Shown piece after piece: positions 1 through 64,000 of a stretch of DNA of 64,000 nt. Each line of letters starts with the position of its first letter. The stretch's first letter is position 1. The notes under the pieces were generated by a model. That model was not told where the DNA came from. It made no database searches and saw only the letters and a program-made list of their open reading frames with translations. Source of the DNA: an uncultured Methanosarcinales archaeon (GTDB taxonomy: Archaea > Nanobdellota > Nanobdellia > Woesearchaeales > GW2011-AR9); assembly GCA_964604645.1 (NCBI GenBank), contig CAZRZP010000002.1, forward strand, positions 13,739 through 77,738. The letters run 5' to 3'. A program made the position numbers and the translations under genes.

Positions 1-1157
1 AAAATGAATTAAGAGCACCTTTATCATGCTGTCCAACAAACTATTGCTGGAATGGATATGCTTGCGTCAACCATGAAGCTGATTCAAATGCTGCTGAATT
101 TATCAACGGTAAAGCGCATAGGTGTGTTAAAGGAAGCTGGAAAGAAAAGATAATTCAAAAGGATTGGAATCATGATAAATGGGGTTTTTGTGATGCAAAT
201 GATCAATGTTTTGTAATGTCTTCAGCTTATGATAAAGTTGATGTAAAGAATAAAGCTGCTACAGCTTTAACTGGTGGTGTTCCAACTTGTATTAGCAATG
301 ATGAATATATTTTAGATAATTTATGTGATGGTGGAAATTGGACAACTAGAACTAAATTTTTAGCAGAGGAATTAATTAGTGATGGAACTGAATATACTTT
401 AGCATGTGGTTCTTATAATGATATTTTACCTGCTTTAGATAATAAAGAACAGCAGATTGCTGGTGGCAACCAGGGTACTGGGTTTGGAGGCAATAACCAA
501 GGCAGTTTATGTACTGGTTTTACAAAATTACCAGAAGACATTGCTAAAGGACAATACGGCTGTACAAATAATTTCTGTGTGCTAAAGAAGGGGAAAGATG
601 TGTTTGTTGGAACAACATTGAATAAAAATATTCCTACTGGTGGAACGGTACCAACTACAGCAACAGAATTATTTAAAGTTTCTAAGTGCAGTTCCGGAAA
701 GGATGATGAATTTGTATCTTGCACAACAGATAAAGGGGAAGCAAAATACAACAAAAAATTAAACACAATAATTTACAAAGAAACATCAGGAAATTTCTTT
801 ACAAAAGCAATAGATGGAATAGTAGACTTCTTCAAAGGATTATTTGTTAAAAATGATAATAATAAACTTATTAGCAAAATAGATAAATTCAGAGAAATAT
901 ATATCAAAAAGACCGACGATAAGACGATTAGAGGGGTCATTGAGATTGATCCGGAAACTGGGAAAGATACTTTAGTTATCGAATTTACTGGTTTTCAAAC
1001 ACCGATATGCGATTTTATTGAGAAGAAACCATTAAAAACGAAATTTGGAAAAGCACCTCATGAATGTGGGGGGGATAGCGATAAAACCATAGTCACAACT
1101 AACGATAAAGATAATATTAACGCACTCTGGAAGGAACTTACCATAAATCTGCGGTAA
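1..1157 (+). CDS. Cys-rich secreted/surface protein, 5' partial (reading frame open from window start; ORF track starts at an internal Met at 216)
   Basis: Frame 3 is open from nt 3 to the stop at 1157; CC and CxxC-rich, Gly/Thr-rich composition; no recognisable enzyme motifs. Confidence 0.55.
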   Translation, partial: NELRAPLSCCPTNYCWNGYACVNHEADSNAAEFINGKAHRCVKGSWKEKIIQKDWNHDKWGFCDANDQCFVMSSAYDKVDVKNKAATALTGGVPTCISNDEYILDNLCDGGNWTTRTKFLAEELISDGTEYTLACGSYNDILPALDNKEQQIAGGNQGTGFGGNNQGSLCTGFTKLPEDIAKGQYGCTNNFCVLKKGKDVFVGTTLNKNIPTGGTVPTTATELFKVSKCSSGKDDEFVSCTTDKGEAKYNKKLNTIIYKETSGNFFTKAIDGIVDFFKGLFVKNDNNKLISKIDKFREIYIKKTDDKTIRGVIEIDPETGKDTLVIEFTGFQTPICDFIEKKPLKTKFGKAPHECGGDSDKTIVTTNDKDNINALWKELTINLR

Positions 1158-1188
1158 AGTTTAATAACTCCTTTGATTTCTTCTTCTT

Positions 1189-3240
1189 ATGAAAAGAGGA
1201 CAGATAACAGTTTTTATAATCGTAGGTATAGTCGTCCTTTTTGTTTTCCTATCTTTATTTGCATTAAATGCTAAAGTTCAGGAAGCAGCATTAACAGATG
1301 AACAGGAAAGAATTTTTTCAAAAGCGTTCTATAAGGAAGGATTAAGGTTATTCGTAGAAGATTGTTTAGAAGATGAAATGAGTGAATCATTATTATTAAT
1401 TGGTAAGCAGGGAAGAATTTGGAAAGAGCAAGGCGGTTTTATTGAGTTTAATGATATAACGGGTAAAGAAATTCAGAACGAAAAGATTGCTTATGGTATT
1501 AAAAAAAAAGAATATTCTGAACCGGATGCTTATCCTTGTAAAAATGCTGATAACCCAACTAAATATTGTGAATATAAATATCCTGATGAAGCGCATTTTG
1601 GAAAAAAGCAGAGTCTTTCTTTGATAAATATTGAAAGAGATATCCAAGGTTATTTGAAGAAAAGTACAGTTGAATGTGTAACAGAATTTTTGGAGGAAAA
1701 GAAAGAATTAGCTAATGTTAATATTAAACCAGGAGAATTAACTATTAAATTAACAACTTTATTTGACGGATTTTCTGTTAAAGTGGATTATCCTTTAAAA
1801 TTTTCAGTTGGTGAGCAAGAATTTTTTACATTATCTAAATTTGATTTTTTTTACCCTTCCCAATTTCCAAGATTTTTCAGGCAAGCTGTCTCTGAACCGA
1901 TTTATTGGGACACTAAAGTAGTTTATTTTGATTATAGTAAAGAAACAATTCAAAAAGGTGGATTTGAACTGATAACGGACGGCGCGAAAACCCCAATTAC
2001 TTTTCCTCTGACTGGTTTAACTGGCATTACTATAGATAAAGATAATAAAGGTGATTTTACAGTTTTTACAATCAAATATCCGTATAAAGAAATTGTTTCT
2101 ATACCTGCTGAATCTACGGGACTTATTCCTAAAGAGTATACTTATTCTTTTATTAGAGAAAATAGGCCACCGGCTGTAGATTATGTTTCACAGTTAAGTT
2201 GTGTAGATGCTAAACATGATTATGTTGTGATTAAAGGAGATGCTAAGTACGGTTCATTGAAGATTATTGCTGATGCTAAAGATCCAGATGAGGAAAAACC
2301 AAAAATTAATTTGGAAGTTCCTAAAGGATGGGATAGTTATGATGAGAATGATAAGGATGAGTTGATATTTGAGATGAATGATTTTTCAAAAATTACTGCA
2401 GATATGTATACATTTACCATTTCAGCTTCTGATGATCAGAAATTATCTGATAAGCAGGAGATAAAAGTTTTGGTAATGGATAAGGAGGAAGGAGAGATTA
2501 GTGTTGAGACTCCTTTTAAGGACGCTGATGGAAAACAGATTGAGTATATCTCTTTAGAAGATCCATTCTTTGTTAAGGTTGATAAAGAAGCAGCAGTTGT
2601 TTTAACACAAGGCGGTAAATCAATTGATTATACTTTTTCTGCAGGAAGTTATGTTTGGCCGAATGCTGATTGTAAAAAAGAAGATTTTGAAAAAAGTAAG
2701 TGCGCTTTACCTGTAACTTTTGTAAATAAGAATTTAAATGTTGGTCCTGTAGAAGTTGCGTTAAAATCAAGTAAAAAAATCTGTACTGAAAATATTGATA
2801 CTTCTAAAAAAGTTAATGTTGAAGTGAAAGAATGTATTCCACATAAAAATTCTAAACATCCTTTTGGTTTCCCGTTTCATAAACTAGATGAAAATGGAAA
2901 TATTGGAAACGATATTCATCCTTTCTTAGCGACTCATGCTTGCTGCTCACTAGCTGGAAAAATTGAACCCACTTCAACAGTTTGCTATAAAGGAGATATT
3001 TTCTGTGATAATGGTCCAACTTTAAAACAAAAAGTGAAGTATTGTGATAATAGAAGAGGAAATACTTGTGATGGAACTACTGGTTCAGCTGATTACAAAC
3101 CAAATAAACGACCGGTATGTGGAGATCCAACGAAATATCCTTCTTGTCAAAATAAAGGCGTTGATGTGTCTTGTTACGGAAAGGAAGTTGGAAATGTAGG
3201 TCAAGGAACTTGTGACATTAAGTGTCAATATACCATATGA
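1189..3240 (+). CDS. Large Cys-rich surface protein with class III (type IV pilin-like) signal peptide
   Basis: N-terminus MKRGQ followed by a ~22-residue hydrophobic helix; C-terminal 150 aa very Cys-rich, similar in style to the upstream protein. Confidence 0.6.
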   Translation: MKRGQITVFIIVGIVVLFVFLSLFALNAKVQEAALTDEQERIFSKAFYKEGLRLFVEDCLEDEMSESLLLIGKQGRIWKEQGGFIEFNDITGKEIQNEKIAYGIKKKEYSEPDAYPCKNADNPTKYCEYKYPDEAHFGKKQSLSLINIERDIQGYLKKSTVECVTEFLEEKKELANVNIKPGELTIKLTTLFDGFSVKVDYPLKFSVGEQEFFTLSKFDFFYPSQFPRFFRQAVSEPIYWDTKVVYFDYSKETIQKGGFELITDGAKTPITFPLTGLTGITIDKDNKGDFTVFTIKYPYKEIVSIPAESTGLIPKEYTYSFIRENRPPAVDYVSQLSCVDAKHDYVVIKGDAKYGSLKIIADAKDPDEEKPKINLEVPKGWDSYDENDKDELIFEMNDFSKITADMYTFTISASDDQKLSDKQEIKVLVMDKEEGEISVETPFKDADGKQIEYISLEDPFFVKVDKEAAVVLTQGGKSIDYTFSAGSYVWPNADCKKEDFEKSKCALPVTFVNKNLNVGPVEVALKSSKKICTENIDTSKKVNVEVKECIPHKNSKHPFGFPFHKLDENGNIGNDIHPFLATHACCSLAGKIEPTSTVCYKGDIFCDNGPTLKQKVKYCDNRRGNTCDGTTGSADYKPNKRPVCGDPTKYPSCQNKGVDVSCYGKEVGNVGQGTCDIKCQYTI

Positions 3241-3656
3241 TATTAGAAATATCCATAATCATCATTGTTATCGGGGTAGTTGTATATCTTTTAAGAAAAA
3301 AAATAAAGAAAGTTGTGGAAGAAATACTGCATCCTGAACATCCATTGTGGTGGCTTTTACCTTCAGGAAGACAAGAAGAATTTAGACGAAAAAGACAAAT
3401 TAGAGAAAATAAAATTAAAATTCAAAAAGAACAATTATATCTGAAACAGCATGGGTTTCATGTGAGAAATTTATCACATCCGGATTTTGAAAAATTAAAT
3501 AAAATAATTCATACTCATCAACTTTCTAAAGTAGTTAGAGGAACGTTTGATAACTTAGATCAACTGATAAAGTTACTTGAAAAGAAGACTAGACAAAATA
3601 TAGAAGCTGAAGCGATAAAAGGTTCGTTAGATAAGCTAAGGAAAATGATCAAATAG
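3237..3656 (+). CDS. Small N-terminally membrane-anchored protein with charged coiled C-terminus (hypothetical)
   Basis: ATGA stop/start overlap with the previous gene at 3237-3240; single TM helix; K/E-rich tail. Confidence 0.4.
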   Translation: MILEISIIIIVIGVVVYLLRKKIKKVVEEILHPEHPLWWLLPSGRQEEFRRKRQIRENKIKIQKEQLYLKQHGFHVRNLSHPDFEKLNKIIHTHQLSKVVRGTFDNLDQLIKLLEKKTRQNIEAEAIKGSLDKLRKMIK

Positions 3657-3669
3657 TCTCCCAACAACA

Positions 3670-3677
3670 TTTATAAA
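3670..3677 (+). promoter_or_regulatory. TATA-like box (tttataaa) upstream of the giant surface protein gene
   Basis: AT-rich motif 28-35 nt upstream of ATG 3705. Confidence 0.3.
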
Positions 3678-3704
3678 GCATAACTGTTTCTTTCTGACGT
3701 ATAG

Positions 3705-6700
3705 ATGGTCAACAAAAAAAGAGGTATCTTTTTTGTAGTTTTAGCGCTAGTGCTAGCTTTTTCTGTGAATGCTCAAACGGGTTGTGATATTGATCCGGCT
3801 TCCAGTACATTTTGTACATCAATTACTATTGATAATCCAATTCCTGGTAAGTTTATTGCAGGTGCTGCTTGTGATACTGTTGATGAGTGTGAAGAAGTCA
3901 GATGCGACCATGCTGATACTGCTGTTCTTCAATGTCAAGTCATGGAACTTGAGAAATGTAAATTTCTTGGAAAGCAAAAAAATGGGATAGAGGGAAAAGC
4001 AGTTACTCAGGAATCATTATGTACGGTGCAAGGCTGTTGTGAAGTTTCTAAGGGTGATAGCTGTACAGTTGTACAAACAACAAAAATTGGGTGCAATTAC
4101 ATTGGAATTTCTGGAGCTAAATTCACGAAGATGGTCGGCGGAAAATGCGGAACATGCAGCGGCGACTTAAAAAAAGTTTCAATTGCCTTTAAAGTTGTAG
4201 ATAAAGATGGAGCAGTTCAAGATGTTTCAGTAACTCCAATTGGTGGAACTGCTGTTAAAACAGATAGTAAGGGTGAAGTTGTTTTCAAAGATTTGTTGGC
4301 AAATGCAGATGCTCCATATGTGTTTAGCGTTTCAAAGTCTGGATATGTAGATCAATCTATTTCTGTAAAAACTGCAGATAAAGATATTGAGAAAGATGTT
4401 AAATTAGTAAAAATTGAAGGGGTTTTAGATTTAACTGTTAAAGTTTTAGATTTACAAAACAAACCAGTGACAGCGACAATATCACTTAAAGGGACTCAAT
4501 CACCTTCCCCAAAGGAAGGTTCTACTGTTAAATTTGATCAACTTCCAGCTGGAAAATATGATATTACTGCTTCAGCTGCCGGATATGAATCGCAGAAAAA
4601 AACTGAAACTTTTCAGAAAGACACAACACCTACAGTTACATTTCAACTAAAACCTACATCAAAAGTTGGAGTTACGGTAAAAACAGTTAGAGATAATCAG
4701 CCACAGCCAGGTGCAGAAATTTTCTTAAACGGTAAGTTTCACACCATATCACAATATCCAAATGGAGATAAATTCATTCCTTTGATAGTTACTAAAGACG
4801 GTCAAAAATTTACCATTTCAGCTAAATATAAAGAATATGCGAGTGATCCTTTAACTTTTACAATTAATAAAGGTCAGCAATTGACTAAAACTTTAATCTT
4901 GAAAAAGACAAAGGGAGAATGTACAATTGACGGAACTAACCCAACTAAAAAAGTTGCTAAATTAGATGGGAAAGCTGCTAAGGGTAAGGAAGAAGTTGAA
5001 TTAACTTGGACTAAACCCTGTCCGGAAGTTGATGGATATAAGCTGATTAAGGAATATAAGAAGGGAGATAAGGATGTAAAAGAGGAATTTACCTTACCTC
5101 TTGCACAAACAAAATTTTCCGATTCTGATGTAGAGTGGGGGGAAACATACAAATATTCAATTAAAGTAATTTATACTGATGGTAAAAAAGATGGAACAAC
5201 TGGAACTAGAATCTCAGAAGAAACATCAGTAGATGTTACTTTAGGTGCGGAAGCTTGTGCTGGTTTGTCTGTTGGTACACAGTTCTGCGATCCGAAAGAA
5301 CCAAATAAAATAAAGATTTGTGGCTCTAAACAAGAAATAATTGCTGGTGCCACATGTCAATCTGGTTTTTACTGCTCACCTTCTGGGAAAGGAGTTGCAT
5401 GTAAATCTGATGCTCAATGTAAAAAAAACAATGGTTTATTTTCATTATTTTCCACTAAAGAGAAATGTTATGGTTCTTTTACGGGAGGAAAACCAGCAAA
5501 TTTCTGTGTATATCAACCAACAAAATCTATTGTAAATTCATGTAAAAGTTGTGCAGATAAAGAAAAACCAATAAAATCATGTTACGATTATACTTCTGAG
5601 GATGCTTGTAAAGTTAACAGTTGTTTAACGGAAAAATGTAATTGGGTGAAACCTGGGCAAGCTGATGACGCGGTAATATCGGATTTTGGAAGTATTTATC
5701 AAGGTTATGATGAAAAATCAATGTTTGCCTTACCAGATTTTGGAAAAGGTTTCTGTGTTCCTGAAAAGAAATATGAAGCAAAAGATAAATGTGGATTATG
5801 TTCAAATGACGAAAAGATTTTTAACAATTTTTTCTGCACTGCGGATATTTGTACTGGATTAGGGTCTTGTTATTCTCAGTATAATTTGAATGAATGTAAA
5901 ACCTGTTCGGATATTCCAACTAGTAAAAACAATTGTGCTCAATATAAGACCAAACAAGAATGTACTGGAGGAAATGATAAATCTGGTGTTTCTAAAAATA
6001 CATTTGAAGTAATAGCTGGCTCTGAAGATAATTGTGCTTGGAACCGGTGTGGTTGGGATACAGATTCATTAAAATGTTTTAAAGATGGAAATGCGAATAA
6101 AAAATCTGATTGTAGTGAATTAAATGACGAAAGCGGAAATTGTAGAATTGACATAACTCCACCGGTAGCAAAATTGTTGACTAAAGATTTATCAATAATT
6201 TCACTTGGTGAACCAAAAGTTCAAATTGAAGTTGATGATACTCATGCAGTTAATAAAAAAACTCCTCAAAACTTACATTCACAAAGAAACAAAATAAAAG
6301 AATTAAAATATTGTTTAACTCCAGCTGTTGGAACAGATACTTGCACTTCTGATAAATATACCACTTTTTCATTTGATAATACTTTCTTATTCAAAGGAAC
6401 TGCTGATATAGATATAGCGAAACATTTTACTAAACCTATTCCAGGAATATTATACAAACTAAAATTCTTTGCTTTAGACAAATACCTTAATCAGGGAGAT
6501 GTGCAGGAATCATTACTCTTTATAGATACAACAATTCCTGATTTTAAAATTAATACGCAAGAAAATGTAATAGGAGATAAGGTTCAATTAACTGCTTACC
6601 TTTCAGATTTATCTGAACCGGCTTCATGTAAATTTTCTATTAAGCCAATAATAGCTCAAGATACACATACGCCGATTGTAGCAGCAAGAAAAGATAATGT

Positions 6701-9700
6701 AAAGCAAGCTAAGTTTACGTTAAGTGGAGTTCATTACGAATTAATTGTTGAATGTGTTGATGATTTTGGTAATAAGCAGGAGAAGAAGAAATCTTTAGTT
6801 TTCAATTTAGATCAAAAAATTCAAATAATTGCTCCTAAAATGAAACAAGTTCTTTCTAAGACTAGTTTACAGTTTGAAGTTAGAACAACTGTAGCTGCCG
6901 ATTGTGTTTTACAGCAAGTTAAACCGACAGCTCAACAAAAGGCAATCTTCAATAAACAAGACGGAACAACTTCTAAACATCACAAGACGGCTTTCATACA
7001 TGGATTTACGCAAGGAGAATATGCAGCTGCTTACAAAGCTGTTTGTACTGAACAATTAAACCCTAATGCCAAAAAGGTAGAAGCACATTTCCACTTCATA
7101 ATTGATTTCCTTTCTCCAAATACTAAAATTACTTTAGAAGAAGGTAGCAGGAAAGTTACTCCTATAAAATACGGTTGGGAAGAAATATTTGTAAATGAAG
7201 CTGAAGTAACTCTTGCATGTGATGCTGGATCTACTGGTTATCAATGTGACAAGATTAAATATTGTTTAGGAAAAGGTTGCAGTAACCCTAAAGACACAAA
7301 GTATCAAGATTACTCATCTACATTCTCAGTTAAGAAATCTACTCCTATTTGTTATTATTCAACTGATAAGGGGGGTAGTAAATTTCCAATAGTTTACTGT
7401 GGAGATATTTTAGTAAATGGTTTTGGAATTACCATGGAAAAACCTGAACCTCAGTTAATTGATGGTGAAGTTTGGGGATTCAGTTCCAAACCTAAGTTTG
7501 ACTGGCAACTAATTACTTTAGTTCCTTCTTTAGAATGCGCGTTTGATTTCAAGAAAGGTTTTGATTTTAAGAAAGTGTCAGCTAAACAAAAATTAACTAA
7601 AGATAAAGGGAAATATTTGTTTAAACAGTTCCCTGGAACCCTGCCGGCTTTTGATAGTAAGGGAAGCGTAAAAGAAGTATTCGTTAAATGTAATAATGCA
7701 GGAGAGATTAGTCCTGAACAGAAATTCTTTTTAGAATTTGATCCAACTCCTCCTAAAATCTTGGAAGCTAAAGCTACTCCAAAATCTCTAATTGAAGGAA
7801 ATTCTGTTCAATTAATGATAAAAACTGATGATCGTAGCATTTGTAAATTTTCAGATACTTCAAATAGCAAGTCAAGTGCAGAATTTCAAGCAATGAAATT
7901 TTCTTTTGCAAAAGATAAAGCCGGTAAGCCAATTTTTGGAAAAGAGCATAAAATTCCATTTGCAATTTCTTTTAAAGGTAAAAAGAAAAATTTCCGTCTT
8001 ACAACTCAATGTCAAAATGGGGCGGGTTTGTTAAGTAAACAGAAAGATATCTTATTTTCGGTTGATTATACGGTTGCAGGTAATATTGAAAAAATTTCAC
8101 ATGAAGGTGGTTATGTTAAAGATAAAAAAACTACTTTGAAAGTAAACACTAACAAAAATGCAAATTGTGAATATACAATTGACGGAAAAACAAAGAAATT
8201 TGATAAAACTGGTGGAACGGAACATAGTACTGTAATTGATTCCAGTAAGGAAGGAAAATATACTATTCCGGTTAAATGTACAATGGGTAAACAAGTTGCG
8301 AATGGTAAAGCTGGGTTTGAAGTTGACAGAACTGCTCCTAAAGTAAATAAAATTGATGATGGATTATACACTTGCGGTGCTGAAAACCTCTCAGTGATGG
8401 TTTATACTCAGGAAAAGAAAATTGCAAATTACGAATATGAAATCTATGATCATGGAGAAACTAAAAAAATTGGTGTGAAAAAGGTTTCAGGAATAGATTA
8501 CCCTAAATTAATTGCAAGTCCAAAATTAGTTCAAACAAAAAAAGTAGGAAAAAATACACCTTTGAAGATTAACATTCGTTCACTTTTCCCTGGCAAGAAT
8601 TTAAGTGATTTCTTTAATCATACATTACATGTTAAAGTCAGAGCTTCTGATGAAGCAGATAATATTGGAAAATATAACAAAAGTGATGGGTTCTTTTTGG
8701 TAAACAGTACTCATCCGGCTTGTGTTAAAGATACCTCTGCCCCTATACTTACAGTAAATCCTGTAGAAATCAAATCTTGTGAAGAGAGAGCAGTTAAAAT
8801 TACTTGTGAAGATGAAGTTGGCTGTAAAGAAATAGCATATGGAATTTCTGTAAAACCTACTTGTAATGCAACTGCACAATATAATGGTAAAAATATTTTA
8901 TTTAATACAACTTCATACTTATGTTATCAAGCAAACGATACTGTTAACAATAAAGCAACTGGAAAAGATTTAATTAAAGTTCCAGATGAAGATGGTGATG
9001 GGATTTTAGATTCTTGTGATAAATGTCCTAAAACGAAAGCTGGGAAGATAGCAGACGGGCAGGGTTGTACTGCTGGCCAGACGGCTTTAAATGAAACAAC
9101 TGGTAAAACTAATTTAACTGCCGCTCAGAAAAAAATTGATTCAGACAGTGACACTTTACCTGATGCTTGGGAGGATTATTATGATTCTTTAAGTTGCGAA
9201 TTAGATTCAAAGAAAGCTGATTCAGATGGCAATGGTATTTTGGACGGAGCTGAAGATTACGATAATGATGGTGCATCAAATTATCAAGAATATCTTAGCG
9301 ATACAGATCCGTGTGTAGAAGATGACGATTTCTTATTTGATGATACAAAGAAATTACCTGGAGCCACTCCTGTTACTGATGATAAAGCAGATAAACCTAC
9401 TACGCCAACTCTTCCTGGAGAAACAAAAAAAGAAACAGATTATCTGCCGTTAATATTATTCATTATTGGTTTATTGATGGTGTTAGGTGGAACTGGTTAT
9501 TTAATTTATTATTATAAATATAAGCAGCCTGAACCAACAACAGCTAAACCTTCTTTTAAGCCAAAAATAGCTGAACCATTACCTGAAAAAATAAGTCCAG
9601 CATTAAGAGGTCGGCGGAAAAAATTAAGGGAAAGAGCAAGAGAATCCATCTTTGGTTTATTCAGTAAAAAATCAGATACAATTCCACATGTCGAATCTGC

Positions 9701-9935
9701 TTTAGACAGCAGAAAAACTCCGCATGGAAAGATTAAAGCAGCTGCAGATTCATACGTTAAACATAAGGGTTTAATCAAGCCAGGATTGAAATCTCATGAA
9801 AAATCTATCTTTGATAAATTAGAATCTCTTTCTAAGAAAAGTAAAAATAAAAGTATCAATTCCGTTATAGATAAAGGTGAAGCGGAAAACTTATTTGCAA
9901 AACTAAAGAAAATAACTGAGAAGAGGAAGAAGTGA
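3705..9935 (+). CDS. Giant (2076 aa) cell-surface protein: signal peptide, Cys-rich modules, PEGA/carboxypeptidase-regulatory-like beta domains, FN3-like domain, thrombospondin type 3-like Ca-binding Asp repeats, C-terminal TM anchor with basic tail
   Basis: N-terminal hydrophobic signal (FFVVLALVLAFSVNA); DxDxDGxxD repeats at nt ~8980-9340; TM helix LPLILFIIGLLMVLGGTGYLIYYY at nt 9443-9514 followed by a K/R-rich tail. Confidence 0.75.
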   Translation: MVNKKRGIFFVVLALVLAFSVNAQTGCDIDPASSTFCTSITIDNPIPGKFIAGAACDTVDECEEVRCDHADTAVLQCQVMELEKCKFLGKQKNGIEGKAVTQESLCTVQGCCEVSKGDSCTVVQTTKIGCNYIGISGAKFTKMVGGKCGTCSGDLKKVSIAFKVVDKDGAVQDVSVTPIGGTAVKTDSKGEVVFKDLLANADAPYVFSVSKSGYVDQSISVKTADKDIEKDVKLVKIEGVLDLTVKVLDLQNKPVTATISLKGTQSPSPKEGSTVKFDQLPAGKYDITASAAGYESQKKTETFQKDTTPTVTFQLKPTSKVGVTVKTVRDNQPQPGAEIFLNGKFHTISQYPNGDKFIPLIVTKDGQKFTISAKYKEYASDPLTFTINKGQQLTKTLILKKTKGECTIDGTNPTKKVAKLDGKAAKGKEEVELTWTKPCPEVDGYKLIKEYKKGDKDVKEEFTLPLAQTKFSDSDVEWGETYKYSIKVIYTDGKKDGTTGTRISEETSVDVTLGAEACAGLSVGTQFCDPKEPNKIKICGSKQEIIAGATCQSGFYCSPSGKGVACKSDAQCKKNNGLFSLFSTKEKCYGSFTGGKPANFCVYQPTKSIVNSCKSCADKEKPIKSCYDYTSEDACKVNSCLTEKCNWVKPGQADDAVISDFGSIYQGYDEKSMFALPDFGKGFCVPEKKYEAKDKCGLCSNDEKIFNNFFCTADICTGLGSCYSQYNLNECKTCSDIPTSKNNCAQYKTKQECTGGNDKSGVSKNTFEVIAGSEDNCAWNRCGWDTDSLKCFKDGNANKKSDCSELNDESGNCRIDITPPVAKLLTKDLSIISLGEPKVQIEVDDTHAVNKKTPQNLHSQRNKIKELKYCLTPAVGTDTCTSDKYTTFSFDNTFLFKGTADIDIAKHFTKPIPGILYKLKFFALDKYLNQGDVQESLLFIDTTIPDFKINTQENVIGDKVQLTAYLSDLSEPASCKFSIKPIIAQDTHTPIVAARKDNVKQAKFTLSGVHYELIVECVDDFGNKQEKKKSLVFNLDQKIQIIAPKMKQVLSKTSLQFEVRTTVAADCVLQQVKPTAQQKAIFNKQDGTTSKHHKTAFIHGFTQGEYAAAYKAVCTEQLNPNAKKVEAHFHFIIDFLSPNTKITLEEGSRKVTPIKYGWEEIFVNEAEVTLACDAGSTGYQCDKIKYCLGKGCSNPKDTKYQDYSSTFSVKKSTPICYYSTDKGGSKFPIVYCGDILVNGFGITMEKPEPQLIDGEVWGFSSKPKFDWQLITLVPSLECAFDFKKGFDFKKVSAKQKLTKDKGKYLFKQFPGTLPAFDSKGSVKEVFVKCNNAGEISPEQKFFLEFDPTPPKILEAKATPKSLIEGNSVQLMIKTDDRSICKFSDTSNSKSSAEFQAMKFSFAKDKAGKPIFGKEHKIPFAISFKGKKKNFRLTTQCQNGAGLLSKQKDILFSVDYTVAGNIEKISHEGGYVKDKKTTLKVNTNKNANCEYTIDGKTKKFDKTGGTEHSTVIDSSKEGKYTIPVKCTMGKQVANGKAGFEVDRTAPKVNKIDDGLYTCGAENLSVMVYTQEKKIANYEYEIYDHGETKKIGVKKVSGIDYPKLIASPKLVQTKKVGKNTPLKINIRSLFPGKNLSDFFNHTLHVKVRASDEADNIGKYNKSDGFFLVNSTHPACVKDTSAPILTVNPVEIKSCEERAVKITCEDEVGCKEIAYGISVKPTCNATAQYNGKNILFNTTSYLCYQANDTVNNKATGKDLIKVPDEDGDGILDSCDKCPKTKAGKIADGQGCTAGQTALNETTGKTNLTAAQKKIDSDSDTLPDAWEDYYDSLSCELDSKKADSDGNGILDGAEDYDNDGASNYQEYLSDTDPCVEDDDFLFDDTKKLPGATPVTDDKADKPTTPTLPGETKKETDYLPLILFIIGLLMVLGGTGYLIYYYKYKQPEPTTAKPSFKPKIAEPLPEKISPALRGRRKKLRERARESIFGLFSKKSDTIPHVESALDSRKTPHGKIKAAADSYVKHKGLIKPGLKSHEKSIFDKLESLSKKSKNKSINSVIDKGEAENLFAKLKKITEKRKK

Positions 9936-10498
9936 TGTTGTCAAAAAAAGGGATGGCAATTGGCCAAATCTTTATTTTCATTGTTGCTGCTGTTACTTTT
10001 ACTTTAGTTCTTTTATTTGGTTATCAAAAAATAACTGGTTTTTTAGAGACGGGAGAACAAGTTGAATTTATTCAATTTAAAAATCATTTAGAATCCTCCA
10101 TTCAAAAGATTTATACTGAATATGGTGCAATTAGAAAAACTACTTTTCATCCTCCTGGGCAGTATACGCAAGTTTGTTTTGTTGATTTTGAGTTTGTACA
10201 TAAGAAAACAGATATTGATTTACTCTGCGAAAAAGACCCTTTTGCTTGTGGTACTTTAGAAGATGCAAGTGCAAAATTTGAAGATATTACAGCCAATGTT
10301 TTTCTAACCCCTATTGCTCCAGTTCCTATTAAAACGCATAAGATTAAGGTAGAAGCACTGGAAAAAGCAAGTGGTTTTGATAAACATATCCCAAAAGGTT
10401 TTCTCTGTTTGTCTATCTCTGGTGGACAATTTGAATTAACTATGGAAGGTATGGGGGATCACACTCTTCTCTGGGAGCCAAAGAAAGATGGCAAATAA
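9935..10498 (+). CDS. Pilin-like protein (class III signal peptide)
   Basis: MLSKKGMAIGQ + hydrophobic helix; TGATG overlap with the giant gene (a GTG at 9932 is an alternative start). Confidence 0.5.
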   Translation: MLSKKGMAIGQIFIFIVAAVTFTLVLLFGYQKITGFLETGEQVEFIQFKNHLESSIQKIYTEYGAIRKTTFHPPGQYTQVCFVDFEFVHKKTDIDLLCEKDPFACGTLEDASAKFEDITANVFLTPIAPVPIKTHKIKVEALEKASGFDKHIPKGFLCLSISGGQFELTMEGMGDHTLLWEPKKDGK

Positions 10499-11576
10499 AG
10501 GACAAGTTCAAGTTACTTTTAATTGGGTTTATGTATTAGTTGCTGGTGCTATTATACTTTTATTCTTTGCTGGTCTAGTTATTAGACAGAAAGCTGTATC
10601 TGAACAGAAGTTAAGTATTGATTTAACACAGACGATGGAATCTATCTTTACTGCTGCTGGAGTTTCTGAAAAAACTAAAAATTTTATTGACATTTCTGGT
10701 TTATCGGATAAAGTTTTAGAATTTAGTTGTTCAGATGGAGTAAGTGAATTTGGTCTTCAAGAAAGTCCAAGTAGAATTAGGAATGCTTTAGATCCGTTAT
10801 TTGCTCCAAGAAGTATTAAAGCTCCAAGATTGATATTATGGAGTCTTCCATATAAAATCCCCTATAAAATTATTGATTTTTTGTTTGTTACTTCTTCTAC
10901 AACAAAAATATTTTTTGTGGATAGTGCAACACCAGATCCGTTTGTTGATGAATTTACAAAAGCAACTGCAGACACCAACCCTTTACTTCAAATTAATAGA
11001 GCGACGGTCCAAAGTTTAAACGAAATATTACCTGAAAAGAATTATCATTTGAAAATTGTTTTTTTTGATTCTCCAACATTAACTCTTCCACCAAATTTAG
11101 TGCCGATGCTTGACTCGGCCATTACAGCGGTAAATATTAAAGGCGATGAAATTAGTTTTTATAAAAAGAAAGGTAGCAAGTTTGTTTTAGATGGAACTAC
11201 AAAGTTAGTCTCTTTACCTGCTAAATTAGGTGAAACTTCTAAAAATGATGCAGCCAAATATGCAGCAATTTTTGCACATGATAAAGAGATGTATGAATGT
11301 AATATGCAAAAAGCATTTAGAAGATTTAAGATAATTAATGAAGTATATGGGAATAAACTCGGTTTAATGATAAAGAAGTATAAAGATAGTAAGGATATTT
11401 GTGGACCTTTATTGGAAGAAGGTGTAAAACCAAAATTTGGAAATTTAGTAAGTGCAGTTAACCTTTGTGTCGGTGGAGGGATAATGGATACATGTTCCTC
11501 TATCATAACACCAGCAATAGAATTAAGGACAGCAAATAATGAATTCATACTAAAAAGCTGTATCGGGTTATATTAA
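10488..11576 (+). CDS. Pilin-like secreted protein (class III signal peptide)
   Basis: MANKGQVQV + 20-aa hydrophobic helix; overlaps the upstream gene. Confidence 0.6.
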   Translation: MANKGQVQVTFNWVYVLVAGAIILLFFAGLVIRQKAVSEQKLSIDLTQTMESIFTAAGVSEKTKNFIDISGLSDKVLEFSCSDGVSEFGLQESPSRIRNALDPLFAPRSIKAPRLILWSLPYKIPYKIIDFLFVTSSTTKIFFVDSATPDPFVDEFTKATADTNPLLQINRATVQSLNEILPEKNYHLKIVFFDSPTLTLPPNLVPMLDSAITAVNIKGDEISFYKKKGSKFVLDGTTKLVSLPAKLGETSKNDAAKYAAIFAHDKEMYECNMQKAFRRFKIINEVYGNKLGLMIKKYKDSKDICGPLLEEGVKPKFGNLVSAVNLCVGGGIMDTCSSIITPAIELRTANNEFILKSCIGLY

Positions 11577-11578
11577 TA

Positions 11579-12094
11579 ATGTTGAAAAACAGATTTAAAC
11601 AAAAAAAAGGACAAGTACAGATGTCGGAGACAATTGCAGTCATGTTTATTTTCTTCATTTTAGTTGTTTTTGGATTAATTTTTTATTTTAAATTTTCTAC
11701 AATAGCAGCGCAGCAAGCGGAGGAAGAATTGTTTGGTCAGAAAGCAATTGATACAACTACAAAAGTTATTTTTTTACCTGAATTAATTTGTAGTGATGGT
11801 GAAGCTGAAACGCAAGATTTTTGTTTAGATATGATGAAATTGAAGAGCATGGATGCTGTTACAAAAAAACACTTGAGTGATTATTATTTTGATTTGTTTG
11901 GATACGCTAACATTTCGGTAACTCAAATTTATCCTGTACCAACCGATCAATCAACTTTTACAATTTATTCAAAAAAATTAGACTCATTTACTCGTAAAGA
12001 TCCGACTTTTTTTACAGTATCACTTAAAGATTATCTTACTGGAAGTCAACCAAGTTTTGGTTTAGGTTATGTAACGGTGGAGGTTTATTCTTGA
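11579..12094 (+). CDS. Pilin-like protein (class III signal peptide)
   Basis: KQKKGQVQMSE + hydrophobic helix. Confidence 0.6.
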   Translation: MLKNRFKQKKGQVQMSETIAVMFIFFILVVFGLIFYFKFSTIAAQQAEEELFGQKAIDTTTKVIFLPELICSDGEAETQDFCLDMMKLKSMDAVTKKHLSDYYFDLFGYANISVTQIYPVPTDQSTFTIYSKKLDSFTRKDPTFFTVSLKDYLTGSQPSFGLGYVTVEVYS

Positions 12095-12651
12095 AATTAA
12101 TAAAATCTAAGAAAGCACAGATGGAAATCATTGGTTTAGTTGTAATTGTAATTTTAATCTCTGTTGGTATGCTTTTTTTGACAAAATTCGCTTTACAAGA
12201 TGAACCGGATAAAAAGATTTTTACTAGAAAAGAATTAGCTGCAAGTACAATGGCGGCTTTAATGAAAGCTACTGCTCCTGATTGTAAAGGAAGTTTAACT
12301 TCTATTCCACAAGTTGAAAAACAATTATTGGAAGATTGTGCTGTTCTAAAACTAAATCCGGGAGCTGATTCTAATTATCAATGTACTTTAGGTAACGGTT
12401 TAGTCGATAGCTGTAATTATCTTAAAGCTAAACTTACTGAAATTCTTGAAACTACATTAGGCAAATGGGGTAAAAGCTATGAATTAAGAACGATTATTGT
12501 TAAAAAAGAAGGAACTTTGAAAGGAGATGAAGTTCTAACGATTGTTGGTAAAGATGGTTGCACGGCTAAAGAAAGAGATACTTCAGGTAATTTCTTCATA
12601 CCCTCAACGAAATTAGGGCTAATTCAAAGTGTTTTATACGTTTGTGAATAG
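12091..12651 (+). CDS. Pilin-like protein (class III signal peptide)
   Basis: KSKKAQMEIIGLVVIVILISV; ATGA overlap with the upstream gene. Confidence 0.6.
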   Translation: MKLIKSKKAQMEIIGLVVIVILISVGMLFLTKFALQDEPDKKIFTRKELAASTMAALMKATAPDCKGSLTSIPQVEKQLLEDCAVLKLNPGADSNYQCTLGNGLVDSCNYLKAKLTEILETTLGKWGKSYELRTIIVKKEGTLKGDEVLTIVGKDGCTAKERDTSGNFFIPSTKLGLIQSVLYVCE

Positions 12652-12679
12652 ATAAAACAACAGCAACATTTATATATGA

Positions 12680-12704
12680 TTTTTCTTTCTTTTCATTTAT
12701 AAGA
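12680..12704 (+). promoter_or_regulatory. Oligo-T tract followed by TATA-like box (atttataag) and GGTGA RBS in the only sizeable intergenic gap inside the pilin island
   Basis: tttttctttcttttc then atttataag ~30 nt upstream of ATG 12728; suggests an internal transcription boundary. Confidence 0.35.
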
Positions 12705-12727
12705 GTTAACTGGATAATAAGAGGTGA

Positions 12728-13069
12728 ATGATGATGAAAAAAGGTCAAGGTCTTTCTTTAAATGTAATAATAGTTGCTGCTCTTGCATTAATCGTTTTAG
12801 TTGTGCTAATTGCAGTCTTTACAGGGCGAATTGGATTATTTACTGAAGGGGTTAGTAAGGAAGCTGGTGCAGAATTAGCAAAGATGAAAATTACATATGG
12901 TGAATGTGAACCTACTACTGCTAAAGAATCAGATTTTATGAGCACTTACTCAAAAGCGGCTGATGATACGGCTAGAGGTACTGCGGCAGATGCTTATGAA
13001 AAAGAGATTGCTCGCTGTAAATCTTTTGACACAGAACAACTTTGTGGACAAGGCGCCTGCAAGTGGTGA
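12728..13069 (+). CDS. Small pilin-like protein (class III signal peptide)
   Basis: MMMKKGQGLS + hydrophobic helix; preceded by a GGTGA RBS and TATA-like box. Confidence 0.6.
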   Translation: MMMKKGQGLSLNVIIVAALALIVLVVLIAVFTGRIGLFTEGVSKEAGAELAKMKITYGECEPTTAKESDFMSTYSKAADDTARGTAADAYEKEIARCKSFDTEQLCGQGACKW

Positions 13070-13332
13070 TGATGAAGAAAGCTACTAGCCAGATGTTATG
13101 GGTTGTAGTTGGAGCGGTCATGGCTTTAGTTGTTTTGACTGTTTTATTATTTATTTTTACCAAAAATACCGGGAAAGTACAACTCGGCTTTGAAGATTGT
13201 GCAAGTAAATCCGGCCAATGTATAACAAAAGCTAAATGCAGTAATCAAGAAGGTCGGGTGATACCAACTTTTTCCTGCAATAATGATCCTGACGTTTCAG
13301 ATGATAATAAAAAAATCTGTTGTTTCCCATGA
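13069..13332 (+). CDS. Small pilin-like protein with Cys-rich C-terminus
   Basis: TGATG overlap; MMKKATSQM + hydrophobic helix; 7 Cys in the last 45 aa. Confidence 0.5.
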   Translation: MMKKATSQMLWVVVGAVMALVVLTVLLFIFTKNTGKVQLGFEDCASKSGQCITKAKCSNQEGRVIPTFSCNNDPDVSDDNKKICCFP

Positions 13333-13346
13333 GAGAAACTGTCGAA

Positions 13347-13421
13347 ATGATAGCAAAGTTAATCCTTCTGGCAGTCGGAGCGGGAGTGCTTTTCTTAATA
13401 ATTTGGCGACTAAATCCATAA
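13347..13421 (+). CDS. Possible 24-aa single-TM micropeptide
   Basis: ATG-initiated MIAKLILLAVGAGVLFLIIWRLNP lying between two pilin-like genes; too short to call with confidence. Confidence 0.2.
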   Translation: MIAKLILLAVGAGVLFLIIWRLNP

Positions 13422-13444
13422 AAGGAACGACCGCCGTTTCTAGT

Positions 13445-13552
13445 ATGTTAGTTTATCTACTGATAGCGGCAATTGTGTTGATTATCATATTTTTTTTAGT
13501 TGGAAGAAATGCAGATTTTGGTAAAAGTATCATTCAGGGGTTATTTAGCTGA
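13445..13552 (+). CDS. Possible 35-aa single-TM micropeptide, translationally coupled to the next gene
   Basis: MLVYLLIAAIVLIIIFFLVG...; its stop overlaps the ATG of the 13552 gene (TGATG). Confidence 0.25.
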   Translation: MLVYLLIAAIVLIIIFFLVGRNADFGKSIIQGLFS

Positions 13553-14313
13553 TGGGATTAGGTTCTGTACTGGTGGGGCTTATTGTTACTTTGCTATTGT
13601 TTAGTGTGATTTATTTTGGTTTCTTAGATTCAGATACTGGTGCAATTTTTTTAGCGGATGATGCTTACCGTCAGCAGCTAGAAAATGCTTTAGCTAAAGA
13701 AAAGAAAGAATTTCAAGTGAAGGAAAATACTGAACTTCTTGATAGGTTTGTTTCTGATATTAATAAAATGAAAGGTAAAAAAGCTTGTTTTGCAAGTTAT
13801 ACTCCATTTCCAGCTCTACAAAATAAAAAAATTGACATCAGTTACTCGAGTGGAAATACAAGAATTAGATTTTGGGATGGCAAACAATCAATTGCTAAAC
13901 AAGATTTAGACATAATTCCTTGTGTAATTGGAGGATCAGGTAGTGTAACAAAAAACTTTGATGATATTTATCTGAATAATAAAGATTGGAAAGAAAAAAT
14001 CAAACAAATTAATAGTAACCATTACACAATTGCCGGTCAAATTACCATTTCGGAGGATGACGGTGGAGTTTCAGGTTTAACAGAAAATAGAATTAATTAT
14101 GGTCATGGGGTAGTAGATTTTGAAGATGCAAACTACTTATACACGCCAGATGGAAAACATATATGTTTCTTTCCAACAGTAGATGGTGATGATACTTGTG
14201 ATGGTTTCCAACAAGAAGGGTTAGATGATGATTGTTTAGGGGAAGCCGATGTTTCTGACACTAACTCTATTCCAAGCCAATTAGCAGAAGGAAAATTAAA
14301 AAGATGTAGTTAA
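13552..14313 (+). CDS. Membrane-anchored secreted protein (pilin-like N-terminal helix)
   Basis: N-terminal hydrophobic helix MGLGSVLVGLIVTLLLFSVIYF; Asp/Cys-rich C-terminus. Confidence 0.5.
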   Translation: MGLGSVLVGLIVTLLLFSVIYFGFLDSDTGAIFLADDAYRQQLENALAKEKKEFQVKENTELLDRFVSDINKMKGKKACFASYTPFPALQNKKIDISYSSGNTRIRFWDGKQSIAKQDLDIIPCVIGGSGSVTKNFDDIYLNNKDWKEKIKQINSNHYTIAGQITISEDDGGVSGLTENRINYGHGVVDFEDANYLYTPDGKHICFFPTVDGDDTCDGFQQEGLDDDCLGEADVSDTNSIPSQLAEGKLKRCS

Positions 14314-14336
14314 CTATTAAAAAAACTATTAAAAAA

Positions 14337-15239
14337 ATGAAAAGACCTATCTCAAAAATAATTAGGACTAAAAAAGGGGGAGTTCCTTACACTTTAGTGA
14401 TTTTTATAGGTGTAATTCTAAGTGCAGGAGTTTTGTTATATTTAGTATCTTTAATTATATCTGGATTTGGGGAAAAATCAGTTGAAGAAGTTTGTCGCGG
14501 TAATGTAATTTTTAGAACGTCAGAGTTTTTTGGAGATCAACGTTTAGGTCCGCTTTTATGTCAAACCCAAAAAGTTGAGTTAAGGGGTAATAAGGAAACT
14601 GTTAAAGAACAGATAGCTGAACTGATGCGGAAATGTTGGTATATGTTTGATGAAGGGAAAAGTATTGACGCTTTAGATGGAGAATCAGTTAAGAAAGCAT
14701 TAGGTTGGGAAGATAACAAAAATGGTTGTTTTACTTGTTTCATTGCTGATACTGCTAAAATTGATGGTGGACCGATTTTACCTCACGAATTATTTACTTA
14801 CTTAGAAGATGTAGATCACCCAACTGCTAAAGGCTTAAAGTATTTAGATTATATCCAGTCTTACGGTGGCGATGGTGCGGTTCTAACATTAAGTCCAGTT
14901 ATGGATAATCAAGTTTATGGAATTTCATTTTTATCAAAATCAAAAGATGACAGTAAGTGGACTTGGGGTGACAGCGCAGCTACGGCAGCTTTGGTTACCG
15001 GCACTTTAGCAGTTAAAGCCGGAGTGGCTATTTGCGGGACAGTTATTGGCTGTCCAGTTGGTGTTATTGTTGGTGGTGCTGGTGCCGCAGTTACAGGACT
15101 TGGTTATTTAGCTACAGGAGCATATCATGATGCGAAAAATTTAATTTATGAAGAAGAAAGAGCTGTAAGTACAATTACTTTTGATACACTACAATCGATT
15201 GAAAGGGCTGGATGTGAACAAAAAGAGGGGATACGATGA
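14337..15239 (+). CDS. Pilin-like secreted protein with C-terminal Gly/Ala-rich hydrophobic segment
   Basis: RTKKGGVPYTLVIFIGVILSAGVLLYLV; C-terminal region GTVIGCPVGVIVGGAGAAVTGLGYLATG. Confidence 0.55.
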   Translation: MKRPISKIIRTKKGGVPYTLVIFIGVILSAGVLLYLVSLIISGFGEKSVEEVCRGNVIFRTSEFFGDQRLGPLLCQTQKVELRGNKETVKEQIAELMRKCWYMFDEGKSIDALDGESVKKALGWEDNKNGCFTCFIADTAKIDGGPILPHELFTYLEDVDHPTAKGLKYLDYIQSYGGDGAVLTLSPVMDNQVYGISFLSKSKDDSKWTWGDSAATAALVTGTLAVKAGVAICGTVIGCPVGVIVGGAGAAVTGLGYLATGAYHDAKNLIYEEERAVSTITFDTLQSIERAGCEQKEGIR

Positions 15240-16600
15240 AAAAAGGATTTATTGGCGGGAAAATAGTTGATTTGATAATAGCTTTACTTATTTTATTAGC
15301 ATTAGGAAGTTTCTTTTTTGATATTGAAGATATAAGAGGTTTTTTTGGAGAAACAGCTGCAAAAGTAAAACTAGATTGTGATGCAGATGGGGTTGGTTAT
15401 CCATTAGATAAATGTCCTTGTTTAGATGAAGGTAAAATCCGTAATTCAGATAGATCTCTATTGGGCTGTCCATCTGCCATAAAAAATTCTAAGGAAGCGG
15501 CAAAGGATAAAGATACTTGTTATAAATATGAGCATGACGGGAAATTTTTTGATAAATGTCAGGCAGATGATAAAACTGATTGTTTAACTAGATGTGAAGC
15601 AATGCATTTCAAAAGTGAAAAGGAAACTGAACAGAAATTAGCTGCTTTGGATACCGAGAGTGATTTAGTTATTTCTGATTTAAAAATAGATGGAAAGACG
15701 ATTGAGGAACATAACGGAAAATATAAGATTGATTTCAGCGGTGCCCCAGACAAACCAATAAATTTAGAGGGAAGTATAAGTAATTTAGGTACTGAAGCAG
15801 TTACAAGAACGTTCTTTTTGAAAATAAATATATGTGAACTTAAAACTAATGGTAGGTGTAAAACTAAAATAGTTTATAATAATGATTTTAGTGGAAATAA
15901 ACTAGCTTTTTCTGAAACTCTTGCACCAGGACACAAACAATCTTTTGATTTTCATACTCTTGTAGGCTACAAAGGAGATTATTGTGATAGCAAGAAAGAA
16001 AGCGAATGTATATTAGAATTAATTATAGACCCAGATAATGAAATTGGAGAGATAGGAGAAACTAATAATAAACAGAAATTAACTTTATCTGTAGAGAATC
16101 AATTAGTTTCAAATTCATTCAAGAGATTTCAGATTGAAATAATCAATGCCGGACCTAAAGATGGACCTCTAATACAAAGGTATTGTCCAATAGAATTAGG
16201 AGTACCAGACTATGCTGATTGCCTCTTGAAATTATCACAAGAATACCAGGGTGTTGATGGAGAATTTCCAAAAAATATCAGGAGCGATGGCAATTGTTGG
16301 GTGTTAAGTACTGATTTTGATGTTATTGATGAAGATGTTGGAGCGGGTGCATTTAAACAAGGTTATGTTATCAAGCATATCTCTAGTCAACATTTGAATC
16401 CATTTGAAATATATCACGAGACGGATGAAGATTCAAAAAATAATTTTATTGATCAAAGTAGAGTTTGGCAGGCAGATTCTAAAGGGGATTTAATTTGCAA
16501 TAAGAATTTTTGGAACTTATGCGATCAAGTCAATCAAGATCAAATTTTATTCATAGGAAGTACACCGTACACTTGTGATGGTAAGGAATGGAAACAATAA
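15236..16600 (+). CDS. Pilin-like large secreted protein (class III signal peptide)
   Basis: MKKGFIGGKIVDLIIALLILLALG; ATGA overlap with the upstream gene. Confidence 0.55.
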   Translation: MKKGFIGGKIVDLIIALLILLALGSFFFDIEDIRGFFGETAAKVKLDCDADGVGYPLDKCPCLDEGKIRNSDRSLLGCPSAIKNSKEAAKDKDTCYKYEHDGKFFDKCQADDKTDCLTRCEAMHFKSEKETEQKLAALDTESDLVISDLKIDGKTIEEHNGKYKIDFSGAPDKPINLEGSISNLGTEAVTRTFFLKINICELKTNGRCKTKIVYNNDFSGNKLAFSETLAPGHKQSFDFHTLVGYKGDYCDSKKESECILELIIDPDNEIGEIGETNNKQKLTLSVENQLVSNSFKRFQIEIINAGPKDGPLIQRYCPIELGVPDYADCLLKLSQEYQGVDGEFPKNIRSDGNCWVLSTDFDVIDEDVGAGAFKQGYVIKHISSQHLNPFEIYHETDEDSKNNFIDQSRVWQADSKGDLICNKNFWNLCDQVNQDQILFIGSTPYTCDGKEWKQ

Positions 16601-16603
16601 ACA

Positions 16604-17269
16604 ATGGGAAAAATTACCAAGCCAGGCAAAAGTAAAGGATTCATACTTTCAGCACAAGAATTAGTTGGTTTGGTAATTATAGTAATTATTATAGTATTTC
16701 TTACTTCGCTAGGTTCTAAATATTCTGAGTTATTTTTAGAAGATAATGCTGGTGAAAGAGATTTAAACAATTTTATGGATGAAGTTATTAAATTTTCAGA
16801 AAAAGCTAGAGATAATAGTGTGAAAGCTACGTCCATCCGTTTACCTGAAAAAACTGCGCTGTTTAGTATTTGGAGTAATTATAAAAATGAGGTGGTCCGT
16901 TGTTCAGACTTTGAAGAGCATTGGCTTAATCCAGGTGAGAAATGTAAAGGGGATTGTGTTTGTTTGTTAAGAGTTAAAAGTTCTGAATTTAGAGAAGCAG
17001 GTGGAGATACTGGAACTCAAAAAGGAATGGCTTGCGGTACACCAAAATCTGTAAAAGATATTACTCCAGAAGTGATTGCTTGTCGTGAAGTTCCGAATGA
17101 TTTCTTGTTTTATGGGGTTGATTGGGTAGCATGGGATAATTTTGCTGGTGATAGGGGTAAGAATTTAGCCATGAATTTTGTTAAAAAAAATAATACGGTT
17201 TATGTTTGTAAAAATCCGCCTTGTAATATTCCAGTTAATCCAATTAAACATCCTACTAAATCCAAATAA
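16604..17269 (+). CDS. Pilin-like secreted Cys-rich protein
   Basis: KSKGFILSAQELVGLVIIVIIIVFL. Confidence 0.5.
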   Translation: MGKITKPGKSKGFILSAQELVGLVIIVIIIVFLTSLGSKYSELFLEDNAGERDLNNFMDEVIKFSEKARDNSVKATSIRLPEKTALFSIWSNYKNEVVRCSDFEEHWLNPGEKCKGDCVCLLRVKSSEFREAGGDTGTQKGMACGTPKSVKDITPEVIACREVPNDFLFYGVDWVAWDNFAGDRGKNLAMNFVKKNNTVYVCKNPPCNIPVNPIKHPTKSK

Positions 17270-17270
17270 A

Positions 17271-17663
17271 ATGAATAAAAAAGCTTTTGAGATGAGTGCC
17301 ATCGCTATCGTTAAATTAGTGGCAGTAATGTTATTAGCAATGGTAGCTCTAAATATTGTTATTACTTTTGGAGGGAAGGATGCAGCTATAATTAAAACAA
17401 CAAGTGAAGATATCAGGATGATGGTAAATGTTCTTGCAGGAATTTCTGGAGATGCTGTTGTTAAATACCCTCAAGATCTTGCTGGATACAAGTTAGAATT
17501 GACTTCTGCTAGTATTTCAATAACTGCTGACGCAAGTCCTCATTACACTTTTTTTTCATTACCAGATAAATTTATTGCTAAAGGTAAGATAGAAAATACG
17601 AAAGAAGTTTGTTTATTCAAAAATAAACGCGAAATAGTTTTGAGTGGGTGTGCAAATGGATAG
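17271..17663 (+). CDS. Small pilin-like protein, MNKK family paralog
   Basis: MNKKAFEMSAIAIVKLVAVMLLAMVALNIV; the ORF-track start at 17178 overlaps the previous gene, so the start is placed at the internal MNKK ATG (17271). Confidence 0.5.
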   Translation: MNKKAFEMSAIAIVKLVAVMLLAMVALNIVITFGGKDAAIIKTTSEDIRMMVNVLAGISGDAVVKYPQDLAGYKLELTSASISITADASPHYTFFSLPDKFIAKGKIENTKEVCLFKNKREIVLSGCANG

Positions 17664-17672
17664 GTGTGGAAA

Positions 17673-18113
17673 ATGAATAAGAAGGGACAAACAACAACTT
17701 CAGAAATTGTACTCTGGACTTTTGTAATACTTATTTTTTCTTTTCTAATGATTCTTCTAACTTTTGGTGTATTATCTTTTCATAACAAATTAACTTTTGT
17801 TCCTACTCAAACAGCAGCTCAATTTACAACTTTCCGTTTTACTGAAAGTCCAGATTGTTTTCTTTATCCAAATTCAAAAATTATTGATTTAGCAGAATTT
17901 ACTAATGATAAATTAGCTAAATGTTATCAAACTGAACCAATTGGTGGATTAGATACGTTCAATTTTAGATTGAAGTTAGAGAAAGCTGATGTAGAAATTA
18001 CTACGGATAAATATCGTAATAAAGATGATTTCTCGATAATTAGGGATGTTGTTGTTAAAGATGGAGAGAAAGTAAGTAAAGATACGTTGATAATCTACGT
18101 TCAGGAAGTTTAA
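17673..18113 (+). CDS. Small pilin-like protein, MNKKGQ family paralog
   Basis: MNKKGQTTTSEIVLWTFVILIFSFLMILLTF. Confidence 0.6.
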   Translation: MNKKGQTTTSEIVLWTFVILIFSFLMILLTFGVLSFHNKLTFVPTQTAAQFTTFRFTESPDCFLYPNSKIIDLAEFTNDKLAKCYQTEPIGGLDTFNFRLKLEKADVEITTDKYRNKDDFSIIRDVVVKDGEKVSKDTLIIYVQEV

Positions 18114-18114
18114 A

Positions 18115-18537
18115 ATGAATAAGAAAGGACAGACAGCAAGCATAAATTTCTTTGATGTATTTTTATTGCTGTTGTTTAGTGTGATTTTTTTTGTATTGTT
18201 CCACTTTTCATTGGTTCTTCTGGAAAATAATCATGAAGTAAAAGCAGCTGAGAATACTGGAGATTTTTCAAAAATATTTTCTGCGATAACAAGTTTACGT
18301 AGCCAACTTTACACAGGAAAATTAAGTGTCGATACTAATCTACAACAAAGAATTCAAGAAAGTGAACTTATTGAAGGGGTTGTTATTACTTCCTGCTTTG
18401 ATTATCCTCGTAAGGATTTGTGTGAAGCAGATCCGCTTAATGTAGGGATAAAACAGATTGCAAAATGTAAATGGGACCGCAATATTTGTGATGAAATTTC
18501 ACAAGAACCAGTAATTCCACATGGTCCACTCAAATAA
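18115..18537 (+). CDS. Small pilin-like protein, MNKKGQ family paralog
   Basis: MNKKGQTASINFFDVFLLLLFSVIFFVLF; start context almost identical to that of the previous gene. Confidence 0.6.
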   Translation: MNKKGQTASINFFDVFLLLLFSVIFFVLFHFSLVLLENNHEVKAAENTGDFSKIFSAITSLRSQLYTGKLSVDTNLQQRIQESELIEGVVITSCFDYPRKDLCEADPLNVGIKQIAKCKWDRNICDEISQEPVIPHGPLK

Positions 18538-18539
18538 AA

Positions 18540-19586
18540 ATGAATAAAAAAGGCTTCGTATTTTGGGCAGGAGTGATTTTCATAGCGATTGCTTTCTTTA
18601 CTTTTATCAGTTTAACAAGTGATGAATTAAAAACAATGACTGTAACGGGAGAATGGCAAGCTGAGTTCATTAATTCTTTATACTTGCCGGCAGAAGAAAA
18701 ACAATTGAAAAATGAGATTGAAGTTATGCATCAAGCTCATCTTACCATAAAAGAATTAGCACAACAAGGTGGATTCATAAAAGCATCTAAATGTGGTAAA
18801 ACTACAGTTAATAAATGGAATTCTCCTAAAGAAGAATGTTTTCCGGATGTAAATGGCAATTTTGCTCAAACGATTAAAGGAAAAATAAACAAGAATTACA
18901 ATAATCTCAAATTTCAAGATGGACTTATGCTTGCAGAAGGACCAGTTGATTTAATAAAAAATAAATTAGGAAGCTATTCTTATAGTACTAGCTTGGCTTT
19001 ACCAATGAAGTATTCTTTAGATGAATATTTATTACTATTTTCAATTTCAAGGGAGTTAATTCAAAAATGTTCAGTGAAAGTACCGTTGCAAAGTTGTTTA
19101 AATGATAATAAACCAGCAAAATGGGATTATACTTCTTGTTCTTCACCCCAATTTTCTTCAGCTTCAAAAGTAATTCCTTTTTGTGTTGAATCTTCAACTG
19201 TAAAAGGTCCTATCTATTACCATTTTGCTTTAGACTTTTCATCAGATCAACCTCAACCTGTATTAACAGCAAATTTGAAGCAAGAATCGGGAAAAATTAT
19301 AATTAACTTTCAACATTCAGGAAATAAGTTTAAAGTATATTACACTGATGGAACTTATTTGAAAAACAAAAAAGGAAAAGTAGGAGAAATATTTAATCAA
19401 AAAATCGATGCATTTGGTTATTTCTGGGACTCAAAAGAATTTACTGTACCGATTTGTAATAAAGAAACCTGTGCTGTTTCCTTAAATCTGGAGGATGGGA
19501 AGATTCAAGGCGAAATATTAGTGGGAATCACTGAATTGAAAGAAGGAAAAGAAAGTTTAATTGATCAGTTACTTATAGTCAAATAG
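18540..19586 (+). CDS. Pilin-like secreted protein, MNKKG family paralog; last gene of the island
   Basis: MNKKGFVFWAGVIFIAIAFFTF. Confidence 0.55.
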   Translation: MNKKGFVFWAGVIFIAIAFFTFISLTSDELKTMTVTGEWQAEFINSLYLPAEEKQLKNEIEVMHQAHLTIKELAQQGGFIKASKCGKTTVNKWNSPKEECFPDVNGNFAQTIKGKINKNYNNLKFQDGLMLAEGPVDLIKNKLGSYSYSTSLALPMKYSLDEYLLLFSISRELIQKCSVKVPLQSCLNDNKPAKWDYTSCSSPQFSSASKVIPFCVESSTVKGPIYYHFALDFSSDQPQPVLTANLKQESGKIIINFQHSGNKFKVYYTDGTYLKNKKGKVGEIFNQKIDAFGYFWDSKEFTVPICNKETCAVSLNLEDGKIQGEILVGITELKEGKESLIDQLLIVK

Positions 19587-19633
19587 TACTTCTAACCAAG
19601 GAACCCCTTAATGTGTTCTCTACTATACAAATC

Positions 19634-19641
19634 CTTATAAT
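19634..19641 (+). promoter_or_regulatory. TATA-like box (cttataat) upstream of the RPA gene, with GGTGAGG RBS at 19665-19671
   Basis: AT-rich TATA-like motif about 35-40 nt upstream of the ATG; RBS 4 nt upstream of the ATG. Confidence 0.3.
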
Positions 19642-19674
19642 CTTTTTGAATGACTTTTTTAGTGGTGAGGTCCT

Positions 19675-20688
19675 ATGTTTAAGATTCCTTTAGATACAAT
19701 AAAAGAAAAAATAGTTGCTTCTGGCAAGATGAATGCTGAAGATTTAGATAATAAAATTAAAGCTAAAATTAATGAACTTTCTGGTTTGATAACTGAAGAA
19801 GGTGCAGCCCACATTATAGCGAACGAGTTGAATGTAGCTTTAATGACTCAAGCGGATAAATTAAAGATTAAAGAAATTTATACTGGGATGCGTGACATTT
19901 CTACAACAGCTCAAGTTGTTAGAATATTTGATGTAAGAGAATTTGCTAAAGGTGATAAAACTGGTAAAGTATGTTCTCTTATTGTGGGAGATGAAACAGC
20001 TACGATGCGTTTAGTGTTATGGAATGACCAAGTTGATCAAGTTAAGGATATTAAAGAAGGTGATGTGCTTGCTATTAACAATGCGTATGCGAGAGAAAAT
20101 AATTCTAAACCGGAGATCCATTTAGGTAATGGTTATTTAGACATAAATCCAGAGGGAGTTAAGATAGTTGCGGTAAGACAGAGTTCTACTTTTGAAAGGA
20201 GAGAAATTGGCAGTTTAAGAGATGATATGGAACAAGCTGAGATTGTAGGTACAGTCGTGCAGGTATTTGATCCCAGATTTTTTACTTTATGTCCAGAATG
20301 TAATAAAAGATCAAGAGAATCAGGTGAAGGTTTTACTTGCGTTACCCATGGTATTGTACAACCAGTAACTAGTTATGTAATGAATGCTATAATTGATGAT
20401 GGTTCAGGAAATATTCGAACTGTCTTCTGGAAAAATCAAACAAATCATTTTCTGAATAAAACTGAAGAGGAAGTAGTTTTATTTAAAGATAATCTAAGTG
20501 ATTTTGAAGGGATTAAGACAGATTTATTGGGTGAACAGTTTAAACTTATGGGAAGAGTAAAGAAAAATGAAATGTTTGCTCGTTTAGAATTTAATGTTCA
20601 ATTGGTGGAGAAAGCTTCTGCAGAAGAGGAATTAAATCGATTGGAGAAAACTGATTCTGAAAAAGCTGAATTAGAGAAAACAGTATGA
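19675..20688 (+). CDS. rpa: Replication protein A (RPA/SSB), archaeal single-OB + zinc-ribbon type
   Basis: N-terminal helical region typical of euryarchaeal RPA; OB-fold segment; C4 zinc ribbon CPECN...CVTHG. Confidence 0.7.
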   Translation: MFKIPLDTIKEKIVASGKMNAEDLDNKIKAKINELSGLITEEGAAHIIANELNVALMTQADKLKIKEIYTGMRDISTTAQVVRIFDVREFAKGDKTGKVCSLIVGDETATMRLVLWNDQVDQVKDIKEGDVLAINNAYARENNSKPEIHLGNGYLDINPEGVKIVAVRQSSTFERREIGSLRDDMEQAEIVGTVVQVFDPRFFTLCPECNKRSRESGEGFTCVTHGIVQPVTSYVMNAIIDDGSGNIRTVFWKNQTNHFLNKTEEEVVLFKDNLSDFEGIKTDLLGEQFKLMGRVKKNEMFARLEFNVQLVEKASAEEELNRLEKTDSEKAELEKTV

Positions 20689-21086
20689 ACATTAATACAA
20701 TAATTCTTTTCATTATATTTGTATTTTTAATTTATTTGGCTTATAGGTTGGGTTCTTTAAAAAAAGAGCTTCAATGGAGAAAAAAAGCTAACAAGATGCG
20801 ACAGGAGATTGCAAATAAGCAGCGTTCTTCTCTTAAAGGTGCTGTTGCAGAAACTTTTGCTCCCTATTTACCTGACTTTAAATTTAAACCAAGTGAATGT
20901 AAATTTCTTGGAGATCCAATTGATTTTATTGTTTTTGAAGGTTTGAATGATAGGGATGTTAAGAAAATACATTTTATAGATGTCAAAGCTGATAATTCTA
21001 AACTAAATAAAGTTCAGAAGCAGATAGAAGAAGTTGTAAATAACAAAAATTTTGGTTTTGAAGTTGTTAACATAAAAACTAAATGA
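20685..21086 (+). CDS. Membrane-anchored Hjc-like (PD-(D/E)xK) nuclease, COG4741-like
   Basis: N-terminal TM helix; E...D(PIDFIVF)...IDVK motif spacing like archaeal Holliday junction resolvase. Confidence 0.45.
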   Translation: MNINTIILFIIFVFLIYLAYRLGSLKKELQWRKKANKMRQEIANKQRSSLKGAVAETFAPYLPDFKFKPSECKFLGDPIDFIVFEGLNDRDVKKIHFIDVKADNSKLNKVQKQIEEVVNNKNFGFEVVNIKTK

Positions 21087-21245
21087 GTTGCAGGAGAACC
21101 ACCTCCCACTGTCCTTTCCTTTTTATTTTAACTTAAATTCTTTATCCACAACCCACTGGACAACCACGGGTGAACTATTTAAACAACCCATTCTTCTAGA
21201 TTATCAGCAGCCAATGGTTGCTATCCTCACTGGTTTGAAAAAACA

Positions 21246-21265
21246 GATGCATGGTATCATGCATC
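21246..21265. other. Perfect 8-bp stem / 4-nt loop hairpin inside a GC-rich non-coding island (21087-21300); candidate structured ncRNA
   Basis: gatgcatg-gtat-catgcatc; flanked by C-rich tracts (ccacctcccactgtcc, ccacaacccactggacaaccacggg) atypical for this AT-rich genome. Confidence 0.3.
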
Positions 21266-21301
21266 TTCAACCAGTTGAAATAAAAACCGATAAGGAATGA
21301 G

Positions 21302-21649
21302 GTGACATATATGGAAAAAACAAATGTAGCGAGAGCTGTGAAAATGGCTCGGACAAATGTAGTAAATAGAGAAGTAGTGAATAGAGAAGTTATTAGTAGC
21401 AATCTACCTGAAAAGAAATTCAGAGCAGGTGCAATTTCAGCAACAGTATGGCTGAATCAAGGAACAAATAAAGAAGGTGAAGCCACGGAGTATAGAACAA
21501 TTTCTATTGAACGTAACTATACTGATAAAGAAGGGAAGTGGCACACTACTAATTCAATGCGTATCGGCGATTTACCTAAGTTAAACGTTGTTACTCAGAA
21601 AGCATATGAATATTTAATATTTGCAGGACAAGACTCTCTTGCTGCATAG
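21302..21649 (+). CDS. Small nucleic-acid-binding protein (possibly PC4/YdbC-like ssDNA-binding fold)
   Basis: 115 aa; beta-rich C-terminal half FRAGAISATVWLNQ...YRTISIERNY; contains a 15-nt tandem duplication (VVNREVVNRE); family assignment is tentative. Confidence 0.3.
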   Translation: MTYMEKTNVARAVKMARTNVVNREVVNREVISSNLPEKKFRAGAISATVWLNQGTNKEGEATEYRTISIERNYTDKEGKWHTTNSMRIGDLPKLNVVTQKAYEYLIFAGQDSLAA

Positions 21650-21661
21650 GAGGTTTTAAAA

Positions 21662-22645
21662 ATGACAGAAATTGAAACAGAAATAGAACAAGTTGTGGAG
21701 GTTAAAGTGAGAAAACCATCAATTCAAGATTTACCTGGGGTGGGTGCAGCAACGGCTGAACGTCTAGATCAGGCTGGTTATCATGATTTACTTTCGGTTG
21801 CGGTAGCTACTATTGGCGAATTAGCTGAAACTGCTGGAGTTTCAGAATCAGTTGGAAGGAAAATTATCAATGCTGCTCGTGACAGTATGAAAATGGGTTT
21901 TGAAACTGGCTCTGACATTCTTCAAAAAAGGAAATTAGTCTCTAAATTATCTACTGGCGCTGCAAGTTTTGATGCAATGATGGGCGGCGGATTTGAAACT
22001 GGTGCAATAACTGAATGCTTTGGAGAATTTGGTTCAGGGAAAACACAGGTTGGACATATTTTAGCAGTAAACACGTTAGGACTAGATCCTGATAATCGCG
22101 TTGTGTATATTGATACAGAAAACACGTTCCGTCCAGAAAGAATTATTCAACTTGCCGAAGGGGTTGGTTTAAATCCAGAAGATATCTTAAGCAGGATTAT
22201 GGTGGCACGGGCTTTCAATTCTGATCATCAGATGCTATTGACTGAAAAGGTTGATAGTTTAGTTACACAGGAAGGAAAGAATGTTCGGTTGGTTGTAGTA
22301 GATTCCTTAACTTCTCATTTTAGAGCGGAATTTATTGGAAGAGGAACGTTAGCAGAAAGGCAACAGAAATTAAATCGTCATATGCATGCTTTAGCAAGGT
22401 TAGCTAGTTCTCACAATTTGTGTGTTTATGTAACTAACCAAGTTATGGCTAGACCAGACCAATTCTTCGGAGATCCAACTGCTAGTATTGGTGGACATAT
22501 TGTAGCGCATGCATCAACTTTTAGAATTTATCTAAGGAAAGGAAAGAAAGGTTCAAGAGTAGCCAAACTTATTGATGCACCCAACTTACCTGATGCGGAA
22601 TGTTGTTTCCATGTTGAAGTTGGTGGATTGAAGGACTTGAGTTAA
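21662..22645 (+). CDS. radA: DNA repair and recombination protein RadA
   Basis: N-terminal HhH domain (LPGVGAATAERL); Walker A GEFGSGKTQ; full RecA/Rad51 core; 327 aa. Confidence 0.9.
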   Translation: MTEIETEIEQVVEVKVRKPSIQDLPGVGAATAERLDQAGYHDLLSVAVATIGELAETAGVSESVGRKIINAARDSMKMGFETGSDILQKRKLVSKLSTGAASFDAMMGGGFETGAITECFGEFGSGKTQVGHILAVNTLGLDPDNRVVYIDTENTFRPERIIQLAEGVGLNPEDILSRIMVARAFNSDHQMLLTEKVDSLVTQEGKNVRLVVVDSLTSHFRAEFIGRGTLAERQQKLNRHMHALARLASSHNLCVYVTNQVMARPDQFFGDPTASIGGHIVAHASTFRIYLRKGKKGSRVAKLIDAPNLPDAECCFHVEVGGLKDLS

Positions 22646-22649
22646 TCTC

Positions 22650-22700
22650 TCTGATTTTTATTTTATTTTTTCTTTTACTATTTTTTCAATTATATTAAAT
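22650..22700. terminator. T-rich tract between convergent radA and thyA (archaeal oligo-T terminator region)
   Basis: tctctctgatttttattttattttttcttttactattttttc. Confidence 0.35.
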
Positions 22701-22732
22701 CCATGTTTATTTTACTATCAGAATAATTGTCA

Positions 22733-23824
22733 TCAAACAGCCATTGATCTTCTTATTGGTTTGTCGTACTGATAATCTTTAATAACAAAATCATCAATAG
22801 TCAATTCATCAAAAGGTTTCTTACTTATTTCAACCGTTGGTAGTTTTTTTGGTTCTCTAGATAATTGTTGCAGAATTGCAGTAACGTGATCATATTTTTT
22901 TTCATTAGAACTTTCTGGTAAATTTTTATTAATCCACTCTAAAACTGCTAAATATTCAGTTCTATCTGAAACACCTCTTATCTTTTTTTGTAGCTGATTA
23001 AAGTTTTGTTGATACCATTCTCCTCTTTGATTTAAACCTGAATAAAAATGTGCATCTCCAAAAGAATGGATAAAAGTTTTAGGGTTCATTCCAACTTCTT
23101 GCGCAATAATTTGTGTAAGCAAAGCATAACTTGCTATATTATATGGGACTCCCAAAAACTCATCACAACTTCTTTGATATAGTTGCATTTCAAGATTTCC
23201 ATCACCATCTGAAGTTGCTTGAAACATAACATGGCAAGGAGGTAATGACATCTTTGGAACATCTCCAGGTTGCCACGCACTAACAATGTGCTTTTTACCC
23301 ATTGGTTTCTTTTTAAGTCCTTCAATCATATTTTTAAGTTGATCAATCTCAACAATTTTTCCTTTTTCTTTATCGTAATACTCCCAATTTCTCCATTGCT
23401 TTCCATAAATTGGCCCAGCATCCCCAAACCTTTCTGCAAATTCTGGTTCTTCTTTTATTCTTTGGCCATATTCACTTAGGGCCTCTTCCCAATTTTCAGA
23501 ATATTTTTTCATTCCTTCTGAAAAAATTCTTTCTTTTACTAAACTGGGTAGATTATGTTGAAAAGCATCCCTTCTCCAGATTTTAACTTTGTTATCTTCA
23601 AGGTATTTGATGTTTGTCTCTCCTCTCATAAACCAGATTAATTCATGAATCAATCCTTTATGAAACATTTTTTTTGTTGTTAACAAAGGGAAACCTTCCC
23701 TTAAATTGTAACTGTTTTGAGAACCAAACAAAGAAACTAATCCCGAGCCCTTACTTCCCATTTTAAAATTTGAACGAGGGGATGTTAATATTTCACGTGA
23801 ATGATCTAAATATTGCTTTACCAT
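22733..23824 (-). CDS. thyA: Thymidylate synthase ThyA (with two insertions relative to canonical ThyA)
   Basis: Collinear with E. coli ThyA: GFPLLTTKK, IHELIWF, PIYGKQWR, catalytic LPPCH, QLYQRSCD, NIASYALL, GDAHFY; about 50-aa and 45-aa insertions. Confidence 0.9.
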   Translation of the reverse strand: MVKQYLDHSREILTSPRSNFKMGSKGSGLVSLFGSQNSYNLREGFPLLTTKKMFHKGLIHELIWFMRGETNIKYLEDNKVKIWRRDAFQHNLPSLVKERIFSEGMKKYSENWEEALSEYGQRIKEEPEFAERFGDAGPIYGKQWRNWEYYDKEKGKIVEIDQLKNMIEGLKKKPMGKKHIVSAWQPGDVPKMSLPPCHVMFQATSDGDGNLEMQLYQRSCDEFLGVPYNIASYALLTQIIAQEVGMNPKTFIHSFGDAHFYSGLNQRGEWYQQNFNQLQKKIRGVSDRTEYLAVLEWINKNLPESSNEKKYDHVTAILQQLSREPKKLPTVEISKKPFDELTIDDFVIKDYQYDKPIRRSMAV

Positions 23825-23890
23825 CCTCTAAATATGGAATCTCATTTTTTATAAAGAAGATTATTCTCAAAAATATAACTTGCTCTTCTA

Positions 23891-24343
23891 TTAGCTTCTT
23901 CTTTTAATAACGGCAAAAAAACCAGCTGATTGTTCCATGTCCTGTACGAGTTCATAGAGATTTTTTGTAATTCTAGCGTTATACTCGTCTTTATTACTCG
24001 GATCAATCATTTCAACAAGGGGATATCTAAATCTCTCTAATAAATAGACATGCGTATCTACGCCTATTATTCCGTTATTGGCATCCATCTCTTCCAAAAC
24101 TGCATCACGTTCATTGAAAGGTGTTTGATCCTGCCAATAAAAATTATATTCAAGATTATTTGAGTTCAAAAAATTCGTCATTCTGTCATCATTAACTAGA
24201 AAACCATTTTTTGCAGAAGTTAATTTGCTAGCAATCTGTTCTTGTGATAAATGAATATCATACTTTTCAAGAATGGATTGTAATGCGGAACAAACACAGT
24301 AATCTGATTTTTCCTGTGGCGTCAAATTATTTTTTGCGACCAT
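23891..24343 (-). CDS. Hypothetical protein with N-terminal Cys and downstream His/Asp (possible papain-like fold), co-operonic with thyA
   Basis: DYCVCSALQ ... GVDTHVYLL ... D; 7-nt gap to the upstream gene. Confidence 0.35.
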   Translation of the reverse strand: MVAKNNLTPQEKSDYCVCSALQSILEKYDIHLSQEQIASKLTSAKNGFLVNDDRMTNFLNSNNLEYNFYWQDQTPFNERDAVLEEMDANNGIIGVDTHVYLLERFRYPLVEMIDPSNKDEYNARITKNLYELVQDMEQSAGFFAVIKRRS

Positions 24344-24350
24344 TTAAAAC

Positions 24351-25598
24351 TTACAAATCGTTATTGAATATTTTTGGTAACCTAATACTTTGCTGTTCCT
24401 GTTTGTTATAATTCTTTCCTTGATAAAGAAAGTCAGAAGGTCTTCGTAGCCTATAAACTTGAAAACTAGTGATATTGGTTCTTGGTGTCCACATTGTTCC
24501 GGATCTTTCGTCAATAGTAATTTCACATAACATATGTGATCCATGATCTGAATCTAATCCTCCAAAACCATCTCCTGCATTGATTAATCCTGCTTCATGT
24601 GTTGAAACTTTTCCCTGATTTGCTGGAAGTTGAATCATTCTCATTAAAAGATAGGGTGGAACGCTTACTGCAGGTGTTGTAAGGACAAGTAAACTTTCTT
24701 GAAATCTTCCATAAAGATTTCCATCATTTCCACAATGCACCCGTTGATAATATTCTTTAGCAGAATGTGTTCCAGGACCTTTTCCAATTTCAATAGGTTT
24801 TTTGCTGTAATGTTCCACCATTCTTAATGCAACATGATCTCCACCATCTTTTGGACTAAGTTCTGGTTTGACAAATACTTGGTTATGGCGAATCACTAAT
24901 TCAGGAACTGGAACATTATTTTCCCAAAATAATGGCCATTCTGATTTATGTATATCTTGAATGACTTTACCTTCAATAGGTTTAATGTCGGTTCCAGTAA
25001 TTAATTGTGCAAGAGAATCTCCTGGAGATATAACACAGGGGTTAACAAGAGGTGTAACAAGTAAATATATATCTCCTTTATAATTCTGAGGGATGATGTT
25101 ATACTCATCAGAATAATCAGTAATTCCTCTTATGTCAAGAAACATTCTACCTGAACTGCTTTTAGGTTCAATTACGCCTTGCAGAGAATCTGGTTTTGGA
25201 TATGATAGAAGATGATCTAACATCTCTGAATTTTTTGAATACTTTTTAAAGTCGATAGTTCCTTCAATTTTTATCGCATAAGTATGATTGCGTTGCAAGA
25301 TGGCTCCATTATTTCCAGAGATCTTTCTTGCCATTTGTTTTTGAAGCATCTTTTTAACACTATAATTTGCTCCTGGTTTTCTCATTACTCCGATTTCCCA
25401 AATTTCATTAGAATTGCGTAGATTAAGTGTGCATGATTCAACATCTTCTTCTTCAAAACTTTCTCCAACAGGTAGAATGCCTTCTTTAATAAGAAACTGC
25501 AGTTCTTGATGGGGACACACACCATAAGGAGTAATTAATGGAAAGCTTTCTATTTGTTTTAATAATGATTTTACCCTTTCTTCCAATTTAATTTTCAT
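24351..25598 (-). CDS. Hypothetical protein, possibly dUTPase/dCTP-deaminase-fold (DCD-like) nucleotide enzyme
   Basis: C-terminal region AGLINAGDGFGG resembles the dUTPase-superfamily Gly-rich motif; operon with thyA; the assignment is speculative. Confidence 0.3.
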   Translation of the reverse strand: MKIKLEERVKSLLKQIESFPLITPYGVCPHQELQFLIKEGILPVGESFEEEDVESCTLNLRNSNEIWEIGVMRKPGANYSVKKMLQKQMARKISGNNGAILQRNHTYAIKIEGTIDFKKYSKNSEMLDHLLSYPKPDSLQGVIEPKSSSGRMFLDIRGITDYSDEYNIIPQNYKGDIYLLVTPLVNPCVISPGDSLAQLITGTDIKPIEGKVIQDIHKSEWPLFWENNVPVPELVIRHNQVFVKPELSPKDGGDHVALRMVEHYSKKPIEIGKGPGTHSAKEYYQRVHCGNDGNLYGRFQESLLVLTTPAVSVPPYLLMRMIQLPANQGKVSTHEAGLINAGDGFGGLDSDHGSHMLCEITIDERSGTMWTPRTNITSFQVYRLRRPSDFLYQGKNYNKQEQQSIRLPKIFNNDL

Positions 25599-25770
25599 AA
25601 AAATATCAAAAAATTAAGCTATTTATGACTTTAAAAGCATTTCCATACAGAAACATTTAAATAAAAAAACAACACTTACAGCTGTAATTAATGACTCAAA
25701 CAAATGCGTACTGATTCTAATTCTTTAAAACTAGGTAGCTTTCGCTGTGTTTGTAGTCCGGAGGAAAATT

Positions 25771-26091
25771 ATGGATGATGTACCAGTACAGGTGGGAGAA
25801 ACCCATGAAGTAGAAATTAGATCAATTGGAGACAAAGGTGACGGAATAGCTAAAGTAAAAGGTTTTGTTTTATTTGTGTCTGATGTAAAAAAAGGTGATT
25901 ATGTTAAAGTTAGGATTACTAAAGTTTTACCAAAAGTTGGTTTTGCACAAGTTGTTGAAAAACTAGAAAAACCAGTCAGAAAATCAAAATTTGCAACAGT
26001 ATCAGAAGAGGAGATGAATCAACCAGAAGAGTTATCTAGTGATTTCGAAGAAACAGATGACTTTGGGGCGGATTTGGACGAAGAAGATTAA
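25771..26091 (+). CDS. TRAM domain protein with acidic C-terminal tail
   Basis: GGAGG RBS then ATG at 25771; GDKGDGIAKVKGFVLFVSDVKKGDYVKVRI is a TRAM-like beta barrel; Asp/Glu tail. Confidence 0.55.
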   Translation: MDDVPVQVGETHEVEIRSIGDKGDGIAKVKGFVLFVSDVKKGDYVKVRITKVLPKVGFAQVVEKLEKPVRKSKFATVSEEEMNQPEELSSDFEETDDFGADLDEED

Positions 26092-26111
26092 TTATTATTA
26101 TTATTATTATT
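26091..26111. repeat. (ATT)7 microsatellite immediately after the TRAM gene stop
   Basis: attattattattattattatt. Confidence 0.8.
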
Positions 26112-26253
26112 TTGAGATTATTTAGAAACCTCTTCTCATAAGTTATCTAGATCTCAGAATTATTAAAATAGGCTTAAATCTGCTTAATTTTATGAAAGAT
26201 TTATATAATTTGGACATTTCATTACTTATTAATAGGAACTAATCAAATATACT

Positions 26254-27483
26254 ATGAAAAAATATATTCCGCCATTAGCCCTTTTGATGGGATTGTATGC
26301 AGCTGATGCAGAAGCTAAAACTTATAGAGTTAAGAGCAATAAGACCACATTAGAAAGTGTAGCACGAGTTAATAATTTGTCAATAGAATCTGTTCTTGCA
26401 TGTAATCCTAATATGTCTAAACGTCCTGGTCATATTGTTAAGAAAGGAGAGAAAGTGTTAATTGCAAAAAGCCACATTGTAAAAAAGGGGGAAACTTATA
26501 GTGGCATTTCTCATTTATATGATTTACCGATGCGGCAGTTAGATTCTTACAATCAAACAAGGAAAATATATCCTGGGAAAAAAGTATCGGTACCTTGCAA
26601 AGAAAAATGCCGTACTGAACGTTATGATAGCGGTTTAGAATTATGCATTGTCCCCCAAAATGGTGATAAAGGAAGAAAACTAATGGGAAATGATAGATGC
26701 CAAGATTATTTTGATCAGGGCAAATTGGAAGAAGCTAAAATACAGTGTCAATTTTATAATCCCCAAGAAGGAAATTTAGTGGAAATAACTAAGAAAGACC
26801 TTGAAAAACCAATTACAAAAGAAGGCAATATTAAATTATATGAATTAGTTAGATGTAATTTTCCTTGGTTAATTCCTAGGAAACATCGCATTGCAAAAGA
26901 TGGTGAATGGTTCTTCCGTTATATGTATTTTGACAAAGAACTTGGAAGGAAAATGGAGGCATTGCGTAAGAGAACAGGAAAACCAATAAGAACTGCAAGA
27001 GATGCAGTTAAATGGGAAAATCAAATTTATCCATGTACTCCTTTTATTTTAGATTCATTAGCTAGGTTAGGTCGCCGTGTTCAAGATCAGGAAAAAAAGA
27101 AAGAATTGTTTAAATTAATGTCACATTGTAGAAAGCATGGTTTTCGTCCATTTGTTTACAATTGGCGAATGAATGAAGAGGTTGATTTTAAACCTAGAAG
27201 TGGGAGTGATCATGTTTTTGGAAAAGCAGTAGATATTACAACTCCTTATTACATTATACGCAATTCTGTAGAAAGAACTTTTGGCAAAAATGGGGTAGGT
27301 AAAGGTCAAACTACCACTCACTTAAGTACTGTTAAATCTCACACACATAATCGAAAAAGACGATGGGCTTATGGAAAATGGAGAAGGCCAATGGAATTAG
27401 ATGTGTCGCCTCAAAGATTGGGTTCGGTTTTGTCAAGAACAAGAGAGGCAATCAAAGAGTGGAGTGAATGGGCTAGAAATTAA
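26254..27483 (+). CDS. Secreted LysM-LysM-LAS (M15/D-Ala-D-Ala carboxypeptidase-like) zinc peptidase; predicted peptidoglycan hydrolase
   Basis: Signal peptide MKKYIPPLALLMGLYAADA; two LysM-like segments; zinc motif S-D-H-x6-D (DHVFGKAVD) plus H-x-H (HTH), characteristic of LAS enzymes. Confidence 0.55.
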   Translation: MKKYIPPLALLMGLYAADAEAKTYRVKSNKTTLESVARVNNLSIESVLACNPNMSKRPGHIVKKGEKVLIAKSHIVKKGETYSGISHLYDLPMRQLDSYNQTRKIYPGKKVSVPCKEKCRTERYDSGLELCIVPQNGDKGRKLMGNDRCQDYFDQGKLEEAKIQCQFYNPQEGNLVEITKKDLEKPITKEGNIKLYELVRCNFPWLIPRKHRIAKDGEWFFRYMYFDKELGRKMEALRKRTGKPIRTARDAVKWENQIYPCTPFILDSLARLGRRVQDQEKKKELFKLMSHCRKHGFRPFVYNWRMNEEVDFKPRSGSDHVFGKAVDITTPYYIIRNSVERTFGKNGVGKGQTTTHLSTVKSHTHNRKRRWAYGKWRRPMELDVSPQRLGSVLSRTREAIKEWSEWARN

Positions 27484-27526
27484 TTACTTTATTTGATAAG
27501 CCACATAAAAATCATTTATTATTCTT

Positions 27527-29032
27527 TTACAAATATTTTATTGGAACCATATTTCCTTGATTTAATCTTTCAGCTCCAAAAGCTTTCTTAACTGCTGCAA
27601 TTTCTTTAATTCCTTTTTCCCCATACATTAATTGCAATAATGGTTTTCCATTAAAAGTTTTTTTTCCAACTCCATGTTCTCCACTTACTGTACCACCTAA
27701 AGCAACAGCCCGATGTGCAAGATAAGTGTAAAAGGAAAGGCCAGCATTCATTTCAACTTGATTTATTGGTATAAAATTGAAATGTAATTGCTGATTTCCA
27801 ACATGACCAAATAATGCAGTACATGGATCTGATGGACCAAATGAGGCATATTCTCTAGCAGTTTCTCTATAAAGGTCCATCATTTTTCGGAAATTATTGA
27901 GAGGAACTGCAAAATCAGTAGCAATTTTTTTCATTCCTGCTTTTCTGATAATATCATTAATTGTTTCTGGAATAGAGTGTCGAAAAGATGTAACTTTAGT
28001 TGCATCAATCCAGCTGTCTATAACTTGATGTTTTTCGTACAAATGTTCTACCATTTTTTGAGTATTTTGATCATCTTGAAAGAATTCAATTTCAACTGCC
28101 GCTCTAGCGGATTTTGGAACGTTATTATTTTCTGGAAGAAAAATGGCATTTTTATCAAAATATTCTAAGGTAATGAACCCGTTATTATTAGTTGCATTGT
28201 ACTTGTTCTCTCTACAATCATTAACAAAATTAAATGCATGGGTTTCATCATCAAAAAATAAAATGTATGTTTCCATCTCTTGGCGTTTTTTAAGTTTGAC
28301 GCCAACTTCACTAACTACTCCTAAAATCCCTTCGCTTCCAATTATTAAATCGCATAAGCCATTGGTTTCCTGCACGTATAAACCAGCTGCATTTTTTACT
28401 TTTGGTGGGGCGTAGGTGGGCAAAGGTATTTGGTAAAGCAAGTTATTTTCTGTAACAAATGATAAATGTTTACTATTTGTTTCATATTCGTCTTTCTTTA
28501 CATCCACGACAGCTCCATCCATTAGAACCATTCTTAAACTTGTAACATGATTTCTTGTAGCTCCTAAACCAAAAGATCGGCTTCCTGAAGCGTTCGTAGC
28601 AACGTTTCCTCCTAAAAAAGCAGAGGTTTCCGTTGGATTTGGTTGGTACCACAAACCTAAAGCAGCTAACTCTCTATCTATAGTTCTTAATGATATACCA
28701 GGAGGGAAGATGGCTTCTTTTTTATCTAAACTTAAATTAAATATTACTTCTCCTTGTTCAGTGTTAACTTTTTTTTGTTCAAATCCATTTTTTGGTGGTA
28801 CTGATAAGAAATTTTGCATTGCTATAACATATCCGCCATTATTTGGAACACAAGCACCAGTTATACCAGTTCCTCCACCTCTAATGGTTAAAGGTTCAGT
28901 TGTAGATTTAATAATTTCAATCAATTCAGATTCATTATTCGGTTTAAAAACTCCTTTTACTTTGTCTGTTGAAAAACCGCTAGCATCCTTCAAGAAATCA
29001 GGATTAATGTTATCATGCTTTTTCATACTCAT
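27527..29032 (-). CDS. FAD-linked oxidase (GlcD / D-lactate dehydrogenase family)
   Basis: FAD-binding PCMH motif RGGGTGITGACVPNNGGYVI; 501 aa with the conserved C-terminal GlcD region. Confidence 0.8.
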   Translation of the reverse strand: MSMKKHDNINPDFLKDASGFSTDKVKGVFKPNNESELIEIIKSTTEPLTIRGGGTGITGACVPNNGGYVIAMQNFLSVPPKNGFEQKKVNTEQGEVIFNLSLDKKEAIFPPGISLRTIDRELAALGLWYQPNPTETSAFLGGNVATNASGSRSFGLGATRNHVTSLRMVLMDGAVVDVKKDEYETNSKHLSFVTENNLLYQIPLPTYAPPKVKNAAGLYVQETNGLCDLIIGSEGILGVVSEVGVKLKKRQEMETYILFFDDETHAFNFVNDCRENKYNATNNNGFITLEYFDKNAIFLPENNNVPKSARAAVEIEFFQDDQNTQKMVEHLYEKHQVIDSWIDATKVTSFRHSIPETINDIIRKAGMKKIATDFAVPLNNFRKMMDLYRETAREYASFGPSDPCTALFGHVGNQQLHFNFIPINQVEMNAGLSFYTYLAHRAVALGGTVSGEHGVGKKTFNGKPLLQLMYGEKGIKEIAAVKKAFGAERLNQGNMVPIKYL

Positions 29033-29173
29033 TTATGTTAGAATTGTAGTTTTATTAAAAGCTTTAATGAATTAGAAAAGTTATCATAAACTATATTGAT
29101 AAGGTAATCTTTAAATAAATTAGACACACTTTGGAAATAATTGGAAGAATAAGGAAGACTAAAAAATAAAAAG

Positions 29174-31456
29174 GTGAATAAGATGCATGTAGTATGGTTC
29201 AAAGATTTAAATAAAGATTCTCTGCCTGTCGCTGGAGGAAAGGGGGCTAATTTAGGTGAAATGTATTCCCTTGGTTTGCCTATTCCTAATGGTTTTGCAG
29301 TTACTGCACAAGCCTATAAAGAATTTGTCGAAAAATCAGGCATCGGTCCTAAAATAAAGGAAATTTTAGCTAACCTCAATGTAGAAGATACTGCTTCTTT
29401 ACAAGTTATTGCAAAAAGTGTTCAACAATTGATAATTGATACTCCAATTCCAGAAGATATTGTTGAAGCGGTTCAGGATAGTTATGAATTAATTGGAACT
29501 GATGGGAAGCAAGCTGCAGACTTAGTTTCAGGCAGCGAAGAATTTGTTGCAGTTAGAAGTAGTGCAACAGCAGAAGATTTACCTGAAGCATCTTTTGCAG
29601 GTCAACAAGCAACATTTCTTAATGTAAAAGGAAAGAATAAAGTTATTGCAGCAGTTCATGCTTGCTGGGCTTCTTTGTTTACAGCCAGAGCAATTTATTA
29701 TAGAGAAAAGAATAATTTTGATCACATGAGTGTTTTGATTTCGGCTATAGTACAACGAATGGTTAATTCTGAAAAATCTGGTGTAATGTTTACGGCTAAT
29801 CCTGCAACTAATAATACAAAAGAAATTGTAATTGAAGGAATTTATGGTTTAGGAGAATACATTGTTGGTGGAAAAGTAACTCCAGATACTTATATTGTTG
29901 ATAAACAGAAAAATAAAATTCTTAAGCGGGAAATTAGAACTAAAACTATAGGTTTGTTCCGGAATGAAGAAGGATTAAATGAAGAACAGGAAATTCCTAA
30001 AGAAGAACAGGATAGACAAGTTGTAGTAGATTCAGATGTTCGTGAAATTGCTCGTTATGGGAAGAAATTAGAAGAACATTACAATAAACCACAGGATGTT
30101 GAATGGGCTATTGAAAAGAATGAAATATTTATCGTTCAGACAAGAGCCATTACAACCCTAAAAAGTAGAAAAGAAGACAAAAAGATTGAAGTTGAAAAAG
30201 GGCAAATTCTTTTGAAAGGTGAAACTGCTTCTAGAGGTTCAGGGGTTGGGCCAGTGAAAGTAGTTTTAGAAATGGCTGATTTACAAAAAATTGAAACCGG
30301 CGATGTTTTGGTAACACCTATGACTACACCAGATTTTGTTCCAAGCATGAAAAAAGTTGTTGGTATTGTTACCGATCAGGGTGGGATGACTTCTCACGCA
30401 GCTATTGTAAGTAGGGAGATGGGAATTCCTTGTATTGTTGGTACCGAACATGCAACTAAAGTTTTAAAGGATGGTCAAATAATAACTGTTGTTGCTTCAC
30501 AGGGAGTTGTTTTAGCTGGTAGACATAAAATAGAAAAAGAAGTGGCGTCAACTGGAGAAAAAGTACCTACAAAAACGGCAATAAAAGTTTTGACTGATCT
30601 TCCAGATTATGCTGAAAAGGCTGCAGCTACTAATGCTGATGGTGTTGGTTTAGTTAGGTTAGAGATTATGATTGCGAATGGTGGAATTCATCCAGCTGAA
30701 TATATCAGGCAGGGAAAGGATCAAGATTATATTGATTTACTAAAGAAAGGCATTGGAAAAATAGCTAAGGCGTTTGAAGGTAAACCTATTTGGGTTCGAT
30801 GTTCAGATATGAGAAGTGATGAATATAGAAACTTAGAAGGTGGAGATAAAGAACCAAAAGAAACTGACCCAATGATTGGCTGGCATGCTATACGTAGACT
30901 ATTAGATGAACCAGGTATTTTAAAAGCGGAATTTCAAGCAATAAGGGATTTACACTATGAAGGTCTGAAAAACGTTGGCGTTATGATTCCTTTTGTAATT
31001 AATGTGGATGAATTGAAACAAGCAAAAGCAATCATGAGAGAAGTTGGTTTGGAGCCGTGTAAAGCGATTGATTTTGGAGTTATGGTTGAAACTCCAGCTA
31101 GTTGTTGGATTATTGAGGATTTATGTAAAGAAGGAATTAGCTTTGTTTCATTTGGAACAAATGATTTAACTCAATTGACTTTAGGTATAGATCGTAACAA
31201 TCCAAAAATTCAGAAACATTTTGATGAGCTGCATCCAGCAGTTTTGGGTGAGATTGCGAAGGTAATCAAAGTTTGTCAAAAATTTAAAGTTAAAACTTCA
31301 ATTTGTGGACAAGCTGGTTCTAAACCAAAGATGGCAGAATTTTTGGTACACCAAGGGATTGATAGCATATCAGCAAATGTTGATGCAGTTGAAGAAATTA
31401 GCAAGGTTGTTGCACAGGCTGAGAAAAAGATATCTGGTGGCGGAAAAAATGAATAA
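29174..31456 (+). CDS. ppsA: Phosphoenolpyruvate synthase (pyruvate, water dikinase)
   Basis: PPDK_N ATP-grasp LPVAGGKGANLGEM; phosphohistidine swivel GGMTSHAAIVSREMGIPCIVG; C-terminal PEP-utilising TIM barrel; true start may be the ATG at 29183 (GGTGA RBS spacing). Confidence 0.9.
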   Translation: MNKMHVVWFKDLNKDSLPVAGGKGANLGEMYSLGLPIPNGFAVTAQAYKEFVEKSGIGPKIKEILANLNVEDTASLQVIAKSVQQLIIDTPIPEDIVEAVQDSYELIGTDGKQAADLVSGSEEFVAVRSSATAEDLPEASFAGQQATFLNVKGKNKVIAAVHACWASLFTARAIYYREKNNFDHMSVLISAIVQRMVNSEKSGVMFTANPATNNTKEIVIEGIYGLGEYIVGGKVTPDTYIVDKQKNKILKREIRTKTIGLFRNEEGLNEEQEIPKEEQDRQVVVDSDVREIARYGKKLEEHYNKPQDVEWAIEKNEIFIVQTRAITTLKSRKEDKKIEVEKGQILLKGETASRGSGVGPVKVVLEMADLQKIETGDVLVTPMTTPDFVPSMKKVVGIVTDQGGMTSHAAIVSREMGIPCIVGTEHATKVLKDGQIITVVASQGVVLAGRHKIEKEVASTGEKVPTKTAIKVLTDLPDYAEKAAATNADGVGLVRLEIMIANGGIHPAEYIRQGKDQDYIDLLKKGIGKIAKAFEGKPIWVRCSDMRSDEYRNLEGGDKEPKETDPMIGWHAIRRLLDEPGILKAEFQAIRDLHYEGLKNVGVMIPFVINVDELKQAKAIMREVGLEPCKAIDFGVMVETPASCWIIEDLCKEGISFVSFGTNDLTQLTLGIDRNNPKIQKHFDELHPAVLGEIAKVIKVCQKFKVKTSICGQAGSKPKMAEFLVHQGIDSISANVDAVEEISKVVAQAEKKISGGGKNE

Positions 31457-31494
31457 TCTTTTAACTTAATTTTTTAAAATAAAGAGTGAGAAAG

Positions 31495-31725
31495 TTAAGC
31501 CATACTTGGCAGTTTTTTTTCTATTAACTGCAATAATTTTTGATAATGCCTACTACCAATTTTTTGTGCAATTTCATCTAAATTCTTTAGTAACTTTATC
31601 AAAGATTGTTTACTTCTAACTTTATGTGTTTTTATTAGAAACAAAATATCTTTTAATTGCTTGGAACTTAATCCAATTTTGGTTCGCATTACATGCTGAT
31701 AAAATTTTTGTTGAGTCATGTTCAT
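31495..31725 (-). CDS. Small basic hypothetical protein, co-operonic with Rpp21
   Basis: 76 aa; ATGA overlap with the upstream Rpp21 gene. Confidence 0.35.
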   Translation of the reverse strand: MNMTQQKFYQHVMRTKIGLSSKQLKDILFLIKTHKVRSKQSLIKLLKNLDEIAQKIGSRHYQKLLQLIEKKLPSMA

Positions 31726-32066
31726 GGTTTTTTTTCTTTGTTTATTTTACTTTTGTTTTTTTTGATTGGAATTCTCATAAACTTCTTACATTCTAAACAG
31801 CTAATTATTACTTTTCTTTTTCTTGTTCTAACCCGACTATTTACTCCAGGCTGCAAATATTTGTAACAATGTTTACAAAATCTTCTTTTGACTTCAGGTG
31901 GCATCCGGATCCTAACTTTCATCTGAATTTTTCTAGCTAAAGTAACGTATCTATTTGCTAAAGATTTGTTCTTGTTAAATTGTAATGCAGCTTGTTTGAA
32001 TAATTGTTTAATTCTTTCTTTAGCTATCTCTTTCTGTTGTTTTTTAGGAATTGTTGGTCGTGCCAT
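31722..32066 (-). CDS. rnp4: RNase P protein component Rpp21/Rpr2
   Basis: Collinear with archaeal Rpp21: helical N-terminus then Zn ribbon CKHCYKYLQPGVNSRVR...CLECKKF. Confidence 0.85.
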   Translation of the reverse strand: MARPTIPKKQQKEIAKERIKQLFKQAALQFNKNKSLANRYVTLARKIQMKVRIRMPPEVKRRFCKHCYKYLQPGVNSRVRTRKRKVIISCLECKKFMRIPIKKNKSKINKEKKP

Positions 32067-32122
32067 TAGATATAATCAAAACAACAAATAATATAAACTT
32101 ATTTCTTTTCAATACTGAAAGA

Positions 32123-32431
32123 ATGCCGCGCGGAAGACCTACAAAATCTGTAATTCGTCAGAATATTATTGAAATACTTCATTATTTAGGAAAAGGTTAT
32201 GGCTATGATATTGCTAAAATCTACAATAACATTTTTCCTAAAGTAACACAGCGCAGTATCTACTATCATTTACATAAAGGCATTTCTACTGGTGAGATTG
32301 AAATTGAGGAGATAAAAGAAGAAGAAGGTGATTATTCCTGGGGAAAAGTTGTTGAAAAAATATATTATTCTCTTGGAAAAGAAGCTACTCCTAAAGGTGA
32401 AGAAAGAGTTAAAACCTTTTTAGGAATTTAA
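32123..32431 (+). CDS. PadR-like winged-helix transcriptional regulator
   Basis: ILHYLGKGYGYDIAKIYN...QRSIYYHLHKG matches the PadR pattern (hGYeI...siY..L); internal start chosen to avoid overlap with divergent Rpp21. Confidence 0.4.
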   Translation: MPRGRPTKSVIRQNIIEILHYLGKGYGYDIAKIYNNIFPKVTQRSIYYHLHKGISTGEIEIEEIKEEEGDYSWGKVVEKIYYSLGKEATPKGEERVKTFLGI

Positions 32432-32484
32432 TAAAGCATAAGCTAATGTAGAGATGCCATTCATTTCATAGGAGAGAAGCTGAA

Positions 32485-32811
32485 TTATGGCTTCTTCTTT
32501 TGAAAAAAGTCAGGTTGACGTTTTTTTCCTTCTTCAAGTTTCTCTTGTTTTTTGAGAAAACCTTCAAGACCGTTGTTTGCTGTCTGATAAGTCCTTTGTA
32601 AACCGTTTGCAAATTCTTTACCAGCTGGTTCAACAACAGAATGATATCCTCTGTCAACTTCTTGACAACCTTCTACTCCACCAGCAGCGATGGTTGCTGC
32701 CGTCATTAGACCTCCTACAAACATTTTCAATGCATATGCTGGAGCATGTTTAATGCCTTCTCCATTTGCATAGTGTTTTTGATAAAATTTTTTAACTACC
32801 ATAGCTTTCAA
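32485..32811 (-). CDS. Hypothetical protein
   Basis: ORF only; Gly/Ala-rich middle segment. Confidence 0.3.
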   Translation of the reverse strand: MKAMVVKKFYQKHYANGEGIKHAPAYALKMFVGGLMTAATIAAGGVEGCQEVDRGYHSVVEPAGKEFANGLQRTYQTANNGLEGFLKKQEKLEEGKKRQPDFFQKKKP

Positions 32812-32904
32812 TTAAAGAAATAACTACTAAAAGATATGTAGTGGTTAGGATGACAGCACCAAAAGTTTCATATTCTTTATAAAACAATAAACAAACCCAA
32901 ATTT

Positions 32905-33597
32905 ATGCCAATTCTAAGCTTTTCAACTAAGGTTTTAGATAAAAAGACTTTAGCGCAGGATGTAATTTTATTATCTTTTTCAAGACCAGAAGAATTTGAT
33001 TTTAAAGCAGGTCAATTCATAACTTTGGCAATTGAGAAAGATGGTGAGAAAAAGAATAGGTCTTACTCTATTTTAAGCCCACCATCTCAAAAAGATAGTT
33101 TAGATTTGGCTATCAAAATAGTTGAAGATGGTTTTGCTTCTGAAGTATTTGATAGTACGCAAATAGGCGATTCTTTTGAAGGAAAAGGACCTTTTGGACA
33201 TTTTGTTTTTGATAATGTTGATGAGAATAAAGAAATGTGGTTTATTGGTGGTGGCACTGGTTTAGCTCCTTTATATTCAATGGTTAAGGAATATTTGCTT
33301 AATTCTACTGATAGGAGATTTGTGTTGCTGTTTAGCGTAAAAACTCAAAATGACTTGTTTCTTCATCAAGAATTATTGCGGTTAGAGCAAAATACTGCCA
33401 ATTTTACTTACAAGCCTACACTTACCAGAGAAGAATGGGATGGTTTGATGGGAAGAGTAACAAAACACTTACCAGAGTCTACTAAAAACAAAACTTTTTA
33501 TATCTGTGGATTAAAGGAATTGGTATTAGATTCAAAAGCGGCACTTGAAAATTTAGGTGTAGCTAAAGAAAATCTGAAGTTTGAAAGATATACGTGA
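32905..33597 (+). CDS. FAD/NAD(P)-binding oxidoreductase (ferredoxin-NADP reductase-like, no Fe-S tail)
   Basis: RSYSI flavin motif; GGGTGLAPL NAD(P) motif; 230 aa. Confidence 0.7.
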   Translation: MPILSFSTKVLDKKTLAQDVILLSFSRPEEFDFKAGQFITLAIEKDGEKKNRSYSILSPPSQKDSLDLAIKIVEDGFASEVFDSTQIGDSFEGKGPFGHFVFDNVDENKEMWFIGGGTGLAPLYSMVKEYLLNSTDRRFVLLFSVKTQNDLFLHQELLRLEQNTANFTYKPTLTREEWDGLMGRVTKHLPESTKNKTFYICGLKELVLDSKAALENLGVAKENLKFERYT

Positions 33598-33606
33598 GGT
33601 GTTAGA

Positions 33607-35061
33607 ATGAAATTTTCAATTAATTCAAAGCAAAGTGAAGTTGCAGCATTCTGTGTTTTTGAGAAAGAATCTTTATCTGGGAAGTTAGGTAAAGAATTGT
33701 CTCAAGCAGTTAAGAAAAAAAGGTTTAACGGTAAATTTGGTGAAATTTTCAAAACCAAAAGTGATAAACAGGAATTAATTTTAATAATTGGTTTAGGCAA
33801 TAAGAAAGAATTTAGTTTAGAAAGACTCCGTCGTGTCGTTGGTAAATTAGTTAAGCAAACAAAAGCTGCTAAATACGAAACCCTTTCCATAGATTTTGAT
33901 TGTTGCAAGGGAATATTTAATGCAGAAGAATTAGGTGCAGCTTCAGCTGAATCAGCTTTGTTGGCAAATTATTCATTTGATAAATATTTTTCAAAAGAGA
34001 AAAAAGAAAAGAAACGTCCACTAGAAACATTAAATTTTGCCTGGGCAGGAAGCAAAAATTTTGGAGTGGGATTAAAGAGGGGCAAAGTTATTGGCGAAGC
34101 AAGTAATTTTGTAAGAGATTTAGTTAATGAACCGGCTGGTGTTGCTCATTCTTTATTTTTAGAAAAAGTCGTAAAAAATATTGTTGCTAGACATAGTAAG
34201 TTGAGGTTGAAAGTTCTAAACAAACCTGAACTGAAAAAATTAGGTATGGGTGCGTTGTTGGGAGTTAATGCCGGCAGCTCTTATCCACCAAAATTGATTT
34301 TTATTGAATATCGTGGGAAACCAAGTGGTAAATGGACGGCTTTGGTTGGAAAAGGTATTACATTTGATTCAGGTGGATATAATCTTAAACCAACTAAATA
34401 CATTGAAGACATGAAAAGTGACATGGCTGGTTCTGCTGCTGTTCTTGGAACGATAAAAGCAGCTGCCGAACTTGGAATAAAGCAAAATATTGTTGGAGTT
34501 ATGGCTGTATGTGAAAATATGGTTAGTTCTCTGGCTCAGCGACCAGGAGATATTGTTAAAGCTTACAATGGTAAAACTATTGAGATAGGTAATACTGATG
34601 CTGAAGGAAGATTAGTGTTAGCAGATGCCTTAGCTTATACAGAAAAAAAATATCAACCGGAAGTGATGATAGATCTTGCTACATTAACTGGTGCTTGTGT
34701 AGTGGCATTGGGTTATTATGCTGCTGCTGTTGTAAGTAAAGATGAAAGATTAGTTGCAGATTTAAAAAATGCTGGTGATAAAAGTGGAGATCGAATTTGG
34801 CAATTGCCATTCTATGAAGAGTATCATGATGCAATGGATGGTAGTATAAGTGATCTTAATAATATCTCACAGAAAGGTAAGGGTTATGAGGGTGGTTCAA
34901 TAACTGCTGGTGTGTTCTTAAGCAAATTTGTTGAGAAATCTAGGTGGGCTCATTTAGACATAGCAGGATCAGCTTACTGGGGGGTAAATGGAGATTACTT
35001 GGGTAAAGGGCCTACTGGCTCTGGAGTAAGAGCATTATGTTATTATTTGTTGAATAAATAA
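33607..35061 (+). CDS. pepA: Leucyl aminopeptidase (M17 family)
   Basis: Signature NTDAEGRLVLADAL; full M17 catalytic domain. Confidence 0.85.
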   Translation: MKFSINSKQSEVAAFCVFEKESLSGKLGKELSQAVKKKRFNGKFGEIFKTKSDKQELILIIGLGNKKEFSLERLRRVVGKLVKQTKAAKYETLSIDFDCCKGIFNAEELGAASAESALLANYSFDKYFSKEKKEKKRPLETLNFAWAGSKNFGVGLKRGKVIGEASNFVRDLVNEPAGVAHSLFLEKVVKNIVARHSKLRLKVLNKPELKKLGMGALLGVNAGSSYPPKLIFIEYRGKPSGKWTALVGKGITFDSGGYNLKPTKYIEDMKSDMAGSAAVLGTIKAAAELGIKQNIVGVMAVCENMVSSLAQRPGDIVKAYNGKTIEIGNTDAEGRLVLADALAYTEKKYQPEVMIDLATLTGACVVALGYYAAAVVSKDERLVADLKNAGDKSGDRIWQLPFYEEYHDAMDGSISDLNNISQKGKGYEGGSITAGVFLSKFVEKSRWAHLDIAGSAYWGVNGDYLGKGPTGSGVRALCYYLLNK

Positions 35062-35089
35062 TAAAAACCCCACTCTTAGAATTAGGTAA

Positions 35090-36022
35090 ATGGAAGAATT
35101 AATAATTCTTGGAACCGGTATTTCCGGTTGTACTGCTGCTATTTATGCTGCACGGGCTGCATTATCTCCTTTAGTTATTTCTGGTCCCGAAGATGGGGGA
35201 CAACTTACTCTTACAACGGATGTTGAAAACTTTCCTGGTTTTCCTGAAGGGGTGCAAGGACCTGAATTAGTTCAAAATGCGAGAAAACAAGCTGAACGTT
35301 TTGGTGCTCGTTTTAAAGTTGATATAGTGCAAGATATTAGGATGGAAAAGAATGAAAATTCATCAAGAATATTTGAACTTGATTTGGTAAGTGGAGAAAA
35401 GATTCAATGTAAAACATTAATTGTTGCAACTGGAGCTTCAGCAAGATGGTTAGGTATTCCTAGTGAAGAGAAATACAAAGGTAGAGGAGTAACTACTTGC
35501 GCTACTTGTGATGGGGCTTTCTTTAAAGACAAAGAAGTCGTGGTTATTGGTGGGGGAGATAGTGCTATGGAAGAAGCAACATTTCTTACAAAATTCTGTA
35601 CGAAAGTTACAGTGGTTCATCGACGTGAAGAATTACGTGCTTCAAAAATAATGCAAGATAAAGCTAGAAAGAACCCTAAAATTGAGTTTATTTGGAATTC
35701 AGTTATTGAAGAAATTTACGGAGAAAAAATTGTACAAGGAATTAAATTAAAAAATGTTAATTCATCAGAAATTGTAGATTTTAAAACAGACGGGGTTTTC
35801 TTGGCAATTGGACATATTCCAAATACTAAATTCTTGCAGGGTAAAGTTGATTTAGATGATCATGGTTACATTAAAGCAGATAAAAACATGCATACTTCAG
35901 TAAAAGGATTATTTGCAGCTGGTGATGTGCAAGATACACGTTTTAGGCAAGCGATAACTGCAGCCGGTAGCGGTTGTATGGCTGCAATGGAAGCTGAGAA
36001 GTTATTAGCAGAAGAGGAATAA
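35090..36022 (+). CDS. trxB: Thioredoxin reductase
   Basis: Redox-active CATCDG; FAD GxGxxG at N-terminus; NADPH GGGDSAMEEA. Confidence 0.9.
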   Translation: MEELIILGTGISGCTAAIYAARAALSPLVISGPEDGGQLTLTTDVENFPGFPEGVQGPELVQNARKQAERFGARFKVDIVQDIRMEKNENSSRIFELDLVSGEKIQCKTLIVATGASARWLGIPSEEKYKGRGVTTCATCDGAFFKDKEVVVIGGGDSAMEEATFLTKFCTKVTVVHRREELRASKIMQDKARKNPKIEFIWNSVIEEIYGEKIVQGIKLKNVNSSEIVDFKTDGVFLAIGHIPNTKFLQGKVDLDDHGYIKADKNMHTSVKGLFAAGDVQDTRFRQAITAAGSGCMAAMEAEKLLAEEE

Positions 36023-36026
36023 TTCT

Positions 36027-36317
36027 ATGGGTTTGTATCTGAGATTAGAACCCTATGAAATTCCTGCTTTGAGAATTACTTTACATTCAATAGGTTTTAA
36101 TTATTCAAGAAAACATAACATGGATTTAGAAATAGAGAACGTTGGTGTTAACTTTTCTAATCCTAATAAAGGCTTACTTCAATTAGTTGGTTATAGTAAA
36201 GGGGCGTCTAAATTGCAAAGCCGTTATGTTAAGAAATTATATGATATGTTATGTCCGATGTCAGTAGTTGATGATTTGGGAAGAGAAGTAGATTTAGTAA
36301 GTATAATTGAGAAATAA
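36027..36317 (+). CDS. Hypothetical small protein
   Basis: ORF immediately downstream of trxB, same strand. Confidence 0.35.
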   Translation: MGLYLRLEPYEIPALRITLHSIGFNYSRKHNMDLEIENVGVNFSNPNKGLLQLVGYSKGASKLQSRYVKKLYDMLCPMSVVDDLGREVDLVSIIEK

Positions 36318-36330
36318 TCTGGACATTATA

Positions 36331-37548
36331 CTAAACAAGTAACTTAGTAAAAAAAGGTATTACTAAATTTAACAGAAGCAGAAGCAAAAAGAATAAACTA
36401 ATTTGTCTGTAACGTTTCTCACCCAAAGCTTTTCCTTTAAGTCTATGTAGGAATACTTGTGCCATTCTTCCACCATCAACAATAGGTAATGGTAATAGAT
36501 TAAACAATCCAATACCTAAACTTAATACATAAATCCAAAATAAGAAACCTTTATTTCCGTTAGTCATACCTGTAAACCATTCTAAAACATAAAAAATGGA
36601 TTTTGAAAATGGTCCACTGTATTTTTCTTTAAGATTAATGTCGTTACGTATTTGGTTAATTCCTAAATAACCTCTTATAGGATTATCGGGATGAGCTGCT
36701 AAAGTAATTGGAACTAATCCCGTTTCAGTTTGTAACGATATTTCTTCTCCTGGTCTAAATAATGAGACTTCATTATAGAACTCTTCAAAATTAGTTATTT
36801 TAACTAAAGGCGTATTTGTACCTTTCAAACCAGAAATAATTGTCCCAGGTTGAATTCCAGCTTCTGCCAGTGGTAAATTATCGTTAACATAAGCATCAAA
36901 TGTAAAACCATTTGACTCAACCATCGTTCCTTGAATGGGAAGAAAAACTAATTGTAATAGTAATAACCCGATTAATGCCAAAATGATGTTGGAAAAGGCA
37001 CCAGCTGCTAATACTGAATATTGAGTAATGTCGCTTTGAGATCTCAGTTTATTTTCATTTGGTTCAACAAATGCTCCAATTATCGGACCAAAAAATACAA
37101 AGCCAGTATTTTTTACTTGGATTTTATGTGCTCTCGCTACAATTCCATGTGCGAACTCGTGCACAACAGCAATAACGAAAATTGCAATTAACCAGTACCA
37201 AAATGGTAATATGCCTATTCCAGGAAGATTAACTCCAGGTAGAACTAAAGCTACACCGGAAGCAGCTTGTGGAGAAGCAAGAATATCAATCAAATTTTTT
37301 ATCAAAAGAACCGAAATGATAAGTCCACCCACGTAACCTGCTCCAACTCCAATATATCCTAAGAGAATTACCCATTCGCGATATTTTGCAGCATATTTAT
37401 CCATCCATCTTAATCCCCACTTCATACGATAGAGGAAAATGAACTTTGCCTGCACTTGAACCCTGTTTCTTTTTAAGTAGAGAAAGGCAATTACGATTAG
37501 GTAGAATAGAATTACAAATTTATATTTGATTAGAAAATCTAACACCAT
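36331..37548 (-). CDS. Site-2 protease (M50 family) with PDZ-like domain
   Basis: HEFAHG zinc motif in a TM helix; polytopic membrane protein; central soluble PDZ-like segment. Confidence 0.8.
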   Translation of the reverse strand: MVLDFLIKYKFVILFYLIVIAFLYLKRNRVQVQAKFIFLYRMKWGLRWMDKYAAKYREWVILLGYIGVGAGYVGGLIISVLLIKNLIDILASPQAASGVALVLPGVNLPGIGILPFWYWLIAIFVIAVVHEFAHGIVARAHKIQVKNTGFVFFGPIIGAFVEPNENKLRSQSDITQYSVLAAGAFSNIILALIGLLLLQLVFLPIQGTMVESNGFTFDAYVNDNLPLAEAGIQPGTIISGLKGTNTPLVKITNFEEFYNEVSLFRPGEEISLQTETGLVPITLAAHPDNPIRGYLGINQIRNDINLKEKYSGPFSKSIFYVLEWFTGMTNGNKGFLFWIYVLSLGIGLFNLLPLPIVDGGRMAQVFLHRLKGKALGEKRYRQISLFFLLLLLLNLVIPFFTKLLV

Positions 37549-37664
37549 TTACTTTGTGTTTGCTATAACGTTTTTATAAGTTTCTATTTCTTAAGATGTA
37601 AAGAATGATAATTAAGATAACACTATAAGGTATTATTAGTAATTAAAAAATAAATTAAAAAAGA

Positions 37665-37826
37665 TCACTTCTTTCTTTTTGGCCTAACTTTTCTTGAAGA
37701 ACACTTTCGACAACTAACTAAATTTTGACTAACCGCTAAACTTTTTGCTCTAATTTTACTTTTACATCTACGGCAGACAAATACATCATTTATCATACGG
37801 GCCATTGCTTCTGGAAATTTTACCAT
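37665..37826 (-). CDS. rpl40e: 50S ribosomal protein L40e (missed by the >=60-aa ORF track)
   Basis: MVKFPEAMARMINDVFVCRRCKSKIRAKSLAVSQNLVSCRKCSSRKVRPKRKK matches the L40e C4 zinc-ribbon pattern. Confidence 0.75.
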   Translation of the reverse strand: MVKFPEAMARMINDVFVCRRCKSKIRAKSLAVSQNLVSCRKCSSRKVRPKRKK

Positions 37827-37853
37827 TTTTTCTTTGTTTTTATGCTAATTTTA

Positions 37854-38255
37854 TTATTTGACTTGTTTTATGATTTTGCTTCCCATTATTGTCCAATATA
37901 AGACTTCTGATCCTTCTTTGATCTGATCTTTAAACTCCTCTGGAATATCTAAGTCAAACGTTTCGTAGGTTTCGTTATCCATCACATTTACTGAATCACC
38001 TGATGCTGATAACACTTGTGCAGTTTTCTTTTCAATTATTGGGACTGGTACTCTATCATGGCCGGGCATCATTAATTGTCTTTTCTTTCCATCTAATAGA
38101 CCTACTGCAGTTAAGTTAACTTTAGCATGCCCATGTTTTCCTGGTCTGCTTGTTGCGGTATCTGTAATTTTACAAGCGATACCGTCGATGACAATTGAAT
38201 CTCCTTTCTTGAGACTACCCACACTCACTAATTTAGTATTATCCATTAAAACCAC
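37854..38255 (-). CDS. eif5a: Translation initiation factor 5A (aIF-5A)
   Basis: Hypusine loop TSRPGKHGHAKV; 133 aa. Confidence 0.9.
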   Translation of the reverse strand: MVLMDNTKLVSVGSLKKGDSIVIDGIACKITDTATSRPGKHGHAKVNLTAVGLLDGKKRQLMMPGHDRVPVPIIEKKTAQVLSASGDSVNVMDNETYETFDLDIPEEFKDQIKEGSEVLYWTIMGSKIIKQVK

Positions 38256-38465
38256 CTACTTAACTGCCAATGAAATATCTTTCTCAGTTACAGTTTTTCT
38301 TCCTGCATGCATGGCAAATTTCCATGCTTCACTAGCCAATTCTAAAGCTTTGTTCTCAAGAGCACCTGCAAGAGCAGCTTTAGCTTCATTACTTACTCTG
38401 GCTGCCCCAACCTCTCTGATGATTTTGTCCATAGCATTATGGGACAAGAATCTCTTTTTGGCCAT
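38256..38465 (-). CDS. Archaeal histone (HMf-type histone fold)
   Basis: MAKKRFLSHNAMDKIIRE...RKTVTEKDISLAVK, 69 aa histone fold; the 147-aa ORF in the track is an N-terminal over-extension. Confidence 0.8.
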   Translation of the reverse strand: MAKKRFLSHNAMDKIIREVGAARVSNEAKAALAGALENKALELASEAWKFAMHAGRKTVTEKDISLAVK

Positions 38466-38535
38466 AAGAAAGCCAAATATGGGTTGTTTTTTAAATCTAT
38501 CGGGATTTTGAGTATTTGTAGAATTTTTTGTCTTT

Positions 38536-39189
38536 TTATCTAAAGAAAGAAAATTTCTTTTTTCTAGCAAGTTTATGTGTTTCCTGTTCAACTTCCTTTT
38601 GATTTGGAAATAATCTTTCTGCTTCCTTAAATTCTCTAGAATGGTAAGTAGAACGACCGTTTTTACAGGTAAATTGGAAATGTTTGTGAAGTAATTCATG
38701 GTACATTAAATAATCTAAAACTTGCTGAGAGGCATTTTTATATACATTTGAAACAGTTACCATGTCGCTTTGATAATTATATGAAGCTAATTTTCTTCTT
38801 GCTTCCTTACCCCATTGTAAATTAGGTTGTTGCATTCCTCCTCCAAAAAACTGTTCATTCACGCGATTGAATGACTTTTCTAATATAAAATCGGTTTTAG
38901 TTTTTGGAGTCATTGAAGGAATTTGTTTCAAAAAATTATGATAGAGTTCTATGTTTGGCGTATTTCTTTTTGATTTGAATATTTTTGTCAGAAGATGTTG
39001 CATTAACCCAATTTTTATTTCGTCATCAATATTTTTCCACTGTAAATTTAGATTGATTTTTATTTCATCTGAAGAACGGGTAATGTTAGCATTAAATGGA
39101 GAAAGACGACGATTATATTCTATTTTGGTTTTATAATTGAATTGTTTATCTGGGAAAAGTCGTTGATAAGATTCTTGTATTAGGTTCAT
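38536..39189 (-). CDS. DUF45/YgjP-like (SprT-like) zinc metallohydrolase
   Basis: HELLHKHF ... YHSREFKE resembles the COG1451 HExxH ... NHS motif. Confidence 0.5.
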   Translation of the reverse strand: MNLIQESYQRLFPDKQFNYKTKIEYNRRLSPFNANITRSSDEIKINLNLQWKNIDDEIKIGLMQHLLTKIFKSKRNTPNIELYHNFLKQIPSMTPKTKTDFILEKSFNRVNEQFFGGGMQQPNLQWGKEARRKLASYNYQSDMVTVSNVYKNASQQVLDYLMYHELLHKHFQFTCKNGRSTYHSREFKEAERLFPNQKEVEQETHKLARKKKFSFFR

Positions 39190-40643
39190 TTTACCCTAAT
39201 AACGCCATGATTTGCATCAAGTTCTACAATATCTCCATCTTTTAAAACTTCTGTTGCAATTCTTGTACCGACAATACATGGAATTCCCATTTCTCTTGCA
39301 ATAATAGCTGCATGACATGTTAGACCACCTTCTTCTGTTATAAACCCAACAGCCTTTTCCATTGCCATTATGTAATCAGGTCGAGTCATTACTGCAACTA
39401 AAATATCGCCTTTCTTTACTTTTGAAATTTCTTCAACACTTTTCACTATTTTTACAGGGCCAGTTGCTTTTCCAAGAGAAACACTCATACCTCTAATTTC
39501 TTTATCGATGTGCTCGCTTTCTTTGTTCATAATTGATTTTATAACTGTTTGATTTGTAATAATATCAAATTGATCTTTTTCCCATGCAAGAAAACAACCA
39601 TTATATCTTTCATGCAATATTTTTTGATCAATGTTTTCTGTGAAGATTTCTTTCATCTCAGGTGGCATTACATACTTTAGATCATTTAATGAATATTTTG
39701 TTCTTCGTGCAACTTCTTCTAAAAGTAAACTGAAATAATGAGTTGCCCAGAATGTTCCTTTCTTTCGTTCATCTTGCCAATAACTAAATCTATCTGTGAT
39801 TCTAAGCAACGTGATTATATCATTGGGTAAATTTAATTTTTTGATTAATTCATCCTTTTTCAATGTGTTTTTTGCAGTTAATTCTTGTAACTTTGTTAAT
39901 TTTTTATTAATATCAATATTTTGAAACTGCTTTAATTTTGAAGTAAAAAAATCTAAACTTAATACTTTATCTTTAACATAATTATTATGAATCCAAAAAT
40001 ACTTTTGCTGATGATTATTTAGTGCATCTTCACTATTTTGAACTAATTTTAAAAAATCTACTTCCTCTTGCTGTAAGAATGATAGAAACGTTGGTGCTGT
40101 AAGAGTTTCAAAATGTGGAACAAATTTATCCAATTCTCCTTTATTTTCTAAGAATAATTCTATTTCCTGAGATAATACTGTGTCTGTCGTTAAAGCGAAA
40201 CCATCAATCAACGGAGAAGGATTTAATTTTTTGAGGTATACCTTTGCTAATTCTTGGTATAAGTTAATTAATTCTTCATTGCTCAACCCATTCAGTTTAA
40301 TTGTATCTATTTCTTTACATTTTGCATAAAATTGTTCTTCAAATGGTTTGAATTCATTGATCATCTCATCAGCAATTTTTTGGTTAGTTTTTGCAAGAGA
40401 TTGAATCTCTTTTGAAGTAAACTCCAATTCAGAGAATGAATGTAACCAATCGGCTTTGTTTTCTGAGAAATATGCGCATGTAAACCGTTGTCCTATTGGA
40501 TACTTACTATAAAAAATATCAGATGCGTGTGCATCTCCTAAAAAGAACATAAAATGTGGACACGCATCAAATCGCTGTCTATAATAAGTGGATTCTTTTA
40601 ATTTTTTCAGTTCGCTTTTGATTAGCTGTTTGTTCCACTTCAT
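39186..40643 (-). CDS. Protein with C-terminal PEP-utilising-enzyme mobile (phosphohistidine swivel) domain and uncharacterised N-terminal 370 aa
   Basis: GGLTCHAAIIAREMGIPCIVG near-identical to the ppsA swivel; no ATP-grasp or TIM-barrel domains; ATGA overlap with the downstream DUF45 gene. Confidence 0.55.
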   Translation of the reverse strand: MKWNKQLIKSELKKLKESTYYRQRFDACPHFMFFLGDAHASDIFYSKYPIGQRFTCAYFSENKADWLHSFSELEFTSKEIQSLAKTNQKIADEMINEFKPFEEQFYAKCKEIDTIKLNGLSNEELINLYQELAKVYLKKLNPSPLIDGFALTTDTVLSQEIELFLENKGELDKFVPHFETLTAPTFLSFLQQEEVDFLKLVQNSEDALNNHQQKYFWIHNNYVKDKVLSLDFFTSKLKQFQNIDINKKLTKLQELTAKNTLKKDELIKKLNLPNDIITLLRITDRFSYWQDERKKGTFWATHYFSLLLEEVARRTKYSLNDLKYVMPPEMKEIFTENIDQKILHERYNGCFLAWEKDQFDIITNQTVIKSIMNKESEHIDKEIRGMSVSLGKATGPVKIVKSVEEISKVKKGDILVAVMTRPDYIMAMEKAVGFITEEGGLTCHAAIIAREMGIPCIVGTRIATEVLKDGDIVELDANHGVIRVK

Positions 40644-40704
40644 ATTTGTTTAAACAATTCGGTCTTTTTATTTCTTATCTATTATTATTTAGAATTCCAT
40701 GCAC

Positions 40705-41805
40705 CTAACTAACTTCAAATCTTAATATAGCAGCTATTCCGCCTAAATCTCTTAGTTGGACACCTTCCCTCGTTTCTATGGAAATAATATGGACTTTAGT
40801 ACCGCCTTCTTGAGCTTTCTCTTCCAATTCAAAAATTAAATCTTCAGAAATACTTTCAGATAATAATAATTCACCAACTGCATTCATGTCTAATGCTTTT
40901 CTTGTTTCCTTTTCACCATACGTAACTTTCTTTTGGTTATCTAACATCTGTTTAAAGAAACGTTCCATAATCTTCTTTTCTTGTGCAATCTCTTCTTCTG
41001 CTAACAAATCTTGTGATTTATCTAATAATTCCTGTAAACCAAAATCTCCTCCGTATGAAAGATCTTTTGTTCCAATAATCTTCTTTTTTAAATCACCAGT
41101 AATGTAATCTTTATTCAGGAAACTTCCTACTGTCGTTCCTGGTCCTCCAACGATAATTCCTTTTAGATTATTTCCTAATGGTAAGAATTGTTCTTTCATA
41201 TATTCTGCAATTTTCTTAAAATGATCTTTGTAAGCTCCCTCTCTAATCCTGGCAAATCTCTGAGCACTCTGACCTCCTGCTTTGAATTTTCCTGGTACTT
41301 CAGAATGTGTTTTCTTTAATGGAACGATTGTTTTCCCCTTTAATAAAGCTAATATTGCATCCCTTCTGTCTAAAACCACTAAACCATAAACTTGATGTTC
41401 AACTAATAATTCTTCCAATAAATCTAGAACGAATGCTTTATCACATCTGTAAATTCTAGTTTTTAGCGGAACTGGTGGTTCTAAACTCCAAACGCGCATG
41501 TCTTGCTTTCCTTCACCTGCAGCTACGTTTCCGCAAAAGACGGCTAATCCATTGGGTGGAGTTCTTCCAACTGTACGTAGATGCTGGATCATCTTTTCAA
41601 GCGCAGATTGAACGTTCTTTCTTGTGGAAGCTGATTTAATGTTAGATGCGGTTCCTTGCTCTTCTTGCAAGTGCTGAATTATTTTTATAAGATCATAATT
41701 TTGTGGAACATAAACTGTTACAAACTCAGTGTGCGGTGCTTTATATGACCGCAGTTCTTTCAACAGTTTCTTTAATTTTAACTTCTCTTGTGCTGTTAGA
41801 GCCAT
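40705..41805 (-). CDS. prf1: Peptide chain release factor aRF1
   Basis: NIKS motif (NIKSASTRKNV) and GGQ motif (KAGGQSAQRF). Confidence 0.85.
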   Translation of the reverse strand: MALTAQEKLKLKKLLKELRSYKAPHTEFVTVYVPQNYDLIKIIQHLQEEQGTASNIKSASTRKNVQSALEKMIQHLRTVGRTPPNGLAVFCGNVAAGEGKQDMRVWSLEPPVPLKTRIYRCDKAFVLDLLEELLVEHQVYGLVVLDRRDAILALLKGKTIVPLKKTHSEVPGKFKAGGQSAQRFARIREGAYKDHFKKIAEYMKEQFLPLGNNLKGIIVGGPGTTVGSFLNKDYITGDLKKKIIGTKDLSYGGDFGLQELLDKSQDLLAEEEIAQEKKIMERFFKQMLDNQKKVTYGEKETRKALDMNAVGELLLSESISEDLIFELEEKAQEGGTKVHIISIETREGVQLRDLGGIAAILRFEVS

Positions 41806-41857
41806 TTTAGATTAAAACAAGCAGCGTTTTATATAAGTTTAATTGATGTATTTGCTA

Positions 41858-42334
41858 TTAAAGATTTTTCTCAAGCTGGGACATTATTTCTTTCTTTGGA
41901 ATTCCTTTAGATGTGTCAAAAGTGACAAGTTTATGCTTTCTTTCATTAGTTTCTACTAAACAAACTTGAAAAATTTCTGCATCTAAATTTTCACGAATCT
42001 TTTTCTTTGAATATTTCTTTTTTTTCAATCGTTTCTCTAACTCTTTTAAATCAGAGCAAGTAAGAACGATACACAAGTCTGCCATCTTTGGAGGGAGTAA
42101 ATGAGAAATATGTGAATCAATAATTATTTTATTTCCTTTTTTAGCAATAAACTCTTTTATTTTATCTTCAAATTTTTCTAAATCCACTACAAAACATTTT
42201 TTTTCTTCATCATAATTAACACTAATTTCTTCATAAAAGTAAGATATATCTACTCTCTTCCAGCTAAGTTCTTTAGCTAACCATTTTGCCAATGTAGTTT
42301 TTCCAACTCCAGGTGTACCGGTAATTATTATCAT
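41858..42334 (-). CDS. P-loop kinase, adenylate kinase isoenzyme 6 / Fap7-like
   Basis: MIIITGTPGVGKTTLAKWL Walker A; 158 aa. Confidence 0.55.
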   Translation of the reverse strand: MIIITGTPGVGKTTLAKWLAKELSWKRVDISYFYEEISVNYDEEKKCFVVDLEKFEDKIKEFIAKKGNKIIIDSHISHLLPPKMADLCIVLTCSDLKELEKRLKKKKYSKKKIRENLDAEIFQVCLVETNERKHKLVTFDTSKGIPKKEIMSQLEKNL

Positions 42335-42405
42335 TTTGTTGAAAAAAGCTTGAAGAATTAAAAATCTATCTTAATTATCTTTAAAAAATCGTTCAATCCA
42401 ATATT

Positions 42406-44115
42406 CTATTTAGAAGGTCGTTGTGCTTTACGAGTTCTTCTACCTTTTAAGAACCGCTTCATCAAATGTTGATGTAGTGTCGATTCAATAATAAGGATTA
42501 TCAAGAAAAGAACAAGAGCAACTGCAACTAACATAACTAACTCAAACCAAACTTCTTGTAATGGGGATGAAAATAAAAATATGTTTCTAACAATATTCTC
42601 TGTAACAACAAAAGGATTTAACGAAGTAAATTGTCTTAATAATGGTGAGATGCCTTCTAATGGTAATAAAATTCCAGAAAGGAATAACAAAATGCTACCT
42701 AATGATATACTTGCTAAAACGGCAGTTTCTTCCGAAGAGAAAAGGTAACCGATAACCATTCCTAAGAATGAGAAAATTGAAGCAGAAACAAATAGGACAA
42801 GGAAAACTGAAGGTAATAGGGAAATAACGTCCTTAAGGAAGAATAATGAGATTAACAGGATGACTAACAATTGAAGAATCGTTAATATTACGCTGGTTAA
42901 ATAAGTTGAAATGATGAAAGTACTTTTGCTGATTGGCAGAAAGAAGTTTCGAATGAAAGCTGGACTATTTTTTTCCATCATTACTAAAGTTGTTCCTAAT
43001 AATAGAGAACTGAACATTACAACTAATACTAAAATCGCTGGGAATAGGTAATTAAGGTAAGTGCCTTCTTCTTTTACTGGTTTTACTACGGTAGTAAGTG
43101 GTGCAGCAATCGTTCCCGCTTCAGTAACTGGTTGATCATTAAGTGAAGCAACTAAAGTGTCAAGTGCTCCAACAATTCCATTTAATGTTTCGGTACTTTC
43201 AGCTAAAGTTCCTTTTGCGGTTTCTAAAGTTGCACCTGCATCACTTATTGAAATAGCAGCAGCAGATAACTTTCCTCTTACTTCATCTAAATCTTTTTTA
43301 AGAACTGCAACAAAAGAATCAACACTTCCGTTATCTAAAGCGTCACGAACATCAATTACAGCATTTTTAGCTTTGATTAATTTTTCATTAAGTTCTGTTT
43401 TAGATGTACCATTAAGATCTGAAGAGTTTACGAAACTCAAAGATGAAGAAATTCTTAATCTCGCTTTATCTAAATCGTTTTTTAAAGAAGAGAGTATCGT
43501 TGAATTATAATCGGTTTCTGGAAGTTTAGTATCAATGGATGTAATTTTCTTTCTAGCTGCTTCAGCGGATGCAGAAGCTGAAGCTGAACGATCTTTTACT
43601 CCGGATATTTTACCTTTCTCATCTCCAACTACTGTCTGAGCGCTTGATAATTTAGTTAAAATATTTTCAGTTAGAGATTGAGATATTTCTTGAGCTTTCA
43701 ATGAGAATTTACTTTGTAAATTTTGTTGAATCATATGTACCAGCTGGATTCTACTCGGATCAACGTGAAAAATAATCTCTCTTTTGGCGTTATCAGATAC
43801 CTTTAGCGTTGCTGGTAATTCTAAACAAGTATGTATTGCTCCAGATTTAATATCATCAATACATTCTTTACTGTCTCCAGGATATTTTTTAATAATAAAC
43901 TCTTTCTCTTCTAAAAAAGTTGAGAATTCATTAAGTTCTTCTGTAAATTCTGCTGCAGTTAATCCGATTGTAAGACCATACTTTGATGTAGTGTTATATG
44001 ACAAACCTAAAATTAATATGATTAATAGTGGAGCAAAAATTACAATTAAAGCAGAACCTTTCGATCTTAAAAGAAGTTTAATGTTTTTCTGAGTAATGAG
44101 CCATAATGATTGCAT
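42406..44115 (-). CDS. ABC-2 type transporter permease with large coiled-coil extracytoplasmic domain
   Basis: N-terminal TM, ~300-aa Ser/Ala-rich extracellular region, then 5 C-terminal TM helices; adjacent to the ABC ATPase. Confidence 0.65.
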   Translation of the reverse strand: MQSLWLITQKNIKLLLRSKGSALIVIFAPLLIILILGLSYNTTSKYGLTIGLTAAEFTEELNEFSTFLEEKEFIIKKYPGDSKECIDDIKSGAIHTCLELPATLKVSDNAKREIIFHVDPSRIQLVHMIQQNLQSKFSLKAQEISQSLTENILTKLSSAQTVVGDEKGKISGVKDRSASASASAEAARKKITSIDTKLPETDYNSTILSSLKNDLDKARLRISSSLSFVNSSDLNGTSKTELNEKLIKAKNAVIDVRDALDNGSVDSFVAVLKKDLDEVRGKLSAAAISISDAGATLETAKGTLAESTETLNGIVGALDTLVASLNDQPVTEAGTIAAPLTTVVKPVKEEGTYLNYLFPAILVLVVMFSSLLLGTTLVMMEKNSPAFIRNFFLPISKSTFIISTYLTSVILTILQLLVILLISLFFLKDVISLLPSVFLVLFVSASIFSFLGMVIGYLFSSEETAVLASISLGSILLFLSGILLPLEGISPLLRQFTSLNPFVVTENIVRNIFLFSSPLQEVWFELVMLVAVALVLFLIILIIESTLHQHLMKRFLKGRRTRKAQRPSK

Positions 44116-44157
44116 TCTGGATAGGTACCTCTTTTTTGTTATTTTTGTCTTCTACTA

Positions 44158-45096
44158 TTATCGTGCGATTCTTAGGAAAACTTCTCCTAAAGTTGGTTTG
44201 CGTAAATCTAAATCATGTAAATCTAGGTTTTCTTCTTTACTAACTGAAATTAAATATTTTACTGTTTCTTCAACATTGTCAGGATATATCTCTAACTTAT
44301 TATCTAAATCAACTATTTTGTTTACAGGCAACTGCTGAAGTTGACTTAACATTCTATCTTTAGCGTAGCCAGTTTGTACATTAATTGTTAAATGATCTTT
44401 GGTATATGGTTTCTTGAATTCATCAAGAGATCCATATGCATGAAGTTTACCTTTATGGATCATTGCTATTTTTGAACTGACTGATTCAACACCCTCCAAA
44501 TGATGGGAGGCGAAAATAACTGTAACGCCTTGTTGGTTAACTCCTTTCATTAATTGTAGGATTTCTTGCTGTAAAATTGGATCTAAATCAGAAGTTGGCT
44601 CGTCTAAGATAAGAATCTTAGGTTTATGGACTAAACTGCAACTGATGTCAAGTCTTTTTTGCATCCCTCCTGAGAGATGTTCAGCTAAAACATTACGATG
44701 ATCAATCAAATGAGTAAAATTAAGTAAATTTCTTATGTTGCCAACAAGAGTTTCGTGTTTCAAATTATATAACTTACCAAAATGAAATAAGTTTTCCTGG
44801 ACACTTAACTTAGGATAAAAAGAATTATGTTGCGGTGTATATCCGATATGTCTCTTAATTTTAGAAAGGTTTTTGTGAAGATTTTTTTCGCTATTGGTTA
44901 CTTTGGAAACGTATACTACTTCTCCGTCTGTTGGGTGAACAAAACCAGCAATAATATTTAATAATGTTGTCTTCCCGCCACCTGACAAGCCAATTATGCC
45001 TAAAATGTCTCCTTCATTTATTGAAAGGTTAATATCTTGTATTACTTGATTCTTACGAAAAGATTTTGACACTCCTTTTAGTTTTATTAGTTCCAT
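44158..45096 (-). CDS. ABC transporter ATP-binding protein
   Basis: Walker A GLSGGGKTT; signature LSGGMQKRL; Walker B ILILDEPTS. Confidence 0.85.
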   Translation of the reverse strand: MELIKLKGVSKSFRKNQVIQDINLSINEGDILGIIGLSGGGKTTLLNIIAGFVHPTDGEVVYVSKVTNSEKNLHKNLSKIKRHIGYTPQHNSFYPKLSVQENLFHFGKLYNLKHETLVGNIRNLLNFTHLIDHRNVLAEHLSGGMQKRLDISCSLVHKPKILILDEPTSDLDPILQQEILQLMKGVNQQGVTVIFASHHLEGVESVSSKIAMIHKGKLHAYGSLDEFKKPYTKDHLTINVQTGYAKDRMLSQLQQLPVNKIVDLDNKLEIYPDNVEETVKYLISVSKEENLDLHDLDLRKPTLGEVFLRIAR

Positions 45097-45227
45097 CTAT
45101 CAAGAGAGTATAATGATTATTTGTTTATAAATGTTTGCGATTGACTTTATGTTTAAGGACCTTCAATTTTCTTTTATGTTTCACCGAATCCCACAATCTT
45201 TTTAAAGGGGTTAGGGTAATTGAACTT

Positions 45228-46109
45228 ATGCGGATAAAACAAGTGTATGAACAGCATTATAAGAAACTCCTTATTATTCCGTTTGTTTTACTTGCTTTGG
45301 CGATAATTCAAATTGGTGTTCAAACTGCTATCACTGGCGATTTTGTGAACAAAGGTGTAAGTTTGCGTGGTGGTTCAACTATTACGATTGAGCAACTTCC
45401 GAGTTTAAGTGAGGATAAAATTAATTCTTTTCTTTCATCAAAATTTCCAAAAGCTGATTTTTCAGTGAGAACTTTACAGTCAGGGGGTAGGGTTGCTGCT
45501 TATGCTATTGATTCTGATGCTCAAGAACCTGAAGAAATTGATGCTCTTGTTTCTGCTGTTGCAAAACAATTTTCGTTAAGTAAAAATCAATATAATGTTG
45601 AAGTAATGGGTTCTTCATTGGGAGAAAGTTTTTTCCGTCAAACAATTATGTCTTTATTGGTGGCTTTTTTTTTAATGGGAATAGTTGTTTTCATTTACTT
45701 TAGAAGTCCTGCACCAAGTTTAGCTGTTATTCTGGCAGCGGCTTCAGATATTGTAGTTACTTTAGCGATTTTTAATCTTACTGGGATAAAATTAGGTACA
45801 GCAGGCATAGCAGCTTTTTTAATGCTAATTGGATATAGTGTAGATACGGACATTCTTCTTAGCACTAGGGTTTTGAAACGAAAGGAAGGTAGCGTGATGG
45901 ACCGTGTTTACAGTGCTATGAAAACTGGGTTAACGATGAGTGCAACCACTCTTTCTGCTGTTTTAATTGCTTTAATTTTTGTACAAAGTGAAATCGTTAA
46001 ACAAATTATGATTATTTTATTCATTGGTTTGCTTGTAGATTTAGTAATGACTTGGATTCAGAACGTTGGAATCTTACGATTATATTTAGAGAAAAAACAT
46101 AGACGATAG
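45228..46109 (+). CDS. secF: Protein-export membrane protein SecF
   Basis: KGVSLRGGSTITIEQ periplasmic motif; 6 TM SSD-like C-terminus; start at internal Met MRIKQ. Confidence 0.65.
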   Translation: MRIKQVYEQHYKKLLIIPFVLLALAIIQIGVQTAITGDFVNKGVSLRGGSTITIEQLPSLSEDKINSFLSSKFPKADFSVRTLQSGGRVAAYAIDSDAQEPEEIDALVSAVAKQFSLSKNQYNVEVMGSSLGESFFRQTIMSLLVAFFLMGIVVFIYFRSPAPSLAVILAAASDIVVTLAIFNLTGIKLGTAGIAAFLMLIGYSVDTDILLSTRVLKRKEGSVMDRVYSAMKTGLTMSATTLSAVLIALIFVQSEIVKQIMIILFIGLLVDLVMTWIQNVGILRLYLEKKHRR

Positions 46110-46126
46110 GTTTAAGAGATAATAAC

Positions 46127-47707
46127 ATGCAACTTAAAAAAATATTTACGCATTGGAAGGTTATCATGTTGCTAGTTTTCTTACTATTTTCTTTAATAAC
46201 AATTAAACCACAAATTTTTGGTACGGAAGGGGTTACCATTAAAACAATTGGTGCTAACTCTTCAGCTGCCTTAGCTGGAATTGAAAACCCTTCATCTAAA
46301 TTACAGCCTTTGAGTAAGGAAAGAATTTTGTCAATAAATGGTAAGAAGGTTTCTTCCATAGCTGATTATTTTACAGCTCAATCGTCTTTAGTTGCTAATC
46401 AAACTGTTCGTGTAGAAACCAATAGGCGTATCTACACTTTACTTAGCAGGGTTCCGGAAAAGGAAGGAATTAATTTAGGTATTAAAGTTGGTGATGCTCC
46501 CGTAAGTAATCTCAGAAAAGGATTAGATTTAGAGGGTGGAACTAGGGTTCTCCTAGAACCGCGTGAAAAAATTTCAGATGACGATTTGGAAATTACTATT
46601 GATAATTTAAAAGAAAGGTTAAACGTTTATGGTTTAAGTGATGTAATTGTAAGGTCAGCTTCAGATTTGTCTGGTAAGGATTTTATTTTAATTGAGATAG
46701 CTGGAGTCACTGAAGAAGAAGTTAAAGATTTGTTATCTAAACAAGGAAAGTTTGAATCAAAAATAGGCAACGAAACTGTTTTCTATGGTGGGAAGAAAGA
46801 TATTACTTATGTTTGTAGAAGTGCTGATTGTTCAGGAATTAATCCGCAAGTTGGTTGTTCAAAATCTGGTAGCGGATATTATTGTGGTTTCTTCTTCTCA
46901 ATAACATTAAGTCCTGAAGCAGCTAAAAGGCAAGCAGCCATCACTAAAAATTTAGCTGTGGTTACTGAAGACTCTGAACGTTACCTTTCTGATGATTTGG
47001 CATTATTTTTAGATGATAAAGAAGTGGACAGATTACGTATAGGATCGGAGTTGAAAGGTAGAGCAACCACAAATATTCAAATCTCAGGATCTGGCACTGG
47101 TATTTCTGAACAAGAAGCTGTTTCTAATACTTTACAAAACATGAAACGACTACAAACAATTTTAATTACTGGTAGTTTACCTGTAAAATTAGATATTGTT
47201 AAAATAGATACAATCTCTCCTTCATTAGGTAAAGAATTTCTTCAAAATTTATTGTTTGTTGGTTTATTAGTGGTTGTAGCGGTAGTTACGGTTGTATTGA
47301 TTCGTTATAGAAAATTAGTTGTTGTATTACCAATGGTATTTACGCTTCTTTCAGAGATGGTTTTAATTTTAGGATTTGCGGCTTTTGTTGGATGGAATTT
47401 AGATTTGGCGGCAATTGCCGGTGTTATTATAGTAGCAGGTACGGGAATTGATCATTTAATTATAATTACTGATGAAACGATAAGGGGAGAAACACATGGT
47501 GGTTGGAAGCGGCGTATTAAGAATGCAATGTTTATCGTATTTGGTGCTTATTTTACAACTTTTGCTGGTATGTTACCATTACTTTGGGCAGGAGCAGGTT
47601 TACTGAAAGGATTTGCTCTAACTACATTAGCAGGTATTTCTTTTGGCGTGTTAATTGCTCGACCAGCTTATGCCGTCATGGTAGAATATTTATTACGTGA
47701 CGAATGA
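46127..47707 (+). CDS. secD: Protein-export membrane protein SecD
   Basis: LDLEGGTRVLLEP motif; large periplasmic domain; 6 TM C-terminus. Confidence 0.7.
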   Translation: MQLKKIFTHWKVIMLLVFLLFSLITIKPQIFGTEGVTIKTIGANSSAALAGIENPSSKLQPLSKERILSINGKKVSSIADYFTAQSSLVANQTVRVETNRRIYTLLSRVPEKEGINLGIKVGDAPVSNLRKGLDLEGGTRVLLEPREKISDDDLEITIDNLKERLNVYGLSDVIVRSASDLSGKDFILIEIAGVTEEEVKDLLSKQGKFESKIGNETVFYGGKKDITYVCRSADCSGINPQVGCSKSGSGYYCGFFFSITLSPEAAKRQAAITKNLAVVTEDSERYLSDDLALFLDDKEVDRLRIGSELKGRATTNIQISGSGTGISEQEAVSNTLQNMKRLQTILITGSLPVKLDIVKIDTISPSLGKEFLQNLLFVGLLVVVAVVTVVLIRYRKLVVVLPMVFTLLSEMVLILGFAAFVGWNLDLAAIAGVIIVAGTGIDHLIIITDETIRGETHGGWKRRIKNAMFIVFGAYFTTFAGMLPLLWAGAGLLKGFALTTLAGISFGVLIARPAYAVMVEYLLRDE

Positions 47708-48108
47708 TTTCAACCAATTCTAAATATCTTGGTTTTGGTTTAATGGTTTTTTGTACTTTCTTTACTTCAATTGGTCAGATATTATGGAAGTTTGGGGTGA
47801 ATTCATTTACTGGTTCCTTATTTTCAATAATTAATGTTCCTTTTGTTCTTGGTTGTGTGGCTTATGGTTTTGGATTAATTTTGTTACTTGCATCTTTAAA
47901 ATATGGTGAGTTAAGTGTGTTATATCCGGTAATCGCAACAAGCTATATCTGGGTAAGTTTACTTTCAAGTTATTTATTTCAAACAGATTCAATGAGCCTC
48001 TATAAATGGGTTGGTATTGGATTTATCTTAATTTCAATTGCTTTACTTGGATATAAATCAGAGAAGATGGGGGGTTTAAGTAAACTAAGCGGGGTGAAGA
48101 ATGGTTAG
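47704..48108 (+). CDS. Small 4-TM membrane protein (EamA/DMT half-transporter-like)
   Basis: 4 hydrophobic helices; ATGA overlap with secD. Confidence 0.45.
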   Translation: MISTNSKYLGFGLMVFCTFFTSIGQILWKFGVNSFTGSLFSIINVPFVLGCVAYGFGLILLLASLKYGELSVLYPVIATSYIWVSLLSSYLFQTDSMSLYKWVGIGFILISIALLGYKSEKMGGLSKLSGVKNG

Positions 48109-48436
48109 CATCCTTACTTTAGTTTTAGTAATCTCAAGCACTTTACTTGGAGCAGGTGGTGCTCTATTTTTCAAAAAAGGTGTTGGCTCAATTCGTAAGA
48201 TGTTTACTAGTGGTTATCTTTGGTATGGATTATTTTTGTATGGGCTAAGTGTAATTTTATACGTTGCCGCTTTACGTTTTGAAGAATTAACAGTCGTTTA
48301 TCCTTTGGTTTCATTAACTTATATCTGGACAATAATATTTGCTGCAAAATATTTGAATGAAAAAATAACTTCCACGAAAATAATCGCAGTTAGTGGGATT
48401 ATTGTTGGAGTGTTGTTTATTACGCTTGCTGGTTGA
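48101..48436 (+). CDS. Small 4-TM membrane protein (EamA/DMT half-transporter-like), paired with the previous gene
   Basis: 4 hydrophobic helices; overlaps the upstream gene. Confidence 0.45.
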   Translation: MVSILTLVLVISSTLLGAGGALFFKKGVGSIRKMFTSGYLWYGLFLYGLSVILYVAALRFEELTVVYPLVSLTYIWTIIFAAKYLNEKITSTKIIAVSGIIVGVLFITLAG

Positions 48437-48462
48437 GGTTTGTTATTGGTACGTTCTGAGAT

Positions 48463-48954
48463 TCACTTCTTCCAAAAATGTCTTACACTAGGCAGAAAGA
48501 AAGCTACTGCGAAAATGATTGCTACAATAAATGGACTTTGTGGTGAATTCTTAATAACCGTCCCTGCAAGTAAATAGTTGCTGGCAAGTACTACTCCTAT
48601 CATGTTTGCTAAAGCTATTATTGGAATAATAATACTTGCAATGTGGTGATGTTTCTTATTTAGATGTCCTATGTCTTTTATTAAGAAGCTATATAGGAAT
48701 CCAACCATCCCTCCAAGAAGGATTACGATCAAATATAGCAGCCAAGGTTGTAAGACAAGGATGAATGGGATTAATACTAAAGAAATAACGATGTTTGCAA
48801 ATACAATCACTACCAAGGCGCTCCAGAAAACTATCTTAGAGAAAAAAACGTCGTGATGCTTTGCAACATCCAATATTTTTTTAGCATCTTTCAGATTTAG
48901 TTCTAACTGCCCACTTTCTTTGACTTTTTCCTTATGTTCTTTTTTTGTTGTCAT
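48463..48954 (-). CDS. Polytopic membrane protein (hypothetical), downstream of MinD-like ATPase
   Basis: Charged N-terminus then 4 TM helices; 3-nt gap to the upstream gene. Confidence 0.45.
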   Translation of the reverse strand: MTTKKEHKEKVKESGQLELNLKDAKKILDVAKHHDVFFSKIVFWSALVVIVFANIVISLVLIPFILVLQPWLLYLIVILLGGMVGFLYSFLIKDIGHLNKKHHHIASIIIPIIALANMIGVVLASNYLLAGTVIKNSPQSPFIVAIIFAVAFFLPSVRHFWKK

Positions 48955-48957
48955 TCA

Positions 48958-49659
48958 CTATTCTAAACTAAGATGTTTAGCTATGTCATCAAATCTTTGT
49001 GTTGAGTTTGCGCGTCGATAAAGATGTCCTAATGGAACAGCTTGATGTTGAGATTTTCTAATTTTCCGGTCTTTTCTAATATTAGCTAGGAGGGGGAAAC
49101 CAAGAATTTCTTCAACTTCTGCTGATTTGAGTTCATGCCATCCACGATGGGTTTTATTTAGAATTATTCCAGCAACTGGGCTGTCAAGTTCGCCAGCTAA
49201 CTGAATGCTTTTTAATCCTTCCATTACTGAACTTAAAGTTGGGTTTACCACTACCAAAACTTCATCTGCATGTTCAATTATTTGTCGCTTATTTTTACCC
49301 ATACCTGCGGGGCAATCTATCAAAATAATGTCAGCCATGCCTTCTGAATGTTCAAAAAATTCAATCACATTAAATTTAGTTTTAATTTCGCTATATAACG
49401 GAGAAGCAGGAATTATTTTTAATCCACTTTCATGATTATGGATTGTATCTCGCAAATCTGCTTTATTTTGTAAAAAATGATTCAAAGTTTTATCAGGTTG
49501 CATTAAACCTAAATGTAATCCTAAATGAGGTGTTTCTAGGTTTCCATCAACTAAAAGAACTCTTTTTCCTCTTTGTTGTAAAGCATAGCCAACATTAATA
49601 GTGCAAGTTGTTTTACCAACTCCCCCTTTACCAGAAACTACTGCAATATATTTAGTCAT
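48958..49659 (-). CDS. minD: MinD/ParA-family P-loop ATPase
   Basis: Deviant Walker A SGKGGVGKTT; 233 aa. Confidence 0.8.
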   Translation of the reverse strand: MTKYIAVVSGKGGVGKTTCTINVGYALQQRGKRVLLVDGNLETPHLGLHLGLMQPDKTLNHFLQNKADLRDTIHNHESGLKIIPASPLYSEIKTKFNVIEFFEHSEGMADIILIDCPAGMGKNKRQIIEHADEVLVVVNPTLSSVMEGLKSIQLAGELDSPVAGIILNKTHRGWHELKSAEVEEILGFPLLANIRKDRKIRKSQHQAVPLGHLYRRANSTQRFDDIAKHLSLE

Positions 49660-49749
49660 ACTTCACCTCTTTCCGATAGAAGAGAAGAAAGTTTTTAATT
49701 GTTTTGATTTTGTTAAGTAAAGTTGTAATGTTAAATAGAAAAAACCAGA

Positions 49750-50226
49750 TTATGCAAAATCATCTTCTTCTGGCTTACCAATTAAAGTGTGCCAGGTATG
49801 TGTGAAGAAGCTATGCATGAACCTTTCACAATTTACAAGGTTGTCAATATTTATTTCAATTGTGGAATTAGCTTGAGGAGCAACTAAAGTTACATGCCTA
49901 CGATACTCCCTGCGTTTAGTGTATTGTTGTTTTAAAACGTGTTTTAAGAATCGGTAAAATTTAAGGTATATTAAAAGTTCCTTATCATCAGAATAAATCT
50001 CTTCAACATGTTTTGCTCTTAATGCAGGACTTTTAGGGACAGAATCTATCTTTTTATCCATTATTACTTTTTCAAGATATGCTTCAATCATGAAGTCGCA
50101 AGTAGCAACCATCCTACGTAAAGCACCCAGAATAACATCTACTGTTCTGGTGTATTTTAGCGAAACGTAAATTATGTGTTCTAGCCTCTTTAGTTCTTCT
50201 CTTGCTTCAAGTAATGTGTCTTCCAT
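49750..50226 (-). CDS. Hypothetical protein
   Basis: ORF only. Confidence 0.35.
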   Translation of the reverse strand: MEDTLLEAREELKRLEHIIYVSLKYTRTVDVILGALRRMVATCDFMIEAYLEKVIMDKKIDSVPKSPALRAKHVEEIYSDDKELLIYLKFYRFLKHVLKQQYTKRREYRRHVTLVAPQANSTIEINIDNLVNCERFMHSFFTHTWHTLIGKPEEDDFA

Positions 50227-50304
50227 TAGTATCTTCAGATAATACCCCCGAGGAGTAGGGAATGAAATCTTCTTGTCTTTTTATGCTTTTCTATTTAAAC
50301 GCAC

Positions 50305-50664
50305 TTAAATGTGCTTTTTTAACATATTTTCTTGAATTAATAAATATTCTCGAATGTCTTGTCTTGTAATCTTTGTTAGCTCATAATTGTTCTTACAAAT
50401 AATCATGTGCTGTCCACGTGGAAATTCAATTGGAGATTTTTCATGTAAATTAAGTATATCTTGAATTTGATTTTTAACTATTGTCCATCCTTCAGGTCTT
50501 TCATCATTATTTTTTTGAAGAAGATGATTATGTAGATAATTCATTGATTTTAGAAGATTGGATACTACTACTAAAAATATTTTAGGATCTTGCATTAAAG
50601 GATAAGTTATTGTGAATAAGTGATATGCATTTTGCTGATGTTCTTGAGCTTTCTTCAGTGTCAC
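50305..50664 (-). CDS. Hypothetical protein
   Basis: ORF; ATGA overlap with the upstream NAC gene. Confidence 0.4.
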   Translation of the reverse strand: MTLKKAQEHQQNAYHLFTITYPLMQDPKIFLVVVSNLLKSMNYLHNHLLQKNNDERPEGWTIVKNQIQDILNLHEKSPIEFPRGQHMIICKNNYELTKITRQDIREYLLIQENMLKKHI

Positions 50665-50996
50665 TGTAGTGATAGGATAGCTTCTGCTAAATCTCCTTTA
50701 TGTTCTTCAATTGCTGCCAATGCTTTCTCTTTGTCAACATTTGCCTGTGCCATAACTGTTTGCACGTCTTCTTGAGATATGTCGGGAGTACTATCGTGTT
50801 CTCGTTCAGAAAAAGTTCCAGAAATTTGTAAAGTTTCTTGGCCCATCATGTTAACTTTTTGAACACTGGGATTAGATACTATGATGTCTTTTCCCTCAGA
50901 TTTAATGATGACTTCAGTTGCAGGAATCTCAACTTGTTTTATGCCCATTTGCCGCATCATCTGCTGCATTTTACGGGGATTCATTCCTGGAATCAT
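50661..50996 (-). CDS. nac: Nascent polypeptide-associated complex protein (NAC alpha)
   Basis: MNPRKMQQMMRQMGI N-terminus, NAC beta domain, C-terminal UBA-like EDVQTVMAQANVDKEKALAAIEEHKGDLAEAILSL. Confidence 0.75.
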   Translation of the reverse strand: MIPGMNPRKMQQMMRQMGIKQVEIPATEVIIKSEGKDIIVSNPSVQKVNMMGQETLQISGTFSEREHDSTPDISQEDVQTVMAQANVDKEKALAAIEEHKGDLAEAILSLQ

Positions 50997-51166
50997 TTAA
51001 AGAAAGCCCCACCAAATTGATGAAGAAGAATGATTATTATCATTATGAAGATGGAAAGGACTATTACTCCGCCTGGAGAGAATTCTATCTTGGACTTGTA
51101 TTCATCAAAATACCTTGTTAACCCTCCTTGACCTGAAGGAAGTCTAACCTTGTCATCTCTTGCCAT
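50993..51166 (-). CDS. secG: Preprotein translocase subunit Sec61beta (SecG)
   Basis: MARDDKVRLPSGQGGLTRYFDE + single C-terminal TM; the longer ORF start was rejected. Confidence 0.65.
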   Translation of the reverse strand: MARDDKVRLPSGQGGLTRYFDEYKSKIEFSPGGVIVLSIFIMIIIILLHQFGGAFFK

Positions 51167-51269
51167 AACAAAGCTAAGAAACGGCTTACTTTTATATTTT
51201 CCGCTTTTTTTAGTCAATAATGCTTTCCAGATGAAAACATTTTTAAATACCCTCCAGTCTAGCTCTAAA

Positions 51270-51944
51270 ATGGCGAAAGTTATGAAGAAAAAAGTAAGTA
51301 GAATCAGGACAAAGAAGAAAACTTGGTTTAAAATTTTAGCTCCAAAAATATTTGGTTCTAAAGAAGTTGGACAGACTTATAGGTCTTCATCTGAAAGTGC
51401 AATCGGTAGAGTTATGCTTGTTAATCTCCGAGAGCTTACTGGTAATATGAAAGATCAAAATGTTCATATTAGATTAAAGATGAATAAAGTAGAAAATTCA
51501 ATGATTCATACTGAAGTAATTGGTTATAATTTGGCTGCTGCTCATGTTAAACGTGCTGTTCGTAAGAACACAGCCAGATTAGATGATTTTATGGTTTTTT
51601 ATACTAAAGATAAAAAAGCAGTTGAAATTAAGACAATGTTAATAACTCGAAAGAGGGTTCAACGTTCTGTTGGTAGTGAGTTAAGGAAGCAATTAAAAAA
51701 TTATATTCATGAACAGCTAGAAAAAAGTGATTTTCCAACTTTTCTTAATGGATTGTTGCGCTATAGATTACAGCTTTCAGCAAAGAAGCAGTTAGCTAAG
51801 GTATACCCACTAAAAGAAGTGGCAATTAGGTCAGTTAAATTATTGACTAAAGAGCCTAAAAGTGGAGTAGAAGTTAGAGAAAAAAAAGAGAAAGTACCAG
51901 AAACTCCGTTGGCTGAAGAGCCGGCAGCTACAGCTGAAGCATGA
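51270..51944 (+). CDS. rps3ae: 30S ribosomal protein S3Ae (S1e)
   Basis: MAKVMKKKVSRIRTKKKTWFKILAP N-terminus typical of S3Ae; start at the internal ATG 51270. Confidence 0.85.
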   Translation: MAKVMKKKVSRIRTKKKTWFKILAPKIFGSKEVGQTYRSSSESAIGRVMLVNLRELTGNMKDQNVHIRLKMNKVENSMIHTEVIGYNLAAAHVKRAVRKNTARLDDFMVFYTKDKKAVEIKTMLITRKRVQRSVGSELRKQLKNYIHEQLEKSDFPTFLNGLLRYRLQLSAKKQLAKVYPLKEVAIRSVKLLTKEPKSGVEVREKKEKVPETPLAEEPAATAEA

Positions 51945-52540
51945 AGTTTCTAACGTTTACTGATCTGCATGAAGATAAAGAATTTCTAAAACTCCTAGTT
52001 AATAGAGCTAAAGAAGATGACATAGATTTTGTGGTATGTTGTGGAGACATTTCTACTTTTGGTAGGGGGTTACTAAAAACATTAGAGACGTTTAACAAAA
52101 TAGGTAAAAAGTTCTATTGTATTCCTGGTAACCATGAGGAACATGGGGCTATTTTTAACGAAGCTGTCAAGCAGTTTGATTTCTGTGTTTCATTACATGA
52201 GAAATCAATTAAAATTAAAAATTATGTTTTTCTCGGACATGGTGGTGGTGGTTTTTCTTTGGAAGATGCAGATTTTCGAAAATTGGCGAGGGATTGGTAT
52301 GGTAAATTTAATGGTGAAAAAATTGTTTTAGTGACTCATCAGCCACCTTATGGGACTAAATTAGATTTATTAGGTGAGAGGCACGTAGGTAATAAAGACT
52401 ATACTAAATTCATTAACCGTGTGAATCCTAAATTATCTATATCTGGACATTTACACGAAACTGCTGGTCAGGAAGATAAAATTAAATCAACAAAGTTAGC
52501 TAACCCTGGGTGGGAAGGCATGGTTGTTGAGTTAATCTAA
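51941..52540 (+). CDS. Calcineurin-like metallophosphoesterase
   Basis: VVCCGDISTFG, GNHEEHG, GHGGGG, THQPP motifs. Confidence 0.75.
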   Translation: MKFLTFTDLHEDKEFLKLLVNRAKEDDIDFVVCCGDISTFGRGLLKTLETFNKIGKKFYCIPGNHEEHGAIFNEAVKQFDFCVSLHEKSIKIKNYVFLGHGGGGFSLEDADFRKLARDWYGKFNGEKIVLVTHQPPYGTKLDLLGERHVGNKDYTKFINRVNPKLSISGHLHETAGQEDKIKSTKLANPGWEGMVVELI

Positions 52541-52598
52541 TTATTCTAATATTTCTACATCCGAAATAGTTATATAGTTTAATTGTTTTTTTAGTTGA

Positions 52599-52922
52599 AT
52601 GGGATGGTTTGATGGATTTAAAGAGAGTTGGTCTAAGTGGCGAGAGAAAAGAAGGAAGAAGAAGGAATTAGTTGCATTAGATCATTTGAGAAGAATTCTT
52701 GAAAAGGAAAGAAAAAGAATTCAACCAATTGAAGGAATCGTCGCTGATATTGAAGTTAAAATAAATTCAGGTAATTTTGAAGATGCAGAAAAACAAGTTC
52801 CTGAGTTAATTCATTTAATGAAAGAGAAAAAAATTCTGGATAACGCCGAAATGATTGAATTGAAAAAATTTAAGAGAACAATGTTCAAAGAATTAAGGTC
52901 AGAAATGAAAGAAATGCGTTAA
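52599..52922 (+). CDS. Hypothetical charged coiled protein
   Basis: ORF only; K/E/R-rich. Confidence 0.3.
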   Translation: MGWFDGFKESWSKWREKRRKKKELVALDHLRRILEKERKRIQPIEGIVADIEVKINSGNFEDAEKQVPELIHLMKEKKILDNAEMIELKKFKRTMFKELRSEMKEMR

Positions 52923-53851
52923 ATCGCTTCTATAAACACTTTTTCTGTTTCTAAAGCCCAACCTTTTTCTGAGGTGTTAATTTCAACAGCAGAAAGAAGT
53001 GATCTACCTATCGAGACCAATTCTCCTTTCAATGTTAATACTGCTACTAATTCTCCTTTTTTGAAATTCTCTAGTTTGCTAATACCTGGGATGGCAACAT
53101 CTCTACCGTTAGAAACGCTGTTAATAGTTGTATCTAAAATCCAACATTTTGGTAATGCTTTAATACCATTTTCCATCGGTTGAATGCAATGGCGTATGAA
53201 TTTTTCATTTCCTTCTTCTTTGTAAAAATGATATGCATCCCGCAATTCGTTTAGTGTAACTAAATTATCTTGTTCTGTAAATGGACCTGCTTGAGTTCTT
53301 CTCAATTCAGCCATATGTGCCCCTACTTTCAATTCTTGACCAATGTCGTGGCACAATTTTCTGATATATGTTCCAGCTTGGCATAAAACTCTGAATAGTA
53401 TATCTTTATCTCTAATTTCAATTATTTCAAATTCATAAATTTCTCTTTCTCTTAATTGTCTTTTAATTGCACTTTTTATTGGAGGTAATTGTTTTATTTT
53501 CCCAATGAACTTTTTTACTGTTTCTTGTAATGTGGTTTCTTCAACTTCTTTATGCAAATGCATCACGCAAACATATTCTTTTGGAGCAGTTTGTAAGAAT
53601 TGAGTTATTTTAGTCGCTCTCCCTAAAGCTACTGGCTGAACTCCTGTAACTGCAGGATCCAAAGTTCCAGAATGTCCAGCTTTCTTAATGTTAAGAATTT
53701 TTTTTACGTAATCGGAAGTTTGATGGGAACTAGGTCCTTTGAGTTTGTCAATGTTTACAATGCCATATTTGAAGAGTTCTTCAACTGTACGATTCTCTGG
53801 TTGATTTCCAAATTCTCCAGTTGCTTTATGCTTGATGAAAACTTGTTTCAT
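52919..53851 (-). CDS. cbf5: H/ACA RNP pseudouridine synthase Cbf5 (TruB family with PUA domain)
   Basis: GHSGTLDP catalytic motif; C-terminal PUA-like region. Confidence 0.85.
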   Translation of the reverse strand: MKQVFIKHKATGEFGNQPENRTVEELFKYGIVNIDKLKGPSSHQTSDYVKKILNIKKAGHSGTLDPAVTGVQPVALGRATKITQFLQTAPKEYVCVMHLHKEVEETTLQETVKKFIGKIKQLPPIKSAIKRQLREREIYEFEIIEIRDKDILFRVLCQAGTYIRKLCHDIGQELKVGAHMAELRRTQAGPFTEQDNLVTLNELRDAYHFYKEEGNEKFIRHCIQPMENGIKALPKCWILDTTINSVSNGRDVAIPGISKLENFKKGELVAVLTLKGELVSIGRSLLSAVEINTSEKGWALETEKVFIEAI

Positions 53852-53903
53852 TGGTTTTCATAATCAACTTCTTTTAAAAATTTAAGCGTTAGAATTAATG
53901 TAT

Positions 53904-54458
53904 TTATTTTTCTTTTGCTATCTCTTCAGCAACTTCTTCGACATCTTCCTTAACTTCTTCAGATATTTTTTCAGCTGCCTCTTCTTTTTCTTCTTTGGTT
54001 TTTGTTTCAGGTGAAGTTGGAATGTCGTCTTTCACTTCTTCCTTTACTTCTTCTGCAATTTCATCTGCTATTTTTTCTTTTTTATTAGTCTCTTCTTTTT
54101 TCTCATTTTTTCCGTCATTGTCTACTTTCTTAACTTCTTCTTTCTTGTCTGTTGCTTGCTTTTCTTCCTTTTTTCCTTTCTTATCCAAGCCAAAAAGTTG
54201 TGCTTTAACGACTCCTTCTCCGTCTTTAGAAACATTAACTTTAACATGATGTGGTGGGTTTTTCATACCATGGTTCCACATGGCTTCGTTTAATTCTGGA
54301 GCTAACTTGATATCTTCAGATTTCATATGACGTTGTAAGAATTCTCTCAATGCTTTAACTGCTTTTTTGGTTCTCCTCCATCTAGGAACTTTTTGATATT
54401 CCTTACGTAATGGAACAGTGTATACGCGTTCAATATTCTTACTTTCTTTCTTTGCCAT
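53904..54458 (-). CDS. rpl31e: 50S ribosomal protein L31e with K/E-rich C-terminal extension
   Basis: ERVYTVPLRKEYQKVPRWRRTKKAVKALREF...PPHHVKVNV collinear with L31e. Confidence 0.8.
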   Translation of the reverse strand: MAKKESKNIERVYTVPLRKEYQKVPRWRRTKKAVKALREFLQRHMKSEDIKLAPELNEAMWNHGMKNPPHHVKVNVSKDGEGVVKAQLFGLDKKGKKEEKQATDKKEEVKKVDNDGKNEKKEETNKKEKIADEIAEEVKEEVKDDIPTSPETKTKEEKEEAAEKISEEVKEDVEEVAEEIAKEK

Positions 54459-54462
54459 ATTT

Positions 54463-54636
54463 CTAAGCTTTAGTATTGCCTCTTCTCCAAGAACGCTTTA
54501 CAAATGTATGTCTGGAAGGATGAACTTTCCTACCTTTTCCATAAATCTTAAACACGGTCCAGAATGGGGCCCATTTAGTATGAGAATTAAGTTTGATTAA
54601 CCTTTTCTTTTTACTTGGATGTTTATGTCTTGCCAT
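54463..54636 (-). CDS. rpl39e: 50S ribosomal protein L39e
   Basis: MARHKHPSKKKRL...PSRHTFVKRSWRR matches L39e; internal start used. Confidence 0.8.
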   Translation of the reverse strand: MARHKHPSKKKRLIKLNSHTKWAPFWTVFKIYGKGRKVHPSRHTFVKRSWRRGNTKA

Positions 54637-54637
54637 C

Positions 54638-55078
54638 TTACTCCTCTTTTGATTTCTTTGCCATCTGAACAGCAATTTTGTCTAGAAATGAAGTTCCTTT
54701 TGGGCTAAGAACTCTGCCTTTATGGACTCCTTTAACATCTTGTTTAACAAGTTCTGATTTTTCTAATTGCTGTAGAATTTTTCTGATAATGGAACCTGAA
54801 GCTCTACGAAATCTTTCAGGTTTGTGGCCCCTGTCTTGTTTACTACCGTATTTAGTACGTAATTTTGAAGTTCCAACTGGGCCTAATCTCGCAATGCTTC
54901 TTAAAATTGCTGCCGATCTAAAGAACCACCAGTCTGGATTATCTGGGATACGTTCTTTACCGCTACTGGTTTTGACTAATTGAGCCCATTCTGGAGGTTG
55001 AACCAGCTTTTGCTTCTTCAACTCAGATGCAGCCTGATTGATTAATCCATTTGGGTCAACTCGTAAAATATGTGTCAT
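54638..55078 (-). CDS. rps19e: 30S ribosomal protein S19e
   Basis: DWWFFRSAAILR ... GPVGTSKLRTKYG ... IIRKILQQLE collinear with S19e. Confidence 0.85.
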   Translation of the reverse strand: MTHILRVDPNGLINQAASELKKQKLVQPPEWAQLVKTSSGKERIPDNPDWWFFRSAAILRSIARLGPVGTSKLRTKYGSKQDRGHKPERFRRASGSIIRKILQQLEKSELVKQDVKGVHKGRVLSPKGTSFLDKIAVQMAKKSKEE

Positions 55079-55232
55079 GTCTCTTTCCTCTATGGTTTCT
55101 TTATAAAGTTTTCTTCTGTTAGGGAGATTGTTTAGTTGTTTTATTACTCTGATTAGTAAAAACTAGTAAATACTGATTGTTGCCCTGCAGAAAGTTTTAT
55201 AAACGAAAGATTCTTTCTTACCTCCAAACGAG

Positions 55233-56669
55233 GTGTATGAATTGCGTAAAAGACTATTACAGATACTATCAATTGTTCTTTTAGTAGTTCTATTTTCTAG
55301 TTTTGTTCTTGCTGAAGCAAAACCAATTACAGAAGTTGTTAAGACTGCTTTTACTGATTTGTTTAATTTAGCTTCATTGAGTGATGCTGGTTCTGGTGAA
55401 AACAGAATGGTAGGTTTTATTAGAATTGCTATTGGTATTCTGATATTTACTATTTGTATGATTGGGTTAAGATTCATTTCTGATCATGTGCCTAAAAACA
55501 TGGCGATTGCAATCGCTATAGTAATATCAATTATTTCATCTGTATTCATTCCAGGTTCTGTTTTATCTGCAATTGCGGCTGGTTATGCTGTGTTCTTTTC
55601 GTTCATCATATATGGTTCTATGCTCTTTCCGCCAGCGTATTTCTTGTTTGCTTATCCTACAAGTAACAGGGCAATTGCTGGATTAAAATTAGGTATATTG
55701 GCGTTAGTTAGCTGGTTAATTGCTTTAGTTAATGATGCTGCAGTTGGTTTAACTGGTGCTTCTCAAACGGGCGCATTTCCGAATATGGGTGAGTTTGGTC
55801 AATGGGTAGAACAATTGAGCAGTTATGCTTATGTGATTATTTTAGGTTTAGCTGTTTACTTAATTTATCAATTAATTAAAGGTGGAGATGATACTCCAGC
55901 TAGTGCTTGGGGTGCTGGAGCTGCTGGAGCAGGTAGAAGAGCTTGGCGTGCTGTAAGTCCACATCTTAAAGGAACTAGAGCTAATTCAAGACGTGCAAGA
56001 AGAAGTTTAGTTAATCAGTTTGTAACAGAAAGAGATGAATTTAATCGAATTGAAGATTTGAGAGATAGGGTTGGAAGATTGGAAGCCGAGAGAACTACAT
56101 TAATAGGTTTACCTGCAGATGCTCGGAATACGAGGTCTCAATTTAGAAGATTTCAAAATAATGTTGATGAGGCGGCTAATGAATGTGTTCGAATAATTAG
56201 AAGATTCAGAAGCGTTAACAAGAATACTTTCAGACATCAGAGAGAAATTAACCGCCTAATTAGGGAAGCTCGGACAAGCCGAGAAAGTCTGCTTGGCTCA
56301 ACTCGTGGTCCGGCAAGTACGTCTGTTCTTACAAGGTTAAGAACTAATGAGAACCAAATTTTATCTCAACATAGAAATACTTTACAGAGAGCTAGAAGGC
56401 TTTTGAGAGAGCTGCAAGCGATTCAAAGAAATGCAAGATCTGCTGCGAATCAATTAAGAAGATCTGGAGTTCCAAGTTCTCCCTCCTCTGGAAGAGCTCC
56501 AACCTCAGGTAGAAGACCGCTTTCACCCCTTGCAGGAGCTCAAGCAGTTTTGAGAAGAGTTTCTTTTACAAATGCTCGGACTTTAGTTAATCAAATGTTT
56601 GATATACAAGGTGATCGTGGAGTTATGCAATTAATCCAGGGGATCATGACGGATTTAGATAGAGTATAG
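55233..56669 (+). CDS. Polytopic membrane protein with long Arg-rich coiled cytoplasmic tail (hypothetical)
   Basis: Signal/TM plus ~7 TM helices, then a 230-aa tail with >20% Arg; no known motifs. Confidence 0.5.
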   Translation: MYELRKRLLQILSIVLLVVLFSSFVLAEAKPITEVVKTAFTDLFNLASLSDAGSGENRMVGFIRIAIGILIFTICMIGLRFISDHVPKNMAIAIAIVISIISSVFIPGSVLSAIAAGYAVFFSFIIYGSMLFPPAYFLFAYPTSNRAIAGLKLGILALVSWLIALVNDAAVGLTGASQTGAFPNMGEFGQWVEQLSSYAYVIILGLAVYLIYQLIKGGDDTPASAWGAGAAGAGRRAWRAVSPHLKGTRANSRRARRSLVNQFVTERDEFNRIEDLRDRVGRLEAERTTLIGLPADARNTRSQFRRFQNNVDEAANECVRIIRRFRSVNKNTFRHQREINRLIREARTSRESLLGSTRGPASTSVLTRLRTNENQILSQHRNTLQRARRLLRELQAIQRNARSAANQLRRSGVPSSPSSGRAPTSGRRPLSPLAGAQAVLRRVSFTNARTLVNQMFDIQGDRGVMQLIQGIMTDLDRV

Positions 56670-56706
56670 GAAAAACCTTATAAACTTCTTTTTTCTTCTT
56701 AGTTAA

Positions 56707-57243
56707 ATGAAAAAGAGCTTGGTGTTGTTTGTAGTTTTGTTATCTTTGGTAATGCCTGTTGCGACTGCTGATGTTGGAGAGACTGTTGGTAATATCTGGG
56801 AGAAAGTTCTTTCTGTTGCAGGGTTAGAATTTCTGGATTTAAATTCTGATAATGCTTTAATTTCGTTTGCAAGAATATTAATTTGGTTTTTTATCTTTAC
56901 TGTCTTTTTTGCGGTAATAATTGGAATGGGGAGTGGAGATGATGCAACGGCTCCGATGCGATTCTTTACTCGCGGACAAGCAGGAGTAGTTGCAGCGATT
57001 GTAGCAACTATTGCTTCTATTTTCCTTCCTGCAAATATACTTGCTGCTACTGGAGCTGGTTGGGCTACAATTATCGCTTTATTGTTAATAGGTGGACCAG
57101 TTGTTGGCCTAGCTGCTTTATTATGGCAGATTCCTTGGGAAGGAGAAGAGACAAGGGGAACGGTTGCACTTAAATTGGTTCTTTGCTTTTTGTTATTGTG
57201 GCTTTTAGCTGCAATGAAAGTTCATGTGGGGAATGTGTTATAA
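56707..57243 (+). CDS. Membrane protein, N-terminal domain paralogous to the 55233 gene
   Basis: Signal peptide + similar TM arrangement (SDAGSGENRMVGFIRIAIGILIF vs NSDNALISFARILIWFFIF). Confidence 0.45.
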   Translation: MKKSLVLFVVLLSLVMPVATADVGETVGNIWEKVLSVAGLEFLDLNSDNALISFARILIWFFIFTVFFAVIIGMGSGDDATAPMRFFTRGQAGVVAAIVATIASIFLPANILAATGAGWATIIALLLIGGPVVGLAALLWQIPWEGEETRGTVALKLVLCFLLLWLLAAMKVHVGNVL

Positions 57244-57929
57244 TGCCAATTACAGATATTGTGGGAACTACGGTTGTTGAATTCATTGATTATTCTACTG
57301 TTGTTGTAGCAATCATGATCTTATGGTATATTGGGAAATTCTTTATGGTTGGTAGGGAAGAAGAAGCAGATCCAGAAAAGTGGGCGAGAGGTGCTAAAGA
57401 AAAGCGTGCTAGTGTAAAAGCTGCGGTAGATAAACATAAAGAAAAATTGGATATATCTGCTGCTAGCAAAAAGAGAAAGAGACTGTTGGGAGCTGCTCTT
57501 GGGTCTTTACATCGTGCTGTTGATAAAGCGCATAACTTTAAAGATGATGCTCTTAAAAGGAAAGAAGTGGATCAAGTCAGAGATGCTAAAAGCAGAGCAA
57601 GAGAAATTAGAAAATATTTGATGCTGGCTAGGAATGTTTTACATCGAGCACATAGGAGTGCTGGTGGGGATAGAGAATATACCAGAAAATTATATGATTC
57701 AATGGCGGCAATTATTCAACACTTTGATGCGGATGTAAAAAACGGGATTCCTTCTGATGAGATTGAGGATGCTTTATGGAATTCTAAAAAAAGAACTGTT
57801 TTTAAATCAATAGATGATATGATGGGTTACTGTTGGCAAATGTATGATGCAATTGAAAAATATATAGAAACTGCTGAAAAGAAGGATGTTGAGATTTCAA
57901 CTTCAACTAGAGTTCCTGTATCTTCGTGA
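57243..57929 (+). CDS. Single-TM protein with basic coiled-coil cytoplasmic domain (hypothetical)
   Basis: ATG at 57243 overlaps the upstream stop; TM VVVAIMILWYIGKFFMV; K/R-rich helices. Confidence 0.45.
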   Translation: MPITDIVGTTVVEFIDYSTVVVAIMILWYIGKFFMVGREEEADPEKWARGAKEKRASVKAAVDKHKEKLDISAASKKRKRLLGAALGSLHRAVDKAHNFKDDALKRKEVDQVRDAKSRAREIRKYLMLARNVLHRAHRSAGGDREYTRKLYDSMAAIIQHFDADVKNGIPSDEIEDALWNSKKRTVFKSIDDMMGYCWQMYDAIEKYIETAEKKDVEISTSTRVPVSS

Positions 57930-57962
57930 TTTTTTTAGAATTAATTTATGTGGATGATTATT

Positions 57963-60014
57963 TTAAGTTCTTAATTCTCTTTCCCACTGTCGGTCATATA
58001 TTTCTGCATGTGAGCTGTAGCCTTCTTTTCTAATAAATGTTTCAAAAATAACTGCGTCTTGATGTTCTTTTTGTTTAAGCCTATTGTCTTTAAAACCAAC
58101 CAAGTAATCCTTAAGTAGTTTTCTTGCTTGATTGTCATTTGGAAATATTCCTTGCTCCAATCCATTTTCAATTTGTCTAACTGCTGAATAGATCGTTGCA
58201 CAGTCTTCTAAACCCTCTATAATTACTCTTTTTGCTTGTTGGTAAACTTGTGCACTTTTAAATTCATAAGGTATTTTTGCAGGGTTAACACAACTTGCTC
58301 TTTGGCCTATTTTTGTTCTTGGAACTACAACTTGGTTTGTTCCTCGTGTTCTGACGTCTAAATGCGAATTAGATTCTTGAAAACCATTAAAAAGATCTTC
58401 AAAAAAGTAAATTAAAGTTTGGTCTAAAAAAAATGAATCTCCGTGAACAGTTTTCATATTTCGATTACCGGGAAGTCTTGATCTAGTTTGTACTAAATAA
58501 CCCTCCTTATCATTTCTAAAAGGGTCTTCCCATCTTTGGTAATTGTAAATGTATTTTCCTTTTATTTTTTTTGTCCATTCAGGAAATATTGATTGGATAG
58601 TTGTTTGGATACTTCCTTGTAAACCAGAATCTATCATTCTAATTTGGTTAGCCCAATCAAAACCTTCTTGAACTAAATATCTTCGTAATAGTTTTGCATA
58701 ATCTTCGTAACCTTCATCTCCTTGTTTTGGGTGTGGTAATATTCTATCTGACCTACCTTCGTAACCAATCTTATGTCTAAATCCTCTATCTTGAAGAGAT
58801 TTTTCTATTACTTTTCTTGAAAGGTTAATATATCTAATTTGTCTTGGCATTATTCCTTCATATCTTTTTGGGTTAGTTTCTAGTAACTTTAACATAACTT
58901 TATACGCCCCAATTCCATCACGACCTAAACATGCAGCAATCTTTTTTGGATTTCCACGCATACTCTTTAGGATATTGTCTGAATAGTGAAGAAGAACTGG
59001 CCCGTAGATATCTCTAGCAAGGTGGTAGACTCTTTCTAACATTTTTTCAACTACTTGGTTTTTATTTTTTTCACTTAATGAATTGTCAATTATCTGACTA
59101 ACGCGCTGATCTAATGAAGATTTTAATTGTGAAATATTTTCTCTTTGATTCACTCTACCTTCTCTATTGTTCTTTCTTGAAGTTCTAGTTCTAGATCTTT
59201 TAGAGTCGGTTGTGGACCTTTCTGCAAAATCAAAATGTACGGCTCTTAAACCTGCATTCAGTGCCCCTAAATAATCTTCATTTCTATTATCTCCGACGTG
59301 TAAAATACTTCTTCTTGCAGATTCAAGTCCATATCTTTGTTTTAATTCCCATGCAAGTTTTCTAAATCCAGAAGGTGAATCTTTAGATTTTTGAAGTCCA
59401 AAATCAGATGAAGCAATTATTTGATCAAAGAATCTTTCGATTCCCAAATCTGAAAGAGTTGATCTCACGTGTTCAGTTGAAAATGGTGTATTTGAATAAA
59501 CTACTCTGGGTATTTTTCTTTCCCTTAGTCCATGTAGGGTAGTCCTCGTTCCAGGCATTAAGCTAACTGTACGTTTTTCAACCCGATATATGCCTTGTTC
59601 AATTTCTTGTGCAATGTCTCTAATTTTATCTCTTGGAACTCTTATTTTTTGTCTCATAAAAGTTTGACCAACTATTTGAGTTAAACAATCAATTGCTTGA
59701 AAATCGGTTCCCCTTCGCTTATGTGCTAACTTATTTTGATACCATACTTGGTTCCTTACAGTTTGATAGGATTCTGCATCTATATCAAAACCGTTCCTTT
59801 GGAAAACTTCCTGTGCGGCTCTATACATTTCTGCATGTCTTTCAGGGATTGTTGTGCTCCATTGCACTAATGTTTTCATAAAGTCGAAAGAAACAGTTTT
59901 TATTCTTGGTTGGCTATCGACAATTGAGAGTGTATCTTCTAGGCGAGTTATTCTACCATGGTCTCTTGATGTACTTCTTCTTCTGTCCGTTTCTCTTTTA
60001 GTATTTCTTACCAT
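57963..60014 (-). CDS. Large (683 aa) protein with N-terminal HAD-like (probably degenerate) domain and uncharacterised C-terminal domain
   Basis: HAD motif IV HVGDNRNEDYLGALNAGLRAVHF; motif I position reads FDFMKT (second Asp replaced); paralogous to the C-terminus of the next gene. Confidence 0.5.
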   Translation of the reverse strand: MVRNTKRETDRRRSTSRDHGRITRLEDTLSIVDSQPRIKTVSFDFMKTLVQWSTTIPERHAEMYRAAQEVFQRNGFDIDAESYQTVRNQVWYQNKLAHKRRGTDFQAIDCLTQIVGQTFMRQKIRVPRDKIRDIAQEIEQGIYRVEKRTVSLMPGTRTTLHGLRERKIPRVVYSNTPFSTEHVRSTLSDLGIERFFDQIIASSDFGLQKSKDSPSGFRKLAWELKQRYGLESARRSILHVGDNRNEDYLGALNAGLRAVHFDFAERSTTDSKRSRTRTSRKNNREGRVNQRENISQLKSSLDQRVSQIIDNSLSEKNKNQVVEKMLERVYHLARDIYGPVLLHYSDNILKSMRGNPKKIAACLGRDGIGAYKVMLKLLETNPKRYEGIMPRQIRYINLSRKVIEKSLQDRGFRHKIGYEGRSDRILPHPKQGDEGYEDYAKLLRRYLVQEGFDWANQIRMIDSGLQGSIQTTIQSIFPEWTKKIKGKYIYNYQRWEDPFRNDKEGYLVQTRSRLPGNRNMKTVHGDSFFLDQTLIYFFEDLFNGFQESNSHLDVRTRGTNQVVVPRTKIGQRASCVNPAKIPYEFKSAQVYQQAKRVIIEGLEDCATIYSAVRQIENGLEQGIFPNDNQARKLLKDYLVGFKDNRLKQKEHQDAVIFETFIRKEGYSSHAEIYDRQWERELRT

Positions 60015-60090
60015 TTAATCACTCTCTAGTGGTGAATTAAGAAAGGTTTATTTATAAATCTTTCGTTTTTTTTGTTGTTATGAAGAAATC

Positions 60091-61443
60091 TCATCTATTT
60101 TTAATCAAATGGGCTGCCCTTAAACCAGCATTGAGTGCACCTTGATAATCTGTTTTAATATCACTACCTATGTGAAGAATTGCTTCACGAGCTGATTTAA
60201 AGCCAAAAGATTTTTTGAGTTCAAAAGCCATCTTTTGGTAGGCTCCTGGATTATTTTCTTGTTTTTTTACCCCTGTATCTCCATATGTGAATACTTTATC
60301 TAAATATCTATTAATTCCCGCCATTCCTCTTTGTGCTTTAATTTCATCACCTGTCATTGTTGTGTTAGAATATGCTGCAGTGACTATACCTTGTTTTTTC
60401 AAAGTTCTTAAAAGTTGATACCCTTCTTTGCTTATAATTGAACTCAAAGCAAATGTTACTGCTTTTATTTCATTGTTTCCAGCAACTATTGGTAAGATAT
60501 GATGTAGTTTCGTGATTGTGCCATAATCTACTGATGGAGCTTCTAATTCTTCATACACTTGTACTAATGGTGGAACTCTTTTTCTTGCATTTTTTAATTT
60601 GCCATCTATGCTTTTTTTGTGGCATTCTATCATTGCTTGAGCATTATCAAGTGTTCTTTTATTATCTTCTTTTTCTGATTTTAATCTTGATTCTAATACC
60701 TTACATCCTTCTTGAGCTCTATGATAATTCTGTTGTGCTTCTCTAACTTTTTCTCTTTCTCTTCCTAAATTTGCTTCTGATTGTGCATATTTTACTTGTA
60801 ATTCTCTATTTGAATTATTTGCTTGTCCTAACTGAGTTGTTAGCTGAGCAGTTCTTCTTGTTTGATTATTTAATTGTCCACGCAATTCTCTAACTGTTCT
60901 TTCTAAATCTGGACTTGATCCAACTCCTCGCCTTAATTCTGCTATCTTTTGTCGAGCATTAGATAAATTAATTGTATAAGATCCATCTCTAAATAATTCA
61001 ACCTGTTCAGGTCGATAATGTACACGGCCTCTAATTTGGCCAATTAAAGCAGCTTTTGTGTTATCTATTTCTACATGCATCCTTTCAATTTGTGTATCTC
61101 TATTATCAATCTCTTGCATGGCCATGGCCAGAAGTTCGTCATCTCCTCCTCCACTACCAACATAAAGATCAACAAGATGTCCTGCTAAATCGTCATCAGA
61201 AAGTCCATTCTCTAGTTTTTCTTTAGCTTGATTTAAAGAACTCATTAAACGATCATCTCTAGAAAATCTATCCGGGTGGAAAGCTAATGTTAAATCACGA
61301 TAAAATCCCTTTGAAACTTTCTTAACTTTATTTGCATCTACAATCTCACCTGCAGGCGAGATTGCTCCCGCTGTCATTAATCTCTCTTTTAACACTTCTT
61401 TTAATGTTAAATAATCAAAAGGATTGTCGCTTGCGTCTACCAT
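60091..61443 (-). CDS. J-domain (DnaJ-like) - coiled-coil - HAD-like (degenerate) domain protein
   Basis: N-terminal FYRDLTLAFHPDRF (HPD tripeptide, J-domain-like); central Q/R-rich coiled coil; C-terminal AILHIGSDIKTDYQGALNAGLRAAH with motif I Asp replaced (VTFALSS). Confidence 0.5.
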   Translation of the reverse strand: MVDASDNPFDYLTLKEVLKERLMTAGAISPAGEIVDANKVKKVSKGFYRDLTLAFHPDRFSRDDRLMSSLNQAKEKLENGLSDDDLAGHLVDLYVGSGGGDDELLAMAMQEIDNRDTQIERMHVEIDNTKAALIGQIRGRVHYRPEQVELFRDGSYTINLSNARQKIAELRRGVGSSPDLERTVRELRGQLNNQTRRTAQLTTQLGQANNSNRELQVKYAQSEANLGREREKVREAQQNYHRAQEGCKVLESRLKSEKEDNKRTLDNAQAMIECHKKSIDGKLKNARKRVPPLVQVYEELEAPSVDYGTITKLHHILPIVAGNNEIKAVTFALSSIISKEGYQLLRTLKKQGIVTAAYSNTTMTGDEIKAQRGMAGINRYLDKVFTYGDTGVKKQENNPGAYQKMAFELKKSFGFKSAREAILHIGSDIKTDYQGALNAGLRAAHLIKNR

Positions 61444-62369
61444 TACTTATCATATCCTAAAAGTAATCTGCTAACTCCAGCAGCTTTAGTTGGATCTGCA
61501 ATCTTTTCTTTAAATTCTTCAAAAGACTCTGAACTTCTTGCTAACTCTGCCATACCAGCAATTGCTTCTGGAAGAATTTCTTTAGCTTCATTAAAGTCAA
61601 CGTAAGTTGCTCTTTGGGTATGTTTAACAATGCCAAAAGTTCCTTCTTCGAAAGTTCTTTTATCTCTTCCGCAACCGACAAAGTAAGAATGATCTGCTAC
61701 TTCTACCATTCCTAAGAATTCTTGTGGGGATCTTTGAAATGGGCAACCATCATCTCCTCTAATACCTGTTCCGTGAGGTATAGCATCACCGAAGAAAGCT
61801 ACAACGTGTTTTCGATCTGGATTGTCTTTACCACTTTGTGTGATAATATCTGTCATATCAGCTGCAAAACATTCATATGCTTCTGGCATGTCTCCACCAT
61901 ACGTAGCAACTAGGCCACCAATATGTTGTCGTAATTCACTCGAACTGGTTGTAGGATCCATTATTTGACCATAATCTCCTAATAATCTTCCTAACCTAAT
62001 TCCTGCACGAAGATCTCTTGCGTCACAATGGTCGCTTACTCCAATTACTCCAACTGAGAAACCTTTATCTTCATTTAATAAATAATTTCCAATTGATGTA
62101 GAAGCTCTCATTACAGCATTAATATAGGGTCTCATACTTCCTGTTGCGTCCATAGCTAAATATACAGTTACTGGAGCATATTTTCCCTTTTCTTCTCTTT
62201 CTTGAGCTTTCTTCTCAAGATTTTCTTTAAATCCAGAATCTACAGAACCGCCGATTAATTTTCTATCTCCTCTTCCTGAAGTGATTCGTCTTGCAGTTGG
62301 ACCGCCGATTTTACCTGCTGTGCTTCCACCTAATTTTTTTCTTAATTTATCCCTAATATCGTCTGACAT
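61443..62369 (-). CDS. von Willebrand factor A (vWA) domain protein
   Basis: MIDAS motif VYLAMDATGSM; Gly-rich N-terminal tail; 1-nt overlap with the J-domain gene. Confidence 0.55.
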   Translation of the reverse strand: MSDDIRDKLRKKLGGSTAGKIGGPTARRITSGRGDRKLIGGSVDSGFKENLEKKAQEREEKGKYAPVTVYLAMDATGSMRPYINAVMRASTSIGNYLLNEDKGFSVGVIGVSDHCDARDLRAGIRLGRLLGDYGQIMDPTTSSSELRQHIGGLVATYGGDMPEAYECFAADMTDIITQSGKDNPDRKHVVAFFGDAIPHGTGIRGDDGCPFQRSPQEFLGMVEVADHSYFVGCGRDKRTFEEGTFGIVKHTQRATYVDFNEAKEILPEAIAGMAELARSSESFEEFKEKIADPTKAAGVSRLLLGYDK

Positions 62370-62503
62370 TTTATTGTTACCTCATAATTGTTATTTTACT
62401 ATGGAATATGGGCGTTTCTTTATAAATCTTTGGTTAAAAACACTACTTCAGAGTGGTGATGATTTAGTTGATGCAAAACCAGCTGGAACATGATGTTTGT
62501 AAC

Positions 62504-62758
62504 TTATTCAACAGAAATCTTCTGACCAAGAGCTTGTCCAGGTAATCCTTTCTCAGAAAAAATTGCTCGCACTGCTCCATTTCTCCCATGTAAGGCAGAG
62601 ATCTTTCCAGATATTTTAACTCCAGCAGGGGAAGTCCAAGTGGCTGTTTTTCCCACTGTTTTTTCAGCTTCTTCTGGTGTATCAGCTATCTTTAATATCA
62701 TCTGGTGTGGGTTAACATGATGTCTTCCTTGTCTAAAATGCATGATTGTTGCTTCCAT
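62504..62758 (-). CDS. rpl35ae: 50S ribosomal protein L35Ae
   Basis: WTSPAGVKISGKISALHGRNGAVRAIFSEKGLPGQALGQKISV collinear with archaeal L35Ae. Confidence 0.7.
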   Translation of the reverse strand: MEATIMHFRQGRHHVNPHQMILKIADTPEEAEKTVGKTATWTSPAGVKISGKISALHGRNGAVRAIFSEKGLPGQALGQKISVE

Positions 62759-62864
62759 TTTAACATTGGAATTTAATCTGTTTATAAAATTATTGCTAAA
62801 AATGAGGTTAAAAGAGCCTATCGTGTATACAAATAATTAAAAGTAGATTACTTTCCTTAAAATC

Positions 62865-64000
62865 ATGATTAAAGGTCAGATAGTTGCTGGAGATTTTAGT
62901 AAGATAATTGTTCGTATTAAAGGAGACAATTCTGTTGAGATTGGTGAATTAATTGTGATTGACACAGGAAAAGAAAAATTTATTCTGCAGGTGTATGACC
63001 TTATTTATGGCAGTCAAATATCTCAAATAAACTTAGAAATGGTAGCAGGGATGAATTTAGAAGAAGGCTCATTTTCTATGTTAGATGAATCTCTGAGAAA
63101 TTACCAACTTGCTTTACTTAAACCAGTATTAAATTTAGCAGATGGAAGTAGGACTTGTAAAAAATTACCTCCTTTTTTCACAACTGTAAGAGAAATCACT
63201 AATACGGATTTATCCTTTTTAATTAAACCCAAAAAATCTATCTTTCTAGGCAATTTAAGAAGTGGAAGCCGTAAACTTGATGTAGGTATTTTTCTTCCTG
63301 GTGTTGAGGCGTTAAGCCATCATGTTTTAATACCTGCAAGCACTGGTAAGGGTAAATCCAATTTAATGTCGTGTATGCTATGGAACCTTGTTGATAAGGA
63401 TTTTGCTGGAGTTCTTGTATTAGATCCACATGATGAGTATTATGGTAGAACTGGTTTAGGTTTGAAAGATCATCCAAATAAACAAAATGTTGTTTATTAT
63501 ACGCCAGCTCAACCTCCTCCTGGAGCTTTAAGCCTTAAAATCAATTTAAGAAAACTAAAACCTGATCATTTTAGGGGAGCTGTTTCATTAAGTGATCCTC
63601 AAAGGCAATGTCTATTCTCTTATTACCGCGCATTTAAAGAAAATTGGATTACTTCATTATTAGAAGAGAAAAGAATTCAAGGGATTCATTTTCATGAAGA
63701 CACTTTAGCTGTTGTGAGAAGGAAACTAGTTAATCTACTAGGTATTGAAATGACTGATATTGGTATTAACTGCACGGGTGTTTTTGATTCTATCGCTGGG
63801 GAAAATACTATAACGGAAATATGTGATCATCTTGAGCAGGCAAAGACAGTTATTGTAGATACAAGTTATTTTTCAGGTTCTATTGAGATAATGATTGGTA
63901 GCATCATTACTTCAGAAATTTTCAATCGTTACAAGTATTACAAAAAAGAAGGAAGGTTGGATGATAAACCTGTAATCTCAGTAGTATTAGAAGAAGCTCC
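62865..64000 (+). CDS. herA: HerA-like (DUF87) DNA-repair ATPase, 3' partial
   Basis: N-terminal HAS-barrel-like segment; Walker A HVLIPASTGKGKSNL; Walker B-like VLVLDPHDE; open to the window end; not in the ORF track because no stop. Confidence 0.7.
   Translation, partial: MIKGQIVAGDFSKIIVRIKGDNSVEIGELIVIDTGKEKFILQVYDLIYGSQISQINLEMVAGMNLEEGSFSMLDESLRNYQLALLKPVLNLADGSRTCKKLPPFFTTVREITNTDLSFLIKPKKSIFLGNLRSGSRKLDVGIFLPGVEALSHHVLIPASTGKGKSNLMSCMLWNLVDKDFAGVLVLDPHDEYYGRTGLGLKDHPNKQNVVYYTPAQPPPGALSLKINLRKLKPDHFRGAVSLSDPQRQCLFSYYRAFKENWITSLLEEKRIQGIHFHEDTLAVVRRKLVNLLGIEMTDIGINCTGVFDSIAGENTITEICDHLEQAKTVIVDTSYFSGSIEIMIGSIITSEIFNRYKYYKKEGRLDDKPVISVVLEEA

What the first reader, a model, noticed from the sequence alone, without database searches (positions are those of the whole stretch)
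57963..62369. Unusual trio on the minus strand: two paralogous degenerate HAD-like proteins (one fused to a J-domain) followed by a vWA protein
The 683-aa and 450-aa proteins share a clearly homologous ~130-aa HAD-type segment. Compare SNTPFSTEH...SILHVGDNRNEDYLGALNAGLRAVH with SNTTMTGDE...AILHIGSDIKTDYQGALNAGLRAAH; motifs II-IV are present. The motif I nucleophile position reads FDFMKT in one and VTFALSS in the other. So one or both are probably catalytically dead binding modules. The 450-aa protein starts with a J-domain-like segment (FYRDLTLAFHPDRF) and a long Q/R coiled coil. Its start overlaps by 1 nt the stop of a vWA (MIDAS DATGSM) protein. J-domain (Hsp70 recruitment), vWA and pseudo-phosphatase modules together suggest an uncharacterised assembly or regulatory system. 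Adjacency to the Arg-rich membrane proteins hints at one functional unit.
Basis: partly seen in the sequence, partly recalled or inferred. Interest (0 to 1): 0.6.

Follow-up and report, generated by a model that had tools for sequence, protein, structure and literature searches.

The report
vWA–J-domain operon beside a ribosyltransferase
In a tiny DPANN archaeon, a conserved gene pair (a metal-site adhesion-type vWA protein plus an Hsp70-recruiting J-domain protein) has swapped the J-protein's usual TPR tail for a dead, cap-less copy of the phosphatase domain of the neighbouring gene. That neighbour is probably not a pseudo-phosphatase but an active two-domain, PRPP-dependent ribose-adding enzyme of a kind known so far from bacterial capsule and O-antigen synthesis.

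Summary
The sequence facts hold. The three minus-strand ORFs (308, 450 and 683 aa), the 1-nt TAATG overlap and the HAD paralogy (39% over 102 aa, E=2e-24) are all real. The vWA fold is supported by an AF2 model and Foldseek. The J-domain is supported only through orthologues: a 5-sequence profile hits solved J-domains exclusively, best E=1.8e-7.

The interpretation needs revising in three ways.

1. vWA followed by a J-protein is a conserved pair, found in 9 of 9 distinct Woesearchaeota-type loci between L35Ae and S19e, facing a conserved trio of membrane proteins. The 683-aa gene is not part of that core. Other loci carry GT2 or GT4 glycosyltransferases, a kinase or methyltransferases at that position.
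2. The 683-aa protein keeps the HAD nucleophile Asp and motifs II–IV. Its HAD-family profile matches the phosphatase domains of both solved ribofuranosyltransferases over the full domain (7SHG E=1.7e-14; Bcs3 E=1.7e-8). Its C-terminal domain profile matches the gPRT domain of 7SHG (E=6.7e-6). It is most likely a bipartite PRPP-dependent phosphoribosyl-transferase/phosphatase.
3. Only the 450-aa protein's HAD is dead: Asp→Ala at the nucleophile, and the cap is deleted. A TARA orthologue of the 683-aa enzyme also has an adjacent cap-less pseudo-HAD gene, so enzyme plus pseudo-HAD looks like a module of its own, fused here to the J-protein.

Whether the genome encodes Hsp70 was not tested.

The parts
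61443..62369 (-). 308-aa soluble vWA-domain protein, first gene of the operon. It has a disordered basic N-terminus (residues 9-62) and a vWA core at residues ~67-258.
   Evidence: ORF. AF2 model pLDDT 73.6, pTM 0.72. Foldseek against the PDB returns vWA-domain proteins in all 50 rows shown. No TM segment. Six homologues at 34-40% identity.
62136..62150 (-). MIDAS-type motif D74-A-T76-G-S78 (DxTxS, a variant of DxSxS). The partner residues T140 and D195 lie elsewhere in the gene.
   Evidence: D74, T76, S78, T140 and D195 are invariant in alignment A2.
61189..61362 (-). J-like domain of the 450-aa protein (residues ~28-85). HPD is at residues 56-58 (nt 61270-61278), and the basic helix II residues K45 and R49 are conserved.
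   Evidence: Profile A3 hits 60 of 60 listed PDB J-domains, best E=1.8e-7. The orthologues have Pfam DnaJ hits at E 4e-7 to 1e-3. K45, R49, H56, P57 and D58 are invariant in 5 orthologues. The window protein alone has no Pfam DnaJ hit.
60544..61188 (-). Family-specific conserved linker (SDD..L..LV..Y....GDE.LLA.AM.EI) followed by a predicted coiled coil (residues 86-300).
   Evidence: Alignment A1. Weak matches to SMC, tropomyosin and other coiled-coil families. BLASTP to the L007 orthologue gives 28% over 288 aa, E=5e-15.
60094..60543 (-). Cap-less pseudo-HAD (residues 301-450), a paralogue of the phosphatase domain of the next gene. The nucleophile Asp is Ala, the first motif IV Asp is Ser, and the ~115-aa C1 cap is deleted.
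   Evidence: PF00702 matches residues 322-440, the core half only.
59229..59903 (-). HAD phosphatase domain of the 683-aa protein (residues 38-262), of the PRP type with a helical C1 cap. D44 (nucleophile), S174/N175, K209 and D242/D247 are all present. The D+2 position is Met.
   Evidence: PF00702 E=3.8e-14, full length 1-191/191. Family profile A10 matches 7SHG residues 37-250 at E=1.7e-14 and Bcs3 residues 387-594 (CrpP) at E=1.7e-8, both over the whole domain. Motif conservation.
57966..59063 (-). C-terminal ~365-aa domain of the 683-aa protein (residues ~318-683), a putative PRPP-dependent phosphoribosyltransferase (gPRT-like). Invariant residues are R365-D366 (LGRDG), S399-R400, D462..G467-S468 (DSGLQGS) and E539..G544 (FEDLFNG).
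   Evidence: No Pfam family. 101 remote homologues, of which 14 of the 20 scanned are HAD fusions. Profiles A6 and A7 have 7SHG residues 406-581 as their only significant PDB hit, E=2.2e-4 and 6.7e-6. The motif order parallels the CriT active site. AF2 failed.
55233..57929 (+). Three convergently oriented membrane-protein genes. The first is 478 aa (signal peptide, ~5 TM segments, and a tail with 19% Arg). The second is 178 aa (~4 TM). The third is 228 or 248 aa (1 TM plus a charged domain). They are conserved syntenic neighbours of the vWA-J pair.
   Evidence: Homologues in L008, L009 and L010 and L013. Hydropathy.
62504..62758 (-). Ribosomal protein L35Ae, the upstream synteny anchor. S19e at 54638-55078 is the other anchor.
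   Evidence: Pfam PF01247. The same anchors appear in L007-L012.

Best explanation
Two modules have been joined in this locus.

Module A is shown to be conserved; its function is inferred. It is a lineage-specific operon of Woesearchaeota-type DPANN archaea encoding a soluble vWA/MIDAS protein, followed immediately by a J-domain protein. The J-protein architecture is J domain, family-specific linker, coiled coil, then a C-terminal partner-binding module that is normally TPR. The pair faces a conserved trio of membrane proteins and brackets a variable cassette of glycan or small-molecule modifying enzymes. I infer that the J-protein is a scaffold that brings Hsp70 to whatever its C-terminal module holds, and that the vWA MIDAS site supplies a second, metal-dependent protein contact.

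Module B rests on homology; the chemistry is inferred. The 683-aa protein is a bipartite enzyme of the bacterial ribofuranosyltransferase type. Its C-terminal gPRT-like domain would transfer ribose-5-phosphate from PRPP to an acceptor, and its N-terminal HAD (PRP) domain would then remove the 5-phosphate using Asp44. This enzyme type comes with a cap-less, nucleophile-less pseudo-HAD paralogue encoded next door, in this window and in a TARA contig. I infer that the pseudo-HAD is a non-catalytic partner subunit.

In this genome the pseudo-HAD has replaced the TPR tail of the J-protein. The J-protein, and through it the vWA protein and Hsp70, would therefore be tethered to the ribosyltransferase or its product instead of to the usual TPR client.
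For: Module A:
- vWA followed by a J-protein, with intergenic gaps of -14 to +38 nt, in 9 of 9 distinct loci: window, L007, L008, L009, L010, L013, L014, L016, L019.
- The vWA proteins are only 34-43% identical.
- The vWA fold is supported by the AF2 model and Foldseek.
- The J-domain is supported by the PDB profile search and Pfam hits on orthologues.
- The J-protein C-terminus is TPR in 6 loci.
- The membrane trio is conserved.
- The cassette between them varies: GT2, GT4, an APH kinase, methyltransferases.

Module B:
- Two independent, collinear domain matches to the same solved ribofuranosyltransferase. The HAD profile matches 7SHG residues 37-250 at E=1.7e-14, and also Bcs3 CrpP at E=1.7e-8, both over the full domain including the cap. 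The C-terminal profile matches 7SHG residues 406-581 at E=6.7e-6 and is the only significant PDB hit.
- The literature places PRP at the N-terminus and gPRT at the C-terminus in these enzymes (PMC11294581).
- PRP domains keep only the first Asp of DxD (PMC10299916). The same holds here (FDFMKT) and across the family.
- The invariant residues R-D, S-R, D..G-S/T and E occur in the same order as the CriT PRPP-site residues R679-D680, S707-R708, E818..T825 and E874.
- The HAD plus X-domain fusion recurs in 14 of 20 scanned homologues.

Pseudo-HAD:
-.
- The TARA orthologue P0003 is followed 11 nt later by a 311-aa protein with a homologous cap-less degenerate HAD.
- A non-catalytic partner of a ribofuranosyltransferase has a precedent in STM0725-STM0726 (PMC11294581).
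Against: - The gPRT match covers only the central ~90-175 residues. A sub-profile of the N-terminal third of the domain does not find 7SHG, and Bcs3 CriT is not hit at all.
- The AF2 model of the 683-aa protein is unusable (pLDDT 35), so the fold is unconfirmed.
- The window's HAD sequence alone does not reach 7SHG; only the family profile does.
- The X-domain also occurs in a WXG100 plus ADP-ribosyltransferase giant protein, so the acceptor need not be a glycan.
- No Hsp70 gene lies in the window or within 10 kb on the far side. The rest of the 402-kb scaffold was not read.
- One orthologue has H-A-D instead of H-P-D.
- Binding between the pseudo-HAD and the enzyme, and between vWA and the J-protein, is pure inference.
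- Conserved adjacency inside a block that is syntenic as a whole (L35Ae to S19e) is weaker evidence of coupling than adjacency in shuffled contexts.
Confidence: 0.6

Rival explanations
1. The three proteins form one dedicated assembly or regulatory system in which both HAD-like domains are catalytically dead binding modules. The J-domain recruits Hsp70 and the vWA protein mediates assembly.
For: Tight operon arrangement with a 1-nt overlap and a 76-nt gap. HAD paralogy. The J-domain and vWA assignments are supported. The pseudo-HAD fusion physically links the J-protein to the HAD family.
Against: The 683-aa HAD retains all catalytic motifs and belongs to a family of HAD-enzyme fusions related to ribofuranosyltransferases. 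The 683-aa gene is absent from the eight other vWA-J loci. Its orthologue occurs without vWA or J.
Confidence: 0.12
2. The juxtaposition is incidental. The region between the J-protein gene and the membrane-protein genes is a hot spot for insertion of variable enzyme cassettes. The J-pseudo-HAD fusion would then be a by-product of a local duplication or deletion that destroyed the TPR tail, with no new function, possibly a decaying gene.
For: The cassette content differs in nearly every locus. The 450-aa fusion protein has no homologue with this architecture among 5.8 billion clustered proteins. The window also lacks the extra small J, coiled-coil and TPR genes seen in L007, L008 and L014.
Against: The fusion ORF is intact, and identical copies appear on contigs from ENA, JGI and Logan assemblies. 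The pseudo-HAD retains 39% identity and conserved surface motifs such as GALNAGLRA. A separate cap-less pseudo-HAD gene accompanies the orthologous enzyme in an unrelated contig, which argues that the pseudo-HAD is selected.
Confidence: 0.15
3. The 683-aa protein is a phosphoribosyl- or related group-transferase acting on a protein or small molecule, in an effector- or toxin-like or regulatory role. It would not be a glycan ribofuranosyltransferase, and the pseudo-HAD would be its inhibitor or immunity-like partner.
For: The X-domain occurs at residues 1917-2302 of a 2929-aa protein that has a WXG100-like N-terminus and an ADP-ribosyltransferase toxin domain. It also occurs in other proteins of 1700-2200 aa with no Pfam domains. 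An adjacent small degenerate paralogue fits the pattern of an antidote or regulator. The match to 7SHG is partial.
Against: The HAD domain, including its specificity cap, matches both characterised glycan Ribf-transferases over the full length. The gene occupies the slot filled by GT2/GT4 glycosyltransferases in syntenic loci. No PADLOC defence model matches.
Confidence: 0.13

Closest known systems
Bipartite bacterial ribofuranosyltransferases (N-terminal HAD phosphoribose phosphatase PRP plus C-terminal glycan phosphoribosyltransferase gPRT). Examples: Thermobacillus composti PDB 7SHG, K. pneumoniae O4 ORF5, Salmonella STM0726, and the CrpP-CriT part of H. influenzae Bcs3 (Kelly et al. 2022, cited in PMC11231755; PMC10299916; PMC11294581).
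   Same: Same domain order. The HAD domain matches PRP and CrpP over its full length. The central segment of the C-terminal domain matches 7SHG gPRT. Only the first Asp of motif I is conserved. R-D, S-R and acidic-plus-Gly/Thr loops occur in the same order as the CriT PRPP site. The gene sits where glycosyltransferases sit in related loci.
   Different: Very divergent, with no hit from the window sequence alone. The N-terminal part of the gPRT-like domain is not detectably similar. The helical insert between the S-R and D..G-S loops is shorter. The host is an archaeon of the DPANN group. It is accompanied by a cap-less pseudo-HAD rather than a GT-A partner. The acceptor is unknown and the activity untested.
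J-domain proteins with TPR client-binding domains (class C JDPs such as DNAJC3/p58IPK, PDB 2Y4T, and DNAJC7).
   Same: A J domain with HPD plus a separate protein-binding module. 2Y4T is among the PDB hits of the profile. Six orthologues carry TPR repeats.
   Different: Here the J domain is N-terminal, followed by a family-specific linker and a coiled coil. The gene is always paired with a vWA gene. In the window the TPR is replaced by a pseudo-HAD. The Hsp70 partner is unverified.
vWA co-chaperone pairs (MoxR AAA+ with vWA, e.g. RavA-ViaA, and the MoxR-vWA 'ternary' conflict systems, PMC7159879).
   Same: A soluble vWA/MIDAS protein encoded next to a chaperone-system component and near variable effector-like genes.
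   Different: No MoxR or other AAA+ gene is adjacent. The partner is an Hsp70 co-chaperone-type J-protein. No PADLOC match. The context is a housekeeping synteny block, not a defence island.
Non-catalytic partners of enzymes. Examples: STM0725, a GT-A-fold protein with no required catalytic role that complexes with the Ribf-transferase STM0726 (PMC11294581), and pseudo-enzyme paralogues in general.
   Same: A degenerate paralogous or accessory domain is encoded beside the active enzyme, and this arrangement is conserved in two lineages.
   Different: Here the partner derives from the enzyme's own phosphatase core without its cap, and in this genome it is fused to a J-domain scaffold. The interaction has not been shown.

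Membership tests
J-domain protein (Hsp40/JDP) | Sequence similarity to the J domain (helices II-III) | tested here: met
   The profile of five positional orthologues including the window protein hits 60 of 60 listed PDB J-domains, best E=1.8e-7. Orthologues have Pfam DnaJ hits at E 4e-7 to 1e-3, three of them above the 27.8-bit cut-off. The window protein alone has no Pfam hit at E<=1.
J-domain protein (Hsp40/JDP) | HPD tripeptide between helices II and III | tested here: met
   H56-P57-D58 in the window. HPD is present in 8 of 9 orthologues; L013/L017 has H-A-D.
J-domain protein (Hsp40/JDP) | An Hsp70 (DnaK) partner encoded in the same genome | not tested
   No Hsp70 among the large ORFs of the window or in the 10 kb beyond its end. 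Many DPANN genomes are reported to carry DnaK-DnaJ-GrpE (PMC8204110).
vWA domain with MIDAS | Alpha/beta vWA fold | tested here: met
   AF2 model with core pLDDT mostly 80-96. Foldseek against the PDB gives 197 hits at E<=1e-3, and the 50 rows shown are vWA-domain proteins (Rpn10, TEM8, TRAP, integrin beta, TFIIH p44).
vWA domain with MIDAS | MIDAS residues DxSxS ... T ... D | tested here: met
   D74-x-T76-x-S78, T140 and D195 are invariant in 6 sequences. The first Ser is Thr. Metal binding was not tested.
HAD phosphatase (683-aa protein, N-terminal domain) | Motifs I-IV, including the nucleophile Asp | tested here: met
   D44, S174/N175, K209 and D242/D247 are conserved in the family. PF00702 matches the full profile, E=3.8e-14. 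The D+2 position is Met, as in the REG-2, dehalogenase and PRP-type HADs.
HAD phosphatase (450-aa protein, C-terminal domain) | Nucleophile Asp in motif I and both acidic residues in motif IV | tested here: not met
   VTFALSS has Ala at the nucleophile position, and motif IV reads GSD instead of GDN. The C1 cap (residues 49-158 of the paralogue) is absent. The domain is homologous to HAD but is a pseudo-enzyme.
Bipartite ribofuranosyltransferase (PRP + gPRT) | N-terminal HAD domain of the PRP type with an invariant catalytic Asp | tested here: met
   Family profile A10 matches 7SHG residues 37-250 at E=1.7e-14 (rank 3 in the PDB) and Bcs3 residues 387-594 at E=1.7e-8, both over the full domain. 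D44 is invariant.
Bipartite ribofuranosyltransferase (PRP + gPRT) | C-terminal gPRT domain homologous to the solved one | tested here: inconclusive
   The only significant PDB hit of profiles A6 and A7 is 7SHG residues 406-581, E=2.2e-4 and 6.7e-6. The alignment covers only the central segment. The N-terminal sub-profile gives no hit. There is no hit to Bcs3 CriT, and the AF2 model failed.
Bipartite ribofuranosyltransferase (PRP + gPRT) | PRPP-binding residues (the R-D, S-R, and acidic plus phosphate-loop pattern of CriT) | tested here: inconclusive
   The invariant residues R365-D366, S399-R400, D462..G467-S468 and E539 parallel R679-D680, S707-R708, E818..T825 and E874 of CriT in order. This was compared by eye, not by an alignment to Bcs3.
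Bipartite ribofuranosyltransferase (PRP + gPRT) | PRPP-dependent transfer of ribose-5-P followed by dephosphorylation | not testable with these tools
   Requires an enzyme assay.
MoxR-vWA chaperone or conflict systems | An adjacent MoxR-type AAA+ ATPase | tested here: not met
   None in any of the loci. No PADLOC model matches.

The most novel reading that the evidence does not exclude
A DPANN-specific, Hsp70-linked scaffold (a vWA protein plus a J-domain protein, anchored near three conserved membrane proteins) organises surface-glycan or phosphoribosyl modification. In this genome it has captured a PRPP-dependent ribofuranosyltransferase through a pseudo-enzyme domain copied from that enzyme. 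That would be a chaperone-coupled glycosylation machine and the first archaeal ribofuranosyltransferase.
Probability: 0.2. Interest if true: 0.75.

Novelty: new variant of a known kind. Interest (0 to 1): 0.55.

Why it matters
Three points would interest specialists if they hold.

1. PRPP-dependent ribofuranosyltransferases were described only in 2022 and only in bacterial capsule and O-antigen pathways. A divergent archaeal branch, plus about 100 remote relatives including toxin-like giant proteins, would widen that enzyme class and its possible acceptors.
2. A cap-less, nucleophile-less copy of the enzyme's own phosphatase core, kept next to the enzyme in two lineages, is a clean example of a pseudo-enzyme partner. 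Its fusion to a J-domain scaffold suggests how co-chaperone adaptors acquire new clients by domain swapping, here TPR replaced by pseudo-HAD.
3. The invariant vWA-J gene pair beside conserved membrane proteins is an uncharacterised conserved module in Woesearchaeota-type DPANN archaea, whose cell-surface biology underlies their symbiotic lifestyle.

None of this is proven, and each point is directly testable.

Tried and rejected
- AF2 of the full 683-aa protein with a 2-sequence alignment gave pLDDT 34.6 and is unusable, so no fold search was possible for it.
- Word-index homologue searches returned only the query itself for the 450-aa protein and one real homologue for the 683-aa protein.
tblastn against plasmids found nothing.
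- The N-terminal third of the gPRT-like domain, used as a separate profile, did not hit 7SHG.
- The window's HAD domain alone did not list 7SHG or Bcs3; only the family profile did.
- The vWA profile against PDB sequences gave nothing useful; structure comparison was needed.
- PADLOC gave no defence-system match, only coiled-coil noise, so a defence or conflict-system reading was set aside.
- The second 683-aa ORF at 1189-3240 and the 313-aa ORF beside it are unrelated to the finding.
- The primary paper by Kelly et al. 2022 is not held, so I relied on later open papers from the same and other groups.
- Cluster look-up gave no names or accessions.
- I considered walking the 402-kb scaffold to look for dnaK, but rejected it because each look-up adds only 10 kb.

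Full report
**What is there**

The window has 33% G+C and carries archaeal ribosomal-protein, Cbf5 and NAC genes. It belongs to a 402-kb metagenomic scaffold, and its relatives are labelled Candidatus Woesearchaeota.

Three ORFs run head to tail on the minus strand:
- 308 aa at 61443-62369
- 450 aa at 60091-61443
- 683 aa at 57963-60014

The first stop and the second start overlap by one base, TAATG. A 76-nt A/T-rich spacer with a TATA-like TTTATAAATA and a GGTGA-like element precedes the third gene. None of the three proteins has a hydrophobic segment.

**The vWA protein**

Sequence methods barely see it: Pfam VWA_4 scores E=0.013 and PDB sequence searches return nothing. An AF2 model built on six homologues has a confident core. 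All 50 Foldseek PDB rows shown are vWA-domain proteins, including Rpn10, TEM8, TRAP, integrin beta I-like and TFIIH p44, at E around 1e-6. D74-x-T76-x-S78, T140 and D195 are invariant, so a MIDAS-type site is probably intact.

**The J-protein**

The 450-aa protein has no Pfam DnaJ hit on its own. In every related locus, however, the gene immediately after the vWA gene is its orthologue. BLASTP to the L007 orthologue gives 28% identity over 288 aa, E=5e-15. Those orthologues score on Pfam DnaJ at E 4e-7 to 1e-3.

A profile of five N-termini, including the window's, hits only J-domains in the PDB: 60 of the 60 rows shown, best E=1.8e-7. K45, R49 and H56-P57-D58 are invariant among those five. 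One further orthologue (L013/L017) reads H-A-D.

After the J domain come a family-specific conserved linker and a predicted coiled coil. The C-terminus is TPR in six loci and unassigned in two. Only in the window is it a HAD-like domain.

**Conservation of the neighbourhood**

Nine distinct loci show the vWA gene followed by the J-protein gene with a gap of -14 to +38 nt: the window, L007, L008, L009, L010, L013, L014, L016 and L019. Their vWA proteins are 34-43% identical to the window's.

Most of these loci lie between L35Ae and S19e. They face homologues of the window's three membrane proteins, which are convergently transcribed.

Between the J-protein gene and the membrane genes the content varies:
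- a double-GT2 protein of ~700 aa plus a small GT2 (L007, L008, L010, L013)
- a GT4 (L009)
- an APH-type kinase, a methyltransferase and a GT2 (L016)
- a methyltransferase (L019)

In the window that slot holds the 683-aa gene. So vWA plus J, with the membrane trio, is the conserved core, and the 683-aa gene is cassette content.

**The 683-aa protein**

Its N-terminal HAD domain matches Pfam PF00702 end to end (E=3.8e-14). It keeps D44, S174/N175, K209 and D242/D247. The second acidic residue of DxD is Met. Across the family the motif reads F-D-[FL]-[MYF]-[DKHAG]-T-L.

Residues ~290-683 have no Pfam or NCBIfam family. An exhaustive HMMER search of 1.84 billion representative proteins with this region found 101 relatives. 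Of the 20 scanned, 14 have a HAD domain directly upstream, so the HAD-plus-X architecture is the norm.

Profiles of the X-domain have a single significant PDB hit. It is 7SHG, the Thermobacillus composti ribofuranosyltransferase, at residues 406-581, with E=2.2e-4 using 12 sequences and 6.7e-6 using 21.

Independently, a profile of the family's HAD domains ranks 7SHG third in the whole PDB (E=1.7e-14). Its alignment spans the entire domain including the cap (7SHG residues 37-250). The same profile hits Bcs3 at residues 387-594 (E=1.7e-8), which is its CrpP phosphatase. In contrast, nearly all the ordinary HADs listed align only over the core half.

The published enzymes have exactly this order. 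[quoted passage not shown] The gPRT transfers ribose-5-phosphate from PRPP, and the PRP then removes the 5-phosphate (PMC11294581; PMC11127046). CrpP retains only the first Asp of DxD (PMC10299916).

The X-domain's invariant residues are R365-D366, S399-R400, D462..G467-S468 and E539. They follow the same order as the PRPP-site residues described for CriT: R679-D680, S707-R708, E818..T825 and E874. I made that comparison by eye.

There are caveats:
- The gPRT match is confined to the central segment.
- An N-terminal sub-profile finds nothing.
- The AF2 model failed.
- One relative of the X-domain is a 2929-aa protein with WXG100-like and ADP-ribosyltransferase toxin domains, so the acceptor class is open.

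**The pseudo-HAD**

Residues 301-450 of the J-protein align to the 683-aa protein in two blocks: 302-331 with 14-43, and 345-446 with 160-261. The ~115-residue cap is therefore missing. The nucleophile position is Ala, and the first motif IV Asp is Ser. This domain cannot be a phosphatase.

The only close homologue of the 683-aa protein is P0003 (697 aa, 41% identity) on TARA Oceans contigs. It is followed 11 nt later by a 311-aa protein whose C-terminal half is likewise a cap-less, degenerate HAD.

Each pseudo-HAD resembles its own neighbour more than the other genome's pseudo-HAD. The 311-aa protein scores 24.8 bits by phmmer against P0003, compared with 13.8 bits against the window's 450-aa protein. 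The window's pseudo-HAD scores 93 bits by BLASTP against its own neighbour, the 683-aa protein, compared with 73 bits against P0003. This fits concerted evolution or repeated duplication. In either case the enzyme-plus-pseudo-HAD pairing recurs.

A non-catalytic partner that complexes with a ribofuranosyltransferase has a precedent in STM0725-STM0726.

**Most likely mechanism**

Shown:
- a conserved vWA-J operon
- a J domain with HPD
- a vWA fold with MIDAS residues
- an intact HAD plus a gPRT-like domain in the 683-aa protein
- a dead, cap-less HAD on the J-protein
- a recurring enzyme-plus-pseudo-HAD pairing

Inferred:
- The J-protein is a coiled-coil scaffold whose C-terminal module selects the partner.
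- In this genome that partner is the ribosyltransferase or its phosphorylated product.
- The J domain brings Hsp70, and the vWA MIDAS provides a further protein contact, possibly towards the membrane trio.
- The enzyme ribosylates a surface glycan or another acceptor using PRPP.

Hsp70 was not found in the window or its near flank, and the rest of the genome could not be read. Many DPANN genomes are reported to have DnaK-DnaJ-GrpE (PMC8204110).

**Comparison and novelty**

The 683-aa protein is best filed as a divergent new member of the bipartite ribofuranosyltransferase kind, with membership of the gPRT half still inconclusive. The J-protein is a class-C-like JDP. The vWA-J pairing is not the MoxR-vWA arrangement: no AAA+ gene is adjacent and no PADLOC model matches. 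Searching the held literature for vWA with J-domain neighbourhoods returned only the MoxR/GTPase conflict-system papers.

Overall this is a new variant of known kinds. It is of moderate interest because of the pseudo-enzyme-for-TPR swap, the archaeal ribosyltransferase candidate, and the uncharacterised conserved DPANN module.

Noticed in passing
P0095 (protein), residues 11-151, 1344-1460 and 1917-2302: A 2929-aa relative combines a WXG100-like domain, an ADP-ribosyltransferase exoenzyme domain and the gPRT-like X-domain. The X-domain therefore also occurs in polymorphic-toxin or effector-like giant proteins. Other proteins of 1700-2200 aa carrying it have no Pfam domains at all.
   Followed up: partly
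window 61443-62369 (-), residues H114, H199, C209, C233 and the C-terminal tail: Besides the MIDAS residues, two His and two Cys are invariant in the vWA family, which may mark an extra metal site. The C-terminal tail K-[AV]-A-G-L-L-G is also conserved and could be a docking motif, for example for the TPR partner.
   Followed up: no
L013 7118-8551 (same as L017 6946-8379): The J-protein orthologue in this Woesearchaeota genome reads H-A-D where all the others read H-P-D, while its TPR tail is intact.
   Followed up: no
L007 7405-9256, L008 8221-9913, L014 2468-4325: These relatives carry an extra set of genes upstream of the vWA gene: a small J-domain protein (185-242 aa, Pfam DnaJ E around 1e-8), a coiled-coil protein and a small TPR protein. 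The window lacks all three.
   Followed up: partly
L009 721-3849 and L016 1374-4484: The HerA-like DUF87 ATPase that lies upstream of L35Ae in this synteny block is 1036-1042 aa in two relatives, and the L009 copy has intein and LAGLIDADG Pfam hits (L016 was not scanned). It is 505 aa in the window's lineage.
   Followed up: no
L004 4219-5301: In the TARA contig, the ribosyltransferase-like gene and its pseudo-HAD partner are followed by an inosine-uridine nucleoside hydrolase. This is a possible ribose-salvage link to PRPP supply.
   Followed up: no
window 55233-57243 (+): The 178-aa membrane protein and the N-terminal membrane part of the 478-aa protein are paralogous: each hits the other's orthologues. 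The 478-aa protein has a 250-aa C-terminal tail with 19% Arg.
   Followed up: partly
window 1189-3240 (+) and 3705-9935 (+): A second 683-aa ORF has no Pfam domain and no similarity to the finding. Next to it is a 2076-aa ORF that was not examined.
   Followed up: partly
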